This document shows, piece by piece, positions 1 through 64,000 of a stretch of DNA of 64,000 nt. Positions within the stretch are counted from its first letter, which is position 1, and the number at the start of each line of letters is the position of its first letter. The translations under genes and the position numbers were made by a program. Under the pieces are notes generated by a model. The model saw only the letters and a program-made list of their open reading frames with translations. It did no database searches and was not told the DNA's origin. This stretch comes from Moorena sp. SIO3A5 (lineage in GTDB: Bacteria; Cyanobacteriota; Cyanobacteriia; Cyanobacteriales; Coleofasciculaceae). The stretch is taken from the NCBI RefSeq assembly GCF_010672205.1, contig NZ_JAAHHD010000019.1, positions 95,963 through 159,962 of the forward strand. The letters are read 5' to 3'.

Positions 1-12
1 ACCTTAGCTGGT

Positions 13-1326
13 TTGAAAGCATCTGACATTATGCAGCGCCGGGTAGAAACCCTAGGGAGTCAGATGACTTTAGATCAAGCCATTCAGACCTTTAGTAACT
101 CTAGTCATCGGGGCTTTCCAGTAGTTGCTCAGGGGAAATTGGTCGGGATTATTACTCAAGAAGACATTGCCAAGAACCGAGACCGACTGCCTGGGAATAC
201 GCCTATCAAAGAGGTGATGACTCCACAACCGATCACAGTTAGACACAATGACACCTTAAGCCACGTTCTCTACATTCTTAATCGTTATCACCTCAATCGG
301 TTACCTGTTCTAGAAAACAGAAAGTTAGTTGGAATCATTACCTTTAGTGATATTATTCGTGCCGAAGCTAACCAACTCAGTGGGGAAAAAGAGCAACTAG
401 GACCGAGTCCTGATCCCTCCTATGGCGTCTATTATACTCGCGCTCCAGCTACCGGCAGTGGACGGATGTTGGTTCCCTTAGCTAATCCCCAATCAGCACC
501 AGTATTGTTGGAAATAGCTACTGCTATTGGCCAGGTACAGGACTATGAAATCGAGTGTTTGCAGGTAATACCTATCTCCCGTAGCAATAGTCCTGCTCAG
601 ACAGGAGTTGATACTACTAAAAGTCGCAGATTGCTAAGGCAAGCGGAAAGGCTAGGGCGACGGTGGGAAATGCCAGTTCACACCCAAATCAGGATATCCC
701 ACGATACCGCTCAAGCAATTCTAGAAACTATTAAACAACGACATATTAATCTAATTTTGATGGGATGGAAAGGAGCACCATCTAATAGTTCTAATCAGAT
801 TTTTGGTAATATTATCGATACCTTAATTCGACAAGCTCCCTGTGATTTAGTCTTGCTGAAATTACCCCAAGGCAAGGAAGTAGCACAAGATGTTAAATCT
901 GCTAAATACGGTTCACTAGCTAAGACCTGGAAGCGTTGGTTAATCCCCATTGCTGGTGGACCGAATTCTAGCCGTGCCCTACAATTAATTCCGATACTAG
1001 CAACCCTTGCTAAAGCAGAGCAAATCGTAGTAACTCAGGTTTTTAACCCTCAAGCTGGAGAACCTGTAATGACTAGCTTGGAAAAAGCTACCTATTTCCT
1101 CAAACAGCAACTCAAAGGTATGTGTGATGTGGTATCAATTCCAATCCGTTCCTATTCTGTTTCTGATGCTTTGATTCGTTTAGCTAACGCTCACAAGTAT
1201 GATGTAGTCGTGATCGGAGCTAGTCGAGAGGGATTATTGGAGCAGGCGATCCATGGCAATATTCCAGAAGCGATCGCACGGGGTGTTGATAGTACTGTGA
1301 TTTTGGTTAGGGAAGCACTTCATTAA
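13..1326 (+). CDS. CBS-pair domain protein fused to tandem universal stress protein (UspA) domains
   Basis: 437-aa ORF. The N-terminal ~130 aa show two CBS-like motifs (…GFPVV…KLVGIIT…, …LPVLENRKLVGIITFSDII). The C-terminal two-thirds carry two Usp-like alpha/beta modules (…VLLKLP…, …YDVVVIGASREGLLEQAIHGNIPEAIARGVDSTVILV). Confidence 0.7.
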   Translation: MKASDIMQRRVETLGSQMTLDQAIQTFSNSSHRGFPVVAQGKLVGIITQEDIAKNRDRLPGNTPIKEVMTPQPITVRHNDTLSHVLYILNRYHLNRLPVLENRKLVGIITFSDIIRAEANQLSGEKEQLGPSPDPSYGVYYTRAPATGSGRMLVPLANPQSAPVLLEIATAIGQVQDYEIECLQVIPISRSNSPAQTGVDTTKSRRLLRQAERLGRRWEMPVHTQIRISHDTAQAILETIKQRHINLILMGWKGAPSNSSNQIFGNIIDTLIRQAPCDLVLLKLPQGKEVAQDVKSAKYGSLAKTWKRWLIPIAGGPNSSRALQLIPILATLAKAEQIVVTQVFNPQAGEPVMTSLEKATYFLKQQLKGMCDVVSIPIRSYSVSDALIRLANAHKYDVVVIGASREGLLEQAIHGNIPEAIARGVDSTVILVREALH

Positions 1327-1541
1327 TTAGGGAATCGGGAGTCGGGAATCGGGAATCGGGAATCGGGGTAAGCATTCAGCTGTCAGCTTATGTGCTACGC
1401 ACACGCGATCGCGTTCAGCTTATGTGCTACGCACACGCTACGCAAACAGCTATCAGCTTTTATTTATCAGCTATCAGCTAAAGGCTGACCGCTGACAGCT
1501 GACCACTGACCGCTAATAACTGACATTTTATAATTCTATCT

Positions 1542-4500
1542 TCATTCTAAATTCTTTTGAGCAAACTTCCGCAGTTTAGGATCGGGGTCATGCTTTGCTC
1601 TATCCTGCAATAAAGACCTGCTTTGGGAATGGTTAGGATAGTATTTGAGAATGGCCTGAAGGGCTATTTGTCGAGGATTGTAATTCTCGTCATCTCTCTC
1701 GTAATCTCTGTCTTTATCAGGGTCAAAGGGGTCATGGAGAGTGCGATCGCATAAAAATTGCGATAACCAAGGCTGGTCGTGCCAAGCTTGAGCTAACTGT
1801 TGAATTGCTTTACCTCGCACATCCGAATCAGTATCAGAGCGAGCGGATTCTTGAAGTATGGGTAAAGTATCTGGGTGGTCTTGGTAACCTTCAGCTAACT
1901 GTTCTATTGCTGTAACTCGCACATCCGAATCTTTATCAGAGCGAGCGGATTCTTGAAGTAGGGGTAAGGTATCTTGGTGGTCTTTGTAACCTTCAGCTAA
2001 CTGTTTAATTGCTGTAACTCGCACATCCGAATCTTTATCAGAGCGAGCGTATTCTTGAAGTAGAGGTAAGGTATCTGGGTGGTCTTGGTAACCTTGAGCT
2101 AACTGTTGAATTGCTTTACCTCGCACATCCGAATCAGTATCAGAGCGAGCCGATTGTTGAAGTAGAGGTAAGGTATCTGGGTCGTCTTGGTAACCTTTAG
2201 CTAACTGTTTAATTGCTGTACCTCGCACATCCGAATCACTATCAGAGCGAGCGGATTCTTGAAGTATGGCTAAGGTATCTGGGTGGTCTTGGTAACCTTT
2301 AGCTAACTGTTCTATTGCTTCACCTCGCACATCCGAATCAGTATCAGAGCGAGCGGATTCTTGAAGTATGGCTAAGGTATCTGGGTGGTCTTGGTAACCT
2401 TGAGCTAACTGTTCTATTGCTTTACCTCGCACCCACGAATCACTATCAGAGCGAGCGGATTCTTGAAGTAGGGGTAAGGTATCTCGGTGGTTTTTGTAAC
2501 CTTGAGCTAACTGTTTTATTGCTGTAAATCGCACCGACGAATCATTATCAGAGCGAGCCCATTTTTGAAGTAGGGCTAAGGTATCTCGGTGGTCTTTGTA
2601 ACCTTGAGCTAACTGTTCTATTGCTGTAACTCGCACCGACGAATCTTTATCAGAGCGAGCCAATTTTTTAAGTAGGGGTAAGGTATCTGGGTGGTCTTTG
2701 TAACCTTTAGCTAACTGTTCAATTGCTGTAGCTCGCACCTTCCAATCATTATCAGAGCGAGCCAATTTTTTAAGTAGAGGTAAAGTATCTGGGTGGTCTT
2801 GGTAACCTTTAGCTAACTGGCAAATTGCTGTACGTCGCACCTTCCAATCATTATCAGAGCGAGCCAATTTTTTAAGTAGGGCTAAGGTATCTGGGTGGTT
2901 AGGATAATATTCGAGGATGGCATTAAGGGCTACTTGTCTAGGATTGCCTTTTATTCTCAAGATCAACCCGAGTTTCTTATCTTCTTCATTAGCATCATAG
3001 GGGTCATGGAGAGTGCGATCGCATAAAAATTCCCATAACCAAGGCTGATTGGCCGTAGGCCACGCTTCGCGATCGTGCCAACCTTGAGCTAACTGTTCAA
3101 TTGCTGTAAGTCGGACATACCAATGTTGATCACAGCGAGCGGATTCTTGAAGTAGGCGTAACGTATCTCGGTTGTCTTGCCAGCCTTGAGCTAACTTTAC
3201 AATTGCTTTACATCGCACCAACCAATCAGTATCACAGCGAGCCAATTCTTGAAGTAGGCGTAACGTATCTGGATGGTCTTGCCAATGGGTGGCTACTGCT
3301 ACAACAGCTGGGATGGAAATACCATAGATTAAGTCTGGATCAAATAAATACTTTTGATAATCATACTTTATAGTATCATGAATTAAGTCTTTGAAGCGAT
3401 TCAGTAATTCACTATCCGTTGATTTAATCTGATACCGATTCCTAACTTCAGACAAACAACCCGCTGCCAGAAATAAATTATCAAACTCATCCGCTTCTCC
3501 ATCTTGTGCCATCAAATACTCAATAATTTCTCCAGCTTTCTTAGAATCAATCATGCCCACAATTAACTTCAGCACTTCATGCCAATACTCATCCCGCCAG
3601 TGCTGACCAAATACCTGTTTTTTCAAATGTTCTAGGGAAATATCCTGGGTTTTCTCAAATTTCCTGACAAATTCCCAAGCACAGAAATATTCCAAAAATG
3701 TCCGATGCACAAAAGCGTAATAATCGGCTCCCATGAAACACAAGATAAAATTGCGGGTGCGCAACTGATTAATCATTACCTTAGCAACCGCTCTCGGGTC
3801 ATTAACATCCCGTAATTTCAGCTCCTCTTTGATAATCCGTTCTAAATCCTCTCCACTAATCAGATTTCCCGCTAATCCGGCTTGATTACCCTGCATAAAA
3901 TATGCCACTTTTCTTAGTATATGTTGCTTATATTCATCATCAATAATCTTCGGGTCAACACGATGATCTTCTTGTAATGCTCGTTCCACATCCCATTGAT
4001 GGAGCAGTAATCGAGAGGATTGGTTATAGAGTTCAGAGCGGTCACGAGGCAAGTCTTGATTGCGATTCAGGATTGCCATCATGGTTAGTAATAGGGGATT
4101 TTGCGCCAGTTCTCGAATCCGATAGGATGTCTCAATGGCTTTTTGTAAGCGATCCTGTTTCCTAACTTTATCGGCTTGATCAGTAAAGTTTAATTTATGC
4201 CACTTCTCAATAAAGTTTTGAATTTGTTCTGACTCCAAGTCTTGGAGCATAACATGACGGAATTCAGCATCCCGTAGCCGTTGGGGTTTATAACCAATTA
4301 CCCGAGATGTTACAATTACTCTTACTTTAGGATAGCGATTGGTAAAGCGATGAATCTCCGTAATTACATCTATTCGTTTCTCTGGATCAAACACTTCATC
4401 CAAGCCATCAAACATAACTAACACCTTACCATCTTTTAACTCCTGATCAAGGTGATGTTGATTCAGATGACATATCGCTCCACTGCTTTGATGGCAGAAT

Positions 4501-5537
4501 TCCAAGAAGTTATTACACTGTCCACTATCGCAATTCCGGATATAGGTGCGTAATTCAATCAGTAAGGGAATTGATAGAGAACTGTCAGTAGTTAGATCGG
4601 TTTTTGCCCACTCCAATGCTAAATATTGCAGCAACGTAGATTTACCAGAGCCTGGGTCTCCTAAAACCACCAAATACCGATAGCTTTGAGAGTCCTCAAT
4701 TACATCCAATACGGATTTTATCGGTTGTTGATAATAACGCTCTTTAGCTCGTTTCAACTCATCTTTGTCAATTTCCCTTTGTAGTTGACCACTCTCGCGC
4801 AGTTTTTGAGAATCATCCTTAGGAAGTTCATGAATCGCCTCCGGCATCAAGTCATGAACTTCTCGGACATTTTGAGGGATAAATATTTTCCATAGTTTTA
4901 GTTCGTTATAAGCACAGCCACTAGTATCTAAACTATCCAATTTGACATTACCGTAGCTCTCTAGGAGTGCTTCCTGATATTCCCTTAAGTCAAAATCTGG
5001 GATAATTCCTGGTTTAGTGTTTTCTGCGATCGCTTCCAAGGTTTGGGAATCTCGGATAGGCCGTAAATCATCGGATTCCCGAATAATCGTTCTTACTTCC
5101 TTGACATACTGTTTACCAATATAGTGCCAATCAAATCCTTCCGGTAATTCTAATAAGTTAAGCTCAATCCAAGTCTGGGCTAATTTTTCGGTATCTATTC
5201 GTTTACAGCCATACTTAAAGGCACTGCCCAGGATAGCTTTAATGGATTTATCCTTAATATACTGCTTGAGGGGTTTAGTATATTGTTTTACGTCTTGCTT
5301 AGATAAATCAGCATCTTCCAATTCTTCTTCCACTAAAGCTACAAATTCTTTTAAAGCTTTACCCAAGAGTTTTTTCTGGATATTTTGATCCGATAGTCCA
5401 GTATAATCTTTGATAGACTCTTTGAAAAAATCTTTAGTGTAGTCTTCTAGAGCTTCTTTCGCCAAAGGACCAATTACTTCCTTGGCCAGATAGCCACCGG
5501 CACTAGAAATTCCCCAAATTGCTAACCAATCCAGCAT
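1542..5537 (-). CDS. NACHT-family STAND NTPase (bacterial NLR-like) with novel N-terminal domain and C-terminal PBS-lyase HEAT-like repeat arrays
   Basis: 1331-aa ORF. Walker A is GDPGSGKSTLLQYLALEW, preceded by the typical pre-NACHT segment (YGNVKLDSLDTSGCAYNELKLWKIFIPQNV); Walker B is LVMFDGLDEV. After the NTPase come about 17 repeats of a ~31-aa unit (ARSDxDxxVRxxAIEQLAQGYxDHPDTLxLLQE), the PBS-lyase HEAT-like signature. The N-terminal 150 aa (MLDWLAIWGISSAGGYLAKEVIGPLAKE…) match no domain I recognise. Confidence 0.8.
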   Translation of the reverse strand: MLDWLAIWGISSAGGYLAKEVIGPLAKEALEDYTKDFFKESIKDYTGLSDQNIQKKLLGKALKEFVALVEEELEDADLSKQDVKQYTKPLKQYIKDKSIKAILGSAFKYGCKRIDTEKLAQTWIELNLLELPEGFDWHYIGKQYVKEVRTIIRESDDLRPIRDSQTLEAIAENTKPGIIPDFDLREYQEALLESYGNVKLDSLDTSGCAYNELKLWKIFIPQNVREVHDLMPEAIHELPKDDSQKLRESGQLQREIDKDELKRAKERYYQQPIKSVLDVIEDSQSYRYLVVLGDPGSGKSTLLQYLALEWAKTDLTTDSSLSIPLLIELRTYIRNCDSGQCNNFLEFCHQSSGAICHLNQHHLDQELKDGKVLVMFDGLDEVFDPEKRIDVITEIHRFTNRYPKVRVIVTSRVIGYKPQRLRDAEFRHVMLQDLESEQIQNFIEKWHKLNFTDQADKVRKQDRLQKAIETSYRIRELAQNPLLLTMMAILNRNQDLPRDRSELYNQSSRLLLHQWDVERALQEDHRVDPKIIDDEYKQHILRKVAYFMQGNQAGLAGNLISGEDLERIIKEELKLRDVNDPRAVAKVMINQLRTRNFILCFMGADYYAFVHRTFLEYFCAWEFVRKFEKTQDISLEHLKKQVFGQHWRDEYWHEVLKLIVGMIDSKKAGEIIEYLMAQDGEADEFDNLFLAAGCLSEVRNRYQIKSTDSELLNRFKDLIHDTIKYDYQKYLFDPDLIYGISIPAVVAVATHWQDHPDTLRLLQELARCDTDWLVRCKAIVKLAQGWQDNRDTLRLLQESARCDQHWYVRLTAIEQLAQGWHDREAWPTANQPWLWEFLCDRTLHDPYDANEEDKKLGLILRIKGNPRQVALNAILEYYPNHPDTLALLKKLARSDNDWKVRRTAICQLAKGYQDHPDTLPLLKKLARSDNDWKVRATAIEQLAKGYKDHPDTLPLLKKLARSDKDSSVRVTAIEQLAQGYKDHRDTLALLQKWARSDNDSSVRFTAIKQLAQGYKNHRDTLPLLQESARSDSDSWVRGKAIEQLAQGYQDHPDTLAILQESARSDTDSDVRGEAIEQLAKGYQDHPDTLAILQESARSDSDSDVRGTAIKQLAKGYQDDPDTLPLLQQSARSDTDSDVRGKAIQQLAQGYQDHPDTLPLLQEYARSDKDSDVRVTAIKQLAEGYKDHQDTLPLLQESARSDKDSDVRVTAIEQLAEGYQDHPDTLPILQESARSDTDSDVRGKAIQQLAQAWHDQPWLSQFLCDRTLHDPFDPDKDRDYERDDENYNPRQIALQAILKYYPNHSQSRSLLQDRAKHDPDPKLRKFAQKNLE
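1760..3310 (-). repeat. Intragenic tandem array of ~93-nt units encoding HEAT-like repeats (two blocks, internal duplication)
   Basis: Near-identical 93-nt units (…gctaactgttctattgctgtaactcgcacatccgaatcagtatcagagcgagcggattcttgaagta…) recur from ~1760 to ~2930 and again at ~3060-3310. The segment encoding 'WL..FLCDRTLHDP..NPRQ.AL.AILEYYPNH' occurs twice in the protein, which indicates an internal duplication. Confidence 0.8.
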
Positions 5538-5675
5538 CTTATTGGTAGTTGTTTTTCGGTTTATCTATCATTATAGATCCGTTTTAATTTGGGTTCATGG
5601 GACCAGGGAGCGCGTAGCGGTATATTTCCCCACATCCTCTACTCCCGACTCCTGATTCCCGATTCCCTTTACTAT

Positions 5676-8600
5676 CTATAATTTTGCTAACTCCTCCTTA
5701 GCAAACTTCTGCAGTTCAGGATCGGGGTCATGCTTTGCTCTATCCTGTAATAAGGATCGGGTTTCGGAATGGTTAGGATAATATTCCAAGATGGCATTAA
5801 GAGCTACTTGTCGAGGATTGTCATCCCAGTCTTCCTTACCTTCAAAGGGTTCATGGAGAGTGCCATCCCATAAAAATTCAAATAACCAAGGCTGGTCTTT
5901 CCAACCTTGAGCTAACTGTTGAATTGCTGTAGATCGCACATCCGAATCAGTATCACAGCGAGCCGATTCTTGAAGTAGAGCCAAGGTATCTCGGTGGTCT
6001 TTGTAACCTTTAGCTAACTGTTCTATTGCTGTAACTCGCACCTGCCAATCAGTATCAGATCGAGCCCATTGTTGAAGTAGGGCTAAGGTATCTCCGTGGT
6101 CTTTGTAAGCTTTAGCTAACTGTTCTATTGCTGTAACTCGCACAGTCGAATCAGTATCAAAGCAAGCCCATCCTTGAAGTAGGGCTAAGGTATCTCCGTG
6201 GTCTTTGTAAGCTTTAGCTAACTGTTCTATTGCTGTAACTCGTACCCACGAATCAGTATCACAGCGAGCCCATCGTTGAAGTAGGGCTAAGGTATCTCGG
6301 TGGTTTTTGTAAGCTTTAGCTAACTGTTCTATTGCTGTAATTCGTACCCACGAATCAGTATCAGGGCGAGCCAATTCTTGAAGTAGGGCTAAGGTATCTT
6401 GGTTGTCTTTGTAACTTTTAGCTAACTGTTCTATTGCTTTACATCGAACATCCGAATCAGTATCACAGCGAGCCAATTCTTGAAGTAGGGCTAAGGTATC
6501 TTGGTCGTCTTTGTAACCTTTAGCTAACTGTTCTATTGCTCTAACTCGCACCTGCCAATCTTGGTCAGAGCGAGCCAATTCTTGAAGCAATGCTAAGGTA
6601 TCTCGGTGGTCTTTGTAAGCTTTAACTAACTGTTCTATTGCTTTACCTCGCACCCACGAATCAGTATCAGAGCGAGCCAATTCTTGAAGTATGTCTAAGG
6701 TATCTATGTTGTTTTTGTAAGTTTTAACTAACTGTTCTATTGCTCTAACTCGCACCCTCCAATCATTATCACAGCGAGCCGATTGTTCAAGTATGGCTAA
6801 GGTATATTGGTGGTTTTTATAACTTTTAGCTAAATGTTCAATTGCTCTAACTCGCACATCCGAATCAGTATCACAGCGAGCCAATTGTTTAATTAGGGCT
6901 AAGGTATCTTTGTGGTCTTTGTAACCTTGAACTAACTGTTCAATCGCTCTAAATCGCACCCACAAATCAGTATCACAGCGAGCCAATTCTTGAAGTAGGG
7001 CTAAGGTATCTTTGTGGTCTTTGTAACCTTGAACTAACTGTTTAATTGCTATAGATCGCACCCACAAATCAGTATCAGAGCGAGCCAATTTTTTAAGTAG
7101 GGCTAAGGTATCTCGGTGGTCTTTGTAACCTTGAACTAACTGTTCAATTGCTCTAACTCGCACATACCTATCAGCATCCGAGCGAGCCAATTTTTTAAGT
7201 AGGGCTAAGGTATCTCGGTGGTCTTGCCAATGGGTGGCTACTGCTACAACAGCTTTAGTGCGAATATCACGGACTAAGTTGGCCTCATCTCCATACTTGT
7301 TATCAGTAGAATTTAGATCATAATGAATTAATTCTTTGATGCGATTCAGTAATCCAATATTCGTTGATTTAATCTCATACCGATTCCTAACCTCAGATAA
7401 ACAATCCCCTGCCAGAAATAAATTATTAAAATCATCCTCTACTCCACCTTGTGCCATCAAATACTCAATAATCTCTCCACCTTTGGTAGAATCAATCATG
7501 CCCACAATCAACTGCAGCGCTTCATGCCAATATTCATCCCGCCAGTGCTTACCAAATACCTCAGTTTTCAACTGTGCTAGGGAAATATCCTGCTTTTTCT
7601 CAAATTTCCTGACAAATTCCCTAGCACAGAAATAGTCCAAAAATGTCCGATGCACAAAAGCGTAGTAATCTGCTCCTATTGAACAAAATATAAAATTGCG
7701 GGTACGCAACTGATTAATCATTACCTTAGCCACCGCTCTGGGATTACTAACCTCCCGTAATTTCAGCTCTTCTTTGATAATTCTTTCTAAATCTTCCCCA
7801 CTAATCAGATTTCGCGCTAATCCTCCTTGATTACCCTGCATAAAATATGCCACTTTTCCCAATATCTCTTGCTTATCTTGATAATCAATAGTCTTCGGAT
7901 CAACACGATTATCTTCTAGTAATGCTAGTTCCACATCCCATTGATGGAGCAGTAAGCGAGAAGATTGGTTATAGAGTTCAGAGCGGTCACGAGGCAATTC
8001 TTGATTGTGGTTCAGGATTGCCATCATGGTTAGTAATAGGGGATTTTGCGCCAGTTGTCGAATCCGAGAGCATGTCTTAATGGCTTTTTGTAAGCGCTCC
8101 TGTTTCCTATCTTTATCCGCTTGATCAGTAAAGGTTAACTCATGCCACTGCTCGATAAACGTTTGAATTTGTTCCGACTCCAAGCCTTGGAGCATTACAT
8201 GACGAAATTCAGCATCCCGTAGCCGTTGAGGTTTATAACCAATTACCCGAGATGTCACAATTACTTGTACCTTAGGATACTGATTCGTAAAGCGATGAAT
8301 ATCAGTAATGACATCTTCTCGTTTCCCTGGCTCAAACACTTCATCCAAGCCATCAAACATCACTAAAACCTTACCAGCCTTTAACTGATCATCAAGTTTA
8401 TTTTGATTGATATCACATATCGCTCCACTACTTTGATGGCAGAATTCCAAGAAATTCTGACACTGTCCACTATCGCGATTCCGGATATAAGTGGGTAAGT
8501 CAATCAGTAACGGAATCCGTAGAGAACTTTCAGTAGTTAGATCAGTTCTTGCCCACTCCAATGCTAAATATTGCAGTAAGGTAGATTTACCAGAGCCTGG

Positions 8601-9110
8601 GTTTCCTAAAACCACCAAATAGCGATAGCCTTGAGAGTCTTTGATCACATCCAATATCGATTGAATTGGCTGTTGATAATAAACCTGTTTAGCTCGTTGC
8701 AACTCCTTTTGGTCAATGTCCTGATCTAATTCACCACTCTCTTGCAGTTTTCGATAATCATCCTTAGGCAGTTCATGAATCGCCTCCGGCATCAAGTCAT
8801 GAACCTCTTGCACATTTTGGGGGATAAATATATTCCAGAGTTTTAGTTCATTATAAGCACAGCCACTAGTATCCAAACTATCCAATTTAACATTACCGTA
8901 GCTCTCTAGGAGTGCTTCCTGATATTTCCTTAACTCAACATCTGGGGTAATTTCTGGTTTAGTGTTTTCTGCGATCGCTTCCAAGGTTTGGGAATTTCGG
9001 ATAGGCCGTAACTGCTCTGATTCCCGAATAATATTTTTTACTTTCTTATTGTTCTTTTTTTTTCCTTTCTTGAGATAGCTTTTACCAATATAGTACATAG
9101 TGCCAATCAA
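5676..9110 (-). CDS. NACHT-family STAND NTPase paralogue with HEAT-like repeats (N-terminal effector-like domain missing from this ORF)
   Basis: 1144-aa ORF, about 75-80% identical to the 1542..5537 product from the latter's residue ~150 onward. It has the same Walker A (GNPGSGKSTLLQYLALEW) and about 17 HEAT-like repeats. Translation here starts with an unrelated lysine-rich peptide (MIGTMYYIGKSYLKKGKKKNNKK). Confidence 0.75.
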   Translation of the reverse strand: MIGTMYYIGKSYLKKGKKKNNKKVKNIIRESEQLRPIRNSQTLEAIAENTKPEITPDVELRKYQEALLESYGNVKLDSLDTSGCAYNELKLWNIFIPQNVQEVHDLMPEAIHELPKDDYRKLQESGELDQDIDQKELQRAKQVYYQQPIQSILDVIKDSQGYRYLVVLGNPGSGKSTLLQYLALEWARTDLTTESSLRIPLLIDLPTYIRNRDSGQCQNFLEFCHQSSGAICDINQNKLDDQLKAGKVLVMFDGLDEVFEPGKREDVITDIHRFTNQYPKVQVIVTSRVIGYKPQRLRDAEFRHVMLQGLESEQIQTFIEQWHELTFTDQADKDRKQERLQKAIKTCSRIRQLAQNPLLLTMMAILNHNQELPRDRSELYNQSSRLLLHQWDVELALLEDNRVDPKTIDYQDKQEILGKVAYFMQGNQGGLARNLISGEDLERIIKEELKLREVSNPRAVAKVMINQLRTRNFIFCSIGADYYAFVHRTFLDYFCAREFVRKFEKKQDISLAQLKTEVFGKHWRDEYWHEALQLIVGMIDSTKGGEIIEYLMAQGGVEDDFNNLFLAGDCLSEVRNRYEIKSTNIGLLNRIKELIHYDLNSTDNKYGDEANLVRDIRTKAVVAVATHWQDHRDTLALLKKLARSDADRYVRVRAIEQLVQGYKDHRDTLALLKKLARSDTDLWVRSIAIKQLVQGYKDHKDTLALLQELARCDTDLWVRFRAIEQLVQGYKDHKDTLALIKQLARCDTDSDVRVRAIEHLAKSYKNHQYTLAILEQSARCDNDWRVRVRAIEQLVKTYKNNIDTLDILQELARSDTDSWVRGKAIEQLVKAYKDHRDTLALLQELARSDQDWQVRVRAIEQLAKGYKDDQDTLALLQELARCDTDSDVRCKAIEQLAKSYKDNQDTLALLQELARPDTDSWVRITAIEQLAKAYKNHRDTLALLQRWARCDTDSWVRVTAIEQLAKAYKDHGDTLALLQGWACFDTDSTVRVTAIEQLAKAYKDHGDTLALLQQWARSDTDWQVRVTAIEQLAKGYKDHRDTLALLQESARCDTDSDVRSTAIQQLAQGWKDQPWLFEFLWDGTLHEPFEGKEDWDDNPRQVALNAILEYYPNHSETRSLLQDRAKHDPDPELQKFAKEELAKL
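5860..7320 (-). repeat. Intragenic tandem array of ~93-nt HEAT-like repeat units in the second NACHT gene
   Basis: About 16 units of the same 93-nt family as in 1760..2930, with the variable residues concentrated in the predicted helix surfaces. Confidence 0.8.
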
Positions 9111-9513
9111 ATCCTTCCGGTAATTCTAATAAGTCAAGCTCAATCTAAGTCTTCGCTAATATATCGGTATCTATTCCTTAACAGCCATACTTGAACGCAC
9201 TGCCCAGGATAGCTTTAATGGATTTATGTTTAATATACTGCTTGAGAGGTTTACTATACTGTTTTAATTCTTGCTTAGATAAATCAGCATCTTCCAATTC
9301 TTCTTCCACTAAAGCCATAAATTATTTTAATGCTTTACCCAAGAGTTTTTTCTGGATATTTTGATCCGATAGTCCGGTATACTCTTTGATGGATACTTTG
9401 AATAAGTCTTTGGTGTAGTCTTCTAGAGCTTCTTTGGCCAACGGACCAATCACCTCTTTGGCGAGATAGCCACCAGCACTAGAAATTCCCCAAACTGCTA
9501 ACCAATCTAGCAT
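9111..9513 (-). pseudogene. Decayed 5' part of the second NACHT gene; only the first 63 codons remain as an ORF (9322..9513)
   Basis: The DNA aligns base-for-base with 5120..5537 of the first gene but carries indels and in-frame stops (for example 'ataaattattttaatgc' versus 'acaaattcttttaaagc'). The 63-aa ORF MLDWLAVWGISSAGGYLAKEVIGPLAKEALEDYTKDLFK… is 90% identical to the N-terminus of the 1542..5537 product. Confidence 0.7.
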
Positions 9514-9571
9514 GATATTGGTAGTTGTTTTTTGGTTTATCTATAATTATAAAGTAAAAGGAGTAGGGAGC

Positions 9572-9619
9572 GGTGCGACCCGTGGCGAATTTAATAATTA
9601 GATGCGGAAAGCGCACCGA
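9572..9619. repeat. Dispersed palindromic element family 'GGTGCGACCCGTGGCGAATTTAAT…GCGCACC' (copy 1 of 5)
   Basis: The inverted-repeat motif is also found at 43873..43919, 47944..48065, 59826..59871 and 63762..63857. Confidence 0.7.
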
Positions 9620-9844
9620 GGGAGTCGGGAGCAGGAAAGTCCAATATAGCGTTTATGGGATGTATGAGGTACGCTTCTCAAGCTCAAAGTCCCTCTTTTA
9701 TAAGGGAAACGGGGGTACGCTTTGGGAACAGGGAACAGGGAGCACAGCTGATGGCTGACAGCTGACAGCTGACAGCTGAGGGCTAAATGCTTACCGGCAG
9801 TTGCTAAGATCAAACTCATCAGTCGGAAAAATTGAGGTCATCTC

Positions 9845-10723
9845 ATGTCACTTGCCAAACCCTCATTTAAAAAAGTTATTCTCCCTCATCCGGCTAAAGA
9901 AACCCTGCCCACCATGTATGATTTACCCAGTGAAGATCCCGAGGAGCCGGGTTTGCCTGACGAATTTCATCTTTGGCAACCACAACTGTGTAGTGAAACA
10001 TTTCGCCCTCCCAATTATGACAGCGAAAGGGTGTTTGTGGCCAGTGACTTAAATTTATATTATGACCCCAACCATACCGCTTGGTACAAACGACCGGATT
10101 GGTTTGCGGTAGTAGGGATTTCCCGATTCTACCAGGGACGAGAGCTCAGAATGAGTTATGTGATCTGGCAAGAAGAAGTCAGACCAATTGTGGCGATAGA
10201 GTTTCTCTCTGCCAGCACCAGAGATCAAGACCTTGGTTACAGTGAACGAACGGGAGAACCACCAACGAAATGGGAAGTGTACGAGCAGATTTTAGCAATT
10301 CCCTACTATATCACCTTTGAGCGAGTCACCAACGAATTAAAAATCTTTCACTTAGATGGCGGCAGCTATCAACCCCAAACAATAGATAATTCCCAATTTT
10401 GGATCCCTGAGTTGCAATTGGGTTTAGGGCTATGGCTTGGGGAATATCGGGGATTGAATCGGTTGTGGCTACGTTGGTATGATCAAGATGGAAATTGGAT
10501 TGCCACTAACGCAGAACGAACCGAACAAGAACGGCAACGAGCCGAACAAGAACGGCAACGAGCCGAACAAGAATACCAACGAGCTGAACAGGAACACCAA
10601 CGAGCTGAACAGGAACACCAACGAGCTGAACAAGAACGTCAACAGAAGGAACTGGCTCAACAACGAGCTCAACAACTAGCAGAACGGTTACGACAGATGG
10701 GTATTAATCCCGATGAAATTTAA
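9845..10723 (+). CDS. Uma2-family (DUF820, PD-(D/E)xK) endonuclease with C-terminal QRAEQE coiled-coil repeats
   Basis: The YDLPSEDPEEPGLPDEFH…PDWFAVVG…RMSYVIWQEEVRPIVAIEFLS motifs are typical of cyanobacterial Uma2 proteins. The C-terminal repeats (ERQRAEQE, six copies) come from an 18/24-nt DNA repeat at 10520..10640. Confidence 0.75.
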   Translation: MSLAKPSFKKVILPHPAKETLPTMYDLPSEDPEEPGLPDEFHLWQPQLCSETFRPPNYDSERVFVASDLNLYYDPNHTAWYKRPDWFAVVGISRFYQGRELRMSYVIWQEEVRPIVAIEFLSASTRDQDLGYSERTGEPPTKWEVYEQILAIPYYITFERVTNELKIFHLDGGSYQPQTIDNSQFWIPELQLGLGLWLGEYRGLNRLWLRWYDQDGNWIATNAERTEQERQRAEQERQRAEQEYQRAEQEHQRAEQEHQRAEQERQQKELAQQRAQQLAERLRQMGINPDEI

Positions 10724-10812
10724 CCCCTGTCTGAGTTTTTCTGTAAGCTATCAGCTATCAGCGTGTCGCGTATCAGCTATCAGCTAAAGGCTGACCACTG
10801 ACGGCTGACCGG

Positions 10813-11667
10813 TCAAGGATTATTGGGGATGTGATCGATTTGGGCATAGCCACTGAAAACTAGCTTTTTACCCTGGGTCTCTAGACGATTGATGCGCATA
10901 GTAACACCATCAAGGTTGAAGCGGTCTAGATCCACCATATTGTTCAAGATCTCATCCAGGGCTACTGTCAAAGTTTGAGATATTTCTTGTAACGACTCTG
11001 GTATTTCATTAGCTTGAAACTGGGAGTCTTTAAACAAAATCCGCCGTCGCCGCTCTACTCCGATGGTAGATGTCATACTAATCGGTACTATGCCGTAATT
11101 CGGTAGATCAGCCTTAGCAAATAACCGTAGACCATTGTTCGGTTGCAGCTGCACTTGCACCTCAGTAAAGGAAACCGGAGCACCACCAGATAGTGCGGTT
11201 AAGGCTGGTGTAGAAAGGTTTTCCAGCCGCTTTCTTACTAGTTGTGCTTTAAAGGATTGGTTGATGTCAGCTTCAGTAAGAATAACTTGAGCGATCGCTT
11301 GAGTAGGTTGTTTCAGAGAAATCTTACCCTGAAGCACTGAGCTGAAATCCAGAGAGACAGCATCGGTTTCAAAGGACATCTCCTCTGTCCGGAATTCCCG
11401 ACGAATCACTAAACCACGACCACTCATTTTGAAACTATCGATGCTACCTTGTAGCAACTTGCTAGAGGGATAGCAGCGCACAGACACATCTACCGATTCG
11501 CTTGTGGTAAACAGGTGGCGAATGGTCTTGCTGGCAACAGTATTGAGCAGCTGTTCACCCCAGTCAGTGCCAGAATTATTTGTACCGGTGAAGCCACCTA
11601 ACATAACCATCTTGCATCCTGCGAGAGTTACTTCTACATTTGTAACAAAATGTGAAGAACTCAGCAA
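10813..11667 (-). CDS. DUF2993 (LmeA-like) family protein
   Basis: 284-aa ORF with an N-terminal hydrophobic segment. It has the overall pattern of cyanobacterial DUF2993 proteins (…LTEADINQSF…, repeated beta-rich modules). The start may instead be the internal Met of MVMLGG. Confidence 0.5.
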   Translation of the reverse strand: MLSSSHFVTNVEVTLAGCKMVMLGGFTGTNNSGTDWGEQLLNTVASKTIRHLFTTSESVDVSVRCYPSSKLLQGSIDSFKMSGRGLVIRREFRTEEMSFETDAVSLDFSSVLQGKISLKQPTQAIAQVILTEADINQSFKAQLVRKRLENLSTPALTALSGGAPVSFTEVQVQLQPNNGLRLFAKADLPNYGIVPISMTSTIGVERRRRILFKDSQFQANEIPESLQEISQTLTVALDEILNNMVDLDRFNLDGVTMRINRLETQGKKLVFSGYAQIDHIPNNP

Positions 11668-12471
11668 TCGATCCTAGGGATTAAGGTTATTTGGTTATTC
11701 CCCATTGACATCCAGTGTAGCGTAAGTTAATCGGTTGTTCACCTTTAGTGTCCAGTGCAGGGTAGGTTATTTGGTTGGTTATCGGTTAATCAGCTGTAGT
11801 ATATCAAATGTAGTATCTCAAACTGGTTAGCTCCAGAGGTCTCGGTTGTAGGGCTTTAGTTGTAGACCTAAAGGGGTCAAAAGCCAGTCTCAACCTTTAT
11901 AGCATTTGTCATAGTTATCAAGTACATTCAATTTTCTTATCCAATCTTGATGGACTCGCTCATGGAGGGGAAGCCATCATGAAGGCGCTGGCTCCCCAAT
12001 GGCTGGGCTGCTCCCTACTCTCTACTCCCTGCTCCCTATTCCCTAACAACCAGAGCCTAAGTACCTGACCCAATTGAGAACTACTTTATAATCCTTCACC
12101 TAATTGTTTACTTTCGTAAAATGTAGCTTAATATAATTAAGGCTTTATAATACTTGTAAAAGTTAGTCAAGAACAAAAATTAACCTAAAGTTGCGGTCTG
12201 TAACGTAATTAATGGGATTTTTGGGATGAGTATCACCGATTCTCATTTACCGATTACCCCTTACTAAACTCAGTTACAGCAAAGACTCCAGGTCAATACA
12301 GCAACCAGAGCTTTTTTTGTTCTCCTACTTTGTAAGCACCCCGCTCGCCCATAGACGAGGCAATAACACCAATAGTTAATCCCACATCTCCGCCAGCGGG
12401 TAGGACCAACGGGCTAATCTTGCCCGAATAGCTAAAAAACTCGGTTAAAAACTTCTAGGTATACGATTATT

Positions 12472-12897
12472 ATGAGCGATAGCACTGTGAGCGATAGCAC
12501 TGTGAGCGATAGCACTGCAATCAATGAAAACACTACCGCAGTTCAGCTAGCAGAAGCTCCAGCACAGGAAACCTCTGCCCTGGATACACTTCCCCCTTTA
12601 CCTGGAAACCGTCCCATTGCTCCTAGTGAGCTTCATATTAGTGAAACACACAGCATAATGGGACATCGACCAATTGATGCCAGTAATCTCCAGGTATTAG
12701 AAACGATGTCTGTAATGGGAGAGCGCCCCATCACTTCTAGCAACATTGAGGTACTCGGTATCATGAAGGTGTCTGGGGAGAGACCAATTGCTGCTAGTAG
12801 TCTTCATCTTGACGAAATAGAGTACATCATGGGCAAGCGTCCCATCGCCCCAAATGATATTGATGCTGATCCACAGCTGATGGGTTATTTAGATTAA
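12472..12897 (+). CDS. Small repeat protein with five 'MG(E/H/K)RPI(A/D/T)xSxL' units
   Basis: 141 aa. It begins with a triple SDSTV repeat (a 15-nt DNA repeat), followed by five ~20-aa repeats, each containing (M/S)GxRPIxxS. Confidence 0.5.
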   Translation: MSDSTVSDSTVSDSTAINENTTAVQLAEAPAQETSALDTLPPLPGNRPIAPSELHISETHSIMGHRPIDASNLQVLETMSVMGERPITSSNIEVLGIMKVSGERPIAASSLHLDEIEYIMGKRPIAPNDIDADPQLMGYLD

Positions 12898-13031
12898 ATT
12901 CAATCACCTGTTGATTTAGCGTCCGCTCCCACAACTGTTTTTTCCACGAACCACCCCTGTTTCAAAACAGGGGAATTTTGTGATTAGCTATTACTCAAGC
13001 CATTAGTAATTAGTAACGTAAGCCATAGATT

Positions 13032-13082
13032 AACCTTAAACCTTAAACCTTAAACCTTAAACCTTAAACCTTCAACCTTCAA
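13032..13082. repeat. Heptanucleotide STR (ccttaaa)x7 overlapping the 3' end of the CDS
   Basis: Direct reading of the sequence. Confidence 0.9.
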
Positions 13083-14405
13083 CATATCAAGGTGTTCTAA
13101 AAAATACTGACGATATAAATTACAACAGAGTGTGACTTGATTTCTCTGAACACTCACCAAACCCATACTCTGTAACTTATAGATACTGATTGGATCTAGT
13201 TCAACTCCCCTATCTGCTATAACCACCTGTTTAAGAGTAGTAGCTAAATCAGGATTTGCCCTGAGTACACTCAAGTGTTGCCGCAAATAGTCACTATAAA
13301 TTCCCGTAGCAGTAGCTGCTTCAGCGAGTAATTGTTCTAGGCTAATGTTATGATAAGCCAAATGATAGAGAGCAAGCTGCACTAATCCCGGATGTCCTCC
13401 CACCATAGCCATCAGTTTCTCAGCAGCTTCACTATTTGACCAATGTAATCTATAAAGCTGCGCTAACTGCTGGATTTGCTGTTTGTTAAACTCGGGTAAC
13501 TTAATCGGTAATCCCACATTAAACGGAGATTGGGAAGTTTCCAGAGCAACATAAATTTCTGTCGAGTAAACCACAATCACCCGCAGCTTTCGCCACACCG
13601 GTAGTTGTTTAGCTTCCTCATGCCAAGAGCGCAATAAGGGCAAAAAATCTTTAGCAGTTTGGGCATGCTCAAACAGGTGATGAACTTGATCCATTGCCAA
13701 AACGAGGGGATGGTGTATTTTTTCTAGGATATGTTCTTGTAAGTAACTCATACAGCTGACCTTACTGCCTAGGTCTTTATCCCAATAGTCATCCAGTTGG
13801 TGGGGAAGCTGGAGTTGGTAACTGACGTTAACACATAACCAGCGCAATAGCCGGTCTAAATTACTTAAAATGGCGGTTTCGGCTTGGTCAAAATTGAGGT
13901 ATACTCTGTGATATTGTTTTTCTCTTGCCTGGTCTAATATTCGCAGCAGCAAAGAGGTTTTTCCTGTCTCTTTTGGTCCTGTAATCCGGAGCAAACTCCC
14001 AGGTTGCTGGATGGCTTGATAGCAAAGCTCTTCAATAGGAGGACGCTTTATATAAAGCTGAGATGGTAGGGGAAGTGCTCCACTGGGAAATTCAGCAATT
14101 TGACGTAGGCATTGACGGCGGTAATATTGCTCAATTATCTCTTGATAGTAGGGAGTAATCGGGGTTGTCTCCAGGGTGTTCCGGAAATTGGTCTTGGTGA
14201 TCGCTTTGCCAAAAATATCTCCCAGTAATCGCCACAACTTATAGGCAGTCTTTCTGAGGTATTCAGGACCATAGTGTGCTTCGATCGCCATATCGGTATA
14301 GGTTTTTCCTTCCCAGGCTTGGTGCAGTATCCATTCCTGAAGTGGAGTCAACTTGATTTTCTCAACACTTTTGAGGATGTCAAGTACCTGATCAATAGTC
14401 ATCAC
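13050..14405 (-). CDS. HTH (sigma-70 region-4/LuxR-like) plus AAA-like ATPase domain protein (AAA_35 type)
   Basis: The N-terminus (LTPLQEWILHQAWEGKTYTDMAIEAHYGPEYLRKTAYKLWRLL) is a helix-turn-helix. The P-loop is GPKETGKTSLLLRIL, and the architecture is the typical cyanobacterial AAA-like one. The last 9 codons are encoded by the heptamer STR at 13032..13082. Confidence 0.7.
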   Translation of the reverse strand: MMTIDQVLDILKSVEKIKLTPLQEWILHQAWEGKTYTDMAIEAHYGPEYLRKTAYKLWRLLGDIFGKAITKTNFRNTLETTPITPYYQEIIEQYYRRQCLRQIAEFPSGALPLPSQLYIKRPPIEELCYQAIQQPGSLLRITGPKETGKTSLLLRILDQAREKQYHRVYLNFDQAETAILSNLDRLLRWLCVNVSYQLQLPHQLDDYWDKDLGSKVSCMSYLQEHILEKIHHPLVLAMDQVHHLFEHAQTAKDFLPLLRSWHEEAKQLPVWRKLRVIVVYSTEIYVALETSQSPFNVGLPIKLPEFNKQQIQQLAQLYRLHWSNSEAAEKLMAMVGGHPGLVQLALYHLAYHNISLEQLLAEAATATGIYSDYLRQHLSVLRANPDLATTLKQVVIADRGVELDPISIYKLQSMGLVSVQRNQVTLCCNLYRQYFLEHLDMLKVEGLRFKV

Positions 14406-15059
14406 TAACAGTTCCCCAATATCTCAAACGACACTTTAGCGCTTTCTAACAAGGCAGACAATTAATTTAGGTTGATTCAGTGATTAAACTGGCTACACTT
14501 GCTAATTGACAAATACATACTATTATGTATAGTGCTGACATGCCTATCAAATGGTTGTCTTGGGATAGTTGACAAATAACTTATTTAAGGGGAATAATTC
14601 GGTTTTAGGTATATTCTAAGGGATTCGGGGTTAATTGAGTGGGTTAATCCGATAAATTTCCAGCAGACTGGGTCAATAGTGTAGCCAAATTTTAAAAGCA
14701 ATTGGCTACATTTTTGTGTTGACGGTAGAGGATACTATCGCCACAATGCTATATGTTGCTCCAACAAATAGAGCTTGTCTGCTAAATCCATAGGTTGAGA
14801 TAAGTCGGTTGCTATAAATAAAGGAAATATGTAGATTTTTTGTGGTTTACTGTTGATGTATTACTCTTAGTAATAAATGCTCAATGAATAATATTTTAGC
14901 GACTAATAGTTTATCTTTAATTACAGCTACAGCCACTGATTTACTTCAATAAATTAATAAGCAGGCAACCTTTTGGTGTGACTATCAAAACTATATAATA
15001 ATTAATTGCCGCCAGGCATTAATTTAACTAATTCAATATGATTTTGCAGATAATTTGGC

Positions 15060-16976
15060 ATGACAAACCCATTAATAATTATTTGTATTGATAATGATCC
15101 ATCAGTTCTCAATAGCCTAAAAACATCTCTAGGTAAGACTCTCGGCAAAGAACATCTGATTGAAAATTTTGAAGGGAGTAAAGGGGTTGTCAAGTTAGTC
15201 GAAGAGTTGCGCCATGATGAGTCTGAAGTTGCTTTAGTTTTGGCTGGTGCTGTTATCCCTGATCTAAAAGGGGATGACTTATTAAACATAGCTTATTTTT
15301 TCTCTAACCAAACTATCAAAATTATGCTGACGGATGATCTGGATTTGGAAGGGACAGCCAAGGCAATTCGGTATGCAAAGTTATATCGTTACCTAGGCAA
15401 GCCTTGTCCATCTGAAGACCTTAAATTGACAGTCATAGAAGCCATACATAGTTATCTTCTTGAGGAAACATTGAAGGCACAAAATCGCCAACTTCAGGAA
15501 CTCAATCAGCACTTGGAAAAAATAATCTGTGATCAAGCAGCACAGATTTCAGAATATACTACAGCACCAGAACAAGCTAATCAAGAGTGGCAGCACCTGA
15601 GTTCTATAAACCGTCAGCAAGCTGTCCTAGTTGACGAACTGCTAGAGAAGCAGTATCAATTGACCCAGTTCCTAGAAAGGATGCCTGTGGGTGTGGCTGT
15701 GTTTAATGATAAGGGGATACTAGAATTCCTCAATTATAAGGCGCGGCAGTTATTCGGAAAGGGAGTCGTGCCATTAACTACAGTTGAGCAAATGCCAGAG
15801 GTTTATCAACTTTATGTTGCCGGAACCAATCAGCTATACTTTGCTGAAAAATTAGTTGCTGTAAAGGCCTTAAAAGGTGAAAACTCCACCCTCGATGATA
15901 TTGAAATCCACCAAGAAGACAAAATTCTCCCTATAGAAAGTTGGGGAACACCTATCTTTAATGAATTGGGTAACATTGCCTATGCTATCGTTGCCTTTCA
16001 TGATATCACCCAACGCAAAAAAGCAGAAGCAGAACACCTACGCTTGATGCAGGAATTCTCGCAAGTTAATCAAGCTTATGAAAGCTTTGTTCCCCATCAG
16101 TTTCTCCAGTTATTGAACAAACCAAGCATTGTCGATGTTCAATTAGGGGATCATGTTCAGCAAGAGATGTCGGTGCTATTTTCCGATATTCGCTCCTTTA
16201 GCACCCTCTCGGAAAGTATGACACCTGAGGAAAATTTTGAATTTATCAATACCTATCTTTCTCGTATGGAATCTGTCATCACTGAAAATCATGGCTTTAT
16301 TGATAAATACATGGGGGATGGGATTATGGCTCTGTTTAACGAAAGTGCTAATCATGCGGTCAACGCCGGAATTGCTATGCTCACATCCCTAGCTGACTAT
16401 AATCAATCTCGGCGAAGCTCAGGACACCCAGCCATCACCGTTGGCATTGGCATCAATACTGGTTCCTTGATGTTAGGAACAGTGGGAGGAAAAAATCGGA
16501 TGGATAGCACTGTCATCAGCGATGGGGTTAATTTAGCGTCTCGTTTAGAAGAATTAACGAAACCTTATGGGGTGCCATTATTAATCACTCACCATACTTA
16601 TTGGAAGTTAGATAATCCCTTAGCTTATGCCATTCGCTTGATTGATCGGGTACCAGTGAAGGGCAAATCCGAAATGGTGACAGTTTATGAAATCTTTGAT
16701 GCCGATGAACCGCAATTGCGAGAGGGCAAGTTAATTACTCGCAGCAAATTTGAACAAGCCTTGGTGCTTTATAATCTGCGTTATTTCTCCAAGGCATCAG
16801 TTCTGTTTCAGGAATGTCTACGCTTGAATCCAGGAGATAGTGTAGCACAAATTTATCTTGGACAATGTCAACTTCATACTCGCCTCTCTGGAGTGACTAA
16901 AATCAAGCAACCATTAAAATCTAGTTTACAAAATTTTGATTATGATGTAATATACAAACCTAACAACAAACTGTAG
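15060..16976 (+). CDS. Response-regulator receiver, PAS, and class III adenylate/guanylate cyclase protein
   Basis: The N-terminal REC fold is IIICIDNDPSVL…LVLAG. PAS-like segments sit around VAVFNDKGILEFLN. The cyclase catalytic core is FSDIRSFSTLSE…YMGDGIMALFN…GINTGSLMLGTVGG, followed by a TPR-like tail. Confidence 0.85.
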   Translation: MTNPLIIICIDNDPSVLNSLKTSLGKTLGKEHLIENFEGSKGVVKLVEELRHDESEVALVLAGAVIPDLKGDDLLNIAYFFSNQTIKIMLTDDLDLEGTAKAIRYAKLYRYLGKPCPSEDLKLTVIEAIHSYLLEETLKAQNRQLQELNQHLEKIICDQAAQISEYTTAPEQANQEWQHLSSINRQQAVLVDELLEKQYQLTQFLERMPVGVAVFNDKGILEFLNYKARQLFGKGVVPLTTVEQMPEVYQLYVAGTNQLYFAEKLVAVKALKGENSTLDDIEIHQEDKILPIESWGTPIFNELGNIAYAIVAFHDITQRKKAEAEHLRLMQEFSQVNQAYESFVPHQFLQLLNKPSIVDVQLGDHVQQEMSVLFSDIRSFSTLSESMTPEENFEFINTYLSRMESVITENHGFIDKYMGDGIMALFNESANHAVNAGIAMLTSLADYNQSRRSSGHPAITVGIGINTGSLMLGTVGGKNRMDSTVISDGVNLASRLEELTKPYGVPLLITHHTYWKLDNPLAYAIRLIDRVPVKGKSEMVTVYEIFDADEPQLREGKLITRSKFEQALVLYNLRYFSKASVLFQECLRLNPGDSVAQIYLGQCQLHTRLSGVTKIKQPLKSSLQNFDYDVIYKPNNKL

Positions 16977-17115
16977 TCTTCGAGTCTGGGCTTCACTTTG
17001 ATTAAATCCAGATCAGGTAAGGCTTTTAGGTAAGCGCGATTGACCAAAGGTCACGCTACGCGAACGCTCTTTTTGTGACAAATGCGGCTAATACCGCAAT
17101 CAATTCCATCAGAAT

Positions 17116-17145
17116 CCCACGCTAAAAACGTAGTGTTAGCGTGGG
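17116..17145. terminator. Perfect 10-bp stem / 10-nt loop hairpin between convergent genes (possible bidirectional terminator)
   Basis: cccacgctaa-aaacgtagtg-ttagcgtggg. There is no clear U-tract. Confidence 0.35.
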
Positions 17146-17164
17146 AGAGTCACCTAACTTGGTA

Positions 17165-18277
17165 TCAATTTAAAGATTGACCGTTGGATGTTGAAGATGC
17201 CAATTTTTCCAATTGCTCCTGCTGGTCTTGGCTAATGCAAGCTTGAATCAATCCCTCCAAGTCCCCCTCCAGCAAAGGAGCGAGGGAATAATTTTGACCC
17301 AGTCGGTGATCGGTAACCCGATTATCTTTGTAGTTGTAGGTACGGATTTTCTCAGAACGAGCCCCTGTACCAACTTGGGCACGCCTCATCGAGGTCACCG
17401 CTTCTTGCTGTTCCTGTAACTTGATCTCGTACAGCTTAGCCCGGAGAATTTGCATAGCTCGCTCTCGGTTTTGCAGCTGAGATCGTTCTTCTGTACAGAA
17501 AATGCGAATTCCTGTAGGCTTGTGGTATAAATCAACTGCCGTTTCCACTTTGTTTACGTTCTGACCACCAGCACCACCCGAACGGGCTGTAGAAATTTCG
17601 ATCTCCTTGGGGTCAATCTCCACATCCACCTCATCAACTTCCGGCATCACGGCTACCGTTGCTGTTGAGGTGTGAACTCTACCGCCAGCCTCAGTTACAG
17701 GTACTCGTTGGACTCGATGAACCCCAGCTTCAAACTTCAGCTTGCTGTAAACTTGCTCTCCCTGAATTTCTAATATCGCCTCTTTGAAGCCTCCCATATC
17801 CGCCAGAGACTCACTCAATAACTTTACTCGCCAGTTTTGACTTTCGGAATAGCGTGAGTACATCCGTACCAAGTCCCCTGCCCAGATACTTGCTTCATCG
17901 CCACCAGTTCCTGCCCGAATCTCCAGCATGATATTCTTTTCATCATTTGGGTCTTTGGGCAAGAGTAATATTTTAAGTTCTCTTTCCAGATGCTCTACCT
18001 TGGTCTGGAGTTCCTCAACTTCCAGAGCTGCCATTTCTTGCATTTCTGGCTCACCAGTGGATTCTTTGAGGATTTGCCTTGCTCCTGCCAAATCCTCTTG
18101 GGTTTTCTTCCAGTTGTCGTAAGTAGCAACAACTTCTTCTAAGGAGGCACGAGCTTTTGCCACTCGTTGCAACTCATTGGGGTCAGTGGCGATATCTGGA
18201 TCAGCCAGACGCCTTGTTAATTCATGGTAGGTTTGCTCGACAGAGTTTAGTTTTTCCAGCAGGTAGGTTTCAGCCAT
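17165..18277 (-). CDS. prfA: Peptide chain release factor 1
   Basis: GGQ motif ([16 protein letters not shown]) and the RF1-specific PVT tripeptide ([13 protein letters not shown]). Confidence 0.9.
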
Positions 18278-18497
18278 GGTTTATGCGATCGCTCTCTTGA
18301 AATAGCCTAAGAAGTTAGGAAGGATGAAGTATAAATTTATGAATTATGAAGTGGGAACTATTAAGTGGGAAGTTTAAGTCCTAACTGTTTATCAAGTTTT
18401 TAGTCAACCTTAAGTTAGCCATCGCTAAACCCATTTCATGGTTCATTCCTCCTGGTTCATCTTTTATCCTTCATCCTTCACCCTTGAACTTCAGGAG

Positions 18498-18746
18498 CTA
18501 TTTCTTTGTCTCATCAGAGCTAGCTGTATTGTCTGCAGCATCCAGCATCCCATATTTCCGCATAAAGCGTTCAACTCGCCCTTCCGTATCAATAATTTTC
18601 TGGGTTCCTGTGTAGAAGGGATGATTACCAGACCAAACATCGACGTGAAGTTCTGGCTGAGTTGAGCCAACGGTCATAACAACTTCCCCGTTGCAATAGA
18701 CTTTAGCTTCTGGGTACCACTCTGGGTGAATATCTGGTTTTGGCAT
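18498..18746 (-). CDS. rpmE: 50S ribosomal protein L31
   Basis: MPKPDIHPEWYPEAKVYCNGEVVMTVGST…HPFYTG. Confidence 0.9.
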   Translation of the reverse strand: MPKPDIHPEWYPEAKVYCNGEVVMTVGSTQPELHVDVWSGNHPFYTGTQKIIDTEGRVERFMRKYGMLDAADNTASSDETKK

Positions 18747-19082
18747 AGTTCCTCCTTTGATTTCTATTTTACTATATATTTAGCTAATTTTTCATTCCTA
18801 TTTGTTAAATTATGGTAATGATATGCGCTAAGCACACCCTACTTGAGGTGCTATCAGCCCCTTAGCAGTCAGCTTTTCAATCCTGTCAAACTTAGGGATG
18901 TTGCTTAATGTTGCCCAGACATTAGCTATTGTGGACAACCCTTAATCAGCTAATTTATTAGCTTATTTATTATTGCTTTTAGCTAAAAGTTTATTCGGAA
19001 TGGCTGATAGCTGATAGCTAAGGTCTGAATGCTTACAAATTTTTAATTACCATGTTGAATTTTAAATTAGCCAGCTGATAAT

Positions 19083-19496
19083 TTATCGCTTCGAGTATTG
19101 GGGGGCTTTCCGAGCTTTTTTCAAGCCATATTTCTTACGCTCTTTTGACCGTGGGTCACGAGTCAAGTAGCCTTCTATTTTAAGAGGTTGGCGGTTTTCT
19201 GGGTCTAGTTCGCACAAGGCTCTAGCCACCCCTAGACGCACAGCATCAGATTGTCCCGTTAAGCCACCACCGTGGGCATTGACTAGGATATCGTACTCAT
19301 TTTCCAAACCTAAAGTTTCCAAAGGTGCTTTCAGGCTGGCTAGGTACATGGGGTTAAAGTTAAAGTAAGCGTCCCCTGGACGTTTATTAACAATCAACTG
19401 ACCGCTACCGGGAACCAAACGCACTCTAGCAACTGATGACTTACGACGACCAGTTCCCCAGTAAACAGCGCGACCTGCTTGTTCTTCTGCTTGCAT
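19083..19496 (-). CDS. rpsI: 30S ribosomal protein S9
   Basis: …[19 protein letters not shown]… with C-terminus [12 protein letters not shown]. Confidence 0.9.
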
Positions 19497-19501
19497 TAGT
19501 T

Positions 19502-19963
19502 TTAGCCTCCTGGAATTGTTTTAATAGTTAGTTCTTGGGGTTGTTGTGCTTCATGGGGATGGGTCTGACCAGTGTAAACTTTCAGCTTCTTGAAAAGTTG
19601 GCGACCCAGAGAGTTTTTAGGTAGCATACCCTTGACAGCTTTCTCGATAATTCTTTCGGGTATACGTGCTTGCAATTCGGCAAAGGTTTCTGTCTTCATA
19701 CCGCCAGGACGACCGGAATGGCGGCGGTATAGTTTTTGGTCTCGTTTTCTGCCAGTTACCATAACTTTTTCGGCATTGACAACAATCACGAAGTCACCAG
19801 TATCCATGTGGGGAGTGTAAGTAGGTTTGTTCTTCCCCCGCAGAATAATGGCTATTTCACTGGCTAGTCGTCCTAGACGCTGGTTGGTGGCGTCTACAAC
19901 GTACCACTTTTTTTCAATTGAGTCTTTAGTTGGTATGTGGGTTTTTTCCATCGGTTCAATCAA
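19502..19963 (-). CDS. rplM: 50S ribosomal protein L13
   Basis: [21 protein letters not shown]… The true start may be the internal Met at 19951. Confidence 0.9.
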
Positions 19964-20165
19964 TATCAGGTTTACGGTTGGGTTGAAAGGTTGTCTCTTG
20001 TAGCTTGGCCTTAAGGCCCACGCTACACAGGTTGTTCTAGCCCAAGGAGCCCTTGTCGGTTAGTAGGTTGACAGATTAAATTGAATGTTACTTATCTCTA
20101 GAAGTAGCCTTCAGGCTTGTTACCTGTCACCTTCACCCCCTCTTCAATCTTGTTACGTGTAGTCT

Positions 20166-21002
20166 TCAACCCGTCAATTGAGGTAATATAAATTTGGGTT
20201 GGGTATCATACCATATTTCTGGGAGAAAGGGGCATTCTGGGTAGCCAACCCTTAGCAAGCACAAGCCTTTGGCTGGAGAAGCGTGTTTCACCTTGTCCCG
20301 CTGTTGGTTAACCCAGATGTCAGTAAACTGTTCTGGGGTTAGCTTCCCTATTCCCACTTGTACTAGCATTCCTACCAACAGACGCACCATACCATATAGA
20401 AATCCGTTAGCTTGAATTTCTATATGAATAAATGGTCCATTGCGGTAACATTCGGCTGCTTGCACATTTACCCAGGAATGCGATCGCCCCGAGTTGCTTC
20501 GGTGAAAGGCTGCCAAGTGATGCTTACCCAGCAGTGGTTTTAAGGCTGCCTGGATCAGGGATTCATCAAGGGGAGCTTGATAATAGTGCCAACAAAAGGG
20601 TTGTACAAACAAGTTAGGGCAGGCGTCGGTATAGATTGTGTATCGATAACGACGCCAGATGGCACTAAACCGAGCATGCCAGTCTTGTGAAACTAATGCT
20701 GATGCTCGGACTAAGATATCCTCTGGCAGTCTACTATTGAGTATCGCTGCCCAGCGATGGGCTGGTATGGGACCTGTGGCATTAAAATGAGCGACTTGGG
20801 CAGCAGCGTGAACCCCTGTATCAGTACGACCAGCACCATATAGGGTTATGGCTCGCTGTTGCACGCTGGACAGAACTGTTTCGATTTCTGACTGAACACT
20901 GCGATGCTGGGGTTGTCGCTGCCAGCCATAAAAGTTATTACCCAGGTATTGAATAACCAGGGCAATTCGCTGGATAGCTTTAGCATCGTTGTCAGACATC
21001 AT
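20166..21002 (-). CDS. truA: tRNA pseudouridine(38-40) synthase TruA
   Basis: …YGAGRTDTGVHAAAQVAHF… catalytic Asp motif, at the conserved position between rplQ and rplM. Confidence 0.85.
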   Translation of the reverse strand: MMSDNDAKAIQRIALVIQYLGNNFYGWQRQPQHRSVQSEIETVLSSVQQRAITLYGAGRTDTGVHAAAQVAHFNATGPIPAHRWAAILNSRLPEDILVRASALVSQDWHARFSAIWRRYRYTIYTDACPNLFVQPFCWHYYQAPLDESLIQAALKPLLGKHHLAAFHRSNSGRSHSWVNVQAAECYRNGPFIHIEIQANGFLYGMVRLLVGMLVQVGIGKLTPEQFTDIWVNQQRDKVKHASPAKGLCLLRVGYPECPFLPEIWYDTQPKFILPQLTG

Positions 21003-21060
21003 GGATTAAGGATTAACAATTGACATTTTTAATGGTTAATTGCTTTAATGGTTAATTGCC

Positions 21061-21411
21061 TCAGACTAGTTCAATAATAGATATTTCAGCATTATCACCA
21101 CGACGCCGCACCGTGCGCAGAATTCGGGTATATCCGCCGTTGCGATCGCCATATCGCGCTTTAACCTCAGCAAATAGGGAGTGAACTAACTTTTTGTCGT
21201 AGAGATAGGCAATTGCCCTACGTCGGGATGCCAAGGAGCCATCCTTGGCCAGGGTAATCATTCGCTCCACCTCCGAACGAATGGCTTTTGCCCGAGCTTT
21301 AGTGGTAGTGATTCGACCATGACGCAGTAATTCAGTGGTCAGGGATCTCATCAGAGCCCGACGTTGATCTGCTGGCTTGCCCAGTTTTGGCACACGACGC
21401 CCGTGACGCAT
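21061..21411 (-). CDS. rplQ: 50S ribosomal protein L17
   Basis: [24 protein letters not shown]…. Confidence 0.9.
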
Positions 21412-21513
21412 TTTTTAGCTTCCTCCTTTTTTTTGAACAAGATTTGCCTTTATTCCTAGGGTTTGGACTAGCTAATTGCTAATTGTCCAGTCCCTTAAGT
21501 TTAATTGTTGTGG

Positions 21514-22458
21514 TTAAGTCTTAGCGGATTTTTCGTGGGGCAGTGTAATTCCTAGACGTCGTTGCAGAGCTTCAATCACTTCTTCAGCCGACTTTTGACC
21601 AAAGTTTTTGATTTCTAGGAGGTCTTCCTGACTATAATCGAGCAAATCGGATACAGAGTTGATCTGTGCTCGTTTCAGGCAGTTGTAAGCCCGAACCGAG
21701 AGTTGTAATTCTTCGATTGGGATTTGGCTGGTCGGATCGTCATCATCACCATAGTCATCTTTAATAGATTCGAGATTAATATCCTTGAGAGGATTGAACA
21801 GATCCACCAGGGTCCCAGCCGCTTGAGATAAAGCTTCTTGGGGAGTTATACTACCATTGGTCCAGACCTCTAAAGTTAAGCGATCCTTTTCCAGAGCACC
21901 ATCAATGCGAGTATTTTCAACGCTGTAATTTACTTTAGTCACCGGCATGAAAACAGAGTCAATCTGGAGGAAATCTACCGCTGTTGATTCATCATGCCCC
22001 CGTTCCACAGAGCGATATCCTGTACCCTTTTCGATGCGGAACTCCATTTCAAGCTTAGCCCCTTCTGCTAAAGTAGCAACATACTGACCTGGAGCAATAA
22101 TTTCCACCTCCGAGGGCAAATCAAACTGAGCAGCTCTCACAGTGGATGGCCCAGTAATCATCACTCGACCTATCTGAGGTTGAGAGGTGTAGCTTTTGAG
22201 GACAACTTCCTTCATATTCAGCATAATTTCCAGGACATCCTCTCTGACTCCCTCAATTGTGGCAAACTCATTGTTTACGCCAGCAATCCTGACAGCCGTC
22301 ACTGCTGCTCCTTCTAGGTTGGACAGCAAAACTCGTCTGAGGGCGTTGCCAACCGTTGTGCCTTGACCACGTTCGAGAGGCTCTAGGACAAATCTGCTAT
22401 ACTGACTTTGGTTCTTCAGTGTTTTGGATTCTACACACTCAATCTGAAACTGCGCCAC
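21514..22458 (-). CDS. rpoA: DNA-directed RNA polymerase subunit alpha
   Basis: The N-terminal domain is …FVLEPLERGQGTTVGNALRRVLLS…. The C-terminal domain is …LSVRAYNCLKRAQINSVSDLL…. Confidence 0.9.
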   Translation of the reverse strand: MAQFQIECVESKTLKNQSQYSRFVLEPLERGQGTTVGNALRRVLLSNLEGAAVTAVRIAGVNNEFATIEGVREDVLEIMLNMKEVVLKSYTSQPQIGRVMITGPSTVRAAQFDLPSEVEIIAPGQYVATLAEGAKLEMEFRIEKGTGYRSVERGHDESTAVDFLQIDSVFMPVTKVNYSVENTRIDGALEKDRLTLEVWTNGSITPQEALSQAAGTLVDLFNPLKDINLESIKDDYGDDDDPTSQIPIEELQLSVRAYNCLKRAQINSVSDLLDYSQEDLLEIKNFGQKSAEEVIEALQRRLGITLPHEKSAKT

Positions 22459-22601
22459 AGAGTGACCTCCCTCTATTCATAAGACCCCTTTAACCGAATA
22501 CAGGTTGAAGGGATAGTAAGCCAAAGGGTAAGGAGTTCCTTATGAACCTCCTCCTTTCAAGCTACTTTCCTTTCAACCTAACGGTCGCAAAAAATATACT
22601 C

Positions 22602-22994
22602 TTATACTCGACGCCGTTTGGGTGGACGGCAGCCGTTATGAGGAATTGGAGTTACATCCCTGATTAGGGTGATTTCCAGTCCGGCTCCTTGCAGGGCCCG
22701 AATAGCGGTTTCTCGACCTGCTCCTGGTCCACTCACCATCACTTCCACCTGACGCATACCTTGGTCTATGGCTCGTCGGGCAGCACTGTCAGCAGCGGTC
22801 TGAGCAGCGAAGGGAGTTCCTTTTTTTGCCCCCTTAAATCCACTAGAGCCAGCTGAAGCCCAAGAGACTACATCCCCTTTGGTGTCAGAAATGGTGACGA
22901 TAGTATTATTGAACGTAGACTGGATGTATGCTATTCCATTGGGTACATTGCGTTTCTGCTTTTTTGTACCACCTTTTTTTGTTGGTCGCGCCAT
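22602..22994 (-). CDS. rpsK: 30S ribosomal protein S11
   Basis: …[18 protein letters not shown]…[13 protein letters not shown]…. Confidence 0.9.
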
Positions 22995-23180
22995 GTCACT
23001 TGACTTTACTCTATCGGTGATTGATTATCTTGGGGTTGAGTAACTTGAACAATTTTGTCCAAAGTCTTTTGTCCAAAGTCCTTTGTCCAAAGTGACTAAC
23101 AGAAGGTCTCCTGGCAGTTACTTTTGACGAATGACCAATGACCACAAAGCTGTGGTGGATAGTTGAGCTGACTAGAGCTA

Positions 23181-23564
23181 TTACTTCTTAGCCGGTGCTT
23201 TTTTCTTTCCAGCGATAGTCACTCGTCTACCGCGACGGGTACGGGCATTAGTGCGGGTTCGCTGTCCTCTCACGGGCAGTCCCATGCGATGACGACGTCC
23301 GCGATAGGTACCAATATCTACTAGGCGCTTGATGTTCATTGACTGCCAGCGCCTTAAATCCCCTTCCACCTGATAATTTTTTTCGACAGCTGCTCTGAGG
23401 GCAGCCACCTCAGCATCGGTCAAATCCTTAACCCTCGTATCTGGGTTAACTCCTGTTGCTGCTAAAATGTCTTTAGACCGCGACAGACCGATTCCATAAA
23501 TGTAGGTCAGACCTATTTCTACACGTTTATCGCGAGGTAGGTCTACACTGGCAATCCGAGCCAC
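23181..23564 (-). CDS. rpsM: 30S ribosomal protein S13
   Basis: [26 protein letters not shown]…. Confidence 0.9.
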
Positions 23565-23635
23565 GCTTGGTTCTCCCTTGACTGAAGTTTTGTGCTACAA
23601 ATTAAATGTATGGATTAAGTGTATGGATTTGAGGT

Positions 23636-23749
23636 TTATCCCTGACGCTGTTTGTGTTTGGGATTCGGGCAAATCACCATAACTCGACCGTGGCGTCGAA
23701 TCACGCGGCACTTTTCACACATTTTTCGGACAGATGGTCTAACTTTCAT
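23636..23749 (-). CDS. rpmJ: 50S ribosomal protein L36
   Basis: Not in the supplied ORF track. The reverse strand translates to [37 protein letters not shown] (37 aa), with the Cx2C…Cx4H zinc ribbon. Confidence 0.85.
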
Positions 23750-23850
23750 GCCTTTTTTTCTGGACAGAATGCAGTTGGTTATTATATCTTTTTTTTGGTT
23801 GACTTGTCAAATTTAACTTATTTTTCATAAAACAGAATCCGCTGCTAGTT

Positions 23851-24075
23851 TTACTTCTTACGCAGACGGTAGGTGATCCTGCCTTTGGTTAAATCGTAGG
23901 GGGTTAGTTCAACTTTGACCCGGTCTCCGGGCAGAATTTTGATGTAATTCCGACGGATTTTACCGGAAATATGAGCTAGGACATTAAAGCCATTGTCCAA
24001 GTCAACGCGAAACATGGCATTCGGCAGGGATTCAGTCACCGTGCCTTCCATTTCAATTAAGTCTTGTTTAGCCAA
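23851..24075 (-). CDS. infA: Translation initiation factor IF-1
   Basis: [24 protein letters not shown]…[16 protein letters not shown]…. Confidence 0.9.
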
Positions 24076-24405
24076 AGTGTTTTAACCTCAATACAACTAT
24101 CCCCCTATGTTCTAAATTTTGATTATTTAATTCAGGGAGTCTTAACATATTTTATCAAATCCTAAATTATACCAACTAAACTAGTTTAAAACCAACTTTG
24201 GAGTAGCGCGGTCAGGGAAGCATTTTTCCCGTGGCCTAGCTCAAGGCATAGGTTACACCGGTCGAACCATTAGAATAACCATTAGTCTAAATTAGTCTAA
24301 GTATTAGGCTAGTGGTAAGGTATTCGCTACAATAGGGTCAGATGATGGCTTCCATGCCCCACGCAGGGGGTTTCCGCCCTTACGCATGGGCTTACCCTAA
24401 AATCA

Positions 24406-24969
24406 TTACGCTAGAACCTGTTTAATCGATTCGGTGACTTGCTCTAAGGAGAGATCACCATTAATAGATTTTAAAGCTGAGTGTTCTCGGTAAAATTCCA
24501 CCAAAGGAGCTGTTTGATGGTTATAGACCTCAAGACGTGTGCGGATAGTTTCCTCATTATCATCTGTACGTCCCTCCTTACGACCCCTTTCCAATAGTCT
24601 GTCGATCAAAACCTGATCTGGCACTTCTAGGTTGATGGCACCATCCAAAGTTTGGTCAAGCTCCTGCAACAGGTCATTCAAGAAATGGGCTTGGCTGACG
24701 TTACGGGGAAAACCGTCTAAAATCCAACCATTTTGAGCATCGGGTTGATTTAGGCGATCGCGGATCAGATCTATGAGCAACTCGTCAGGCACCAATTCTC
24801 CTTTATCCATATAGGACTGAGCTTTTTGACCCAGGAGGGTTTGAGCACTTACAGCCCCTCGCAAAATTTCCCCGGTGGAAATGTGAGGAATCCCTAGTTG
24901 TTCAGCCACAATTTTGGCTTGAGTTCCTTTACCTGCTCCTGGAGGTCCTAAAAAGATTAATCTCTTCAT
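24406..24969 (-). CDS. adk: Adenylate kinase
   Basis: P-loop [15 protein letters not shown], followed by …GFPRNVSQA…. Confidence 0.9.
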
Positions 24970-25093
24970 GTGTCATGTGTCATGGGTAATGTGTCAGTTG
25001 GTTTTTGTCCTAGGCAATGAACAACAACCAACTGACCCGAAAATTTGAGGCTCATCCACCTAAAAAAGCTGCTGCGCCCATTGCCCAATCGCT

Positions 25094-26434
25094 TTATTGC
25101 TTGACCATACCTTCGTAACGCTGGGAAATCACGTAGGTTTGAATTTGCTTGGCTGTGTCAATGGCAACCCCCACCAAAATCAGCAACGATGTGGCACCTA
25201 ATCCCCTAAATGTGGTTACACCAGTGGCGCTTTCGACTGCAGTTGGTACTACAGCTACCAGTCCTAGGAAAATTGCTCCTAATAAGGTCAGTCGGTTCAA
25301 AACTCTCTCTATATATTCACTCGTAGCCCTTCCTGGTCGAATACCAGGGATACTCGCCCCCATTTTCTTCAAATTCTGGGACATATCTACTGGGTTTATA
25401 ATCAGTGAGGCGTAGAAGTAGCTAAAGAACAAAATCAAGACTAAATAGACAGCAACATAGACCCAAGGAGTTTGACCATTGGGGTTGAGATAATTGGCAA
25501 TCTGGATTAGGACTTGATTGATTGAGCCTAACAATCCATTGCTATTATCGCCACTAGTTATCCCAGCTAGGGATGTGGGTAGGATTAAGACGGCTGAGGC
25601 AAAGATAATTGGCATCACGCCACCTTGGTTTAACCTTAGGGGCAAATAATTTTTCCGCTCCCGGTAAAGGCGCTTACCAACTTGACGTCTGGCAGTAATA
25701 ATCGGAATTCGTCGGCTGCCTTCTTGCACAAAGACAATACCAACAATCATGACTAGGAAAACTAACAGCAGCACAATTACCTTACCCACCGTTTCTCGAC
25801 CCCCGGTCTGAGCCAGTTCAATGGTTTGACCCAAGGTGCGGGGCAAAACAGCAACAATATTGACAAAAATCAATAGTGAAGCTCCGTTGCCAATACCTCG
25901 TTCGGTAATTAACTCTGATAGCCACATCACAAACATAGAGCCAGCCGTGAGGGCAAGTACAGTTTCAAACACAAAGAATGCGCCTGGTTCAACAGCAAAC
26001 CGCTGTGCCCACAACGATAAGCCAATACTTTGAATCACAGACCAGCCTAGGGCAACATAACGGGTAATCTGACCGATTTTTCGACGCCCTGCTTCACCTT
26101 CATTTTTCTGCAAATTTTCTAAAGCAGGAATTGCTGCCGTTAGCAGTTGTAGGATAATCGAAGCATTAATATAAGGCAAAATTCCCAAGGCAAAAATCCC
26201 TAGGGCGGAAAAACCACCACCAGAGAAAAAGTCCAAAAGACCTACAAACGGGCTATTCTGGAGTTCTGCTGAAAATCTGGCTCGATCAATTCCTGGTACA
26301 GGAAGAAAGACACCCAAGCGGGCTAAAATTAACAAACCAACGGTGACAAGCAGCCGACCTCTAAGGCCAGCCGCTTGAGCCATTTGCATAAACGTCTCTT
26401 GAGCAGTTGGGGCTTTGTCTCGACTGACAGTCAT
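25094..26434 (-). CDS. secY: Preprotein translocase subunit SecY
   Basis: 446 aa with 10 TM segments. It sits between rplO and adk as in the spc operon. Confidence 0.9.
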   Translation of the reverse strand: MTVSRDKAPTAQETFMQMAQAAGLRGRLLVTVGLLILARLGVFLPVPGIDRARFSAELQNSPFVGLLDFFSGGGFSALGIFALGILPYINASIILQLLTAAIPALENLQKNEGEAGRRKIGQITRYVALGWSVIQSIGLSLWAQRFAVEPGAFFVFETVLALTAGSMFVMWLSELITERGIGNGASLLIFVNIVAVLPRTLGQTIELAQTGGRETVGKVIVLLLVFLVMIVGIVFVQEGSRRIPIITARRQVGKRLYRERKNYLPLRLNQGGVMPIIFASAVLILPTSLAGITSGDNSNGLLGSINQVLIQIANYLNPNGQTPWVYVAVYLVLILFFSYFYASLIINPVDMSQNLKKMGASIPGIRPGRATSEYIERVLNRLTLLGAIFLGLVAVVPTAVESATGVTTFRGLGATSLLILVGVAIDTAKQIQTYVISQRYEGMVKQ

Positions 26435-26478
26435 TTAAGGTACCTCTTGAAGATACAGGAGCATAAGGGCTAAAGGGG

Positions 26479-26928
26479 TTACTTAGCTATAACTTCCCAG
26501 CTGCCACCAGCCGCCTCGATTTTTTGGCGGGCACCACTTGTAAAGGCAGCAGCTTTTATATTGAGTGGCACATTCAGCTCCCCATCACCGAGTAGTTTCA
26601 ATGGACCATCATTGGTGGTGACCACACCTGTCTCCAACAATGATTCCAAAGTTACCTCAGTATTGGCGGGAAGTGAGGCCAACTTACCTACGTTGATTGT
26701 AGTGTAATGTTTGGGGTTAATGACCGTAAAGTGTTTTAACTTGGGGATACGGCGATATAAGGGCATCTGACCCCCTTCAAAACCAGGTCTTGTCCCTCGA
26801 CCTGAACGGGATTTTTGACCACGCATTCCAAAACCGCAGCTAGCCCCTTGACCAGCGGCAATGCCACGACCTACACGGCGTCGGCGCTTTTTGGAGCCTT
26901 TTTTTGGGACTGCATCATTGATTCTCAT
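26479..26928 (-). CDS. rplO: 50S ribosomal protein L15
   Basis: …[24 protein letters not shown]…. Confidence 0.9.
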
Positions 26929-27035
26929 CGATCGTTTTTTGTAAGGGTGAAAATGTTTTTTTTAAGATTGACGGCTGACGCTAAACCGTCAACCTTGAGC
27001 ATATTACTTTTATTTCTAGCTACCTGGTTTTTAAT

Positions 27036-27557
27036 TTATGCATAGATTTGTTCAAGGGGAATGTCTCGTTCTTGAGCCACCTCTGAAAATGTGCGTAGGG
27101 AATCAAGAGAGTTGATTGCTGCTCTAGCATTATTGAGGGGGTTATTGGAACCAAGCTGTTTAGCTAAGACATTTTTAACTCCAGCTAACTCAAGTACTGT
27201 GCGCACAGCACCCCCAGCAATTACCCCAGTTCCGGGAGCAGCAGGTCGCATGATTACTTTGGCTCCCACCGCCCTACCTCTAGATGGGTGAGGAATGGAA
27301 TTAGTTTTGGTTAAGGGTACATCAATCAGTTGCTTTTTGGCATCAGCAACTCCTTTACGGACAGCACCAATTACATCACTGGCTTTGCCTACACCAACCC
27401 CCACTTGACCTTTTTCATTACCTACAACTACGATGGCCCGGAAGCTCAACTTTTTGCCCCCTTTGACCACCTTACTAACGCGGCGGATTTGGATAACCCG
27501 CTCTTGCCAATTACTTTCTTTTTCTTTAGAGCGGTTGTTTTTTCTACGATTTGCCAT
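27036..27557 (-). CDS. rpsE: 30S ribosomal protein S5
   Basis: …[30 protein letters not shown]…. Confidence 0.9.
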
Positions 27558-27671
27558 AGTTCGCTAGAAATTAAATCATGATAGTAAGTATTCAAAGATT
27601 AGCTAATTTATAGTTGCTAATTTTTAACTGTTAATTTCAATTTTCAGTTGTTAATTGTCAATTAGCATTTA

Positions 27672-28034
27672 CTAAAAATCTAGCCCTGCTTCACGAGCAG
27701 CTTCTGCTAAAGCTTTGACACGACCATGATATAGGTAGCCCCCACGGTCAAAGACCACTTTCTTGAGACCTTTTTCTAGTGCTCGCTGGGCCACCAACTG
27801 ACCCACTTTAGCTGAGGCTTCACAAGTGGCTCCAGATTTGAGTTCAGATCTCAGAGCTGGTTCTAACGTTGAAGCTGCCACTATGGTATGTTGCTGATTG
27901 TCATCGATAACTTGCACATAAATGTGCTCATTAGAGCGAAATACAGCTAATCTTGGGCGTTCAGCAGTACCACTGACTTTCCGGCGTACCCGCCTATGTC
28001 TGTGTCGTATAGATTCTTTTCGAGTAAGTTTCAT
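27672..28034 (-). CDS. rplR: 50S ribosomal protein L18
   Basis: …[19 protein letters not shown]… with C-terminus …[26 protein letters not shown]. Confidence 0.9.
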
Positions 28035-28037
28035 AGT

Positions 28038-28577
28038 TTACTTCTTACCTGCTTTACCAGCTTTACGTCTGACTATTTCACCGGCATATCGAATGCCTTT
28101 ACCTTTATAGACTTCTGGGGGTCGAACTGCACGAATTTTTGCAGCTGTGTTGCCTACAACTTCTTTGTTGATGCCACTGACAATCACGTTGGTGTTGTTT
28201 TCAACTTTGACTTGAATCCCCTCAGGAGGAACGATCTCCACTGGCTTGCTGTAACCAACGTTTAAAATCAGATTACGACCCTGCACTTGAGCTCGATAAC
28301 CGACTCCCTGAATGTCCAAACGTTTTTCAAACCCTTTGGAGACTCCCTCAATCATGTTGGCAACCAAAGTGCGAGACAAACCATGACTTTCACGGGCGGT
28401 TCGGGTTTCTTCGCGCCGGGAAACCTGTACAGTTTCACCAACTTGCTCAGCTTTAATTGTATCTGGCAAAACCCAATCCAGTTCACCTTTGGAACCTTTG
28501 ACCTTCACCTGTTGACCGTCTATTGTTACAGTAACTTTACTGGGAATTGGTATAGGGCGCTTGCCAATACGTGACAT
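28038..28577 (-). CDS. rplF: 50S ribosomal protein L6
   Basis: [22 protein letters not shown]…. Confidence 0.9.
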
Positions 28578-28839
28578 AAAATTATCCTCCTAACTAAAGA
28601 AGTATGAAATATAAAGTATGAAGTATGAAGTATGAAGTATGTCATGAATTGGTTAATCAGCTAATCCGATCAATCCTAGGTTGGCCCAAGGACCGTTTGG
28701 CATATACTGAGCTGATTATTGCTCGAACTGATGCTCTAATCTACAGGGGCTTCCAGCTGATAGCTGGCAAGCCTAGATTTTTAAGTAGCGAGTCAGCTGA
28801 CGGCTCTTAGTAGATCCTTCATCCTTCATGCTTCATCCT

Positions 28840-29241
28840 TTACCATACGTAACACAGAACTTCACCACCAATTCCCCGACGCCTTGCTTCCCTGTCGGTC
28901 ATGATGCCATTAGAAGTAGAGATAATAGCAATCCCAATCCCTCCCAAGACTCTTGGCAGTTCTTTACGGTTGGAGTAAACTCGCAATCCAGGTTTACTCA
29001 CCCGCTTCAGGGCTCTGATAATTGGTTTGCGATTGTTGCCCTTGTATTTTAGGGAAACAACTAAGTATTTTTTGACCCCTTCGCCTGCTTCCTCAAAATC
29101 AGTAATAAAGCCTTCTTCTTTGAGTACTTGGGCAATCGCCCGGGTCATTTTAGTTGATTGTACATTTGTTGTTTGATGCCGAACCAAGCAGGCATTTCTA
29201 ATGCGGGTCAGCATATCTGCAATTGTGTCGTTTGCCGGCAT
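28840..29241 (-). CDS. rpsH: 30S ribosomal protein S8
   Basis: [23 protein letters not shown]…. Confidence 0.9.
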
Positions 29242-29264
29242 TGTTCCTTCCTATGATTACAGGC

Positions 29265-29810
29265 TTATTTATCCCGGAAAGGCATTCCCATCTCTTTGAG
29301 TAAGGCGCGACCTTCTTCGTCAGTGTTGGCAGTGGTGACTATGGTAATATCCATACCACGAATCTGATCGATGCTGTCGTAGTCTACTTCTGGAAAAATG
29401 AGTTGCTCTCGCACCCCAAGAGTGTAGTTACCACGACCGTCAAAGCTTCTAGGGCTAAGACCCCGAAAGTCCCGAATTCTTGGTAGGGCTAAGTTAATTA
29501 GCCGCTCTAGAAAGGAGTACATACGCTCTGAACGGAGGGTAACCGTGACACCAACAGGCATCCCGGCACGGATTTTAAAACCCGCGATCGCTTGTTTTGC
29601 TCGTGTGACCACCGGTTTTTGACCGGTGATTATGGCAATTTCGTTTACCGATGATTCCAGAGCCTTGGCATTTTGAGATGCCTCTCCTAATCCTCGGTTA
29701 AGACTAACTTTGACTAATTTCGGTACTTGATGAATGTTTTTGTAACCGAATTGCTCTTTTAATTTGGGGACTATTGTTTCCTGGTATAGGATTTTTAACC
29801 CTTTTGTCAT
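29265..29810 (-). CDS. rplE: 50S ribosomal protein L5
   Basis: …[28 protein letters not shown]…. Confidence 0.9.
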
Positions 29811-29906
29811 AGTTTTTTTCCTTTGATTTCCCTGGGCTTGGTCAGGGCAATTGTCATTAGTTATTAGTCATTGGTCATTGACCATTAGCCATTAGTAACT
29901 GAATAA

Positions 29907-30269
29907 TTAGTCAATAATCTCACCAGTTTTTTTGAGCATCCGCACCTTCCGACCATCGTCGGTAAAGGTATAGCAGATGCGGCTAGCAATTTTTTCTTTA
30001 TTCGAGTAAAGCATAACGTTGGAGCTATGGATTGGAGCTTCAAACGTAGCAATTTGACCTTTCTCACCTTCTTGTTGAGGCTTGACATGCTTAGTTTTGA
30101 CGTTAACTCCTTTGACTACTACCTTGCTAATTTTGGGTAGCGTCCGCAAAATTTCTCCAATTTTGCCTTTATCTCGACCGGCAATCACTTGTACCGTGTC
30201 GCCCTTTTTAACGTGCATTTTGTAGCGTAATGGGGTATCAGTTTGTGCCTTCTGGTGTTTAATTGGCAT
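29907..30269 (-). CDS. rplX: 50S ribosomal protein L24
   Basis: …[23 protein letters not shown]… KOW motif. Confidence 0.9.
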
Positions 30270-30637
30270 CAGAGTACCTCCGGAGCAAGGGATATAATTT
30301 TTGTGAAGTTTTTCTCTCGCAGTTCCCGCGCTACAGGGCCAAAAACGCGGGTCCCTCTGGGATTGCCATCTGGGTTTATGATTACTGCTGCGTTGTCATC
30401 AAAGCGAATACTCATACCGCTTTCCCGACGTAGCCCCTTGCGGGTGCGCACAATCACAGCCCTAACTACATCTGACTTTTTGACGCCCATATTTGGAATG
30501 GCATCTTTGACCACACCAATAATTACATCACCCACACCGCCGTAGCGCCGATTTCCTGCACCAATAACGCGGATGCACATTATTTTTCTGGCTCCACTGT
30601 TGTCAGCAACGTTTAGGTAGCTCTCTTGTTGAATCAT
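30269..30637 (-). CDS. rplN: 50S ribosomal protein L14
   Basis: [24 protein letters not shown]…. Confidence 0.9.
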
Positions 30638-30788
30638 CAGTGTTCCTCCTCTAATAGAGTAATGAGTTATGAGTTAAACGAGTTATTAGTTAAACATTGC
30701 TAAGTTTCCAATTCCGAAAGGATTTTCTTCCGAGATCTCACGCACATTGGTAGGTCGTGGAAAACCCACATCGACTAGGGTTAACTCG

Positions 30789-31037
30789 CTATTTTGAGGA
30801 ACTACTGACGATTTCAGCAACCATCCAGCGTTTGGTACGACTCAGTGGTCGTGTTTCTCTAATCCGAACGCGATCGCCTTCTTTACATTTATTTTCCTCA
30901 TCATGAGCTTTGTATCGCTTGGTACGCACAACAATTTTGCCGTACTTTGGGTGGGGAGACCTATTTTCAATAGCCACCACCACAGTTTTGTTCATTTTGT
31001 CGCTGACCACCAGGCCAACTCTCTCTTTTGCTGCCAT
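30789..31037 (-). CDS. rpsQ: 30S ribosomal protein S17
   Basis: …[19 protein letters not shown]…. Confidence 0.9.
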
Positions 31038-31045
31038 ACTATTCC

Positions 31046-31330
31046 TTATGCTTCTGATTCTGATTGTGGGGTATCACTTTGTTCTGATTGTGGGGTATCA
31101 CTTTGTGAGGTATCTGTTGATTCTTTCTGTTTAGCGAGTTGGCGTTCTCGTTCTACTGTCATTAGCTGAGCGATTCGGTGCTTAAGATGCTTAAACTGGT
31201 GAGGTTTTTCTAAGCGTTTGGTTGCCTTTTGCAGGCGCAAGTCAAACAACTGACGCTTAGCTGCTAAGATTTCCTGCTCTAGTTCGGCATCGCTCAGGCT
31301 TCTAGCATCTTCTATCTTGGGCAGAGCCAT
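31046..31330 (-). CDS. rpmC: 50S ribosomal protein L29 with repeat-encoded C-terminal extension
   Basis: The L29 core is …[23 protein letters not shown]…. The roughly 20 extra C-terminal residues (SDTPQSEQ, twice) are encoded by a 24-nt tandem duplication at 31057..31104. Confidence 0.85.
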
Positions 31331-31333
31331 AGC

Positions 31334-31753
31334 TTATACCTGTTCCCCTTCACGAGAAATGAACTTCAATTTAATGGGAAATTTGTTCGCAGCCAGACGC
31401 ATGGCTTCCCGAGCCACCTCTTCGCTTACCCCAGCGATTTCATAGATAATCCGACCGGGTTTAACTACTGCTACCCAAAACTCTGGGGAACCTTTTCCAG
31501 AACCCATACGAGTTTCTGCTGGACGCATGGTGACTGGTTTATCTGGGAAAATTCGAATCCAGATTTTGCCACCACGACGAACGTAGCGCGTCATTGCCCG
31601 ACGACCTGCTTCGATTTGGCGGGAGGTAATCCAAGCTGGTTCTGTGGCTTGCAGGGCATAATCACCAAAGTTAATGGTACTGCCACGAGTGGCCATACCC
31701 TTCATTCGTCCCCGGTGCTGTTTGCGATATTTTGTTCTTTTTGGACTTAACAT
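31334..31753 (-). CDS. rplP: 50S ribosomal protein L16
   Basis: [19 protein letters not shown]…. The track ORF extends 15 codons further upstream (to 31798), but the conserved N-terminus begins at the internal Met. Confidence 0.85.
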
Positions 31754-31838
31754 AATTTGTTCTTTGTTAATTGAAAATCGAAAATTGAAAACTGACAATT
31801 AACAAGCAAGCAATTTTCAAAATACTAGTGAGTCATTA

Positions 31839-32564
31839 CTAGTCATTTGAGCGGTCTTCAAACTGCTGGCGGCGTTTTGGCTGACGGCGACGAGGTTGAG
31901 CTGTGTTAGGGGTAGGCTTTTCTTCTTGACCGGGAATCACTTCCCCTTTGAACACCCAAACTTTAATGCCCAAAATTCCATAAATGGTTTGGGCCGTTTT
32001 GTAGGAATAGTCAATATTTGCCCGGAGGGTATGGAGGGGCACTCGTCCTTCACGAGTCCACTCGGTTCGGGCAATTTCAGCTCCATTTAACCGACCACCT
32101 ACCTGAACTTTAATCCCTTGGACATCAGCCCGCTGAGCCCGCTGAATTGCTTGACGAACCACTCGTCTGAAGGAAACTCGGCGCTCTAGCTGTTGGGCAA
32201 TGTACTCGGCAATTAGGGTAGCATCTGCATCCACCCGTGATACTTCCACGACATTGATACGAATCTGACGATTGTTGCCCAGGGATTTTTGCAGACCGAC
32301 ACGCAAAGACTCAATACCACTGCCACCACGACCAACAACTACTCCAGGTCGAGCTGTATGAATTTCTAAATCAATCTGGTCAGCTTTGCGCTCAATCCGG
32401 ATGTCGGAAATTCCAGCATTATTGAGGTTTTTGTCAACATATTGTCTGATTTGATAATCTTCCTGCAACAGAAGCGGATAACGCTTTGAGTCGGCAAACC
32501 AGCGAGAGCGATGCTCTTGCGTGATACCTAGCCGAAAACCAATTGGATGTATTTTCTGTCCCAC
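31839..32564 (-). CDS. rpsC: 30S ribosomal protein S3
   Basis: [24 protein letters not shown]…. Confidence 0.9.
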
Positions 32565-42799: not shown

Positions 42800-43681
42800 A
42801 TGGTGCATACTATGAATCGTGATGAATTCCTAAAACGCTACGAAGCTGGTGAAAGAGATTTTTCTGGTATTAATTTGAAAAAGGCTAACTTAAAAAGTAC
42901 TAATTTCAAGGGTGTTTGTCTAAAAAATGCGGACTTGAGTAATGCTGATTTAGAGGAAGCTACTTGGGATGATGTAGATCTAAGTCATGCTAACTTGAGG
43001 AATGCTTACCTATACGAAACCACTATCGAAAATTCTAACCTTACTAAGGCTAACTTGAGTCATATAGTAGCCTCTGAATCAACCTTGGAAAACTGTGATT
43101 TTAGTGGTACTGATCTGAGTTATGCGGATTTATCTGTAATCTATATAGCTACTAGTAAGCTCAGGGATGCCAATTTTAGTTATGCTACCTTATGTGAGGT
43201 TTACGTAGGTGATTCTGACCTGAGCAATGCTAACCTCAGTTATGCCCGTATGCTAGGGGTTGATGGCTGGAAAAAAGCTGACCTGAGTAGTATAAATTTT
43301 ACCAAAGCTATCTATACGTCATACACTGAGTTTCCGACTGGATTTAACCCATCAAAAGCCGGAGCAATCTTTATTTGTGCCGAGGCTGACTTAAGCGGTT
43401 TAGACTTGAAAAATGTCAACCTAGGTTATGAAGAACTGTGTGGCGCTAACCTTAGTCATGCTAATTTGAGTGGTGCAAGACTGTATAATACTGACTTGAG
43501 AGCCGCCAACCTAAGTTATGCCAATTTAGAAGGTGTTGACTTTCATGATGCTGATTTGAGTGAGGCTAATTTCAGCCATGCTAATCTTAAAAAGGCTAAA
43601 TTAGCTAAGGCTGACTTAAATGATGCTATTTTCTGTAACACTATTATGCCTAATGGCAGGATTAAAAATAATAATTGTTAG
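42800..43681 (+). CDS. Pentapeptide-repeat protein
   Basis: The A(D/N)L(S/T)x repeat runs through nearly the whole 293 aa (ANLKSTNFKGVCLKNADLSNADLEEA…). Confidence 0.85.
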   Translation: MVHTMNRDEFLKRYEAGERDFSGINLKKANLKSTNFKGVCLKNADLSNADLEEATWDDVDLSHANLRNAYLYETTIENSNLTKANLSHIVASESTLENCDFSGTDLSYADLSVIYIATSKLRDANFSYATLCEVYVGDSDLSNANLSYARMLGVDGWKKADLSSINFTKAIYTSYTEFPTGFNPSKAGAIFICAEADLSGLDLKNVNLGYEELCGANLSHANLSGARLYNTDLRAANLSYANLEGVDFHDADLSEANFSHANLKKAKLAKADLNDAIFCNTIMPNGRIKNNNC

Positions 43682-43872
43682 CTAGATCAATCCAGCTCAG
43701 TGAGAAGATAATTATTGGTAATGGGTAATGGCTAATTTTGATTACTCCCGTACCATTGGCTTTCCTTATCAAAGCAGTGATTTTCTTTTCCTTAGACCAT
43801 TCTTTGAGGCGTTGCTTAATAATGGAATGATTTGAATAGTTTTGTGGAATGGGCATCTTGCCCGTTCCTGAC

Positions 43873-43919
43873 GGTGCGACCCGTGGCGAATTTAATTCTT
43901 AATGGGTCAAGCGCACCGG
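43873..43919. repeat. Dispersed palindromic element (copy 2 of 5)
   Basis: ggtgcgacccgtggcgaatttaattcttaatgggtcaagcgcaccgg. Confidence 0.7.
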
Positions 43920-44024
43920 ATCTTTTTGGGCAGGCAGGATGTCCACCCCACTCATATTCATTGATTGATTCAGCAACGCCACATTTTTAGCCAATCATAC
44001 CTTAATTCAGCAACGCCAAATTTC

Positions 44025-46925
44025 TCAATTGCGCAGAATCAACCGTTGCCGATGAACATGCAACAAACGAAACTCCCGCTGCGCCACCTGCTCCAACATA
44101 TAAATAATGTGCTCTGGTCGCAACATCGTGCCATCATTCAAACAACTCCCCACATACCGCAAAACCACCCCAGACTCCGCAACCTCCTCTTCACCATCTT
44201 TGGATTTTTGGGGTTCGATCACCTCGAAGTCAAATAAGCGATCGCATAAATTCACCCACTGCTTCTTCCCCGACTTCGTAAACCGCTCCCACCAAATTTC
44301 CTTACTACCTTTGATTGCTTCAATCCAACCCTGCCACTCTTCCCAAGACGCTTCTGATATTACCTCAACTCGAATCAAATACTCAGCTCTCTCCAACAGC
44401 TGAGTTCCCGCAGGTTCCTTCAAATCCACTGCTTCAACCCCATACACCGGAATCTCTTTAGGCAACTGAGACACCAGCCTTTCCCTAAACTCCTCAACTG
44501 GCATTTTCTCAGTTAACTCAAACTCCACAATCTCCCCACTGCTAGACGCTCCCAAGGGCAACGCATTAGCAATCATAATCCGAGCATTAGCCCGAAACCC
44601 CCCACTATATCGAATTGGCAGTGACGCCCGTCTTACTGCTCTCTCAAACAGACTTGCCAAATCCAGATGACCCAACAAGGTCATATCCCCCAACTTCCCA
44701 AAGCAAACCCGCAGCCGCTGATCCTTATTAGTATTGGGTTTAAAGTGACCAGCAAATTGCGGAATCTGTGGCGGCTCAATCACTACATTATGACCAAAAT
44801 CAATCCCACACACACCACAGTGAGAACACCCATCAAAGGAACAATCCGGTACCGTTGCTGCATCTAACGCCCGTTGTAAATCTTCCTTGAGCCAATTCTT
44901 ATCAATTCCCGTATCAATATGATCCCAAGGCAAGGGAGCATCAAGGGCGTTAAGGGTTGACGGTTGAAGGTTAGCTGGTTGAAGGTTAGCTGGTTGAAGG
45001 TTAGAAGGTTGAAGGTTAGAAGGTTGAAGGTTAGAAGGTTGAAGGTTAGAAGGTTGAAGGTTAGTTGGTTGAAGGTTAGTTGGTTGAAGGTTAGCTGGTT
45101 GAAGGTTAGTTGGTTGTCGGTTAGTTGGTTGTCGGTTAGTTGGTTGTAGGTTAGCTGGTTGTAGGTTAGCTGGTTGCTCTGAACTTTCAACCTTGGCCTT
45201 TTGGCCACGCTTCGCGAACAACCTTCCAACTTGCAACTCTTCTACACCCGCCATCACGTTCCATTCGCCATTTTCTACTTGGCGATATTTCCAGGTCAGA
45301 CCTGATGAAGCGATCGCATTTTCCCAAGCAGCAAATGCCCGATCCAAGCTTTCCATCCAGGAGTCCATCCCTGCCCCCAATTCCCAAGCACGGCGCACCA
45401 CCGCACTTAAGCGTCTGTCACCCCGTCCCACGAAATCTTCCATGGCCGAAATCCGAACATCGGTGTAATTAACCTTCACCCCCCTGATCTGACCAAATAC
45501 TTGTTTGAGTAATTCCTGCTTGCGTTCAAACTCCGAAGTCGATACGGAATGCCACTGGAATGGGGTGTGAGGTTTTGGGGTAAAATTAGAAACAGTTATG
45601 TTAAACTTAATGGTTTTTCTGCCTTTAGCACGGCACTCCTGCTGCAACCAACGCACCGTTTCCGCAATCCCCAACACATCCATATCCGTTTCACCGGGCA
45701 AACCAATCATAAAATAGAGCTTGACTTTCTCCCAGCCTTGCTCAAATGCCGTCTTTACTCCCCTGAGCAGTTCTTCATTAGTCAGTCCCTTATTAACAAT
45801 ATCCCGCATCCGCTGAGTTCCTGCTTCTGGGGCAAAGGTCAAGCCACTCTGCCGATTGCCCCCTAGGATATTGGCAATATTCTCATCAAAGCGGTCTACC
45901 CGCTGACTCGGTAGGGACAAGGAAATATTCTGATCCTTAAGACGATTTTTGATTTCCATCCCCACCGCTGGTAGAGCCAGGTAATCCGAACAACTCAGGG
46001 ATAGAAGGGAAAACTCGTTATACCCTGTAGCACGCATCCCTTGTTCAATAGCTTCCACCACTTTTTCTGGTTCCACATCCCGCGCTGGTCGAGTCAGCAT
46101 CCCAGGTTGGCAGAAGCGACAACCCCGAGTACAGCCCCGTCGCACTTCGATCTTGAGTCGGTCATGAACCGTTTGGATATAGGGTACTAGTCCAATAGCA
46201 TAGGCAGGCATCGGTGTAGCCACACGCCGCAAAATCCGCTTCGGCACATCAGGGCGGTTGGGTTTAACTGAGCCATCCTCAGTCATATCATAGAATTGGG
46301 GGACATACACCCCTGGTATCTGAGCCAAATCCAGGAGTAACGCTTCTCGACTTAAGCCAGCTGCTTTGCCTTCTTCGATTACTAAGCCAATCTCTGGCAA
46401 CAATTCTTCCCCATCGCCAAGATCAACAAAATCTAAGAAATCAGCATAGGGTTCAGGATTCGATGTCGCCGTTTGTCCACCTGCAAAAATTAGGGGTATT
46501 TCCGATATATCAAACTGAGCACGGTCTTTCCAGGTCAGGGGAATTCCTCCCAAATCCAACATTTCCAAGATGTTGGTTGCCCCTAATTCATAGCTAAGGC
46601 TAAAGCCAATAATATCAAAATCTTTCAGAGGTCGCCGATTCTCGACAGCAAACAGAGGGGTTTGAGTGGAACGTAATTTAGCTGCCAAGTCTGGGGCAGG
46701 TAGATAGGCGCGATCGCATAATTGCCTAGGTTGATAATTCAATATATTGTAGAGGATGATATGGCCTAAGTTAGAAGCCCCCACTTCATAGATTTCTGGA
46801 TAAGTCAATACCCAGCGTACCTCAGCTTCTTCCCAAGGTTTATGGACTGCTCCCAACTCGTTACCTAAGTAACGGGCTGGTCTGTTGATGTCTGGTGTTA
46901 ATATTTCCTCTACAGTGATTGCCAT
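44025..46925 (-). CDS. Fused B12-binding/radical-SAM protein (TIGR03960-like) and DUF2344 (TIGR03936-like) with internal proline/asparagine-rich repeat linker
   Basis: The radical-SAM cysteine motif is CTRGCRFCQPG. The C-terminal DUF2344-like block is …RVCFGKLGDMTLLGHLDLASLFERAVRRASLPIRYSGGF…. A '(P/Q)(A/T/S)NLQ' linker of about 75 aa lies between the two domains. Confidence 0.8.
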   Translation of the reverse strand: MAITVEEILTPDINRPARYLGNELGAVHKPWEEAEVRWVLTYPEIYEVGASNLGHIILYNILNYQPRQLCDRAYLPAPDLAAKLRSTQTPLFAVENRRPLKDFDIIGFSLSYELGATNILEMLDLGGIPLTWKDRAQFDISEIPLIFAGGQTATSNPEPYADFLDFVDLGDGEELLPEIGLVIEEGKAAGLSREALLLDLAQIPGVYVPQFYDMTEDGSVKPNRPDVPKRILRRVATPMPAYAIGLVPYIQTVHDRLKIEVRRGCTRGCRFCQPGMLTRPARDVEPEKVVEAIEQGMRATGYNEFSLLSLSCSDYLALPAVGMEIKNRLKDQNISLSLPSQRVDRFDENIANILGGNRQSGLTFAPEAGTQRMRDIVNKGLTNEELLRGVKTAFEQGWEKVKLYFMIGLPGETDMDVLGIAETVRWLQQECRAKGRKTIKFNITVSNFTPKPHTPFQWHSVSTSEFERKQELLKQVFGQIRGVKVNYTDVRISAMEDFVGRGDRRLSAVVRRAWELGAGMDSWMESLDRAFAAWENAIASSGLTWKYRQVENGEWNVMAGVEELQVGRLFAKRGQKAKVESSEQPANLQPANLQPTNRQPTNRQPTNLQPANLQPTNLQPTNLQPSNLQPSNLQPSNLQPSNLQPANLQPANLQPSTLNALDAPLPWDHIDTGIDKNWLKEDLQRALDAATVPDCSFDGCSHCGVCGIDFGHNVVIEPPQIPQFAGHFKPNTNKDQRLRVCFGKLGDMTLLGHLDLASLFERAVRRASLPIRYSGGFRANARIMIANALPLGASSSGEIVEFELTEKMPVEEFRERLVSQLPKEIPVYGVEAVDLKEPAGTQLLERAEYLIRVEVISEASWEEWQGWIEAIKGSKEIWWERFTKSGKKQWVNLCDRLFDFEVIEPQKSKDGEEEVAESGVVLRYVGSCLNDGTMLRPEHIIYMLEQVAQREFRLLHVHRQRLILRN
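44949..45175. repeat. In-frame 15-nt microsatellite (ggttgaaggttagct-like, about 15 units) inside the radical-SAM CDS
   Basis: It encodes the NLQP(A/T/S) linker repeats. It is also the source of spurious opposite-strand ORFs. Confidence 0.9.
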
Positions 46926-47171
46926 AGAAACTTTATTACTGCTTTCAATGCAGTTAACCCTGATCCACCTTTGATTTTATCAGTACTCAGGCTAGAGATA
47001 AGGGGGTGAAGGTGGATGAAGTGAGGGAGATAATAACCACCATACTTCTTAACTGGTATTTCCCTATCTCCTCCCATCATCATCGCTGTAAGCACTTAAT
47101 CTTCCCAAGATTTCCTATGATTTTGCTGCACTCAGAGCCATTGAGTTAGCTTCCCAACCTACTCCAACCCC

Positions 47172-47519
47172 CTAGAGGGCTGTAGCAAAAGCCTCATGGC
47201 TGTCAAAAATCTCAAACACCCCATCTAATTTAGTTAGCTCCAGCATAATTCGAATTGAAGGAGCTACGGAGCAAAGACCAAAGCGCCTCTCTAGACTTCT
47301 TGCTAGCTTCAGACCATGAATTAAGGCCATTAAGCCAGCACTGTCGAGAGACTCTAACTGATGCATATCAACCAACAAAGCCGAATCCTCAGCAGCCACC
47401 ACAGCTTCTGTCAACTGACTTTTAAACTCAATTGCATTAGAAGCGTTAATATGACCGGAAGGTTGAATAATTCTTAATTTTGCACTCAGGGTCGCCTGTG
47501 TCATGAGTAGACTCCTCAC
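47172..47519 (-). CDS. STAS-domain protein (anti-sigma-factor antagonist, SpoIIAA-like)
   Basis: 115 aa. …INASNAIEFKSQL…LLVDMHQLESLDSAGLMALIHGL… has the conserved Ser/Asp at the phosphorylation position. Confidence 0.8.
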   Translation of the reverse strand: MRSLLMTQATLSAKLRIIQPSGHINASNAIEFKSQLTEAVVAAEDSALLVDMHQLESLDSAGLMALIHGLKLARSLERRFGLCSVAPSIRIMLELTKLDGVFEIFDSHEAFATAL

Positions 47520-47943
47520 TTGGTCAAATCCAATAAAATTTTATAGAGAATATATTGAAGATAGTATGGAATTTCGCTAATTCCATACCACTTCTGATAG
47601 ACTTTGCCGAATCTTTACAGATTGCTAATGGTTTTTGAAATCTTCATTAAACTTACCATCAAAATGTATCATATATTACTTTTTTTCAAGTTAAGTAATT
47701 TATTTTTCATTTCCGATGGTCTAAGTTGCTAAGAGCATGGCTCAGTTGATGCCTATAAGTAGGGATTAAATTTTAATAATTTTTGTTACGTTAACTAAAT
47801 AGAGCTGCCCTGACATAGAAATATAATACTTTTTGTTATAGGCTTGAGCCAAATGTTTAGCCTTAGATAAGTATAACGTTAACTAGGGTGTAGAGGCAAG
47901 TAGTACTAAGCAGTATGTCCTTATAACTGCCTTAGGTGCGCTT

Positions 47944-48065
47944 GACCCATTAAGAATTAAATTCGCACCTATTGGTGCGCGCCTCCAAGGGCGAATAAAT
48001 CGCCCTTGGGTCGCACCTATTGGCTTTGCCAACGCTACGCGAACGGGTCGCACCTAAACTTCAAT
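47944..48065. repeat. Dispersed palindromic element (copy 3; double/nested copy)
   Basis: aggtgcgcttgacccattaagaattaaattcgcacct…gggcgaataaatcgccc…gggtcgcacct. Confidence 0.7.
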
Positions 48066-48280
48066 ACCTCTAACCCTTGAAACGGCATAGCTTCTTCCGT
48101 TGAGGTTAAGCTTTCTGAGTTAAGTCCAAAAGGCATATAATATATATGTAATATATATGTCAGAGAGTACCAATCCACCTCATCAGTGATTTAGATCACA
48201 TCCCAATAAGATAAAGATCACTATAGTGGCTAGTAATTTCAGAAGACAATAAAGTTATATGGAATTGTGGGTAAGTAATT

Positions 48281-48475
48281 GTGAAAACTACATTTGTTAT
48301 TCGTCAACTAGTAGAAAAAGCCCTCTATATTAGGAAATTGACTCCTGATATAGAAAATGCAATTAACTACGAACTAACTCAAACTGGTTACATCTCTGAT
48401 GTGGATTACGAAGCACTGGAATTATTAATGTCTGAGATGGATGCTGGTCGTGTACAGCTAGTTCCGAGTCACTAG
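48281..48475 (+). CDS. Hypothetical small protein (64 aa)
   Basis: ORF only. The composition is plausible. A suggestive GTG/ATG context follows GGGTAAG. Confidence 0.3.
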   Translation: MKTTFVIRQLVEKALYIRKLTPDIENAINYELTQTGYISDVDYEALELLMSEMDAGRVQLVPSH

Positions 48476-48715
48476 AAAAAGTGGTTATAAACTAAGGCTA
48501 GACCAGCTCGGAGGCTTGGTAACTACTCCATGACTTTTAGCCATGACTTTTAGCCATGACTTTCAGGGTTGGGGCAAGCTCTGACAGCTACATGTGGCAA
48601 AACCCCTACAACTTTAGTTTACTCTCCTAAGGGGTCTGACTTGCTACTGCTTGAGTCGTGATCAGATCACCATTGAGTTGGCAAAGTCCTATTACCGATT
48701 AACCATTAAAAAAAC

Positions 48716-49111
48716 TTAAAACTTTTCAGGATAAGCTTGCCAAACTGCACAGATAAAATAACTTAGTTGCTGGCGAGCATCAGGGTCACTTTCTACATTG
48801 ACATCAGGGTCATCTAACCGAACCAAGAGGGGAATTACTTCAGTGTCTAAGGCTAGTCGTAATAAACTCGCTGGCCAAAGTAAATCCGGTCCAGAGCGTA
48901 GGTCGTAAAGAGTAAGCTGTTCAGGGAGTTCCACTGGCACAGGCTCTTGACTATGCAAGGTGACCAATATCATAGAACGCACCCAACACATTTGTCGCGA
49001 TGACACAAATTCGATCACTTCAGCGTATAAACGAGTATTGTCATGCTCTAAACAAATAATCTGATGAGGCTGGAACTCGTAAACCAAACTCCTTGATAGG
49101 TCTTTATTCAC
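48716..49111 (-). CDS. Hypothetical protein (131 aa, Trp-rich acidic)
   Basis: ORF with coding-like composition and no recognisable motif. Confidence 0.45.
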   Translation of the reverse strand: MNKDLSRSLVYEFQPHQIICLEHDNTRLYAEVIEFVSSRQMCWVRSMILVTLHSQEPVPVELPEQLTLYDLRSGPDLLWPASLLRLALDTEVIPLLVRLDDPDVNVESDPDARQQLSYFICAVWQAYPEKF

Positions 49112-49296
49112 CAGGCATCAATTCCTAAATTGAGTCATTGCGATACAATATAATGTTCATATTACCAGTTTGGTTAACGGGGGTATTAGACCCAGATTTG
49201 CCATGACTGGAAGTCAGAGGCTGTCTCACTGCTCATCTTTGCTATGATGTATTAATTCAACTTAGTCTCAATAGATTTAATACCATAGCATAGATT

Positions 49297-49641
49297 ATGA
49301 AAGTCCAAGTTTCAGTCGTGTTTAGCAATCCCGTGGATTTCGTTAATTTTTCTCATCAGGCACTGCCTCGATTTTGCGTCGATCTGCCTTTTAAACCTCG
49401 CGCTATCCCAGTTGAAGAACTGTTGCCCAACGTCCCTATGATTGATAGCAATTCAGACGATTGGACAACAGACCTGCCCTTCGAGCAAATAGAATACAAG
49501 GAAGAAGGAGCAGAGGAATATGCCAAAATGGTAGTAGTAGTGGAAATCCCACAGGATGATATGCCCTTGTTTGAAGATGTAGTTAAGTCGTTTGGGGGAA
49601 AGATTATGCCATCAGAGGGGTTGGATGTAATGGACATGTAG
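49297..49641 (+). CDS. Hypothetical acidic protein (114 aa)
   Basis: ORF. The alternative antisense ORF 49356..49664 is less protein-like. Confidence 0.35.
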   Translation: MKVQVSVVFSNPVDFVNFSHQALPRFCVDLPFKPRAIPVEELLPNVPMIDSNSDDWTTDLPFEQIEYKEEGAEEYAKMVVVVEIPQDDMPLFEDVVKSFGGKIMPSEGLDVMDM

Positions 49642-49783
49642 TGGACATGTAGTTTACACCCCATATCTTACCCATAACCTGGCTTGTAGATCATAGAAAT
49701 TCCTTGTTAATCTTGATCGAAAATTCAAGACTATCACAAAATATGTTTGAAGGAAAAATAGTCTGGAATACACAAGGAATGAA

Positions 49784-50977
49784 ATGACCTCTAAGCAGGA
49801 TAAACCTGAGGTGGCTAAAATCCTCGAACCATTCAAACTCGCATTGGCTGAGCATCTGAGTAACCCTGATGTTGTCTTAGACGAGGTACTGGCATGGACT
49901 GGCTCTCAGCCTTTTTTGACCCAGAAGCTTTGTCAAGTTATCCTTGACTCTAAATCTCCCATCCCTGTTGGTGAGGAAGCTCTCAAAGTCGAAGAACTAG
50001 TCAAAACTCACTTCGTTGAAAATTGGGAAACTCAGGAAGCCGCTGAACTTCTGCAAGATATTCGTAGTTTCTTGCTCGAAGAACAATTCCTGCGGCTATA
50101 TCAGAAAATTTTGCAGGGAGTCATGATGGCAAATGACAGTTGGGAACAAAAAGTGTTGCTCAACTCCGGTGTGGTGATTAACCAGGGGGGAAATTTAAAA
50201 GTTTCTAACCGTATTTATGAGGTTGTTTTTAATCACAGCTGGGTAGCTCAAGAGTTAGCACAGTTGACCAGTACAGACTATTGGTTGGCATCTGAGCTGA
50301 CGACAGATGCTACTGATCAAGCCATCGCCATTGCTTTTCCTAACCTACCAATCACCCCAGTTACTCAAGACCAAGATCTCACAACTGACCAGCCTAAACA
50401 CTCAGAGCTGACAACTGATGAACCCAAACACCCAGATCTAACAACTGACGAGCCCAACCAATCAACTGTAGTACCTTTAGAGCCAGACCAAGCCACAACC
50501 TTGGCTACCTCATCAGCTAGCAGAATCCCATCACCCATTAGTTTTTGGGGTGGCTTGATCGCCTTGTTTCTAGTCATTACCTTTGGTGTATTTCAGTGTA
50601 CTAGTGCTAGAAGAGCAGACGATCAACTAAAAAACCTTGCTTCTGAGGACATATGCAGACGCCAATTTACTACCAGAAAAGAACAAATAGAGCAACTTAG
50701 AAAGATAAAGAGTCAAAATAGTGCTTTTCCCAAGCTATGTCAGTCAATGTTAGATCAATTGCAGTTTTCCTATGCTATAGAAGAGCTCGCTAGTCAAGGT
50801 GAATTCAAGCAAGCTACTATAAATCTTTGTAAAGTATCAGAGCGTTACTACCAGTTTAAACAAAAATCTCTTCCACGTTTTTTCCGTCGATGGGATAGGA
50901 ATAATGAGAATTATGCTAATTGGTTGAGAAACTATCTAATAAAATTAGATTGTCCAGCTGCTAAATATTTGGGGTAA
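49784..50977 (+). CDS. Membrane-anchored protein homologous to the C-terminal (post-P-loop) half of AAA-like domain proteins; no ATPase core
   Basis: LAWTGSQPFLTQKLCQVIL…FLRLYQKILQGV…GGNLKVSNRIYEVVFNHSWVAQEL is the conserved tail of the AAA_35-type family (compare the 13050..14405 product). It is followed by DLTTD(Q/E)PKH repeats and a TM helix (WGGLIALFLVITFGVF). Confidence 0.55.
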   Translation: MTSKQDKPEVAKILEPFKLALAEHLSNPDVVLDEVLAWTGSQPFLTQKLCQVILDSKSPIPVGEEALKVEELVKTHFVENWETQEAAELLQDIRSFLLEEQFLRLYQKILQGVMMANDSWEQKVLLNSGVVINQGGNLKVSNRIYEVVFNHSWVAQELAQLTSTDYWLASELTTDATDQAIAIAFPNLPITPVTQDQDLTTDQPKHSELTTDEPKHPDLTTDEPNQSTVVPLEPDQATTLATSSASRIPSPISFWGGLIALFLVITFGVFQCTSARRADDQLKNLASEDICRRQFTTRKEQIEQLRKIKSQNSAFPKLCQSMLDQLQFSYAIEELASQGEFKQATINLCKVSERYYQFKQKSLPRFFRRWDRNNENYANWLRNYLIKLDCPAAKYLG

Positions 50978-51204
50978 TCAATTGTTAAATTGTTAAATTG
51001 TTAAATTAAATTGTTAAATCAGTAGTTGTGGCAACAGGGAACAGGGAATAGGAAATTCATGCATGGATTTTTAGCAAACAGTTAACTAAATAACTAATTA
51101 ATTTAACTAATTAATCTAACTTAATAGACTGGTTTTAGTCAATAAAAATTTATTTTATTGCCTACTTTTAAAGACTTAGCTATTTACTGATAAGCCAGAT
51201 TCTT

Positions 51205-52779
51205 CTAAGGATTATAAAAAACTCCATCGCTACCACTGATTTCTTCTTCCAAAGATACCCTAATTCCTCGACGAGCAATTTCAAAAATAGTTAAGATAAA
51301 TTCTCCCAATTGAAAATATTGGGTTTGACGTAATTGTTTCCTATGGCGTTGTTTGCCGCTAATCCGCTCATTGATATGGCTTGCATAATATAAAATTAGG
51401 CTAACTAATAGCCAACCTAATAAACTCAATAGAGCTGTTACAATGATAATAATCAGCCAGCCTAAGAACTGACACAACACTTGTAATAATGGATCGTCAT
51501 ATACATCAAGTTCCGAGTACAACAGAGAACTATTGCTACTAAAGATTCCTAAGGCAATCGTTCCCCAAAATCCACAGAAAAGGTGAACAGGAATCGAACC
51601 TACGGGGTCGTCAATTTTCCAAACTTGTAGAAAATATTCGCCTAAAAGGACAAAAATACCGCTGATAGAGCCAATTATAAATGCACTTTTGATATCTACA
51701 AAAGCAGCTGAGGCTGTAATTCCCACCAACCCACCTAAAATGCCATTGATAATTGAGGCTAGACTGGGTTTTCCCAGGATAATTGGACTAAAAAATACGC
51801 TGGATATTCCACCAGCTGCTGCTGCCATCATGGTAGTTGTGATGGTATTAGCTACATAATCGAGATCCTTTGCTGAGCCACCATTAAAACCAAACCAGCC
51901 CAGCCAAAGAATTAAGCAGCCTAAGGTGGCTAAACCCAGATTATCGGCAGAGAACTTTTCAGTTTCGAGACCTTCATATCTATCTGTTCTTAAATTGTAG
52001 CCAAAACGACCTTGTCGTGGCTTTAGTAGCCAAGCCCCTACCAAGCCAGCCATACCACCAACACTATGGACTACAGTTGAACCCGCAAAATCATGAAATT
52101 TTAGCGCCTTGGCTAGCCAACCATAGTGTCCCCAAACCCAGTGACCGGTTACGGGATAGATAAAACCAACCAGGAAAAAACTAAATAGGAGAAATGCCCA
52201 GAATTTTACCCGTTCAGCAACAGCTCCTGAAACAATAGTGGCTGCAGTTCCAGCAAAGACTAACTGAAATAAAAATAGAGCCGCAAAGGAGCGATTAGAC
52301 CAATCTTGATTGAGACAATTAAATCCTGATTCTGGAAAACCAAGATTTCCAAATTGGGGAAAGGGAAGATTAAAAAACAACCCCTTTTGACCCACTAAAC
52401 TTAAACTATTATTTTCTCCTGGAACACAACTGTAAGTGATGCCATCACCAAACATTAAGCCAAAGCCAACTAGCCAAAAGGCTAAGGCTGATATACAGAA
52501 AACTATCAAATTTTTAGCCAAGACATTAGTCGCATTTCTCCGTCTACATAACCCGGCTTCTAACATGGCAAAGCCAGCATTCATAAAAAAGACTAGAAAA
52601 GATGAAACTAACAACCAGATAGTAGACAGGTTAGTGAAATTATTCGTGTTACTATCTTGTGCTACTGCTACACCAAGCCATCCCAGCAGGATGGTAATAG
52701 CCAAAGATAGGCAGAAGTACCAACGGCTCGGTACCCGGATGATTTGGTGTTTTAATCTCTTGTACTTATGTCGAGACAT
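51205..52779 (-). CDS. amt: Ammonium transporter (Amt family)
   Basis: …MNAGFAMLEAGLCRRRNATNVLAKNLIVF…GAVAERVKFWAFLLF… with 11 TM segments. The start is chosen at MSRHKYK. The track ORF continues to 52839, where it overlaps the tnpB remnant. Confidence 0.85.
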   Translation of the reverse strand: MSRHKYKRLKHQIIRVPSRWYFCLSLAITILLGWLGVAVAQDSNTNNFTNLSTIWLLVSSFLVFFMNAGFAMLEAGLCRRRNATNVLAKNLIVFCISALAFWLVGFGLMFGDGITYSCVPGENNSLSLVGQKGLFFNLPFPQFGNLGFPESGFNCLNQDWSNRSFAALFLFQLVFAGTAATIVSGAVAERVKFWAFLLFSFFLVGFIYPVTGHWVWGHYGWLAKALKFHDFAGSTVVHSVGGMAGLVGAWLLKPRQGRFGYNLRTDRYEGLETEKFSADNLGLATLGCLILWLGWFGFNGGSAKDLDYVANTITTTMMAAAAGGISSVFFSPIILGKPSLASIINGILGGLVGITASAAFVDIKSAFIIGSISGIFVLLGEYFLQVWKIDDPVGSIPVHLFCGFWGTIALGIFSSNSSLLYSELDVYDDPLLQVLCQFLGWLIIIIVTALLSLLGWLLVSLILYYASHINERISGKQRHRKQLRQTQYFQLGEFILTIFEIARRGIRVSLEEEISGSDGVFYNP

Positions 52780-52792
52780 CAAAGCAAGCTTT

Positions 52793-54139
52793 CTAGTTTT
52801 TTGACACTCCCCGGTCGCGCATACGCGGGGATTCTTCATTCAACGAGCCAGCTTGCTGAACCTGGCCGGAACCAAGAACAGTAGAGGCCGATTCTCCTGA
52901 AGCGTTTAGATATTTTAAGATCCAGGTTCCGGTGTGCCCCACCGTACCCAAGGCTTTCTTAAGGATGTTTATTGCGGCGTTGTGGTCTCTATCTAACTGA
53001 CAACCACACTTGCACGTATGAGTCCTAGTTGATAGGGACTTTTTAACTTCTTCGCCACAATTGGAACAGTTTTGGCTGGTATATGCAGGATTTACTGCAA
53101 CTGTTACCTTTCCGAACTTGGTGCCAAAGTGCTCCATCCATTTCCTAAACTGATACCAACCTGCATCATTAATAGACTTAGCGAGGCAGTGATTTTTTAC
53201 TAGGTTCTTGGCTCTTAAGTCGACCTAGGCGACCAGATCGTTAGAACAGATTACGCAGCGCGCCGGAGACGAAACCTTAGAATAAAGAAGCCTTAATAAC
53301 AAAGATTTAACCCTTTTATGCATAGCCGACTAACCATAAAGGCTTCTTTATTCTTACGGTAACTTCGTTCCCAGTCTCTTGGCGTTCTCTTCACGTTGCC
53401 TACTTATCTTAAGGTGCTGTCTGCCTAGTCTATTAACTGCTTTATTTCGATTGGATGAGCCTTTCTTCTTGCGAGAAACTCGACGCTGGTAGAACTTAAG
53501 GCGTTTTTCTCCCGTTCTGTAAAAGCAGGGATTTGGTTCAGTTTTTCCAGCGGAATCAGTGTAAAAATATTTTAGTCCAACATCCAAGCCGATAGCTGTC
53601 CCACTTGGCTCTAGTTCCTCTTTGATATCAACTGAAACACAAAACTGGACATAATAACCATCAGCCCGGCGAACTATACGGACTCGCTTTATTTCCTTTT
53701 TATCCAAGCGCCACAAGTCCCATCTACCTTTAAGCTTAAGCTTCCCAATACCCTTTTTATCACTAAAGGTGATTGACTTCTTGTCAGGGGATAACTTCCA
53801 TCCAGACTGTTTATACTCCACTGAGCGGCAGTTTTTCTGGAACTTAGGAAAACCTTTCTTTCCAGGTACTTTTTTCTTGCAGTTATCAAAGAATCGAACA
53901 ATTGATGACCATGCTCTTTCAGCACTAGACTGACGAGCAGTAGAGTTTAATTCATTAGCAAAAGGAAAGTTTTTAGCAAGGACTGCACTGTACTTATTAA
54001 GGTCAAATTTGTTGACCCCTTTATTTTCCATCCAATACCTGAGGCAGCTATTACGGATGAACTGGACTGTCCGGATAGCCTCGTTGATCCCAGAGTATTG
54101 ATGTTTTTTTCCTTTCGCCTTGAACTCTAAAATGATCAT
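52793..54139 (-). pseudogene. tnpB: IS200/IS605-family tnpB (OrfB) remnant split into N-terminal (54139..53354) and C-terminal (53137..52793) pieces; about 70 aa including the RuvC-II region are missing
   Basis: The N-terminal piece is MIILEFKAKGKKHQYSGINEAIRTVQFIRNSCLRYWMEN…IGLDVGLKYFYTDSAG (RuvC-I). The C-terminal piece is …VAVNPAYTSQNCSNCGEEVKKSLSTRTHTCKCGCQLDRDHNAAINILKKA (the zinc finger and RuvC-III). A 216-bp non-homologous insert lies between them and contains a hairpin element. Confidence 0.8.
53265..53367. mobile_element. PATE/MITE-like hairpin element (family 'GGAGACGAAACCTTAGA…TTACGGTAACTTC'), copy inside the split tnpB
   Basis: ggagacgaaaccttagaataaagaagcctta-[loop]-taaaggcttctttattcttacggtaacttcg. 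It has a long perfect internal stem. Confidence 0.7.
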
Positions 54140-54147
54140 CAGCTTCT

Positions 54148-54250
54148 TAAAGTTACCGTAAGAATAGGGTCGCCTTATAACAACAGTTTTAACCCTTTTT
54201 CCATAGCCGACAAACCATAAAGGCGACCCTATTCTAAGGTTTCGTCTGGG
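54148..54250. mobile_element. PATE/MITE-like hairpin element, inverted copy at the 5' (LE) side of tnpB
   Basis: aagttaccgtaagaatagggtcgcctta-[loop]-taaaggcgaccctattctaaggtttcgtctgg. The stem sequence differs from copy 53265..53367 by compensatory changes, and the loop is conserved. Confidence 0.7.
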
Positions 54251-54409
54251 ACCTAAACTGTTCACTCCCTTATTTTACAACATCCAGACTAAAATTCCGG
54301 ATTTTCCTGAAATATTTTTCTAGGCGCGTCAAGCCGCTGTGAGCCTTCATCCCCGGTCATTAGACACGGGGTTTTCGGCTTTGGGGGATTTTTATAAAAG
54401 GACAGAGAT

Positions 54410-56467
54410 TTACGCGAATCTGTTCACAGCAGAAGCTGAGCCATCTTCTAGCTTTGAGTTAAAAGGAAGCTGAGCCTCTGAGTTCGCTAGTTCTTGAAAA
54501 TGAATAACTTCTTTACGGGGATCAGCATGACTGACTTTGACGTGTAAGCGATCGCCTAATTGAACCGAACGCTGGAAACGCATGGGCAATTCTAGACCTA
54601 ACTCTTCTAGGAGAATGTTGCCCTTATTCTCGTTTTCTCGCCACCAACTGAGTACTAATACTTGCCAAACCTGATTCGGGTTACGCCGCAAATATTCCAA
54701 TCCCCAATATTTGTTGGTATCACGTTCTACTTCACTAGCATCCTTAGCTGTTCTGGTTACACTCTGCATCGTTTCGAGCAAATCTTCAGCTTCAAAGGGT
54801 AGGGGGTCACCCCGTAGATGAGCTTTCAGCTGGAAATGAGTCATTAAGTCAGTGTAGCGGCGGATCGGAGAGGTTACCTGGGTGTAAGTTTCCAAAGCCA
54901 AACTAGCGTGGCGTGTTGGGGTAATGCTCATTTCGCTTCTAGGCATACACCGACGCATGGCACAGAACCGCACTGGACCGGCTGGCAATAGCAGCAGTTC
55001 TTCTTGGGATGGAAGTTCTGGCTGGGGTTGTCCTCGGAATGGTAGTGGAATTTGGTGCGCTTGACCATAGCGTCCAGCCACTTCACCTGCCAGAATCATC
55101 ATTTCTGCCACCATTTGCCGTGATGGTGAATCTTCTAACACCTCAATGGTAATTTGGTCATCATTTCCCACCTTGATTACCGACTCTGGCATATGGATGC
55201 TAATCGCCCCCTGAGACTTGCGCCACTTTTGCCGACGCACAGCCAAGTTAGCGATCGCAAACAGTTCTGTTTCTGCCTGTACCCCTAACTGCAACATTTC
55301 ATCTACATCTTCATAAGTCAGGCGATAGGTGGGTTTAATCAGGCTGGGGTGAATCTGATAGTCATAGATGGCACCATCTTGATCCAAGATCACGCCAAAA
55401 CTGAGTGCGCCACAGACTTGACCTTGAACCAAACTCATTGGACCAGTTGCCAGTTCCGATGGGAACATGGGAATCATGCCCGTGGGTAGATATATGGTGG
55501 TACTACGCCGTCGTGCTTCTAGGTCAAGATTATCCCCTGGCATTACCAAGCGGGTTGGGTCAGCGATGTGAATCCACAGACGCTGAGTGCCATCCTCTAG
55601 ATCTTCTATACTCAAACCATCATCTATTTCTTGGGTACTTTCATCATCTATGGTGTAGAGTTTCAGATGAGTTAAATCCAAGCGATCTGAATCTGGGTCA
55701 GTAGGAGGATTTGCCAGGTATTGCTGGGTCAATTCGAGTACCTCACGACGAAATTGAGTTGGGATTTTATGACGCAGCAAGTACTTCTGGTGAGGACGCC
55801 ACAAACCCAAATTTATCAATAAATCGAAGGCATTTTCTGGGTTTTGAGGGCGTTTTAGTGCTTCCAGAGTTTCCTGAACTGCACGAGATGGTTTATCTGG
55901 TTCACTAACGAACCGTTCTAGAGCATCAAAGCGAGTGCGATCGCTATCAACCCACTCTACTTGCTCACCCCCTAACTTTTGCTGTACTCGCTTCAAAAAT
56001 TCTTCTTGTTCCTGGTGCTTTGATTGAGCCGCTGCCAGTTGATGCTTGATTTCAGCCACCATGCTAGCGGAGCGGGGTTCATAGGTTTGTGCTTTTTGTT
56101 TAAAATAGATTTTGTCTTCAAACAGAATACAGTGTGCCGCATAGCACTGGGGTGGACTTTGCTCAGAAAATAATAACTGTGCCATGTCAGCACAGGTAAC
56201 CGCCTCTCCTTCTTCCACCAGTAATTCCCAAGCTAATTCTAAGCTATCTGGGTCTAGATAGGGTTGTACTCGAGCAATAAACTCTGGTATTTGTGATGGC
56301 TCATAAGTAGAATCTGCCACTGTGTAGGTGACTTGTCGAGGATGGAGCTTGTGCAGTTTCCCCCGTTGATCCAAAGCAATCAAGTGGTTCTTGCCCTCTG
56401 GACGATCGACAACAGCGAGATGGCGTTCTCCTTGTAAGCGAAATTCGATTAGTGTTCCCTTTTCCAC
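54410..56467 (-). CDS. RNase II/R-family 3'-5' exoribonuclease (RNB domain)
   Basis: 685 aa. The RNB catalytic region is …IDDESTQEIDDGLSIE…MIPMFPSELATGPMSL…, with a C-terminal S1-like tail. Its position next to rpsR-rpmG is conserved. Confidence 0.85.
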   Translation of the reverse strand: MEKGTLIEFRLQGERHLAVVDRPEGKNHLIALDQRGKLHKLHPRQVTYTVADSTYEPSQIPEFIARVQPYLDPDSLELAWELLVEEGEAVTCADMAQLLFSEQSPPQCYAAHCILFEDKIYFKQKAQTYEPRSASMVAEIKHQLAAAQSKHQEQEEFLKRVQQKLGGEQVEWVDSDRTRFDALERFVSEPDKPSRAVQETLEALKRPQNPENAFDLLINLGLWRPHQKYLLRHKIPTQFRREVLELTQQYLANPPTDPDSDRLDLTHLKLYTIDDESTQEIDDGLSIEDLEDGTQRLWIHIADPTRLVMPGDNLDLEARRRSTTIYLPTGMIPMFPSELATGPMSLVQGQVCGALSFGVILDQDGAIYDYQIHPSLIKPTYRLTYEDVDEMLQLGVQAETELFAIANLAVRRQKWRKSQGAISIHMPESVIKVGNDDQITIEVLEDSPSRQMVAEMMILAGEVAGRYGQAHQIPLPFRGQPQPELPSQEELLLLPAGPVRFCAMRRCMPRSEMSITPTRHASLALETYTQVTSPIRRYTDLMTHFQLKAHLRGDPLPFEAEDLLETMQSVTRTAKDASEVERDTNKYWGLEYLRRNPNQVWQVLVLSWWRENENKGNILLEELGLELPMRFQRSVQLGDRLHVKVSHADPRKEVIHFQELANSEAQLPFNSKLEDGSASAVNRFA

Positions 56468-56810
56468 CAGTTCTGATAACCCGGGTAGCGTTTACCAAAT
56501 CCACCTCCCCCCAGTCTATCCTGTGTTGTTGAGATACCCAACTCGGCAGACGGGGTCAAGTCTAAAGTCTGAAGTCTGAAGTCTGAAGTTGTCAGTGGTC
56601 AGTGTAACTCCTGGTTGGGTCGCAAGTTTTTAGTTAACCATGTCTTGATGCAGAGCGCGAGTGGGGGAATTCCCCGTGAGGCCACTGCATCGCGCGCCTC
56701 AGCCATCGATCACCCCATTTCATCCTTCATACTTCATCCTTCATCCTTCTTATTTGATATTTGATTCTTCACACGGGAAATATCCCAGAGGAAGACCGTG
56801 ATTGTTCACC

Positions 56811-57026
56811 TTAACCTTCTTTATTAATATAGGGTAGCAAAGCCAAGAACCTTGCTCGCTTAATGGCTGTGGTTAGCTTTCGTTGTTGTTGAGTCGTTAG
56901 ATTAGTAATGCGGCGGGGTAGGATTTTTCCCCGTTCAGTGATAAACTTGCGCAGCAACTCAACATCTTTATAGTCGATCGGTTCATCGGGTTTGATCGGA
57001 GAGAGACGTTTACGAAAGTAAGTCAT
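56811..57026 (-). CDS. rpsR: 30S ribosomal protein S18
   Basis: …[50 protein letters not shown]…. Confidence 0.9.
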
Positions 57027-57100
57027 GATTGGTTGTGATTGGTGATTGGTTATTTAGGTTACTGGTTACTGATTATAGTCATTTGTTCTTTGGTAAGTAT

Positions 57101-57180
57101 TCAGCTATCAGCTATCAGCTATCAGCTATCAGTTATCAGTTATCAGCTTATGGGCTATCAGTTATCAGCTTATGAGCTAT
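57101..57180. repeat. Heptanucleotide STR (tcagcta / tcagtta)
   Basis: Direct reading of the sequence. Confidence 0.9.
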
Positions 57181-57479
57181 TAGCACGCTACTTAAGCTGC
57201 TTAGGTTTCTTTTATTCTGACGGCACCTGAAGTAGAGTGAGCCATTCGCGTAGCGTGACTCAAAGGCCAATGTTCACGGCTGACCACTGAATGCTTACAA
57301 TAAAACAGGTAAGCATTGGTTTAAGCTGAGTTACTTGAGCTGACCGCTGATAGCTGACCGCTGAACGCGCACGCGTGTGCGTAGCACATAAGCTGAATAC
57401 TTGTTCTTTGTTGCTTGTTCTTTGTCAATAGTCCATTTTCAATTAACAAATTCAATTCACAAATGACCAAGGACCAAAT

Positions 57480-57674
57480 CTATTTGATTTCTTTGTGAAT
57501 CATGTGCTTGTTGCAATGGGTGCAAAATTTCTTCAGTTCCAGACGTGATGATGTGTTACGGCGATTCTTCCTAGTGGTATAGCGGGAAACACCAGCCGAG
57601 CGCTTATTGGAGTAACTGCGACATTCAGTACATTCTAGAGTAATAACGATTCGGACACCTTTCTTACTTGCCAT
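57480..57674 (-). CDS. rpmG: 50S ribosomal protein L33
   Basis: [57 protein letters not shown] has the zinc-ribbon Cx2C…Cx2C. Confidence 0.9.
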
Positions 57675-58185
57675 AGTTTTTTTTCTAAGAACTCAAATAT
57701 TACAATTAAACACAATTTACTATTATCTCATGGGATGCCCCAGTCTATCAAGTAGATGCAAAATTGCTCAAGTCTCGGGAAAAACCTCACGCCTTGTTGG
57801 CACCATCATCGTGCAGGGCAATCTGGTCACTGACAAGGGCAGCCCACAGTAGTATCCTTGAAATGCGATTAGCTAGACCAATCAAGCCAATCATCATCGC
57901 GCTTTAGTGCAGCGAAGCCAACCATGCTCTCCAGTTTAGTTAGAGTCAGTAACCGGTGCAAGGGTAACGAATCTAACCTCAAGAATCAAGATAACCGAAA
58001 GCCCACTACCCTAAACTCTGAGCCGGATTGGTGTATAATAGCACGACTCCCGTAACTAGCCAGACCAACTCGAAGATCAGCATCTGCAACATATAAAAGC
58101 CAAGAGTATTTTTGATCAGGAGTGAGCTGACCAGCCATACTCCTACAAAATCGATATCGAAAGCAGCAGCCCGCCACTCTATTGC

Positions 58186-58281
58186 TATAGCAGTCGCCAG
58201 GGCAGTTAGGACATGACAAAAGTCTCACACCCTTTGTAAGCGCAAGAGTTTGACTTCTGACAAATGACTTCTGCTATACCT
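58186..58281. repeat. ~100-bp element with 'TATAGCAG…CTGCTATA' termini (copy 1); the second copy is at 59462..59570
   Basis: ctatagcagtcgccagggcagttaggacatgacaaaagtctca…ttctgac…ctgctatac is duplicated 1.28 kb downstream with the ttctgac heptamer expanded. Confidence 0.7.
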
Positions 58282-58670
58282 TAGGGAAAGCGGGGATGAA
58301 ATGGTTTTCTAGTGACATACTCCCGACGCTGACAAGCACGGTACAGCGCGGGCTTCATTAAACTAAGCCAGTGAGTCACCTCTGACTCGTCTTCAAAAAC
58401 GTACGTGATACTTTCGCATCATACGGCTCATCATTACAGTACAATCCTTGACATTGGCTCCTCTAGAACGGATTTTCATCTAACTCTTTTGAGTTGGTTT
58501 TGCTTCCGTGTTTGGCATCATGGCAATGTAGGTGTAATAATTCGAGATTTTTGTCTGAATTATTTCCATCCAGTGCGCGTGGTATTATATGGTGCTTTTC
58601 CAACAAATCTCCATCTCTGTTCGCGAAGCGTCGGCTACGCCGAAGGTAAGACCACTGCGGAGTGCATTTC

Positions 58671-58778
58671 CGGAAACGAAACCTAAGATAGGGTCGCCTT
58701 ACTACAAAAGCGCCGTTACCTTTTACCCATAACCTACCAACGTTTGAAGTTACCCTATCTTAGGGTAACTTCAAACCC
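58671..58778. mobile_element. PATE/MITE-like hairpin element (solo copy)
   Basis: …gaaacgaaacctaagatagggtcgcctta…gaagttaccctatcttagggtaacttcaaaccc. Confidence 0.6.
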
Positions 58779-59010
58779 TTCTTGCCGTTTCAAAAGCCTT
58801 CCCGGAGACGAAACCTTAGAGAGGGTCGCCTTATTAAGCCCACCTACTTACGTCGTGTTTTATTGTATATTAATTACGAAGAGTATTCGATGTGCCTTGC
58901 GCGCATTCTTGAATGTACAACCAGCTTCTGGAGAAACCATTGGCTTAGACGGCAAAGTCCTTAAAGGTTCAGATCAGATTGAAAACGATAATCCCAATTC
59001 CGACTCCCAA

Positions 59011-59115
59011 GGAGACGAAACCTTAGAGAGGGTCGCCTTATTTCATATAACTTAAAACTATTACCCATAACCTGTTCCTATAAAGGCGACCCTCTCTTAC
59101 GGTAACTTCAAACCC
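59011..59115. mobile_element. PATE/MITE-like hairpin element (solo copy; a half-copy is at 58804..58840)
   Basis: ggagacgaaaccttagagagggtcgcctta-[loop]-taaaggcgaccctctcttacggtaacttcaaaccc. Confidence 0.7.
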
Positions 59116-59122
59116 AGCAATT

Positions 59123-59400
59123 ATGTTGGTCAGTTCTTACATTGTTGAGCGGGGCTTGATTTTAGAACCCTTTGAAGTTGATGCCAAAACCAACGAAATT
59201 AAAGCTTTACCAGAGTTGCTCAAGAAACTGGCTCTAAAAGGAGTTGTCAATGCCAATGATGCTATTAATACCCAAAAAAAACTTGTGAATTTATCGTCAA
59301 CAGTGGCAAGGATTATATAGCTGCTTTAAAAGGTAACCAACCAAGTCTATTTCAAGATGTTAAAACAAATTTTAGACCGGAATGGCTCTTCCGGCAATAT
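59123..59400 (+). pseudogene. ISAs1-family transposase fragment (frameshifted)
   Basis: …EVDAKTNEIKALPELLKKLALKGVV…. In the next frame comes …YIAALKGNQPSLFQDVKTNF…. This matches the conserved ISAs1 block 'KSNEI.A.P.LL…L.G…T.DAM.CQ…DY..ALKGNQ..L..DV'. Confidence 0.6.
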
Positions 59401-59461
59401 GGTGTAAAATGTAGCTAGTAATACTAAATGCTGTTAACCGACGGATGGACTTTCATCTAGA

Positions 59462-59570
59462 TATAGCAGTCGCCAGGGTAATTAGGACATGACAAAAGTC
59501 TCAAACTACAGTATGGCAAGAGTTTAACTTCTGACTTCTGACTTCTGACTTCTGACTTCTGCTATACTTT
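59462..59570. repeat. Second copy of the 'TATAGCAG…CTGCTATA' element with (ttctgac)x5
   Basis: See the 58186..58281 copy. Confidence 0.7.
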
Positions 59571-59825
59571 GTTAAATTTACCGAATGTAACCGTGTTCAC
59601 TTCTTATAAAAAAGAATAATTTATAATATTGAATTTGGATTTATTAAATGAAGTAATTAACTGTCCTAAGTGTCAAATTTATACGAATGACATTAATCAA
59701 AATCGACCAATTTTAGTGCGAGATTTATCCATATAGCGCTTTTTAGCCTCATCAGGTACACATATTTTTTTCCCTCTTCCCTCTTCCCTCTTCCCTGCTC
59801 CCTGCTTCCTGCTCCCTAAAACCTT

Positions 59826-59871
59826 AGGTGCGCTTTCCGTTGGCGAATTAAATTCGCCACGGGTCGCACCT
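59826..59871. repeat. Dispersed palindromic element (copy 4)
   Basis: aggtgcgctttccgttggcgaattaaattcgccacgggtcgcacct. Confidence 0.7.
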
Positions 59872-60039
59872 CAAAAACTTGTACCTTACTAGATTAAAAA
59901 CCGCTATATGTGGGCAAGGAGTATACTTACAAGTGCCTCGTCGTCAATTTTATTGTTGTCACTGTCAAAACTACTCAACTGAACCTTTAAGCTTTATATA
60001 AATGGGTCGTAATTATACAAAAATGGATGAATAATATAT

Positions 60040-60495
60040 CTATAATAAAGTTCAAGAATTAACAGTGGCACAAGTAAGCAAAAATGAACAATTAAGTCAA
60101 GAAAAAGTCGAAAAAATTTTTAAAATAATCCATAAGCAAAAAAAAATACTGGGTAACTCCACAACGGTTAAATATAGATGAATTTAGTCGAGCAAAAGGA
60201 AAAATAAAATTTGTTACCGTTGTTTGTGATATTGATAACAGTTATTTATTATAAGTAATTGACTCTCATAAGAGTGAAGAAATTATAGAAGTACTCAAGG
60301 AGCAACCTATTGCAATCAGGGGAAAAATCAAAGAAGTCAGTGTAGATATGTGGGGTGGATTTCAGAAAGTTGTCAAGGAAGTTTTTCCGTTCGCGTAGCG
60401 TGCGCGTAGCGCAAATGCTAATCTGGGAATAGATAGATTTCATGTCATAAAATTAGTTAACAAATCTCTGAACAAAATTCGCCTAGAGTTAGAGG
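60040..60495 (+). pseudogene. ISL3-family transposase fragment (interrupted by a short inserted repeat)
   Basis: …LSRAKGKIKFVTVVCDIDNSYLLEVIDSHKSEEIIEVLKEQPIAIR.KIKEVSVDMWGGFQKVVKEVFP then (inserted ttcgcgtagcgtgcgcgtagcg) NANLGIDRFHVIKLVNKSLNKIRLEL. This is the DDE_Tnp_ISL3 block '..D.F…G..Y.T.V.D…L…V.DM…Y……FP.A…DRFH..K'. Confidence 0.6.
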
Positions 60496-60630
60496 GAATG
60501 GGGAATGGGGAATGGGGAATGGGGAATGGGGAATGGGTAATGGGGAATGGGGAATGGGGAATGGGGAATGGGGAATGGGTGATGGGTAATGGGTAATGGG
60601 TAATGGGTAATAGGTAATAGGTAATAGGGG
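60494..60630. repeat. Heptanucleotide STR (ggggaat, then gggtaat/aggtaat), about 19 units
   Basis: Direct reading of the sequence. It produces a spurious 78-aa ORF on the minus strand. Confidence 0.9.
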
Positions 60631-60859
60631 GAGCATGTCACTAATGCCTAATATTTGTACATTATCTATAGCCCCCTCATGGGTAAAAGCCAAGCTGATC
60701 TGGTAAATAGTTCATCTGTTCTGCAACTAAGACCGGCTCAATAACATGATTTTTGTTGTTTTGTCAAGTAGTTCATTTGTTAGGCTTATTTGACCTGCTC
60801 CCCATCAAGACAGCGTGCCCGTAGCGCATTAGCTGACCGCTGAATGCTTACAAATCAAC

Positions 60860-60932
60860 AAGCGGGTGATCGGACTCGAACCGACGACGTTCAGCTTGGG
60901 AAGCTGACATTCTACCACTGAATTACACCCGC
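60860..60932 (-). tRNA. tRNA-Gly (anticodon CCC)
   Basis: The reverse complement is GCGGGTGTAATTCAGTGGTAGAATGTCAGCTTCCCAAGCTGAACGTCGTCGGTTCGAGTCCGATCACCCGCT. It has a 7-bp acceptor stem, a D-loop AGTGGTAGA, the anticodon stem-loop tcagc-TTCCCAA-gctga, a T-arm GGTTCGAGTCC, and discriminator U. CCA is not encoded. Confidence 0.9.
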
Positions 60933-61336
60933 AAACCTTTAACTATTATTTAACTATTATTGGTATTATAGCAGTTCTTAATTGGGTCAGGTACTTCACC
61001 CGATTGAGCATTGCTAGATCAAGTGCGCAAGAATACCCATCATAAAGAAGATTGATAGGGAGATGGGGCAGATTTTTATTAAGGTTAATTACCCGGACAG
61101 GATCTGATCGGGGCCTTCAGCTTGGCTTTTTGGTAAGCTGTAGACAAAGATTAGCCTTCCCCATTGCTGCTAGTATAGCGCCCAAGGATCACTTAGTAAT
61201 GCTTTGAGGTGTTAACCCTAAGCGAGCTATACAAAAGGTTAAACTACCAAAAATTTAAATCTACCAAACTAGTAAAACTAAGCCAGTGTCATGGGAATAC
61301 TGGACTTTGTCTTAGCATTTAAGTCAATCAAAAATC

Positions 61337-62212
61337 ATGTTTAACACCACTGAAATTCTAATTAACGCCTTTGTTATAAGACTCCGGGAAGGCTACCGCC
61401 GAACTTACGGGGGACTCAACCCTGACAACGAAGATATAATTGCTTGGGCTGGCAGCATGGCAATGGAAAATATTGCCAACAGTGATGCCCTCTATCACAA
61501 TGTGGAACACTCCATCCTAGTTACCCTCGTCGGACAAGAGATTTTGCGAGGCAAACATATCCGTGAAGGTGGTGTAACTCCTGATGATTGGTTACACTTT
61601 ATCATTTCTTTGGCATGTCATGATATTGGCTATGTTAAAGGAGTATGTCGCCAAGACCGAGAAAATGAACGACTCTACGCTACTGGTCAACATGGGGAGA
61701 TGGTTCATTTACCCCAAGGCTCTACCGATGCTGCTCTGACGCCTTATCATGTCGATCGGGCAAAATTATTTATTGATGAGCGCTTTGGTGGTCACAACCT
61801 GATTGATGCCGAGTTTATCAAGCGCAACATTGAACTGACTCGTTTCCCTGTGCCGAAGCAAGGGGATCATCAAGATACAGGTAACTATCCTGGATTAATT
61901 CGCGCCTCTGACTTGATTGGTCAACTGAGTGACCCACGCTATCTCAAAAAAACTAGTGCTTTGTTCTATGAGTTTGAAGAAACTGGATTTAACAAAACCA
62001 TTGGGTACCTCCATCCTGGAGATCTGCGGCAAGGCTACTCTAAGTTTTACTGGAATGGGGTATACCCTTATATTCAGGATGCCTTGCGTTACCTATCCTT
62101 AACTCAGGAAGGTCAACAAATTACGGCTAATCTCTTCTCCAATGTCTTTGTGGTCGAACACTCACACAATCACAATGGACTGGGGAAAATGACACAAAAG
62201 GTTAATGTATAA
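61337..62212 (+). CDS. HD-domain metal-dependent phosphohydrolase family protein
   Basis: The H…HD motif is spaced HNVEHSILVT…LACHDIGY. 291 aa. Confidence 0.55.
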   Translation: MFNTTEILINAFVIRLREGYRRTYGGLNPDNEDIIAWAGSMAMENIANSDALYHNVEHSILVTLVGQEILRGKHIREGGVTPDDWLHFIISLACHDIGYVKGVCRQDRENERLYATGQHGEMVHLPQGSTDAALTPYHVDRAKLFIDERFGGHNLIDAEFIKRNIELTRFPVPKQGDHQDTGNYPGLIRASDLIGQLSDPRYLKKTSALFYEFEETGFNKTIGYLHPGDLRQGYSKFYWNGVYPYIQDALRYLSLTQEGQQITANLFSNVFVVEHSHNHNGLGKMTQKVNV

Positions 62213-62367
62213 TCAGAAATTATGAACGGTGTTGAGTGAAGGGTGTTGAGTGAAGGGTGATTGGATCAGATTTCGATACCATCTTTGTATGGGTGAAACA
62301 TAGCTAATGCAAGATACGCCCATACAAAGTAAACACGAGGTGCTTTTCGCGCTTTCGGAATAATCCT

Positions 62368-63438
62368 ATGAACTGGTGGCAAAAACTTACCAAGAACCCT
62401 CTCGCCCGTTTTGGGGCATTGCTATTATTGACTTTTTATCTAATTGTCATTGCAGCAGATGTTGTTGCTCCCTATGATCCTTATGTGTCTCAGCCAGATG
62501 GTTCCCTGCTACCACCTACCAAGATCTACTGGCGTAACCAGCAAACCAAAGAGTTTATTGGTCCCCATGTATATCCCACAACCCAAGGACCAACGGATTT
62601 AGAGACAGGCGATCGCAAACTGATTGTAGACTGGCAAAAGCCGTCGCCAGTGGGTCTATTTGTTCCAGGTCGGGAGTATAAGTTGTTTGGAGCGATTCCC
62701 TTCAACCGTCACCTGTTTGGTACGGTGGGTGAGGGGAAGATTAATCTATTAGGTACCGATGAGCAAGCTCGTGATCAGTTTAGTCGCTTGGTGTATGGGG
62801 GTCGGATTAGTCTTAGTATTGGTCTAGTCGGAATTGCGATCTCCTTTCCCCTTGGTCTAATCATTGGGGGAATTTCCGGCTATTTCGGCGGCTGGGTAGA
62901 TGGGATCATCATGCGTCTGGTAGAAGTTTTGATGACTATTCCTGGTATTTACCTACTCGTCGCCTTAGCGGCTGTGCTACCACCTGGTCTAACTAGTGCG
63001 CAACGGTTTTTATTAATTGTTCTGATTACCTCGTTTATTAGCTGGTCTGGCTTAGCACGAGTGATCCGAGGACAGGTGTTATCGATTAAGGAGCGGGAAT
63101 TTGTCCAAGCTGCCAAAACTATGGGGGCGAATCCCTTCTATATCATTGTACGCCACGTTCTGCCCCAGACAGCTTCCTATGTGATTATATCAGCAACCTT
63201 GGCAGTTCCTGGTTTCATTGTGGCCGAGTCGGTGCTGAGTTTGATTGGATTGGGAATTCAGCAACCGGATCCGTCCTGGGGAAATTTGTTGTCTTTGGCA
63301 ACCAATGCCTCAATCATCGTGCTACAGCCTTGGTTGATTTGGCCGCCAGCACTGCTGATTATTCTGACGGTGTTGGCGTTTAATTTACTTGGGGATGGTT
63401 TGCGGGATGCTCTCGATCCCAGAAGTTTACAGCGCTAG
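62368..63438 (+). CDS. ABC transporter permease (oligopeptide/dipeptide DppC/OppC-like)
   Basis: It has an N-terminal TM and a long periplasmic loop. The EAA-like motif region is …FVQAAKTMGANPFYIIVRHVLPQ…, and there are 6 TM segments. Confidence 0.85.
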   Translation: MNWWQKLTKNPLARFGALLLLTFYLIVIAADVVAPYDPYVSQPDGSLLPPTKIYWRNQQTKEFIGPHVYPTTQGPTDLETGDRKLIVDWQKPSPVGLFVPGREYKLFGAIPFNRHLFGTVGEGKINLLGTDEQARDQFSRLVYGGRISLSIGLVGIAISFPLGLIIGGISGYFGGWVDGIIMRLVEVLMTIPGIYLLVALAAVLPPGLTSAQRFLLIVLITSFISWSGLARVIRGQVLSIKEREFVQAAKTMGANPFYIIVRHVLPQTASYVIISATLAVPGFIVAESVLSLIGLGIQQPDPSWGNLLSLATNASIIVLQPWLIWPPALLIILTVLAFNLLGDGLRDALDPRSLQR

Positions 63439-63761
63439 CTATTGAAATACTCAAGGGGGAAGGATCGGTCGAGTCTGGAAAAAGCCTTTTTTTCTCGGTT
63501 CAATCATCAACCTTGCTCCCCTTGAACTATAGCCCTCACCACAATAGTCCGAAGGATTCAGTTTTAACAAAACATCTCAGGGAACAATAATATTAGAAAT
63601 GGAATGTTTTGTGGCTGTGTTTACCCATTATCAAATACTTACTGGCTCAGACAATAATATATAAAATACAAACCCAATCCAGAGCAAAGAAGAAGAGCAC
63701 GGCAATTATAGCGTTGATCACAGTTATGAGGTACAGTATTCTTTGAAGCTGATTCCCTGTT

Positions 63762-63857
63762 AGGTGCGCTTTCCGCATCTAATGATTAAATTCGCTCAAG
63801 GTGCGCGCCTCCTAGGCCGGGGAACCCGGCCTAGGGTCGCACCTTCGGGTCGCACCT
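63762..63857. repeat. Dispersed palindromic element (copy 5, nested)
   Basis: aggtgcgctttccgcatctaatgattaaattcgc…ggtgcgcgcc…ggccggggaacccggcc…gggtcgcacc…gggtcgcacct. Confidence 0.7.
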
Positions 63858-63882
63858 GAAGATGCAGCGCATCCCTATTACC

Positions 63883-64000
63883 TATTACCTATTACCTATT
63901 ACCTATTACCTATTACCTATTACCTATTACCTATTACCTATTACCTATTACCTATTACCTATTACCTATTACCTATTACCTATTACCTATTACCTATTAC
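63883..64000. repeat. Heptanucleotide STR (ttaccta), at least 17 units, running to the window end
   Basis: Direct reading of the sequence. Confidence 0.9.

Follow-up and report, generated by a model that had tools for sequence, protein, structure and literature searches.

Immunity in animals, plants and fungi depends centrally on NLR-type receptors. That related bacterial proteins act against phage is a recent finding, and almost all of those tested are enterobacterial. The largest repertoires are found in cyanobacteria. In plants, paired or helper-sensor NLRs are adjacent paralogs, one of which can no longer act as an executioner by itself and may need its partner. A literature search for paired or helper NLRs in bacteria yielded only plant and fungal work.

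Several described systems resemble the locus analyzed here. The bacterial NACHT (bNACHT) proteins that have been tested are anti-phage, follow a sensor/switch/effector plan and carry NNH1, REase, TIR and similar domains, and cyanobacteria hold many bNACHT paralogs (Kibby et al. 2022/2023). Avs proteins are activated on binding phage proteins. In fungi, NLRs such as Podospora HNWD/nwd have internally conserved repeats, polymorphism in repeat number and a few positively selected sites on the binding face (Dyrka et al. 2014); these repeat NLRs serve allorecognition, and their likeness to the Moorena genes lies in repeat evolution.

We analyzed a 64,000-nucleotide stretch of the Moorena sp. SIO3A5 chromosome (the window) that contains two NACHT genes. 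Their architecture is not new: NNH2 with NACHT and HEAT_2 is already catalogued in clade 2 of the bacterial NACHT census (Kibby et al. 2022/2023, Table S1). What makes the locus interesting beside this catalogued architecture is a conserved, truncated partner that lacks NNH2. We favor, with a probability of roughly 0.6, the reading that the locus is a birth-and-death cluster of NNH2-NACHT-HEAT receptors in which gene 1 is complete, gene 2 is a retained output-less duplicate, and the probable function is the sensing of non-self.

Layout of the locus

Both genes lie head-to-tail on the minus strand, as do all features below unless marked (+). Gene 1 (1542-5537) is an intact ORF of 1331 aa with Pfam domains NNH2-NACHT-HEAT. 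Gene 2 was listed as an ORF of 1144 aa (5676-9110). Its likely start is the ATG at 9096-9098, which gives an N-terminally truncated paralog of 1140 aa (5676-9098), identical to NCBI protein P0021 from Moorena sp. SIO3A5. Upstream of this start is a decayed 5' remnant of gene 2 (9099-9513) that is colinear with the 5' end of gene 1 and includes a 63-aa ORF (9322-9513). Immediately 5' of the old gene 2 ATG is a 36-nt leader (9516-9551) that is 94% identical to the sequence upstream of gene 1 (5540-5575), and thus the duplication took in the 5' leader.

The original prediction had described two head-to-tail ORFs of 1331 and 1144 aa, a NACHT domain with Walker motifs, a HEAT-like repeat array, a flanking Uma2 gene and a dispersed element, and each of these was found. 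Other parts of it need revision. The N-terminal domain that it called unknown is the named family NNH2. The two genes do not share one tripartite plan, gene 2 having kept only the last part of NNH2, and the "orphan N-terminal fragment" belongs to the 5' end of gene 2, which has decayed. The copies, put at 75-80% identity, are 65% identical as proteins (BLASTP alignment, gaps counted) and 88% identical as DNA over the first 2.2 kb.

The Uma2-family gene (9845-10723 (+); PF05685, E = 4e-15) encodes a putative endonuclease. It is kept in loci L003, L005 and L006, and a TnpB-like gene takes its place in L007. It is a syntenic neighbor, linked to the NLR genes by position. Short dispersed repeats are present in both flanks of the gene pair.

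Domains of the two proteins

The NNH2 domain of gene 1 (aa 25-205; 4923-5465) matches PF22734 over profile positions 1-181 (E = 4.5e-60). It is preceded by a conserved N-terminus of hydrophobic and small residues (aa 1-24), in which W8 and G15 are invariant. In an AF2 model the core of the domain (aa 50-160) is helical, with pLDDT mostly >85, and its termini are modeled poorly. Fold comparison of NNH2 gave no recognizable relative, fold and sequence comparisons together gave none that points to an output activity, and no NNH2-bearing homolog with a tested function was found in the bacterial NACHT/Avs literature; "NNH2" as a search term retrieves mainly chemistry. The match in gene 2 is limited to profile positions 122-181, the last ~60 residues, which falls short of a full domain.

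We called a domain NACHT if the profile score was above the curated threshold and the sequence contained both Walker A GxxxxGK[ST] and Walker B hhhhDGhDE, as is the case in both genes. The NACHT NTPase core of gene 1 (aa 287-448; 4194-4679) scores 63.8 bits and that of gene 2 (8139-8624) 54.9 bits, against a PF05729 cut-off of 26.7. The Walker A motifs are GDPGSGKST and GNPGSGKST, respectively, and LVMFDGLDE is the Walker B motif of both.

By its predicted domains, gene 1 is a complete NNH2-NACHT-HEAT protein with the NLR-like STAND architecture of N-terminal domain, NACHT and repeat sensor. Moorena loci L001, L003, L005 and L006 have orthologs at this position, and the length of gene 1 ranges from 988 to 1389 aa among strains. 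Gene 1 is absent in L007 and triplicated in L003.

Decay and retention in gene 2

A TGG>TAG change at codon 123 is common to all seven Moorena gene 2 orthologs. All seven also carry a 7-nt insertion, ACTATGT (9095-9101), that is found in no gene 1 copy and is a near-duplicate of the ACTATAT that comes next. With this insertion the NNH2 coding sequence upstream falls out of frame and gene 2 gains its new ATG, which is conserved in 7/7 orthologs. Because of the codon-123 TAG and the frameshift with its new ATG, gene 2 lacks NNH2 residues 1-136; the remnant represents former NNH2 codons 1-137. An in-frame insertion of 24 nt (9045-9068), encoding the Lys/Asn-rich KGKKKNNK, is likewise present in every ortholog and restricted to the gene 2 lineage. 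The lesions of the remnant in the window are TAA at 9322-9324, TAA at 9178-9180, TAG at 9145-9147 and the +7-nt frameshift at 9095-9101. Beyond TAG123 and the shared insertions, the lesions of the remnant are lineage-specific. As judged from the aligned orthologs, gene 2 is an anciently 5'-truncated paralog in which NNH2 had already been destroyed when the sampled Moorena strains diverged.

Two ways in which this region might still serve gene 2 were rejected. The A9 run within the 24-nt insertion is not conserved among strains, which speaks against phase variation there. Against programmed frameshifting or read-through from the remnant into gene 2 speaks the presence of several lesions that vary from strain to strain.

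Gene 2 could simply be a dead pseudogene that makes no protein, its ORF surviving through repair by frequent conversion from intact paralogs and the shortness of the time elapsed. The destroyed N-terminal domain and the decaying old start region are what such a gene would leave. Furthermore, a promoter/terminator scan found fewer promoter-like sites than in shuffled sequence and nothing usable for gene 2 expression, and no promoter or ribosome-binding signal was established for gene 2 by sequence scan. Gene 2 departs from the family at 22-29 of 209 conserved positions, twice the number for gene 1 (11-16 of 209), although it retains 87-89% of them. About 50% of the variable sites in its ORF share alleles with gene 1, and conversion tracts are visible. 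The w of its lineage-specific (private) substitutions is ~0.7, not significantly <1, compared to ~0.28 for gene 1.

The distribution of lesions argues against a dead gene. Since the common ancestor, the remnant (~410 nt) has acquired at least four nonsense changes and five frameshifting indels (+1, -4, -2, -1 and +23). The non-repeat part of the gene 2 ORF (1707 nt) is about four times as long and has accumulated 81 private substitutions to the remnant's 33, and yet it contains no disabling lesion, as against at least nine in the remnant. Conversion reaches the remnant too, and its lesions persist all the same. Indels are in frame in five of five cases in the non-repeat ORF and frameshifting in five of five in the remnant, and all indels in the complete ORF (6, 6, 24, 24, 24, 102 and 102 nt) are multiples of three. 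The ORF is open in all seven Moorena genomes (1140-1190 aa), in each case behind the new ATG. Together, these observations make a dead pseudogene unlikely.

We used counts of private substitutions, lesions and indels in place of pairwise dN/dS, which came out at 0.33 for the remnant and 0.40 for the gene 2 ORF and so failed to tell them apart, gene 1 variation being brought in by conversion. The remnant's private substitutions are neutral, with an N:S of 24:8 where 3.9:1 is expected. Gene 1 has a pairwise w of ~0.25, indicating purifying selection. In the reading that we favor, the NACHT-HEAT frame of gene 2 would have been kept open by selection while constraint on its amino acids was relaxed, and therefore gene 2 is most likely made as an output-less NLR.

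HEAT arrays

The repeat arrays match HEAT_2 with 308 bits (E = 1.2e-93) in gene 1 and 190 bits (E = 6.1e-57) in gene 2, and consist of tandem 102-nt (34-aa) units, with 10.9 + 2.1 copies in gene 1 and 13.1 in gene 2 (TRF). From the N-terminal side, gene 1 has a proximal mini-array of two units (aa 754-821; 3075-3278), an internal copy of the C-terminal cap module (aa 822-879; 2901-3074), a main array of eleven units (aa 880-1253; 1779-2900; TRF period 102, 91% matches), and the C-terminal cap and tail with the stop codon (aa 1254-1331; 1542-1778). Gene 2 has a single array of thirteen units (5898-7223; TRF period 102, 87% matches) and also keeps the C-terminal cap. Within the internal cap copy of gene 1 is a small in-frame insert resembling a dispersed element (3052-3071) that encodes ..REAWPTA... 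The gene 2 remnants of L001, L002, L005 and L007 carry the same element as an insert of 23 nt that shifts the frame, and L006 gene 2 carries it as an in-frame insert of 24 nt.

An AF2 model of the main array of gene 1 is an alpha-solenoid (pLDDT 90) in which unit positions 5-15 form helix A and 19-32 form helix B. In this confident model the hypervariable positions 20, 23, 24 and 27 share one face of helix B, and they differ between the gene 1 and gene 2 arrays. Among units, whole-unit dN/dS is 1.5-1.9, as estimated by NG86 on paralogous units that undergo conversion. Hypervariable columns picked on one gene gave dN/dS of 2.9-3.9 in the other, a cross-validated result. Both dN/dS >1 and the one-face hypervariable columns support diversifying evolution of the HEAT repeats, inferred here from the repeat sequences. 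The original prediction of diversification thus held up. The proposed difference in repeat number did not, each of the two genes having 13 units in different arrangements; among strains, gene 2 has 13-14.

Between orthologs, dN is also high at the hypervariable positions, a pattern that unit shuffling alone could yield.

Gene conversion

Mosaic patterns of diagnostic sites indicate that the paralogs exchange tracts, and by this measure gene 1 and gene 2 do trade sequence by gene conversion. For example, L002 has a 129-nt run of identity between paralogs, compared to ~44 expected. Conversion is seen in both directions, and the gene 2 stop TAA64 is also found in L002 gene 1.

Such exchange raises the question of whether gene 2 is a silent donor cassette, kept free of stops by second-order selection, that diversifies gene 1 by conversion. 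A donor of this kind would account for two-way conversion, for an ORF that is open under weak amino-acid constraint, and for hypervariable positions that differ between the arrays. It would not account for the remnant, which joins in conversion and is not kept open. A silent cassette would also have no need of a conserved new ATG or of in-frame N-terminal insertions. Within the window, gene 1 is almost purely of type 1 and gene 2 of type 2, neither showing a recent tract, and the identity of unit DNA is lower between arrays (0.83) than within them (0.84-0.87). We therefore regard a donor cassette as very improbable.

Family and genomic context

The two genes belong to a large family (~3,700 members), which in filamentous cyanobacteria shows 57-65% identity across orders. 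The family alignment has ~200 near-invariant columns, and by this alignment conservation is unusually high for an immune gene.

Defense databases did not place the genes in a known defense family. PADLOC gave no match better than E = 1e-4 to any defense model; the best matches, PtuA (E = 1.8e-4) and mad8 (E = 1e-3), covered the P-loop alone. None of the Avs models in PADLOC matched at E <= 0.01. Of the suggested NLR-like or Avs architecture, then, the NLR-like STAND part applies to gene 1 and the Avs type finds no support. The NCBIfam model EruA scored 39.6 bits against a cut-off of 1000. Across PADLOC and NCBIfam, there was no family assignment beyond generic P-loop and HEAT matches.

The surroundings look like ordinary chromosome. 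The Moorena neighborhood, which includes the Uma2 gene, an AAA_35/HTH_VMAP-M9 NTPase, LmeA, a cyclase and CLC-CBS-Usp, is syntenic and holds housekeeping genes; in the small sample of contexts examined it does not look like a defense island. Two distant homologs whose contexts were inspected are both solitary genes in ordinary surroundings. One of them has a Type ISP restriction-modification gene and an HNH-helicase gene 5-8 kb away; the other has none nearby.

This context, the conservation across orders, the purifying selection on gene 1, the fixed syntenic site in Moorena, the solitary homologs among housekeeping genes and the lack of a PADLOC match could all be explained if the family were a conserved, non-immune regulator of filamentous cyanobacteria, for example a STAND switch that controls programmed cell death or differentiation or whose HEAT repeats monitor an endogenous protein such as phycobiliproteins. 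The HEAT units do resemble NblB/PBS-lyase-type repeats (NCBIfam NblB, E = 1.4e-17, far below the cut-off). However, whole-unit dN/dS >1 and hypervariable positions confined to one helix face do not fit such a role. Close strains differ in repeat and copy number, and some have lost or pseudogenized copies. These are hallmarks of conflict genes and would be unexpected for the sensor of a conserved endogenous ligand. In addition, the bacterial NACHT proteins that have been tested act against phage (Kibby et al. 2022/2023). We consider a cellular regulator improbable, somewhat more so than a dead gene 2.

Discussion

Reasoning by analogy from NACHT/STAND proteins that have been characterized, we postulate that the gene 1 protein would bind its trigger through the hypervariable B-helix face of the HEAT solenoid. 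Binding could then drive NTP-dependent oligomerization of the NACHT module, and oligomerization would cluster the helical NNH2 domains to produce an output, possibly as a non-enzymatic effector or an adaptor. The role of the locus is most likely the sensing of non-self, which might be phage or another conflict. We infer an anti-phage role from homology to the tested bNACHT class. The arrays probably evolve by duplication and loss of units, by conversion and by diversifying selection.

In gene 2, the codon-123 TAG and the 7-nt duplication would have destroyed NNH2, and the same duplication would have made the new ATG. The resulting protein might act through gene 1 or another full-length paralog, either by adding a sensor subunit or by modulating assembly. 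More specifically, gene 2 may be a functional output-less NLR, retained throughout the radiation of the sampled Moorena strains, that co-assembles with the adjacent full-length NLR as an added sensor or a brake. We hold this proposal tentatively, and hetero-oligomerization of the gene 1 and gene 2 proteins is pure conjecture on our part.

Some observations count against the reading that we favor. These are the lack of a PADLOC match, the syntenic housekeeping site, the solitary homologs, the high conservation of the family, an NNH2 domain without a relative that points to an output, a w of the gene 2 ORF that is not significantly below one, the failure of pairwise dN/dS to tell remnant from ORF, and the possible origin of the high dN between orthologs in unit shuffling.

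The locus provides a natural comparison within one genus between an intact receptor and a long-retained partner without the N-terminal domain, and includes strains in which the intact copy has been lost, killed by conversion or triplicated. If gene 2 is functional, then NLR pairing becomes testable in bacteria, and the first 136 residues of NNH2 would stand out as a dispensable or dangerous part that gives the output. If it is not, the locus adds one more ordinary member to a catalogued family.

Gene 1 resembles the bNACHT proteins described by Kibby et al. in having an N-terminal NNH2, a central NACHT and a C-terminal HEAT region. The Moorena locus differs from these in adding a conserved partner without NNH2, and in that no PADLOC model matches it. 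Similarly, Avs/AVAST proteins are single-polypeptide STAND NTPases with an N-terminal output domain and a repeat sensor. In contrast to these, the Moorena NTPase is of the NACHT clade and its putative output domain is NNH2, which is perhaps non-enzymatic.

The plant paired NLRs are alike in being adjacent NLR paralogs, one of them truncated in Moorena, and this is a resemblance only. The Moorena genes are head-to-tail, not head-to-head, and gene 2 lost its N-terminal domain and gained no integrated decoy. If gene 2 does prove to be an output-less partner, a 7-nt duplication would have given rise to a prokaryotic equivalent of paired or helper-dependent NLRs.

The closest likeness in repeat evolution is to Podospora HNWD/nwd. 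As in those genes, the Moorena units are internally conserved (>~83% identical), polymorphic in number, exchanged within and between paralogs, and selected on one face. Unlike them, the Moorena repeats are prokaryotic HEAT and not WD, ANK or TPR, and the N-terminal domain is NNH2 and not HET or HeLo. Judging from the unit sequences, HEAT repeats in a prokaryote evolve under the regime known from fungi, in which repeats stay alike within an array, are shuffled and come under positive selection.

Domain organization of the gene pair and its surroundings

Gene 1 (1542-5537, minus strand, 1331 aa) encodes NNH2 ("NACHT N-terminal helical domain 2", PF22734; aa 25-205, Pfam E = 4.5e-60), NACHT (PF05729; aa 287-448, 63.8 bits with a cut-off of 26.7) and eight HEAT_2 stretches (308 bits). 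The Pfam matches to the gene 2 ORF (5676-9110, minus strand, 1144 aa counted from a TTG) are to NNH2 profile positions 122-181 only, then to NACHT and HEAT_2. The Walker motifs of the original prediction can be read in both genes, LVMFDGLDE for Walker B and, for Walker A, GDPGSGKST (gene 1) or GNPGSGKST (gene 2). That prediction described a real pair but misdescribed it in part: because of the Pfam match, its "unknown" N-terminal domain is the named family NNH2, and its separate "orphan fragment", a 63-aa ORF (9322-9513, minus strand), represents the 5' end of gene 2.

The pair lies between the end of a CBS+Usp gene (13-1326) and genes for Uma2 (9845-10723) and LmeA (10813-11667). The intergenic flanks (1327-1541, 5538-5675 and 9514-9844) contain short tandem heptamer-type repeats (GGGAATC; CAGCTGT/ACAGCTG five times at 9744-9779) and dispersed repeats of 25-40 nt that recur at 10771, 43872, 57116-57397, 59847, 60820 and 63763. 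A second NTPase, AAA_35 (13050-14405, minus strand, 451 aa, E = 2e-143), is 3.5 kb from the pair and syntenic in every Moorena locus that reaches far enough upstream; its Moorena orthologues bear an N-terminal HTH_VMAP-M9 domain, from a family named after conflict systems. Elsewhere the window holds ordinary chromosomal genes (SecY, Na/H exchanger, radical SAM, Amt, RNase II). An 879-aa ORF at 39513-42152 (minus strand) carries the complete domain set of the Major Vault Protein (Vault repeats, E = 2e-68; MVP_shoulder, E = 7e-54; Vault_2, Vault_3 and Vault_4), a eukaryote-type vault shell protein on a cyanobacterial chromosome.

An old truncation with a new start codon

In a DNA alignment, position 9513 and the sequence below it run colinear with gene 1, starting at the gene 1 ATG, at 88% identity across 2.2-2.4 kb. 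Gene 2 has the following lesions in its first ~440 nt (minus strand): stops at codons 64 (TAA, 9322-9324), 112 (TAA, 9178-9180) and 123 (TAG, 9145-9147), a 7-nt insertion (ACTATGT, 9095-9101) that is a near-copy of the ACTATAT that comes after it, and a 24-nt in-frame insertion encoding KGKKKNNK (9045-9068). The 7-nt insertion shifts the upstream frame and also provides an ATG (9096-9098) in frame with all downstream sequence. The protein from this ATG (1140 aa) is identical to the NCBI protein P0021 of Moorena sp. SIO3A5.

We compared six syntenic Moorena loci: L001 (Moorena sp. SIO3H5), L002 (a MAG), L003 (M. bouillonii PNG5-198), L005 (SIOASIH), L006 (SIO3B2) and L007 (an ENA MAG). Genes in these loci run in the order release factor, cyclase, HTH_VMAP-M9+AAA_35, small ORF, LmeA, Uma2, remnant plus gene 2, gene 1 and CLC-CBS-Usp. 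TAG123 and both insertions are common to all seven gene 2 orthologues and absent from every gene 1 copy compared. The damage to the remnant after these shared lesions is lineage-specific. TAA64 is in six of the seven orthologues, TAA112 in two and TGA137 in L001, L002 and L007. L003 has lost the start codon and carries TAA28 and a -1 deletion; L001 has a +1 insertion, L006 a -4 deletion, and L002 and L007 each a -2 deletion. Four genomes (L001, L002, L005 and L007) have a 23-nt small-element insertion. The ORF from MYYIGK is open in 7/7 genomes (1140-1190 aa), with indels that are all multiples of three (6, 6, 24, 24, 24, 102 and 102 nt). Judged from these alignments, gene 2 was truncated long ago, and its frame downstream has been maintained.

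The small dispersed element (~23-24 nt, CGCGTAGCGTGGCCAACGGC-like) encodes ..RVAWPTAN.. when in frame. It is in frame (24 nt) in the coding HEAT-cap regions of the window (3052-3071, minus strand, its single copy there) and of L006 gene 2, and is a frameshifting 23-nt insert in the dead remnants. In L005 (9374-9928), the remnant without TAA64 is called as a 184-aa NNH2-only ORF that terminates within this insertion; the missing stop may reflect local repair by conversion from gene 1.

Gene 1 varies in copy number and in length, from 988 to 1389 aa among strains. It is absent from L007, where a Fic and MazE-antitoxin pair (13718-14322) lies in its place directly downstream of gene 2 and a TnpB/Cas12f-like ORF (7389-8861) replaces the Uma2 gene. 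L003 has two further gene 1 copies, one truncated; its tandem triplet (8489-17681), made up of gene 2 and two gene 1-like ORFs (a truncated one of 477 aa and one of 1117 aa), shows a change in copy number at the locus.

Gene conversion and selection

At half of its variable sites, the gene 2 ORF has alleles that also occur in gene 1, diagnostic-site strings are mosaic in several strains, and L002 has an identical run of 129 nt between the two genes, compared with about 44 expected. These patterns show gene conversion between the paralogues. Because of it, standard pairwise dN/dS among the Moorena orthologues does not separate the remnant (0.33) from the gene 2 ORF (0.40; gene 1 orthologues, 0.25). 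In L002, the gene 1 orthologue (12616-14879) has TAA64 inside a gene 2-type diagnostic-site tract, plus an extra insertion, and resembles an intact gene that conversion from its pseudogenised neighbor has inactivated.

A clearer count uses only private substitutions, for gene 2 those confined to its clade. Nonsynonymous to synonymous counts are 24:8 in the remnant (neutral, at a site ratio of 3.9:1), 59:22 in the gene 2 ORF (w about 0.7, below 1 but not significantly so) and 106:99 in gene 1 (w about 0.28). Thus, the remnant is neutral, gene 1 is clearly constrained, and the gene 2 ORF seems to be under strong selection to stay open but only weak selection on its residues. Gene 2 retains its NTPase motifs. 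Of 209 positions conserved at 95% or more in 37 homologues from outside Moorena, it departs at 22-29, and gene 1 orthologues depart at 11-16.

Gene 2 could instead be a pseudogene kept open by conversion, which we regard as unlikely. Disabling events per private substitution are 9 per 33 in the remnant and 0 per 81 in the ORF, and it is very unlikely that one common neutral process accounts for both. That gene 2 serves mainly as a silent donor cassette seems far less probable still.

Diversification of the HEAT arrays

The repeat unit is 102 nt (34 aa). In gene 1, an internal copy of the C-terminal cap module separates the first two units from the other 11, which are followed by the cap; the gene 2 array is an unbroken run of 13 units before its cap. 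Units share a mean nucleotide identity of 0.87 within gene 1, 0.84 within gene 2 and 0.83 across the two genes. Nine unit positions are invariant (T5, L6, A13, D16, V21, R22, A25, I26 and L29), and positions 3, 11, 12, 17, 20, 23, 24 and 27 are hypervariable. Since picking columns by their variability is circular, we used cross-validation: columns picked on one gene and scored in the other, against whole-unit dS, give dN/dS of 2.9-3.9. Whole units, with no column selection, give 1.5-1.9. In a confident AF2 single-sequence model of gene 1 aa 880-1331 (pLDDT 90), helix A spans unit positions 5-15 and helix B spans 19-32. Positions 20, 23, 24 and 27 (and 31) have the i, i+3/4, i+7, i+11 spacing of one helix face, and the invariant residues are predicted to lie on the other faces, the surface being read from spacing. 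Together, these results show diversification at one helix face and, with the domain set, support the proposal that the locus is NLR-like and its HEAT sensor is diversifying. Between gene 2 orthologues, w is 2.35 at hypervariable positions, 0.70 at the remaining array positions and 0.42 for the NACHT region; unit shuffling alone could yield the value of 2.35.

Possible roles and relation to known systems

Following the NACHT/STAND paradigm, the HEAT solenoid would bind a ligand, NTP-dependent oligomerization would occur, and clustered NNH2 domains would give the output. Gene 2 is without NNH2 residues 1-136, and therefore any function it has must dispense with that domain. The most parsimonious proposal is that gene 2 would co-assemble with a full-length paralogue, as an extra sensor or modulator. 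That the family is a non-immune regulator is another explanation, which we consider rather improbable. Searches with PADLOC and NCBIfam profiles matched neither gene to a named defense family, and the results support neither the suggested Avs-type membership nor a proven role in defense.

The family has many members: of 8000 candidates scored with a 732-aa query, taken from the non-repeat N-terminal part of gene 1, 3686 reach E <= 1e-3. Over this query, homologues in Coleofasciculus, Nostoc, Calothrix, Scytonema, Oscillatoria and others share 57-65% identity with gene 1. Two distant homologues are solitary genes without a conserved partner. NNH2 itself is narrow (317 clusters at 50% identity, E <= 1e-3), nearly always spans residues 1-~217 in proteins that are about 900-1400 aa long, and had no relative in fold or sequence searches.

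The NNH2-NACHT-HEAT architecture is already catalogued. Kibby et al. defined NNH domains, counted HEAT as one of the repeat types that act as sensors in bacterial NACHT proteins, and reported that no other group has as many paralogues as cyanobacteria; their Table S1 lists exactly NNH2+NACHT+HEAT_2 in a cyanobacterium, and NNH2+NACHT+FGE-sulfatase elsewhere. The part worth pursuing is a long-retained NACHT-HEAT paralogue that has no N-terminal domain and has a newly made start codon. For the HEAT arrays, the closest evolutionary parallel is the repeats of fungal NLRs, which are likewise internally conserved, shuffled and positively selected.

Follow-up and report, generated by a model that had tools for sequence, protein, structure and literature searches.

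The segment singled out in an earlier note on this DNA (5090..5537 of the window, i.e. of the whole 64,000-nt stretch of Moorena sp. SIO3A5 DNA analysed here) encodes residues 1–149 of the product of gene A, an NLR-related protein of a cyanobacterium, and with them the greater part of its N-terminal module, NNH2. From its sequence, it is plausible that the N-terminus of this module is an effector, and the data as a whole are best explained, if only tentatively, by a hydrophobic leader that would act as a sheathed membrane-perturbing death motif in an NNH2-NACHT-HEAT receptor. Both the domain and the architecture have already been catalogued, and what is gained is a testable functional hypothesis, not a new system.

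Gene A starts at an ATG and its first residues are exactly MLDWLAIWGISSAGGYLAKEVIGPLAKEALEDYTKDFFKESIKDY, as they had been quoted (ORF list, translation); an exact look-up showed its product to be identical to RefSeq WP_044495743.1/NEP67303.1, annotated as a 'HEAT repeat domain-containing protein' of Moorena sp. SIO3A5 (Table 1). The identity and boundaries of the N-terminal domain are firmly established: the match to Pfam PF22734 covers the entire profile (positions 1–181 of 181) with a score of 202.9 bits against a curated cut-off of 27, and the domain, which had been taken to be novel, is thus a known one. It lies upstream of the NACHT NTPase, just as the earlier note had placed it, and the NACHT domain is followed by HEAT repeats, which are presumed to be the sensor. 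Gene A therefore follows the tripartite plan of bNACHT proteins (Pfam, sequence), with NNH2, a NACHT module carrying Walker A and B motifs and C-terminal repeats. The TATAAT hexamer upstream of its start codon may be a −10 box, and the block that holds this hexamer is conserved upstream of gene B as well (A/B alignment).

Table 1. Features of the gene A and gene B region, with window positions.
Feature	Position	Strand	Basis
Gene A, complete NNH2-NACHT-HEAT protein, 1331 aa	1542..5537	minus	ORF list, translation, Pfam, exact look-up
C-terminal near-identical HEAT repeats, approx. aa 770–1331	1545..3230	minus	Pfam HEAT_2, E=1.2e-93, 8 stretches; translation
NACHT NTPase, aa 287–448, Walker A GDPGSGKS and Walker B-like DGLDE	4194..4679	minus	Pfam PF05729, E=2.2e-17; sequence
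Pre-NACHT linker, aa 206–286, conserved LDSLDTSG..LKLW.IFIPQNVRE..ELPK..	4680..4922	minus	Alignments of relatives
Pfam PF22734 NNH2 (NACHT N-terminal Helical domain 2) match, aa 25–205	4923..5465	minus	E=4.5e-60
High-confidence all-alpha core, aa 51–173	5019..5387	minus	AF2 prediction
Amphipathic helix, aa 25–40, LAKEALEDYTKDFFKE, consensus LAKDAxKDYxKDFFKD, four-fold K-D-x-x	5418..5465	minus	Hydrophobic moment
Leader, aa 1–24, MLDWLAIWGISSAGGYLAKEVIGP, outside the Pfam NNH2 model	5466..5537	minus	Pfam match begins at aa 25
TATAAT hexamer, possible −10 box, 33 nt upstream of the gene A ATG	5570..5575	minus	Read directly
Gene B remainder, 1144-codon open frame: NNH2 C-terminal third, NACHT, HEAT	5676..9110	minus	ORF list, Pfam, codon analysis
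Degraded NNH2 region of gene B	9111..9513	minus	DNA alignment, ~90% identity to gene A
63-aa ORF, first 63 codons of broken gene B, ended by GAA>TAA	9322..9513	minus	DNA alignment, codon analysis

The combination of NNH2, NACHT and HEAT is listed for cyanobacteria (Okeania, Westiellopsis) in Table S1 of Kibby et al., and gene A is the same in kind as these HEAT-bearing forms, with the same architecture, a full-length domain match and an origin in the same phylum. The Pfam model lacks the first ~24 residues, whereas the domain ranges of Kibby et al. begin at residues 2–8. Full-text search found no biological papers using the name 'NNH2', which occurs only in Pfam and in the Kibby supplementary table, and none of the proteins assayed in Table S2 of that work is an NNH2 protein.

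[quoted passage not shown] The domain is restricted to cyanobacteria among the relatives checked (the best 80 of 203 genomic relatives in a scan of genome contigs were all cyanobacterial), and NNH2-NACHT genes often stand in tandem, fast-evolving arrays. Its coupling to NACHT is exclusive: NNH2 was present in 45/45 long and 10/10 mid-size relatives, accompanied by NACHT, HEAT, TPR and GUN4 only, and among the relatives checked it was only ever found N-terminal to NACHT and never joined to another effector. Walker A, at aa 283–326 in 49 of the 53 long relatives, keeps a fixed distance, and relatives share the spacing of NNH2 and NACHT seen in gene A. ORFs from up to 3 kb of upstream sequence at 80 loci were compared all against all; no conserved neighbour gene emerged, only local Nostocales synteny, which makes a separate effector partner unlikely. 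Standalone NNH2 proteins were considered and rejected, as the 171-aa Moorena ORFs (P0001, P0003) have the remainder of the gene downstream in another frame; each of these ORFs was produced by the same 26-nt hairpin inserted at a HIP1 site, and other short NNH2 matches are contig-end fragments or similar disruptions.

The 63-aa ORF that the earlier note had seen as the domain persisting on its own is the 5′ remnant of gene B, a disrupted tandem paralogue of gene A, and is ended by a stop mutation. Gene B carries in-frame stops at 9322–9324, 9178–9180 and 9145–9147 and insertions of 7 nt (at ~9095–9101) and of about 24 A-rich nt (at ~9033–9064); the in-frame ATG at 9096–9098 was newly created by the 7-nt insertion. 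Between the two paralogues, dN/dS is 0.155 over codons 1–137 versus 0.385 downstream. The loss in gene B is confined to the first ~140 codons and the latter value indicates some constraint on the remaining 1144, so that this open and constrained remainder could yield a NACHT-HEAT protein devoid of the effector. That such a protein would co-assemble with the gene A product or antagonise it, making A and B a functional tandem pair, we consider very doubtful; were it so, bacteria would have an equivalent of the sensor/helper NLR pairs of plants. The sensor NLRs of those plant pairs lose N-terminal MADA function.

The domain is longer than the ~150 aa originally allotted to it, its confident helical core reaching ~aa 173 in the AF2 model (119-sequence alignment, pLDDT 83.6, pTM 0.82, blocks 51–150 at 87–97), in which the core helices are predicted at residues 51–75, 80–84, 87–94, 97–107, 116–125, 137–154 and 159–173. 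Its best conserved stretch is aa 1–42 (mean entropy 2.10 versus 2.3–2.8 elsewhere), and the strongest invariant residues in the family alignment, W123, P132, F135, W137 and L73, belong to the core and not to the leader. Within the leader, 100 of 115 representatives (87%) have an acidic residue at position 3, and conservation in the same set is 84% for L5, 69% for W8, 86% for G9 and 61% for G15; its pattern can be written as M-x-[DE]-[WP]-L-x-x-W-G-x5-G-F-x-F-K-P-I-L.

The leader is hydrophobic and has many small residues, as the earlier note had it, but hydrophobicity, hydrophobic moment and the AF2 model all speak against the amphipathic or classical transmembrane (TM) helix that was also proposed there. 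The hydrophobic moment of aa 1–18 is 0.06, i.e. not amphipathic (Eisenberg <H> 0.58). The criterion for a classical TM helix was at least 19 residues with a Kyte-Doolittle mean of at least 1.6, or a favourable insertion energy; in gene A the best 19-residue mean is 0.94, with a summed Hessa energy of +7.7, and the leaders of homologues reach 1.3–1.59 over 19 residues, with Hessa sums of +4.4 to +6.2 and negative Wimley-White octanol energies (−5.4 to −6.5 kcal/mol). A classical TM helix or signal peptide is ruled out by this hydrophobicity and by the acidic N-terminal flank. Rather than one continuous helix, AF2 predicts a helix at residues 2–7, a Gly-rich coil at 8–15 and a second helix at 16–27 (pLDDT only 68–70). 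The amphipathic element is the next helix, at aa ~21–40, with a moment of 0.5–0.65 over 11 residues; the region of aa 25–40, predicted by AF2 as helices 16–27 and 30–38, is conserved at L25 (83%), D32 (81%), K35 (83%), D36 (76%) and K39 (77%).

Short 'MEPIS/MDPIT' N-terminal motifs, found in Bab, Avast2 and bNACHT02/11/23, trigger membrane-linked cell death in bacterial and fungal receptors (bioRxiv 10.1101/2024.11.07.622273; 10.1101/2024.12.17.629029). The bNACHT11 protein is diffuse until activated, its activation leads to membrane-proximal puncta and plasmolysis, and defence is abolished by D2A/P3A (10.1101/2024.12.17.629029); in Bab, whose helix 1 lies in a cup of four helices, G11K abolishes abortive infection (10.1101/2024.11.07.622273). 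We regard the NNH2 leader as a candidate motif of this kind. According to the sequences in Kibby Table S2, bNACHT23 begins with MEPLTISAAA and bNACHT11 with MDPITNEIL; compared with M-[DE]-P-[IL]-[ST], the start of gene A, M-L-D-W-L-A, keeps the acidic and the aliphatic residue, has Trp for Pro and contains one extra residue. The pattern M-x(0-3)-[DE]-P-[ILVMF]-[STG] opens 13 of 149 family representatives (e.g. MVEPIS, MVEPIT, MIEPLT, MVDPLT and MFDPIT), and [DEN]-W-[ILVMF] is present in 69/149 relatives.

Profile comparisons likewise point to a similarity with validated N-terminal effectors that is weak but specific. An HMM of NNH2 aa 1–48 scored 7.7 bits against bNACHT02 and 7.5 bits against bNACHT11, values reached by 0/500 shuffles; the scores of bNACHT12, 01 and 04 were reached by 3–7 of 500 shuffles and those of 11 control N-termini by at least 38/500 each, the shuffle control being lenient in that shuffling destroys helical periodicity. 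When the leader was compared by hhalign with a profile of clade-14 bNACHT N-termini, built from 7 sequences only, the score was 19.8 (P=2.5e-4, probability 43%); column shuffles gave 7.4±1.8 with a maximum of 13.9, none of 200 reaching that score, and the leader segment stayed the top match when the whole-domain or whole-protein alignment was used. In absolute terms the likeness is weak (7–8 bits, HH probability 9–43%, below the usual homology thresholds), and homology of the NNH2 leader to the clade-14 bNACHT N-terminus, for which such a similarity is too weak a proof, may at most be suspected.

On the explanation that we tentatively favour, the module would consist of a ~24-residue hydrophobic leader, an amphipathic helix with four K-D-x-x repeats and a ~130-residue bundle extending to ~aa 173. 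The HEAT repeats would sense a trigger, probably phage-derived, and the NACHT module would oligomerise and bring the N-termini together; the leader would then be released from its helical sheath in the MEPIS/MDPIT style of Bab/Bell/HeLo and bNACHT11 and perturb the cell membrane so that the infected cell stops growing or dies, and the protein would serve in defence. If the leader is a Trp-for-Pro version of MEPIS/MDPIT, the NLR death mode of clustering the N-terminus to damage the membrane would reach a large cyanobacterial clade, and a bridge would exist between bNACHT11, with its bare extension of 45 residues, and versions such as Bell and HeLo that are sheathed and have the size of a domain. 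Mutagenesis could also concentrate on a few targets: D3, W4, G9, G15 and the K-D-x-x helix.

It is unlikely, albeit by no means far-fetched, that NNH2 is instead a non-lytic structural or regulatory module that auto-inhibits NACHT, provides an oligomerisation surface or recruits an unlinked host factor, with the leader serving as part of a hydrophobic core or interface. Kibby et al. use the term 'adaptors' for N-terminal domains that are not catalytic, neither its fold nor its sequence ties NNH2 to known pore formers, and both the shortness and weak hydrophobicity of the leader, insufficient for a TM span, and the location of the most invariant residues in the core would suit such a role. However, a homotypic adaptor would be expected on partner proteins too, which is at odds with the occurrence of NNH2 only before NACHT and with the lack of a conserved neighbour, and neither the conserved acidic residue at the extreme N-terminus nor the similarity to effector N-termini is expected of a core element.

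We also see only a slim chance that the leader is a constitutive tether that holds the receptor at the thylakoid or plasma membrane, whether as an anchor at the N-terminus or as an in-plane helix, with some other output. The Kyte-Doolittle values and octanol energies of the homologues and the small-xxx-small spacing of G9 and A13 fit a tether, but the Kyte-Doolittle mean of the gene A leader is lower than theirs, every sequence tested has a Hessa sum of +4 to +8, the N-terminal flank is acidic and not basic, Lys-Pro or Lys-Glu falls within the stretch, residues 8–15 are predicted as coil, and bNACHT11, with its related motif, is diffuse before activation (10.1101/2024.12.17.629029). An unrecognised enzymatic effector is highly improbable, even though nucleases, TIR, SIR2 or peptidases stand in the place of NNH2 in many bacterial NACHT proteins (Kibby et al.). 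In agreement with the earlier note, no enzymatic signature was detected in NNH2; its fold is all-alpha, it has no conserved His, Cys or Ser, the polar residues that it does conserve form Lys/Asp pairs along a single helix, and there was no enzyme-family match in Pfam, PADLOC or PDB. For gene A, PADLOC gave generic P-loop-level matches only. Sequence searches of PDB with the NNH2 profile, the MVEPIS-type N-terminus and aa 1–760 returned nothing useful; a profile match to AlkD2-type HEAT-like repeats (E=0.007) was weak and was judged to be helical or compositional noise.

The resemblance to HeLo-like domains that the earlier note had suggested holds for the N-terminal signature and the effector position, but not for family membership by sequence: HeLo, Helo_like_N, SesA and RPW8 gave no Pfam match at E<=1 with either aa 1–150 or the whole protein, and PDB structure libraries showed no fold likeness above noise to a solved HeLo/MLKL/Bell-type member. 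An acidic residue near the N-terminus plus a Gly-containing hydrophobic stretch is the signature of HeLo, HeLL, Bell, MLKL and CC domains (Dyrka et al., bioRxiv 10.1101/2020.01.06.895854), and the gene A leader, with D3 and a hydrophobic segment with conserved Gly, displays it. Like Bell/Babybell (Bab, PDB 9H9V), HeLo/HeLL, the MLKL 4HB and plant CC (MADA/ZAR1 alpha-1) domains, NNH2 is small and all-alpha, starts with a conserved hydrophobic segment that is acidic at position 2–3, and stands in an NLR-like protein; those domains either form the N-terminus of NLRs or have NLRs as their activators. Bell domains, moreover, are common in multicellular cyanobacteria (bioRxiv 10.1101/2020.01.06.895854; 10.1101/2024.11.07.622273). 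NNH2 is larger, however, with about 10 helices and a leader that is not a single helix (AF2), and gene A, unlike Bell/HeLo-type systems, has neither an amyloid signalling motif nor a two-gene arrangement. The clade-14 bNACHT proteins (01/02/11/12/23), whose ~45-aa extension has the consensus MDPIT (10.1101/2024.12.17.629029), differ in that the NACHT of bNACHT11 has only a short extension in front of it, whereas in NNH2 a ~130-aa helical bundle comes after the motif; most cyanobacterial NNH2 members have Trp for the Pro of the bNACHT motif, their motif is shifted by one residue, and the C-terminal sensor is a HEAT array in gene A versus SNaCT in clade 14. Nevertheless, both occupy the extreme N-terminus of a NACHT protein, both have an acidic residue, then an aliphatic one, a Gly-containing segment and phi-phi-F-x-K-phi-L, and EP[IL][ST] occurs literally in some NNH2 members.

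Aa 25-205 of the protein encoded by gene A match the full profile (1-181/181) of Pfam PF22734, NNH2 or 'NACHT N-terminal Helical domain 2' (E=4.5e-60), and C-terminal to them lie NACHT (aa 287-448) and an extensive HEAT_2 array (Pfam). An earlier note on this DNA had placed a novel ~150-aa domain, a possible effector, at 5090..5537, which corresponds to aa 1-149, and the gene A translation begins exactly with the residues that it quoted. A database look-up identified the exact protein in RefSeq (WP_044495743.1/NEP67303.1, labelled 'HEAT repeat domain-containing protein [Moorena sp. SIO3A5]'). The NNH nomenclature goes back to the Aravind/Whiteley study of bacterial NACHT proteins, whose Table S1 lists 'NNH2+NACHT+HEAT' in Okeania sp. 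SIO2B3, 'NNH2+NACHT+HEAT_2' in Westiellopsis and 'NNH2+NACHT+FGE-sulfatase' in Chloroflexi and Nitrospirae, with NNH2 beginning at residues 2-8 (bioRxiv 10.1101/2022.07.19.500537). Thus, domain, family, architecture and the protein itself were already known and the label 'novel' fails, since the domain and the exact NNH2-NACHT-HEAT architecture had been catalogued. NNH2 is missing from all bNACHT proteins that have been tested by experiment (Kibby Table S2).

A word-indexed search with aa 1-205 returned 33 homologues, all annotated PF22734 and, where named, all cyanobacterial. The profile of aa 1-150 matched 404 clusters at E<=1e-3 (251 at E<=1e-10) among 1.84 billion cluster representatives, almost always starting at protein residue 1-5. 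Walker A lies at aa 283-326 in 49 of 53 long representatives. According to Pfam, NNH2 is present in 45/45 long and 10/10 mid-size representatives and NACHT in 42 and 9 of these, respectively; further domains are HEAT (36 of the 45 long ones), TPR (two) and GUN4 (one). In a single representative, P0086, NNH2 is preceded by 570 aa without annotation. GTDB species genomes yielded 203 relatives, the best 80 of which all come from Cyanobacteria, both filamentous and unicellular.

Features of the window around gene A and its broken tandem paralogue, gene B
Feature	Coordinates	Strand	Remarks
Gene A	1542..5537	-	1331 aa, ATG start (ORF list)
HEAT repeats, gene A	1545..3230	-
HEAT repeats, gene B	5676..~7300	-
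Gene B	5676..9513	-
Gene B, open part	5676..9110	-	1144 aa, TTG start
In-frame ATG, gene B	9096-9098		created by 7-nt insertion
TGG>TAG, gene B	9145-9147		codon 123
AAA>TAA, gene B	9178-9180		codon 112
GAA>TAA, gene B			codon 64, ends 63-aa ORF
Insertions, gene B			7 nt (ACTATGT) and ~24 nt, A-rich
63-aa ORF	9322..9513	-
Putative endonuclease, Uma2 family	9845..10723
AAA_35 ATPase	13050..14405	-	E=2e-143; few kb from NLR pair
Adenylate/guanylate cyclase-domain protein	15060..16976	+	few kb from NLR pair
Hairpin core GTAGCCCTTCGGGCTA	36734..36749
Na+/H+ exchanger	36776..38977
Major Vault Protein homologue	39513..42152	-	879 aa
IS605 OrfB/TnpB-like ORF	53354..54265	-	E=4.5e-15

The window is chromosomal DNA of a Moorena-type filamentous cyanobacterium, and RF-1, TruA, RpoA and SecY are encoded nearby. 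This cyanobacterial chromosome also encodes a homologue of the Major Vault Protein of eukaryotes, with matches to the Vault repeats at E=2e-68 and to MVP_shoulder at E=7e-54.

Gene B lies directly upstream of gene A on the same strand, and from position 9513 downwards its sequence shares ~90% identity with the beginning of gene A; the similarity takes in ~55 nt of upstream DNA, where a TATAAT hexamer lies. The 63-aa ORF, which had been thought conserved well enough to persist as a standalone unit, does exist; it is, however, the pseudogenised 5' end of gene B, cut off by a stop codon, and no preserved mini-gene. Every disabling lesion of gene B falls within its first ~140 codons (~12%) and the next 1144 codons are open, with a dN/dS of 0.385 relative to gene A. 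Judging from the sequence, an N-terminally truncated, NNH2-less protein could arise from the in-frame ATG. The clustering of lesions may be due to chance within a birth-and-death array, and we consider it very unlikely that gene B, as a paralogue without an effector, works together with gene A. Truncations and insertions are also found in other Moorena arrays, and tandem arrays with truncated copies occur in Moorena genomes (e.g. locus L010). The HEAT repeats of both genes consist of highly similar DNA, within and between genes (83-95% identity, unit versus unit and versus other Moorena loci), a pattern typical of NLR sensor arrays that recombine and diversify fast.

Two 'standalone' 171-aa NNH2 proteins from other Moorena (P0001 and P0003) proved to be products of insertion-split genes, with NACHT-HEAT following in another frame. 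An identical 26-nt insertion, GTAGCGTAGCCCTTCGGGCTAATCGC, with the hairpin TAGCCC-TTCG-GGGCTA, sits exactly at a HIP1 site (GCGATCGC) after NNH2 codon 171 and divides Moorena paralogues into a 171-aa ORF and a NACHT-HEAT ORF (loci L001, 8501..8560, and L002, 2375..2430; also L008, L009, L011, L012 and L015). The insert is unchanged while its flanks have diverged, which points to a small element, mobile or recurrent. The window holds a single copy of the 16-nt hairpin core, where 0.02 would be expected by chance; this copy lies a short way 3' to the Na+/H+ exchanger gene. Several NNH2 homologues from other cyanobacteria (P0006-P0012 and P0022) diverge at a common position shortly before Walker A, where they continue as '...MQSDRLPPQPPL...'; this suggests another recurrent short insertion disrupting these genes.

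The Pfam model starts consistently at aa ~24-37 in gene A and its relatives, so the first ~24 residues, the leader, fall outside it; yet they are among the best conserved. In an alignment of 121 representatives, 100/115 have an acidic residue (Asp or Glu) at position 3, identities reach 84% at L5, 69% at W8, 86% at G9 and 61% at G15, and conservation continues at L22 (85%), L25 (83%), D32 (81%), K35 (83%), D36 (76%) and K39 (77%). Column entropy averages 2.10 over aa 1-42 versus 2.3-2.8 across the remaining domain, and a comparison of gene A with gene B gives a dN/dS of 0.155 over codons 1-137 versus 0.385 over codons 152-700. The description of the leading helix as amphipathic or TM-like did not hold. 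Residues 1-18 are uniformly hydrophobic and small-residue-rich (Eisenberg <H> 0.58, moment 0.06) and hence not amphipathic; a classical TM helix was rejected, as no 19-residue stretch exceeds a Kyte-Doolittle mean of 0.94 (homologues reach 1.3-1.6) and the summed Hessa energies are positive; and a signal peptide is unlikely because the leader has no basic n-region. Amphipathic character is found instead in the next helix, a four-fold K-D-x-x repeat (consensus LAKDAxKDYxKDFFKD, moment 0.5-0.65).

AF2 predicted an all-alpha domain (28 sequences: pLDDT 78.9, pTM 0.73; 119 sequences, aa 1-176: pLDDT 83.6, pTM 0.82), with helix 2-7, coil 8-15, helices 16-27 and 30-38, coil 39-50 and a confident core (helices 51-75, 80-84, 87-94, 97-107, 116-125, 137-154 and 159-173; pLDDT 87-97); the leader reaches a pLDDT of only 68-70. 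Foldseek gave no match to PDB at E<=0.001, the MLKL N-domain ranking second but at E=1.8 and probability 0.07, and a sequence-profile search of PDB gave no relevant match. These searches detected no similarity to solved structures, including HeLo, MLKL, CC domains and Bab.

Beside the observed identity, architecture, conservation and motif resemblance, we propose a mechanism whose dynamic steps are all inferred: the HEAT array would detect a trigger, NACHT would oligomerize and so cluster the N-termini, and the leader, once out of its helical sheath, would disturb the membrane, by analogy with proposals for Bab, HET-S, ZAR1 and bNACHT11. An output role for NNH2 in this NLR-like protein, with the leader as its active element, is the reading with the best support, if somewhat short of an even bet. 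The main rival, a non-lytic regulatory, oligomerization or adaptor module, is less likely still but has to be taken seriously; it is weakened by the lack of NNH2 on partner proteins among the relatives examined and of any family-wide conserved neighbour gene among ORFs within <=3 kb upstream at the best 80 of 203 loci. A constitutive membrane tether is a distinctly unlikely role for the leader, and a cryptic enzyme is the most improbable reading of NNH2. Pfam found no enzymatic or other effector domain in the 45 long and 10 mid-size representatives, in line with the lack of recognized enzymatic motifs in the earlier note. The effector role is a proposal that would hardly surprise specialists; it offers a useful, testable hypothesis for a family of ~400 clusters, found here in cyanobacteria.

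In Bell domains of multicellular bacteria, the N-terminal hydrophobic helix is acidic at position 2-3, as it is in HeLo, HeLL, MLKL, RPW8 and Rx_N (Dyrka et al., 10.1101/2020.01.06.895854). A 'MEPIS' motif of ~15 residues is common to Bab, Bell, HeLL, Avast2 and bNACHT02/11/23, and defence is abolished by Bab G11K and by Avast2 N-terminal mutations (Ibarlosa et al., 10.1101/2024.11.07.622273). In bNACHT11, a 45-residue N-terminal extension with the consensus MDPIT is needed for defence (D2A, P3A), and the activated protein forms heptamers and membrane-proximal puncta and causes plasmolysis (10.1101/2024.12.17.629029). Literal MEPIS-type starts, M-x(0-3)-[DE]-P-[ILVMF]-[STG], occur within the NNH2 family, in 13/149 representatives (e.g. 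MVEPIS, MVEPIT, MIEPLT, MVDPLT and MFDPIT), and another 69 have [DEN]-W-[ILVMF], as in MLDWLA of gene A. Against true starts from Kibby Table S2 (e.g. bNACHT11, MDPITNEILKIGIGETAKLIFNKILSKNWIDEY), an HMM of NNH2 aa 1-48 scored 7.7 bits with bNACHT02 and 7.5 bits with bNACHT11, reached by 0/500 composition-matched shuffles; scores with bNACHT12, 01 and 04 were reached by 3-7/500 shuffles, and those with bNACHT16 and 10 other-effector bNACHT proteins by at least 38/500 each. In hhalign, NNH2 5-37 matched positions 8-33 of clade 14 (the bNACHT01/02/11/12/23 group) with a score of 19.8 (P=2.5e-4, probability 43%) versus 7.4±1.8 (maximum 13.9) for 200 column shuffles, and this leader segment was still the top match in whole-domain or whole-protein alignments (next best, 12.5-16.8). 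The similarity appears real but weak, above every control run and below the usual homology thresholds, and the shuffled controls are lenient because shuffling also destroys helical periodicity. What is new here, besides the literal MEPIS-type starts within the family, is that the conserved leader absent from the Pfam model looks like a Trp-for-Pro variant of MEPIS/MDPIT. The leader fits the acidic signature of Bell, HeLo, Bab and bNACHT11, and makes NNH2 a candidate N-terminal death effector of an already known kind.

Follow-up and report, generated by a model that had tools for sequence, protein, structure and literature searches.

How did a tnpB gene come to lie in pieces immediately upstream of an ammonium transporter gene, and what is the DNA that interrupts it? 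As a mobile gene, tnpB is common in cyanobacteria; Cas12 descends from TnpB genes, which are being mined as genome editors. The DNA studied here is a 64,000-nt stretch of Moorena sp. SIO3A5, read on one strand (GCF_010672205.1 NZ_JAAHHD010000019.1:95963-159962; hereafter, the window). An original prediction had described the locus as an IS605-type tnpB whose two parts are separated by 216 bp of unrelated DNA, with about 70 aa of the RuvC-II region deleted and with inverted hairpin elements bracketing the N-terminal piece. We reexamined this structure by alignment to intact copies, to relatives in which the site is empty, and to other copies of the hairpin elements.

Boundaries and family of the insertion sequence

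The window carries an intact amt gene (51205..52779, minus strand; 524 aa; Pfam Ammonium_transp, 6e-105), which is 97% identical to its empty-site orthologue, and its upstream neighbor is an RNase II-family gene (54410..56467, minus strand). The same amt protein was present in at least six contigs of Moorena assemblies with an unchanged RNase II spacing of 1630 bp, and GCA_010672485.1 (NCBI), which also encodes an intact TnpB (P0002), matched the window at 100% identity across 2 kb. In relatives with 97%-identical orthologues, the gap between the RNase II gene and amt was 148-161 bp and contained no IS; such empty sites were found in three metagenome contigs (L121-L123), M. bouillonii PNG, SIOASIH, and SIO3I8. 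Homology to the empty-site sequences L121 and L128 stopped at 54393 and restarted at 52800, from where it ran downward. Because empty-site homology ended after CCTTTTAT and resumed at AAAACTAGAAAGC, the whole IS was placed at 52801..54393 on the minus strand (1593 bp, including two nested hairpin elements), with ends that are common to other IS copies. The interval initially proposed for the element, 52793-54250, thus missed the left end.

The tetranucleotide TTAT, a TAM-like target, lies directly 5' of the left end (54394..54397, minus strand); it also precedes the left end in L001, L034, and L083, and the empty site of M. bouillonii reads CCTTTTAT/AAGG, with TTTTAT at the junction. The IS was inserted 3' of TTAT without duplication, and the expected right flank is missing: 122 bp that lie between TTAT and AAAACTAG in four empty-site relatives, M. 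bouillonii PNG among them (5858-5979 in L121; approximately 3356-3480 in L128), are absent from the window, where the corresponding junction is 52800/52801. This intergenic segment is unique DNA and not a repeat, and the 122-bp difference could in principle reflect an event independent of the IS. NtcA-like and sigma-70 motifs considered within the missing segment were unconvincing, and we make no claim for them. The native DNA between the right end and the amt ATG amounts to 21 nt (52780..52800, minus strand; AAAACTAGAAAGCTTGCTTTG) and is identical in the empty-site relatives. Relatives lack the IS and hold 122 bp more upstream of amt, and the earlier view that the 3' remnant abuts amt held up, with the right end 21 nt from the amt ATG and the omega-RNA region adjoining the gene.

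The left end (54250..54393, minus strand) aligns to L001 and other copies and contains a subterminal hairpin, CCCCGTGTCTAATGACCGGGG, at 54351-54371 (CCCC...GGGG), while the right end, together with an omega-RNA-like scaffold (52801..52990, minus strand), carries a terminal hairpin at 52809-52830 (CCCC...GGGG). The right-end terminus, ...GGGGAGTGTCAA, is invariant in 24 IS copies, and the flanks diverge right after it. Subterminal hairpins are thus present at both ends, the right-end hairpin covaries over the 24 copies, and terminal inverted repeats are lacking. Only 254 nt separate the left end from the tnpB ATG, and 103 of these belong to a hairpin copy, leaving no room for tnpA; a Y1 (HUH) tnpA was absent from within the element. 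The element is therefore a tnpB-only (IS1341-like) member of the IS200/IS605 family. As in IS1341-type elements (e.g., ISDra2 TnpB, IS608 ends), OrfB_IS605 and TNB domains are accompanied by subterminal hairpins without terminal inverted repeats or target-site duplication, insertion is 3' of a tetranucleotide (TTAT), and a structured RNA at the 3' end reads into the flank. The right end of IS608 finishes in TCAA, as does the right end of the window IS. Unlike these elements, the window copy is a pseudogene, with a nested insertion, a nonsense codon, and a catalytic Glu changed to Val; set beside them, it is also without tnpA and has lost 122 bp beside its right end.

A full-length tnpB pseudogene

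Two minus-strand ORF pieces, at 53354-54142 and 52796-53137, matched Pfam OrfB_IS605 (3.3e-15) and Cas12f1-like_TNB (6.5e-18), respectively, confirming the split, IS605-type tnpB. The N-terminal part of the gene (aa 1-256; 53373..54139, minus strand), delimited by the OrfB_IS605 match and alignment, starts with an ATG at 54139. The C-terminal part, from aa 257 to the stop (52793..53264, minus strand), was delimited by translation, alignment, and the Cas12f1-like_TNB match; the coding frame upstream of the C-terminal ORF runs to 53264 and reads ARCVICSNDLVA, a stop, and then VDLRAKNLVKNH.... When TnpB was reconstructed by joining the pieces at AKRL/ARCV and searched against 5.8 billion proteins, it was 91-92% identical to intact Moorena TnpBs of 403-411 aa over 98-100% of their length, and an intact TnpB in the same assembly was 92% identical to it. 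The joined protein aligned collinearly with the intact homologues with zero residues missing, so that the supposed RuvC-II deletion of about 70 aa does not exist: the join at AKRL/ARCV loses no residue.

DNA alignment to three intact IS copies left a 108-nt segment (53265-53372) as the sole foreign DNA inside the gene. The 216 bp formerly taken for unrelated DNA (53138-53353) consist of 127 bp of native tnpB (53138-53264), which a TAG stop at 53225-53227 excludes from the ORF, and 89 bp of the 108-nt insert. The possibility that the 216-bp segment would prove to be native in an intact IS was accordingly borne out for about half of it, which is native tnpB with a nonsense codon, and failed for the other half, which is a true insertion. 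The TAG replaces a Tyr codon, and GTC at 53222-53224 changes the RuvC-II catalytic Glu to Val; AYEDL of the intact copies is thus A-stop-VDL in the window. The EDL motif aligns to solved TnpB-type nuclease structures, and the intact relatives match ISDra2 TnpB structures (E 2e-38). With its RuvC D-E-D triad not intact and its ORF interrupted, the window tnpB is a full-length pseudogene of the TnpB family. The same three-base change, TATGAAGA to TAGGTCGA (A-stop-VDL; 53219-53227 in the window), was also seen near position 5170 of a diverged paralogue (L073) that carries a different hairpin variant; coincidence, conversion, or a footprint could account for this shared change.

A mobile hairpin family in Moorena

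The first hairpin of the locus (copy 1; 53265..53372, plus strand; 108 nt, with a 2-nt GG/CC ambiguity) was not found in any intact homologue. It sits between the AKRL and ARCV codons (256/257), introduces an in-frame TAA after five codons, and has the same inner sequence as the copies in L044 and L096. The second (copy 2; 54147..54249, minus strand; 103 nt) lies within the leader of tnpB, separated from the downstream ATG by 7 nt, and is absent from L001, L002, and L003, in which GGTCGAAGCTGATG is uninterrupted; its termini are atypical (CCAGACG...CTTTAA) and show no GG junction pattern. Since both hairpins are absent from intact copies, the original prediction was right that two hairpin elements foreign to tnpB interrupt and precede it. 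Its description of them as inverted applies to their outer arms, which are mutually inverted, and fails for their loops, which are direct; copy 2 is therefore a "flop" version relative to its arms. Folding as single-stranded DNA gave a z-score of -6.4 against shuffled controls for copy 1 and of -3.2 for the other hairpin, and the hairpin end motifs occurred four times each in the window versus 0.05-0.14 expected by chance. The window holds three more members of the family (58668-58780, 58804-58835, and 59011-59115), one of them truncated. The hairpins at 58668-59115 are interleaved with transposase-like ORF fragments (58846-59320) that resemble the ISAs1-like transposases of L086; a Pfam search with these short fragments gave no match.

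Scanning an exact two-ended pattern over one genome per species returned at least 117 stretches, and all of the matches listed came from Moorena, in five genomes. The sampled loci contained at least 130 hairpin copies in at least 65 distinct contexts, many of them within other repeats. The elements are non-coding and 103-108 nt long (typically about 104 nt), with terminal inverted repeats that are imperfect but conserved (GGAGACGAAACCTTAGA ... TCTTRCGGTAACTTC, followed by a short tail that varies) and ends that read GGAGACGAAACC... and ...GGTAACTTCGTTCC (bounds also written GGAGACGAAACC...GGTAACTTC). The inner stem is perfectly paired over 10-13 bp and was found in 43 different sequences, and the loop of about 45 nt occurs in both orientations. 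GG/CC is present at both junctions and the left flanks are mostly CC or CCC, window copy 2 being an exception. Filled and empty sites could be paired for the window (against L001-L003) and for L021 against L126. The latter two IS copies are 98-99% identical with no mismatch cluster at the junction, and the empty CTGG/CACG of L126 corresponds to CTGG/104 nt/GG/CACG in the occupied L021 (...TCTCC/GG/CACG). The contexts included IS605-type left-end hairpins (L002/L003), loci with group II intron reverse transcriptases, IS607-type tnpA, ISAs1-like elements, other hairpins, the transposase fragments of the window, and intergenic DNA. We looked for an autonomous element bounded by the same ends among 192 5'-end matches (0.9 Mb of sampled loci) and encountered nothing but nested or longer hairpins. 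Together, these data show that the hairpin is an independent mobile, high-copy, palindromic, MITE-like family. The hairpins occur singly in 65 contexts, contrary to the idea that the N-terminal piece is bracketed by them, and the nearest IS copies carry one hairpin or none; as judged from these sequence comparisons, the two window hairpins are independent secondary insertions with no bracketing structure.

Two further observations concern the company the hairpins keep. Group II intron reverse-transcriptase ORFs were present in 20 of the 117 hairpin-centered Moorena loci (L004-L120), and several recurrent contexts (for example, GTGTGCC/CCACGGTAC) resemble the structured hairpins of introns or ISs, which suggests a preference for hairpin-forming targets. 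In M. bouillonii, an IS607-type element (L025, 4154-6332, and L066), in which tnpA (MerR HTH and resolvase domain) is followed by tnpB, has its tnpA broken by two hairpins that are common to both copies. This element, the one of its kind that was examined, was rejected as a parent of the hairpins, its boundaries (GGAAAAGGCTTG...) being unlike the hairpin ends.

A recurrent insertion site within tnpB

At least 25 hairpin copies (27 by flank clustering), all in the same orientation, occupy exactly the position of window copy 1 (AKRL/ARCV; target AAGAGACTGGCACGTTGCG), and elsewhere in the ORF this tnpB family showed only one insertion. At least four variants of the stem and two of the tail are represented at the site. 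The idea that the stem or loop acts as a guide complementary to the tnpB target was rejected because different stems and both loop orientations share the one site. Inserts of one variant match each other at 98-100% identity; for the tnpB sequence on their two sides (300+300 nt), the figure is only about 73-80%. Comparing nearest-neighbor identities of occupied and empty tnpB copies, we found that several occupied copies are nearer to empty homologues than to any occupied one, and copies whose inserts are identical differ from one another at positions only 3-6 nt away from the junction. The contrast in identity between insert and flank, the nearest-neighbor pattern, and the polymorphisms near the junction favor repeated and recent integration at a specific site over gene conversion or the copying of one interrupted ancestor.

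Other accounts of the locus and its hairpins were weighed as well. The structure first proposed, in which 216 bp are foreign, about 70 aa with RuvC-II are lost, and two inverted hairpins form one bracketing structure, drew on the 216-bp gap between the ORFs and on the inverted outer hairpin arms; alignment to intact homologues refutes it, as 127 of the 216 bp encode TnpB residues 257-298, the mutated RuvC-II motif included, and the foreign DNA comes to only 108 nt, so that we give this structure virtually no credence. It is also very improbable that the hairpins are native parts of the IS, such as structures derived from its ends or an intron-like segment of tnpB, and not separate mobile elements. 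Many tnpB paralogues do carry a hairpin at the same position, and one 105-nt variant is in frame and stop-free inside annotated 438-aa TnpBs; yet AKRLARCV is uninterrupted in 106 of the 120 closest homologues, near-identical IS copies differ by the presence or absence of the element alone, most variants, including that of the window, bring stops or frameshifts, and the element also resides in group II intron, IS607-type tnpA, ISAs1-like, and intergenic contexts. A less remote alternative, though one we consider unlikely, is that the recurrent occupancy reflects a single old insertion spread by gene conversion or by proliferation of an interrupted IS, and not targeting. The tnpB paralogues are numerous and 70-95% alike, which makes recombination plausible, and the hairpins shared by the two IS607-type copies in L025 and L066 indicate that interrupted elements can duplicate. 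Against such spread stand the near-identity of inserts in diverged flanks, the polymorphisms so close to the junction, the lack of a mismatch cluster around the site in L021/L126, and the occupied copies that are often closer to empty homologues than to occupied ones. Repeated integration at one site remains the reading we prefer.

The 105-nt in-frame, stop-free variant adds 35 aa, VRSYRKIVEPYYKRFNPFMQSRTPIKAPLSKVSSP, to the full-length annotated 438-aa TnpBs P0060 and P0070; the loci in which it was seen are L127 (1501-2817), L033, L041, L060, and L108. A second small repeat, with the core GTTCGCG[TA]AGCGT, occurs nine times in the window (1435, 3062, 17053, 36723, 45207, 48032, 57244, 58619, and 60389) versus 0.09 expected. 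Related inserts of about 23-60 nt sit at the tnpB codons AY/ED (L077, L082, and L083) and inside omega-RNA loops (L021, L035, L103, and L029).

The right end and the 5' region of amt

For the final 240 nt of 24 aligned IS copies, RNAalifold gave a consensus right-end structure of 39 pairs, 14 of them with compensatory changes, the terminal hairpin included, and this scaffold is intact in the window copy. From its covariation, the right-end scaffold is predicted to be the expected omega-RNA. An Rfam scan of 52000-55000 (E<=1) returned only a chance lncRNA match and nothing for the hairpins or omega-RNA. The 21 nt that precede the amt ATG form the flank equivalent to the omega-RNA guide, and tnpB, the omega-RNA region, and amt all have one orientation; an omega-RNA-like transcript would thus run through the 21-nt flank into amt on the same strand. 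The window copy could still yield a guide RNA with these 21 nt as its guide, and it could also still be moved in trans. An ATG at 52839 inside the right end is in the amt frame with no stop between, which would add 20 codons (MKNPRVCATGECQKTRKLAL; 52780-52839); amt orthologues without the IS start at the ATG at 52779.

The transporter itself shows no sign of decay, given a dN/dS of 0.22 for amt against the empty-site orthologue and of 0.16 for the neighboring RNase II gene, values that span the whole divergence and not just the time since insertion. A simple sigma-70 scan of 52700-54500 found no promoter. We infer that most of the native DNA upstream of amt is gone and that any amt transcription must start inside the IS or pass through it. 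Whether the remnant has been co-opted as a promoter or 5' leader of amt, and retained because it drives or regulates the transporter, is a matter on which the evidence divides. Such a role would fit the mere 21 nt of native upstream DNA, the intact amt that is identical in at least six contigs and under purifying selection close to that of its neighbor, and the shared orientation of tnpB, omega-RNA, and amt. It is weakened by the simple scan, which found no promoter-like site in the IS, and by the time span of the dN/dS figure, which covers the full divergence and not the post-insertion period alone; transcripts could instead read through from the RNase II gene. We regard co-option as possible but doubtful.

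Discussion

The history that we consider highly probable is that a tnpB-only IS of the IS200/IS605 family was inserted 3' of TTAT and then decayed through four lesions, while its ends and scaffold were kept. In this proposed course of events, one Moorena lineage would have acquired the IS 3' of TTAT, in the space that separates amt from the RNase II gene. Between codons 256 and 257, a palindromic MITE-like element of 108 nt would have entered, bringing a stop codon, and a second copy of the family would have been inserted 7 nt upstream of the ATG, parting the start codon from its leader; a Tyr codon would have become TAG, and the RuvC-II catalytic Glu would have become Val. In itself the locus is ordinary, a decayed IS in which MITE-like elements are nested, and its interest lies in the tnpB hot spot.

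Which known class of small mobile elements the hairpin belongs with can be judged from its likenesses. Cyanobacterial MITEs include Nezha, MaeMITE, and others (PMC3184786). Like these, the hairpin is about 104 nt long, non-coding, strongly folded, and high-copy, with imperfect terminal inverted repeats and filled and empty sites (PMC3184786); this comparison, for Nezha and the other named cyanobacterial MITEs, was made by description and not by sequence. Unlike them, it has no IS of matching ends, a 2-bp GG/CC core in place of a longer direct repeat, a variable and perfectly paired inner stem, loops in both orientations, and a pronounced single-site hot spot in tnpB. IS607-type serine transposases act with GG at the terminus and target, a preference for (G)GG, and no real duplication, and IS607 elements have no terminal inverted repeats and almost no target selectivity beyond GG (PMC6188088). 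The hairpin likewise has GG at its terminus and target, no true duplication, and scarless presence or absence, and IS607-type tnpA genes exist in Moorena; the link is one of resemblance only because the ends of the Moorena IS607-type element examined differ.

REPINs and REP sequences are mobilized by RAYT (TnpA-REP) proteins, and cyanobacteria have TnpA-REP subclasses with long REPs (PMC3116915, PMC6006769). The hairpin shares with REPINs an approximately 100-nt structure made of two inverted arms, hundreds of copies, and compensatory stem evolution. A GT[AG]G tag at the foot of the hairpin was not visible in the consensus ends. No RAYT gene flanked by elements was present in the sampled loci, and ORF clustering of 117 loci, a weak test, gave no recurrent HUH-like neighbor.

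A further parallel concerns the insertion of palindromes into coding sequence. Rickettsia palindromic elements were reportedly found inserted in frame in protein genes by Ogata et al. in 2000. The 105-nt hairpin variant, in frame, stop-free, and adding 35 aa to TnpBs, is like them in this respect, while the 108-nt copy in the window, unlike them, cannot be read through.

We tentatively propose, as an idea that we hold with less than even confidence, that the palindromic element of approximately 104 nt parasitizes other mobile elements and integrates in a sequence- and orientation-specific manner, through a GG core, at the AKRL/ARCV position of tnpB, just upstream of the RuvC-II glutamate, and at IS605-type left-end hairpins. 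Such selectivity would be one undescribed for MITEs or IS607-type serine transposases, and the element would be a recurrent natural inactivator of TnpB, with one in-frame variant giving a 35-aa insertion. In the literature searched, we found no description of a Moorena hairpin that repeatedly and precisely targets a single position in tnpB; searches for the hairpin end motifs, Moorena TnpB, or Moorena repeats returned nothing relevant.

For the locus, these results correct the annotation: tnpB is not truncated but is a pseudogene of full length in which MITEs are nested. Nearly all of the upstream region of amt, an ammonium transporter gene that Moorena otherwise conserves, has been displaced by the IS, and this near-complete replacement by the right end of the IS goes beyond what an ordinary decayed IS presents. 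The amt locus thus offers a testable natural case of an IS, or a guide-RNA transcript, taking over the 5' region of a gene. For the TnpB family, a small element that disrupts tnpB repeatedly and with precision, or extends it in frame, affects how tnpB repertoires are counted, and the hot spot at a single tnpB site hints at an integration mechanism of unusual specificity.

Follow-up and report, generated by a model that had tools for sequence, protein, structure and literature searches.

What are the ~100-bp hairpin-forming repeats that recur, with shared ends and differing stems, along this 64,000-nt stretch of Moorena DNA (the window), and how did they come to lie where they do? We found that the flagged repeats are a genuine family of small, non-coding, hairpin-forming mobile DNA elements, ~105 bp in length. 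The 64-kb window contains four full or rearranged copies and one fragment (Table 1), and the left-terminus motif occurs in it five times compared to 0.15 times expected by chance. Sequence and motif searches placed the copies where the original prediction had them, with limits shifted by a few nt. That prediction, of a dispersed, non-coding, hairpin-forming, MITE/PATE-like family, had called for a census of copies. A scan of one genome per species returned 105 matching stretches, every one of them from the marine cyanobacterial genus Moorena; with the filled and empty insertion sites described below, this confirmed the predicted kind of family. Genomes carried dozens of copies each, in at least five species, and 134-142 paired copies were counted in ~0.95 Mb of sampled DNA. 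No copies were detected in the plasmid collections or the viral contigs scanned, and the 24 matches in metagenome collections were all due to chance, leaving no true copy. In being small, non-coding and multicopy, with evidence of mobility, the Moorena family agrees with a MITE.

Table 1. Copies of the hairpin element in the window, and the insertion sequence (IS) that hosts two of them
Feature	Position	Strand	Description	Basis
Copy 1, full	53265..53371	+	stem AGAATAAAGAAGCC/GGCTTCTTTATTCT, loop 'flip', 3' tail CGTTCC	motifs; fold z -5.8
Copy 2, full	54147..54249	-	CCAGACG...ACTTTAA, stem AGAATAGGGTCGCC, loop 'flop'	
Copy 3, rearranged	58672..58777	+	left terminus, left arm and loop kept	motifs
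Copy 4, 5' fragment	58804..58839	+	left terminus, left arm, first 8 nt of loop; unpaired left end	
Copy 5, full	59011..59114	+	stem AGAGAGGGTCGCC, second loop type 'flip', tail CAAACC	fold z -4.4
Host IS of copies 1 and 2, IS605-type, tnpB-only	52793..54391	-	context, outside the hairpin family	ORFs, Pfam

Each element forms a single long hairpin with the general layout 5'-(0-5 extra nt)-GGA-GACGAAACCTTAGA-[13-16 nt arm]-[~45 nt loop]-[complementary arm]-TCTTACGGTAACTT-C/T-(AAA/TAA/GTT)(CC)-3', and its ends read GGAGACGAAACC... on the left and ...GGTAACTTCAAA on the right. The element runs a few nt further than the ends originally given (GGA... and ...CAAA/CTAA/CGTT, with or without CC). When copies were located via the loop alone, the termini were asymmetric and 92-100% conserved per position. 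The termini GGAGACGAAACCTTAGA and TCTTACGGTAACTTC are not self-complementary and pair with each other only. The outer stem is imperfect, its mismatches and bulges are conserved, and its asymmetry was symmetrised in none of 134 copies. The inner stem is hypervariable (at least 30 arm variants) and ends at the top in an invariant GCC...GGC. It was nonetheless complementary at 14 of 14 positions in 87 of the 105 unique Moorena copies, compared to a mean of 8.2 of 14 when the left arm of one copy was set against the right arm of another, which bears out the prediction that pairing is kept while the stem sequence varies. Three to four Watson-Crick pair types occur at each of stem positions 4-11, and G-T made up 3 of ~7 stem mismatches, giving no G-U bias. 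Folding of the copies as ssDNA, also called for by the original prediction, placed three of the four full window copies far beyond shuffled controls (z -4.4 to -6.2); copy 2 was weaker (z -3.1 to -3.4), with 0-1 of 200 shuffles equally stable. The conserved loop (~45 nt) is shared as predicted but is not fixed in orientation: that of copy 2 is inverted relative to the termini, and overall the two orientations stand at 55:50.

Copies 1 and 2 both lie in an IS605-type element whose tnpB (54139-52793) contains an internal stop; its left-end hairpin, CCCCGtgtctaatgaCCGGGG, is at 54351-54371 and its right end reads ...GGGGAGTGTCAA. In Moorea sp. SIOASIH (L106) the entire host-IS segment is missing from the interval between the genes for RNase II and an ammonium transporter. 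Copy 1 interrupts the tnpB pseudogene. Deletion of 108 nt (53265-53372) rejoins ...AKRL|ARCVI..., and the rejoined tnpB gives one continuous Pfam OrfB_IS605 match over the junction (residues 165-280); at the same codon, paralogous tnpB copies bear other variants of the element. Copy 2 is located between the left-end hairpin of the IS and the start codon of tnpB. This site is empty in two paralogous IS copies (L022, L099), which read acagttgaggtc|gaa[ag]ctg, compared to aggtc[103 nt]gaagctg at the filled site, with zero duplicated bases. Copy 5 interrupts an ISAs1-family transposase pseudogene, the joined frames of which gave a single NCBIfam transpos_ISAs1 match spanning the junction (E 5e-16, below the family cut-off). 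In copy 3, which has an L064-type loop, an inverted partial right terminus occupies the position of the right arm, producing GTTTGAAGTTACCCTA-TC-TTAGGGTAACTTCAAAC and a local 16-bp hairpin in place of the long one. Copy 4 is truncated and is followed by unrelated DNA starting CCACCTACTTAC.

Insertion occurs without target-site duplication (TSD), immediately 3' of C, usually CC. Besides copy 2 and its two empty counterparts, clean filled/empty pairs were L103 versus L034, L024/L073 versus L106 and L025 versus L069. The genes disrupted include tnpB, an IS607 tnpA and an ISAs1 transposase, and the reading frame was restored across the insertion in tnpB and, at two sites, in IS607 tnpA. None of nine insertion events, seen as filled/empty pairs or inferred from the frame, had a classical TSD, and in all nine the base 5' of the insert was C, usually as CC. 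In five events the filled site reads CC[element]CC and the empty one contains just one CC, often as part of CCC or CCCC; the other four (window copy 2, L103, the L015 DLLS|IIHVF site and L021b) lacked any repeated dinucleotide. Across 38 contexts, CC lay directly 5' of GGA in 17, and CC flanked the element on both sides in 12, on the left only in 5, on the right only in 4 and on neither side in 17 (Fisher p = 0.003). The 5' boundary is ragged by 0-5 variable nt, and junctions can be untidy, with extra 5' nt and, for nested copies or L021b, a loss of 1-7 nt of target. Insertion favours C-runs, the loops of hairpins and mobile elements of other kinds, and copies were seen in terminator-like stems and in the loops of other copies, so that copies are nested; they lie in either orientation within coding sequences and within one another. 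Identical elements in unrelated flanks were found in one clear pair, L103 and L052. Since flanks differ and empty sites exist, the copies are not parts of one duplicated segment with identical flanks, and the filled/empty sites and nested copies establish the independent insertions that had been predicted. Taken together, we put the probability that the ~105-bp family is a mobile hairpin element without TSD at about 0.85.

After insertion, copies exchange sequence with one another, swapping short patches of an arm, 3' tails or entire interiors, and the loop is inverted between its two arms. Exchange is indicated because a single site can hold elements with different interiors, as at L082/L093 and L021/L031, where the flanks are 88-95% identical. 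The orthologous pair L005/L036 differs solely by a 3-substitution patch in one arm, and ~6% of copies have chimeric arms. No head-to-tail tandems were found. Exchange and loop inversion thus result in a mosaic of arm types and in loop orientations at 1:1. The 'compensatory substitutions' of the original prediction consequently stand only in part. Pairing holds in the 105-copy sample, but because arms are chimeric and one site can carry different interiors, part of the signal is due to discrete subfamilies and inter-copy exchange, and not all of it to nucleotide-by-nucleotide selection.

Pairing and the asymmetric imperfections are kept while the stem drifts, presumably because the folded form is recognised. 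The mobilising enzyme would probably recognise the folded strand or an extruded cruciform and would act in trans. The best-fitting candidate is a Y1/HUH enzyme like those of IS200/IS605 elements or the RAYTs, since such enzymes work on folded single-stranded DNA and leave no duplication. We tentatively describe the family, at somewhat under even odds, as a Moorena-specific, non-autonomous, TSD-less hairpin MITE whose folded DNA is recognised, probably by a Y1/HUH-type transposase in trans. A search for tnpA (Y1 HUH), as the original prediction had proposed, did locate such a gene ~25 nt from one copy; it is frameshifted and is the sole Y1 gene seen in ~1 Mb of sampled Moorena DNA. A Y1 protein search returned no named Moorena protein among 15 matches, and tblastn with an approximate RAYT query gave no match in ~1 Mb. 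The search for an autonomous element bearing these termini was negative: none of the 105 loci had left and right termini 0.13-4 kb apart around a gene, and none of six insertion sequences examined (two IS605-type, four IS607-type) had matching ends. IS200/IS605 ends and REPs are individually palindromic, and a fixed target of 4-5 nt is typical of Y1 elements. Termini that are not individually palindromic, and a left flank of C or CC in place of a fixed 4-5 nt, thus count against Y1. Recognition by Y1 TnpA, as specifically predicted, would have to be reconciled with an element that has no separate subterminal hairpins, ends unlike those of two IS605-type elements and a left flank of only C/CC. 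The CC-flank pattern (5 of 9 events; association at p = 0.003) fits a dinucleotide-exchange serine recombinase at least equally well.

An IS607-type serine transposase is accordingly a serious rival to Y1/HUH, although we regard it as the less likely of the two, with odds well below even. It would move the element by strand exchange across CC (GG) at both junctions and in the target. Published IS607 behaviour agrees: these elements lack terminal inverted repeats and TSD, carry an invariant GG in target and termini alike, and prefer (G)GG (PMC6188088; PMC4058570). The five CC[element]CC events are independent with one CC in each empty site, and left CC and right CC co-occur, consistent with such exchange. 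IS607 tnpA is also very abundant in Moorena (at least 45 distinct clusters among the protein matches listed), and IS607 copies lie a few hundred bp or less from elements in four loci. An excised small circle could dodge bending strain as a double hairpin, and GCC...GGC could flip the loop as inverted crossover sites, but the minicircle argument is conjecture. The four events without a repeated dinucleotide, the 17 of 38 contexts with CC on neither side and the failure to find head-to-tail tandems argue against an IS607 enzyme. The element also shows no similarity to the ends of four IS607-type elements representing four subfamilies, and recognition of dsDNA by a recombinase would not directly explain why a 15-bp stem is maintained. 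The more elaborate version is slightly less probable again: a new class of TSD-less hairpin MITE, mobilised by a site-specific recombinase and not by a DDE or Y1 transposase, in which an IS607 serine transposase exchanges at CC/GG, the ~105-bp circle is a strain-free double hairpin, and the same enzyme flips the loop at GCC/GGC and swaps interiors among resident copies by cassette exchange. We consider it improbable that the element is a decaying remnant with no present dedicated transposase, spread and homogenised by ectopic gene conversion, break capture and hairpin-templated (quasi-palindrome) repair, the last of which would maintain arm complementarity without selection. The differing interiors at shared sites, the arm patch of L005/L036, the chimeric arms, the untidy junctions and the rarity of identical elements in clearly unrelated contexts (a single pair) are all consistent with it. 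It accounts poorly for precise, clean insertions at unrelated sites, a strongly non-random choice of C or CC, and dozens of copies per genome in at least five species; template-switch repair should moreover 'perfect' the outer stem too, yet the termini are 92-100% conserved and unsymmetrised. Less probable still is that the hairpin functions as structured RNA or as a regulatory module (small RNA, terminator/stabiliser or ribozyme) with pairing selected in RNA, an alternative that the original prediction had also offered. Its strong predicted fold, the many double-sided stem changes, a CGAAAC motif reminiscent of hammerhead cores and the position of several copies directly upstream of a tnpB start codon (window copy 2, L007, L083) would suit an RNA. 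However, the element matched no Rfam family even at E up to 5, and Rfam covariance models run over 52500-60000 returned only group II intron domain V/VI and chance-level matches. CUGANGA is absent from both strands of the consensus, no T-run follows the hairpin and stem mismatches are not enriched in G-T. Equal use of both loop orientations, and copies in both orientations inside coding sequences and each other, likewise argue against RNA.

Among known systems, REPINs, which are REP doublets that form hairpins and are mobilised by RAYT Y1 transposases (Bertels & Rainey 2011, PMC3116915), offer a close parallel. Like them, the Moorena elements are non-coding and ~100 nt long, have conserved inverted ends on either side of a less conserved middle, form a long ssDNA hairpin, lack TSD and occur in lineage-specific families of tens to hundreds of copies. 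Compensatory stem changes are common in REPINs (PMC3116915), and the same doublet-type long hairpin with compensatory changes is found in Moorena. In contrast to REPINs, the Moorena termini are not short palindromes and have no GTAG head, many copies are intragenic (in transposase genes) where REPINs are extragenic, the repeat was not seen to flank any RAYT gene, and a conserved loop in both orientations is not described for REPINs. CGTC does occur on the complement of the left end, but without the adjoining 8-9 bp stem-loop needed by the REP definition (PMC3733652). With IS200/IS605 PATEs, or generic Y1 'peel-and-paste' elements, the family shares the absence of TSD, a strand-specific link of element to left flank, folded DNA with conserved imperfections and co-residence with many tnpB-carrying insertion sequences. 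It differs from them in having no separate left-end and right-end hairpins, ends unrelated to those of the window IS and the L050 IS, a left flank of C or CC rather than a tetra- or pentanucleotide, and a ragged 5' boundary. IS607 elements resemble it in lacking TSD and terminal inverted repeats at the extreme tips, in GG/CC at both junctions and in the target in about half of events, and in a transposase abundant in the same genomes; the sampled Moorena IS607 ends are dissimilar, however, and about half of events have no dinucleotide signature. We know of no description of a hairpin MITE that derives from IS607. The classical cyanobacterial MITE Nezha, as summarised in PMC3184786, is likewise small, non-coding, highly structured, mobile by filled versus empty sites and abundant in filamentous cyanobacteria; according to the same summary it shares terminal inverted repeats with ISNpu3 and has flanking direct repeats (Zhou et al. 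2008), whereas the Moorena element makes no duplication and had no parent IS among the six examined. The family does not fit a classical DDE-derived MITE, as a fixed-length TSD was absent in nine events (five with an ambiguous CC only), the ends are only imperfectly complementary and the ends of the six insertion sequences examined are dissimilar. An integron attC site was rejected on inspection of the consensus. Such sites carry R'' RYYYAAC and R' GTTRRRY at the hairpin base in arrays adjoining cassettes; the consensus has no GTTRRRY at the 3' end on either strand, and the copies are scattered and form no cassette arrays.

Moorena genomes are large, repeat-rich, hard to assemble and intensively mined for natural-product gene clusters. 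A genus-specific, gene-inserting and recombining element in practice breaks assemblies and creates pseudogenes in them, and is a possible strain marker. Within ~100 bp it separates three constraints, namely invariant asymmetric termini, a stem constrained only to pair and an invertible loop, and it inserts beside CC without duplication. Together these features offer a compact system for studying how element ends are defined by recombinases of the folded-DNA or dinucleotide-exchange type. The family also lets one ask whether selection or conversion between copies underlies 'compensatory' stem evolution in mobile DNA. If a Y1 enzyme is the mobiliser, the REPIN/PATE concept would extend to ends that are not themselves palindromes. 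If an IS607 serine transposase is the mobiliser, this would be new biology: the first IS607-derived MITE and, should the cassette-exchange version hold, a natural case of recombinase-mediated cassette exchange among selfish elements.

Five copies of the hairpin element had been predicted in the window, and reading of positions 53000-59400 confirmed that all of them lie where they had been placed. Five matches to the left-terminus motif GGAGACGAAACCTTAGA (at most two mismatches) stand against an expected 0.15, and the right motif TCTTACGGTAACTTC is present at the four full copies. Folding as single-stranded DNA, which had been proposed as a check, produced one long hairpin each for copies 1 and 5 (z -5.8 and -4.4), a weaker long hairpin for copy 2 (z -3.1) and a local hairpin instead of a long one for copy 3 (z -6.2). 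The original prediction had named a conserved loop but missed that the loop of copy 2 is flipped relative to the ends, since it has the same plus-strand orientation as the loop of copy 1 and yet the termini are inverted. A motif, CC(C)ACCTACTTAC, was found in the window, at ~12165-12180 of L106 (Moorea sp. SIOASIH) and at ~6600 of the Moorena locus L099, and what follows it differs in each place. It probably marks the end of another mobile element, and it truncates copy 4.

Hairpin-element copies and other repeats and elements in the window
Feature	Position	Strand	Remark
Copy 1	53265-53371	+	full; coordinates refined from sequence and terminus motifs
Copy 2	54147-54249	-	full; coordinates refined from sequence and terminus motifs
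Copy 3	58672-58777	+	rearranged
Copy 4	58804-58839	+	fragment
Copy 5	59011-59114	+	full
CC(C)ACCTACTTAC motif	58840-58852		
tnpB-only IS605-type element	52793-54391	-	flanked by genes for RNase II and an ammonium transporter
Group II intron domain V/VI match	58357-58431	-	RF00029 (Rfam), 46.9 bits, above gathering score
102-bp (34-codon) tandem repeat arrays	1669-3366, 5788-7311		
Heptamer-based and 15-bp tandem arrays	60466-60643, 63846-63992, 57080-57190, 56560-56590, 44907-45191		GGGAATG, CCTATTA, CTATCAG, GTCTGAA

The fetched loci and the window yielded 115 strict copies (105 unique); the total rose to 134-142 when one or two mismatches per terminus were allowed. The termini are GGAGACGAAACC... 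on the left and ...GGTAACTTCAAA on the right, with ends GGAGACG... and ...ACTTCAAA(CC), and are 92-100% conserved per position among copies found via the loop alone. Between them lies an inner stem of 13-16 bp that always starts with AGA...TCT and ends with GCC...GGC. The variability of the stem's middle (xAG-KBK-M) matches that of the loop, and at least 30 distinct stem arms were observed. The claim that pairing is kept as the stem sequence varies was borne out: 14 of 14 stem positions are complementary in 87 of the 105 copies, compared to a mean of only 8.2/14 when a left arm was set against the right arm of another copy. Stem positions 4-11 each use three to four Watson-Crick pair types, and ~6% of copies are chimeric between the two commonest arm types. 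The loop (~45 nt), moderately conserved and of at least two types, faces one way relative to the asymmetric termini in 55 copies and the other way in 50; a loop-base A.A mismatch becomes T.T with loop inversion. In the outer stem, the mismatch and bulges are constant across all copies, and symmetrical ends were seen in none of 134.

Comparison of filled and empty sites revealed insertion of the element. Copy 2 occupies aggtc[CCAGACG...ACTTTAA]gaagctg, and the site is empty in two paralogous IS copies (acagttgaggtc|gaaRctg). Similarly, gtgaccac[TGGGACG...CTTCAAA]gacagg is filled in L103 and empty in L034, gtgtgcc[GGAGACG...CTTCTAACC]ccacgg is filled in L024/L073 and empty in L106 (gtgtgccccacgg), and caagcc[...CTAACC]agcat is filled in L025 and empty in L069 (caagccagcat). 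Removal of copy 1 restored AKRL|ARCVI, and the rejoined TnpB matched OrfB_IS605 as one stretch. The interrupted tnpB, which also has an internal stop, belongs to the tnpB-only IS605-type element; at the place of that element, Moorea sp. SIOASIH carries 123 nt of unrelated sequence (L106 12076-12199). Two hairpin elements interrupt an IS607 tnpA in L015 at EYLV|SLNG and DLLS|IIHVF, as confirmed by intact homologues, and have opposite orientations (4231-5035). Copy 5 lies within an ISAs1-family transposase remnant and splits it. Many insertions fall in the C-run of a 26-nt tandem repeat, of which empty units are abundant. These ~26-nt repeats (CATGAGCGACTGCCGTGGTTTCCCCC / ACTCGCGCTTTGC...; e.g. 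Moorena L003 4390-4440, L032 5590-5820 and L035 1-160) provide the single commonest insertion site, and the elements in them all have the loop in the 'flop' orientation, with differing arms.

Some hairpin elements are also nested inside others, in their loops and arms. Smaller palindromic inserts, CCCAGCGAGcaatcCCTCGCTGGGG and GCCGATTTTGGC, were seen inside hairpin elements in L016 (minus-strand view, ~3000-3130) and in the loops of L009, L012 and L024; they are reminiscent of the 'small dispersed repeats' known from Nostoc. One hairpin-element pair is 100% identical with unrelated flanks. The copies had been predicted to be independent insertions, and the alternative of a single duplicated segment with identical flanks was ruled out because the flanks differ. 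We consider it highly likely (probability about 0.85) that this is a mobile hairpin element that moves without target-site duplication.

A classical duplication was found in none of the nine insertion events, and in all nine the insert is immediately preceded by a C. Five events have CC[element]CC in the filled site and a single CC in the empty site; the other four have no repeated bases whatever. Of 38 independent contexts, 12 have CC both on the left and after the 4-nt tail, 5 on the left only, 4 on the right only and 17 on neither side (Fisher p = 0.003 for co-occurrence). When GGAGACG does not abut CC, 1-5 extra nucleotides lie between (T, AA, A, ATA, AGATA, TTATA), and the same extra nucleotides recur in unrelated contexts. 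The identical pair with unrelated flanks differs solely in the three bases before GACG, which in L103 are missing from the empty site. Neither a P-nucleotide nor a microhomology origin fitted the extra nucleotides. The insertion targets include several hairpin loops.

Occupants of the same site can have different arms, 3' tails or loop orientations, as seen at two tnpB codons and at other repeated or orthologous sites. Where they differ, termini and flanks are 88-95% identical (L082/L093, L021/L031), and the orthologous pair L005/L036 differs solely by three substitutions in one arm, which convert the GGGTCGCC arm to GTGGAGCC. We infer that copies undergo ectopic conversion or are replaced, and that the loop inverts between the arms. 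An independent stem-loop nested in a fixed shell was ruled out, because no empty shells were found and loops were essentially never found outside shells.

The strictly conserved stem imperfections, together with a freely varying yet paired inner stem, point to recognition as folded DNA, which is established for Y1 transposases, RAYT/REP and integron attC sites. Overall, we tentatively rank a Y1/HUH-type mechanism first of four, though as less likely than not. A tblastn search detected one Y1 gene, frameshifted, in ~1 Mb sampled, and no named Moorena protein was among its database relatives. The Y1, RAYT and serine-recombinase queries were approximate sequences, and positive matches alone were used, cross-checked against database names or Pfam. 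Two IS605-type elements (LE hairpin CCCCG...CGGGG, RE ...GTCAA) insert after TTAT/TTAC/TTCAAA and have ends unrelated to the hairpin element. Derivation from local insertion sequences was rejected for lack of significant end similarity: when aligned by Smith-Waterman with shuffled controls, the ends of both IS605-type and two of four IS607-type elements showed no similarity at p <= 0.05, and two further IS607 loci, inspected by eye and motif scan, also have unrelated ends. A TGGTAG motif and the GTGGAGCC 8-mer shared with IS607 ends were judged not significant and are not conserved across copies.

Mobilisation by an IS607-type serine transposase, ranked second, is a less probable but serious rival. 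These enzymes are very abundant in Moorena, and the published behaviour of IS607, which has neither TIR nor TSD and carries GG at its ends and in its target (PMC6188088, PMC4058570), fits half of the insertion events. The other half lack this behaviour, the ends of all four IS607-type elements are unrelated, head-to-tail tandems, expected from circle integration beside residents, were looked for and not found, and a recombinase that binds double-stranded DNA would not obviously need the folded-DNA constraint. Database matches in Moorena include at least 45 distinct IS607 tnpA clusters, which is an unusual expansion. Conversion or capture without a dedicated enzyme is less probable still; neutral hairpin-templated repair as the entire explanation is weakened because the outer stem was symmetrised in 0/134 copies. 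An RNA function of the hairpin is very improbable, and an Rfam scan gave no matching family; a hammerhead suggested by CGAAAC was rejected because CUGANGA is absent from both strands.

The window is 99.9% identical to Moorena assembly GCA_010672265.1. A scan for GACGAAACCTTAGA-N55-85-TTACGGTAACTT in one genome per species gave 105 stretches, all in Moorena (M. producens 3L, M. bouillonii PNG and three MAG species). BLAST of a plasmid collection with two copies gave no match, a scan of viral contigs found none, and a looser pattern in a metagenome collection gave 24 chance matches without hairpin or loop. The hairpin element is thus genus-restricted. Neither the terminal sequences nor any report of a Moorea MITE was found in the searchable literature, as far as which shows the element is undescribed.

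Other features were noted in the window. The RF00029 match and copy 3 are 240 nt apart, and the match lies in DNA that Moorea sp. SIOASIH lacks. The two 102-bp arrays contain 13 and 13 or more units that share 60-92% identity, and they probably represent two genes for repetitive proteins. Tandem arrays built on heptamers or 15-bp units are common in filamentous cyanobacteria.

Of the MITE/PATE-like assignment in the original prediction, the small mobile hairpin family stood. The hairpin element differs from classical MITEs in having no target-site duplication and no parent IS among the insertion sequences examined, fits IS607 in part and lacks integron attC cores. Its ends are not palindromic REPs, unlike REPIN, it has no separate LE and RE hairpins, unlike PATE, and no cognate gene for mobilisation of either type was found in the DNA sampled. 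In its working it is closest to REPIN/PATE and behaves most like these, and we file it among the small non-autonomous hairpin elements.
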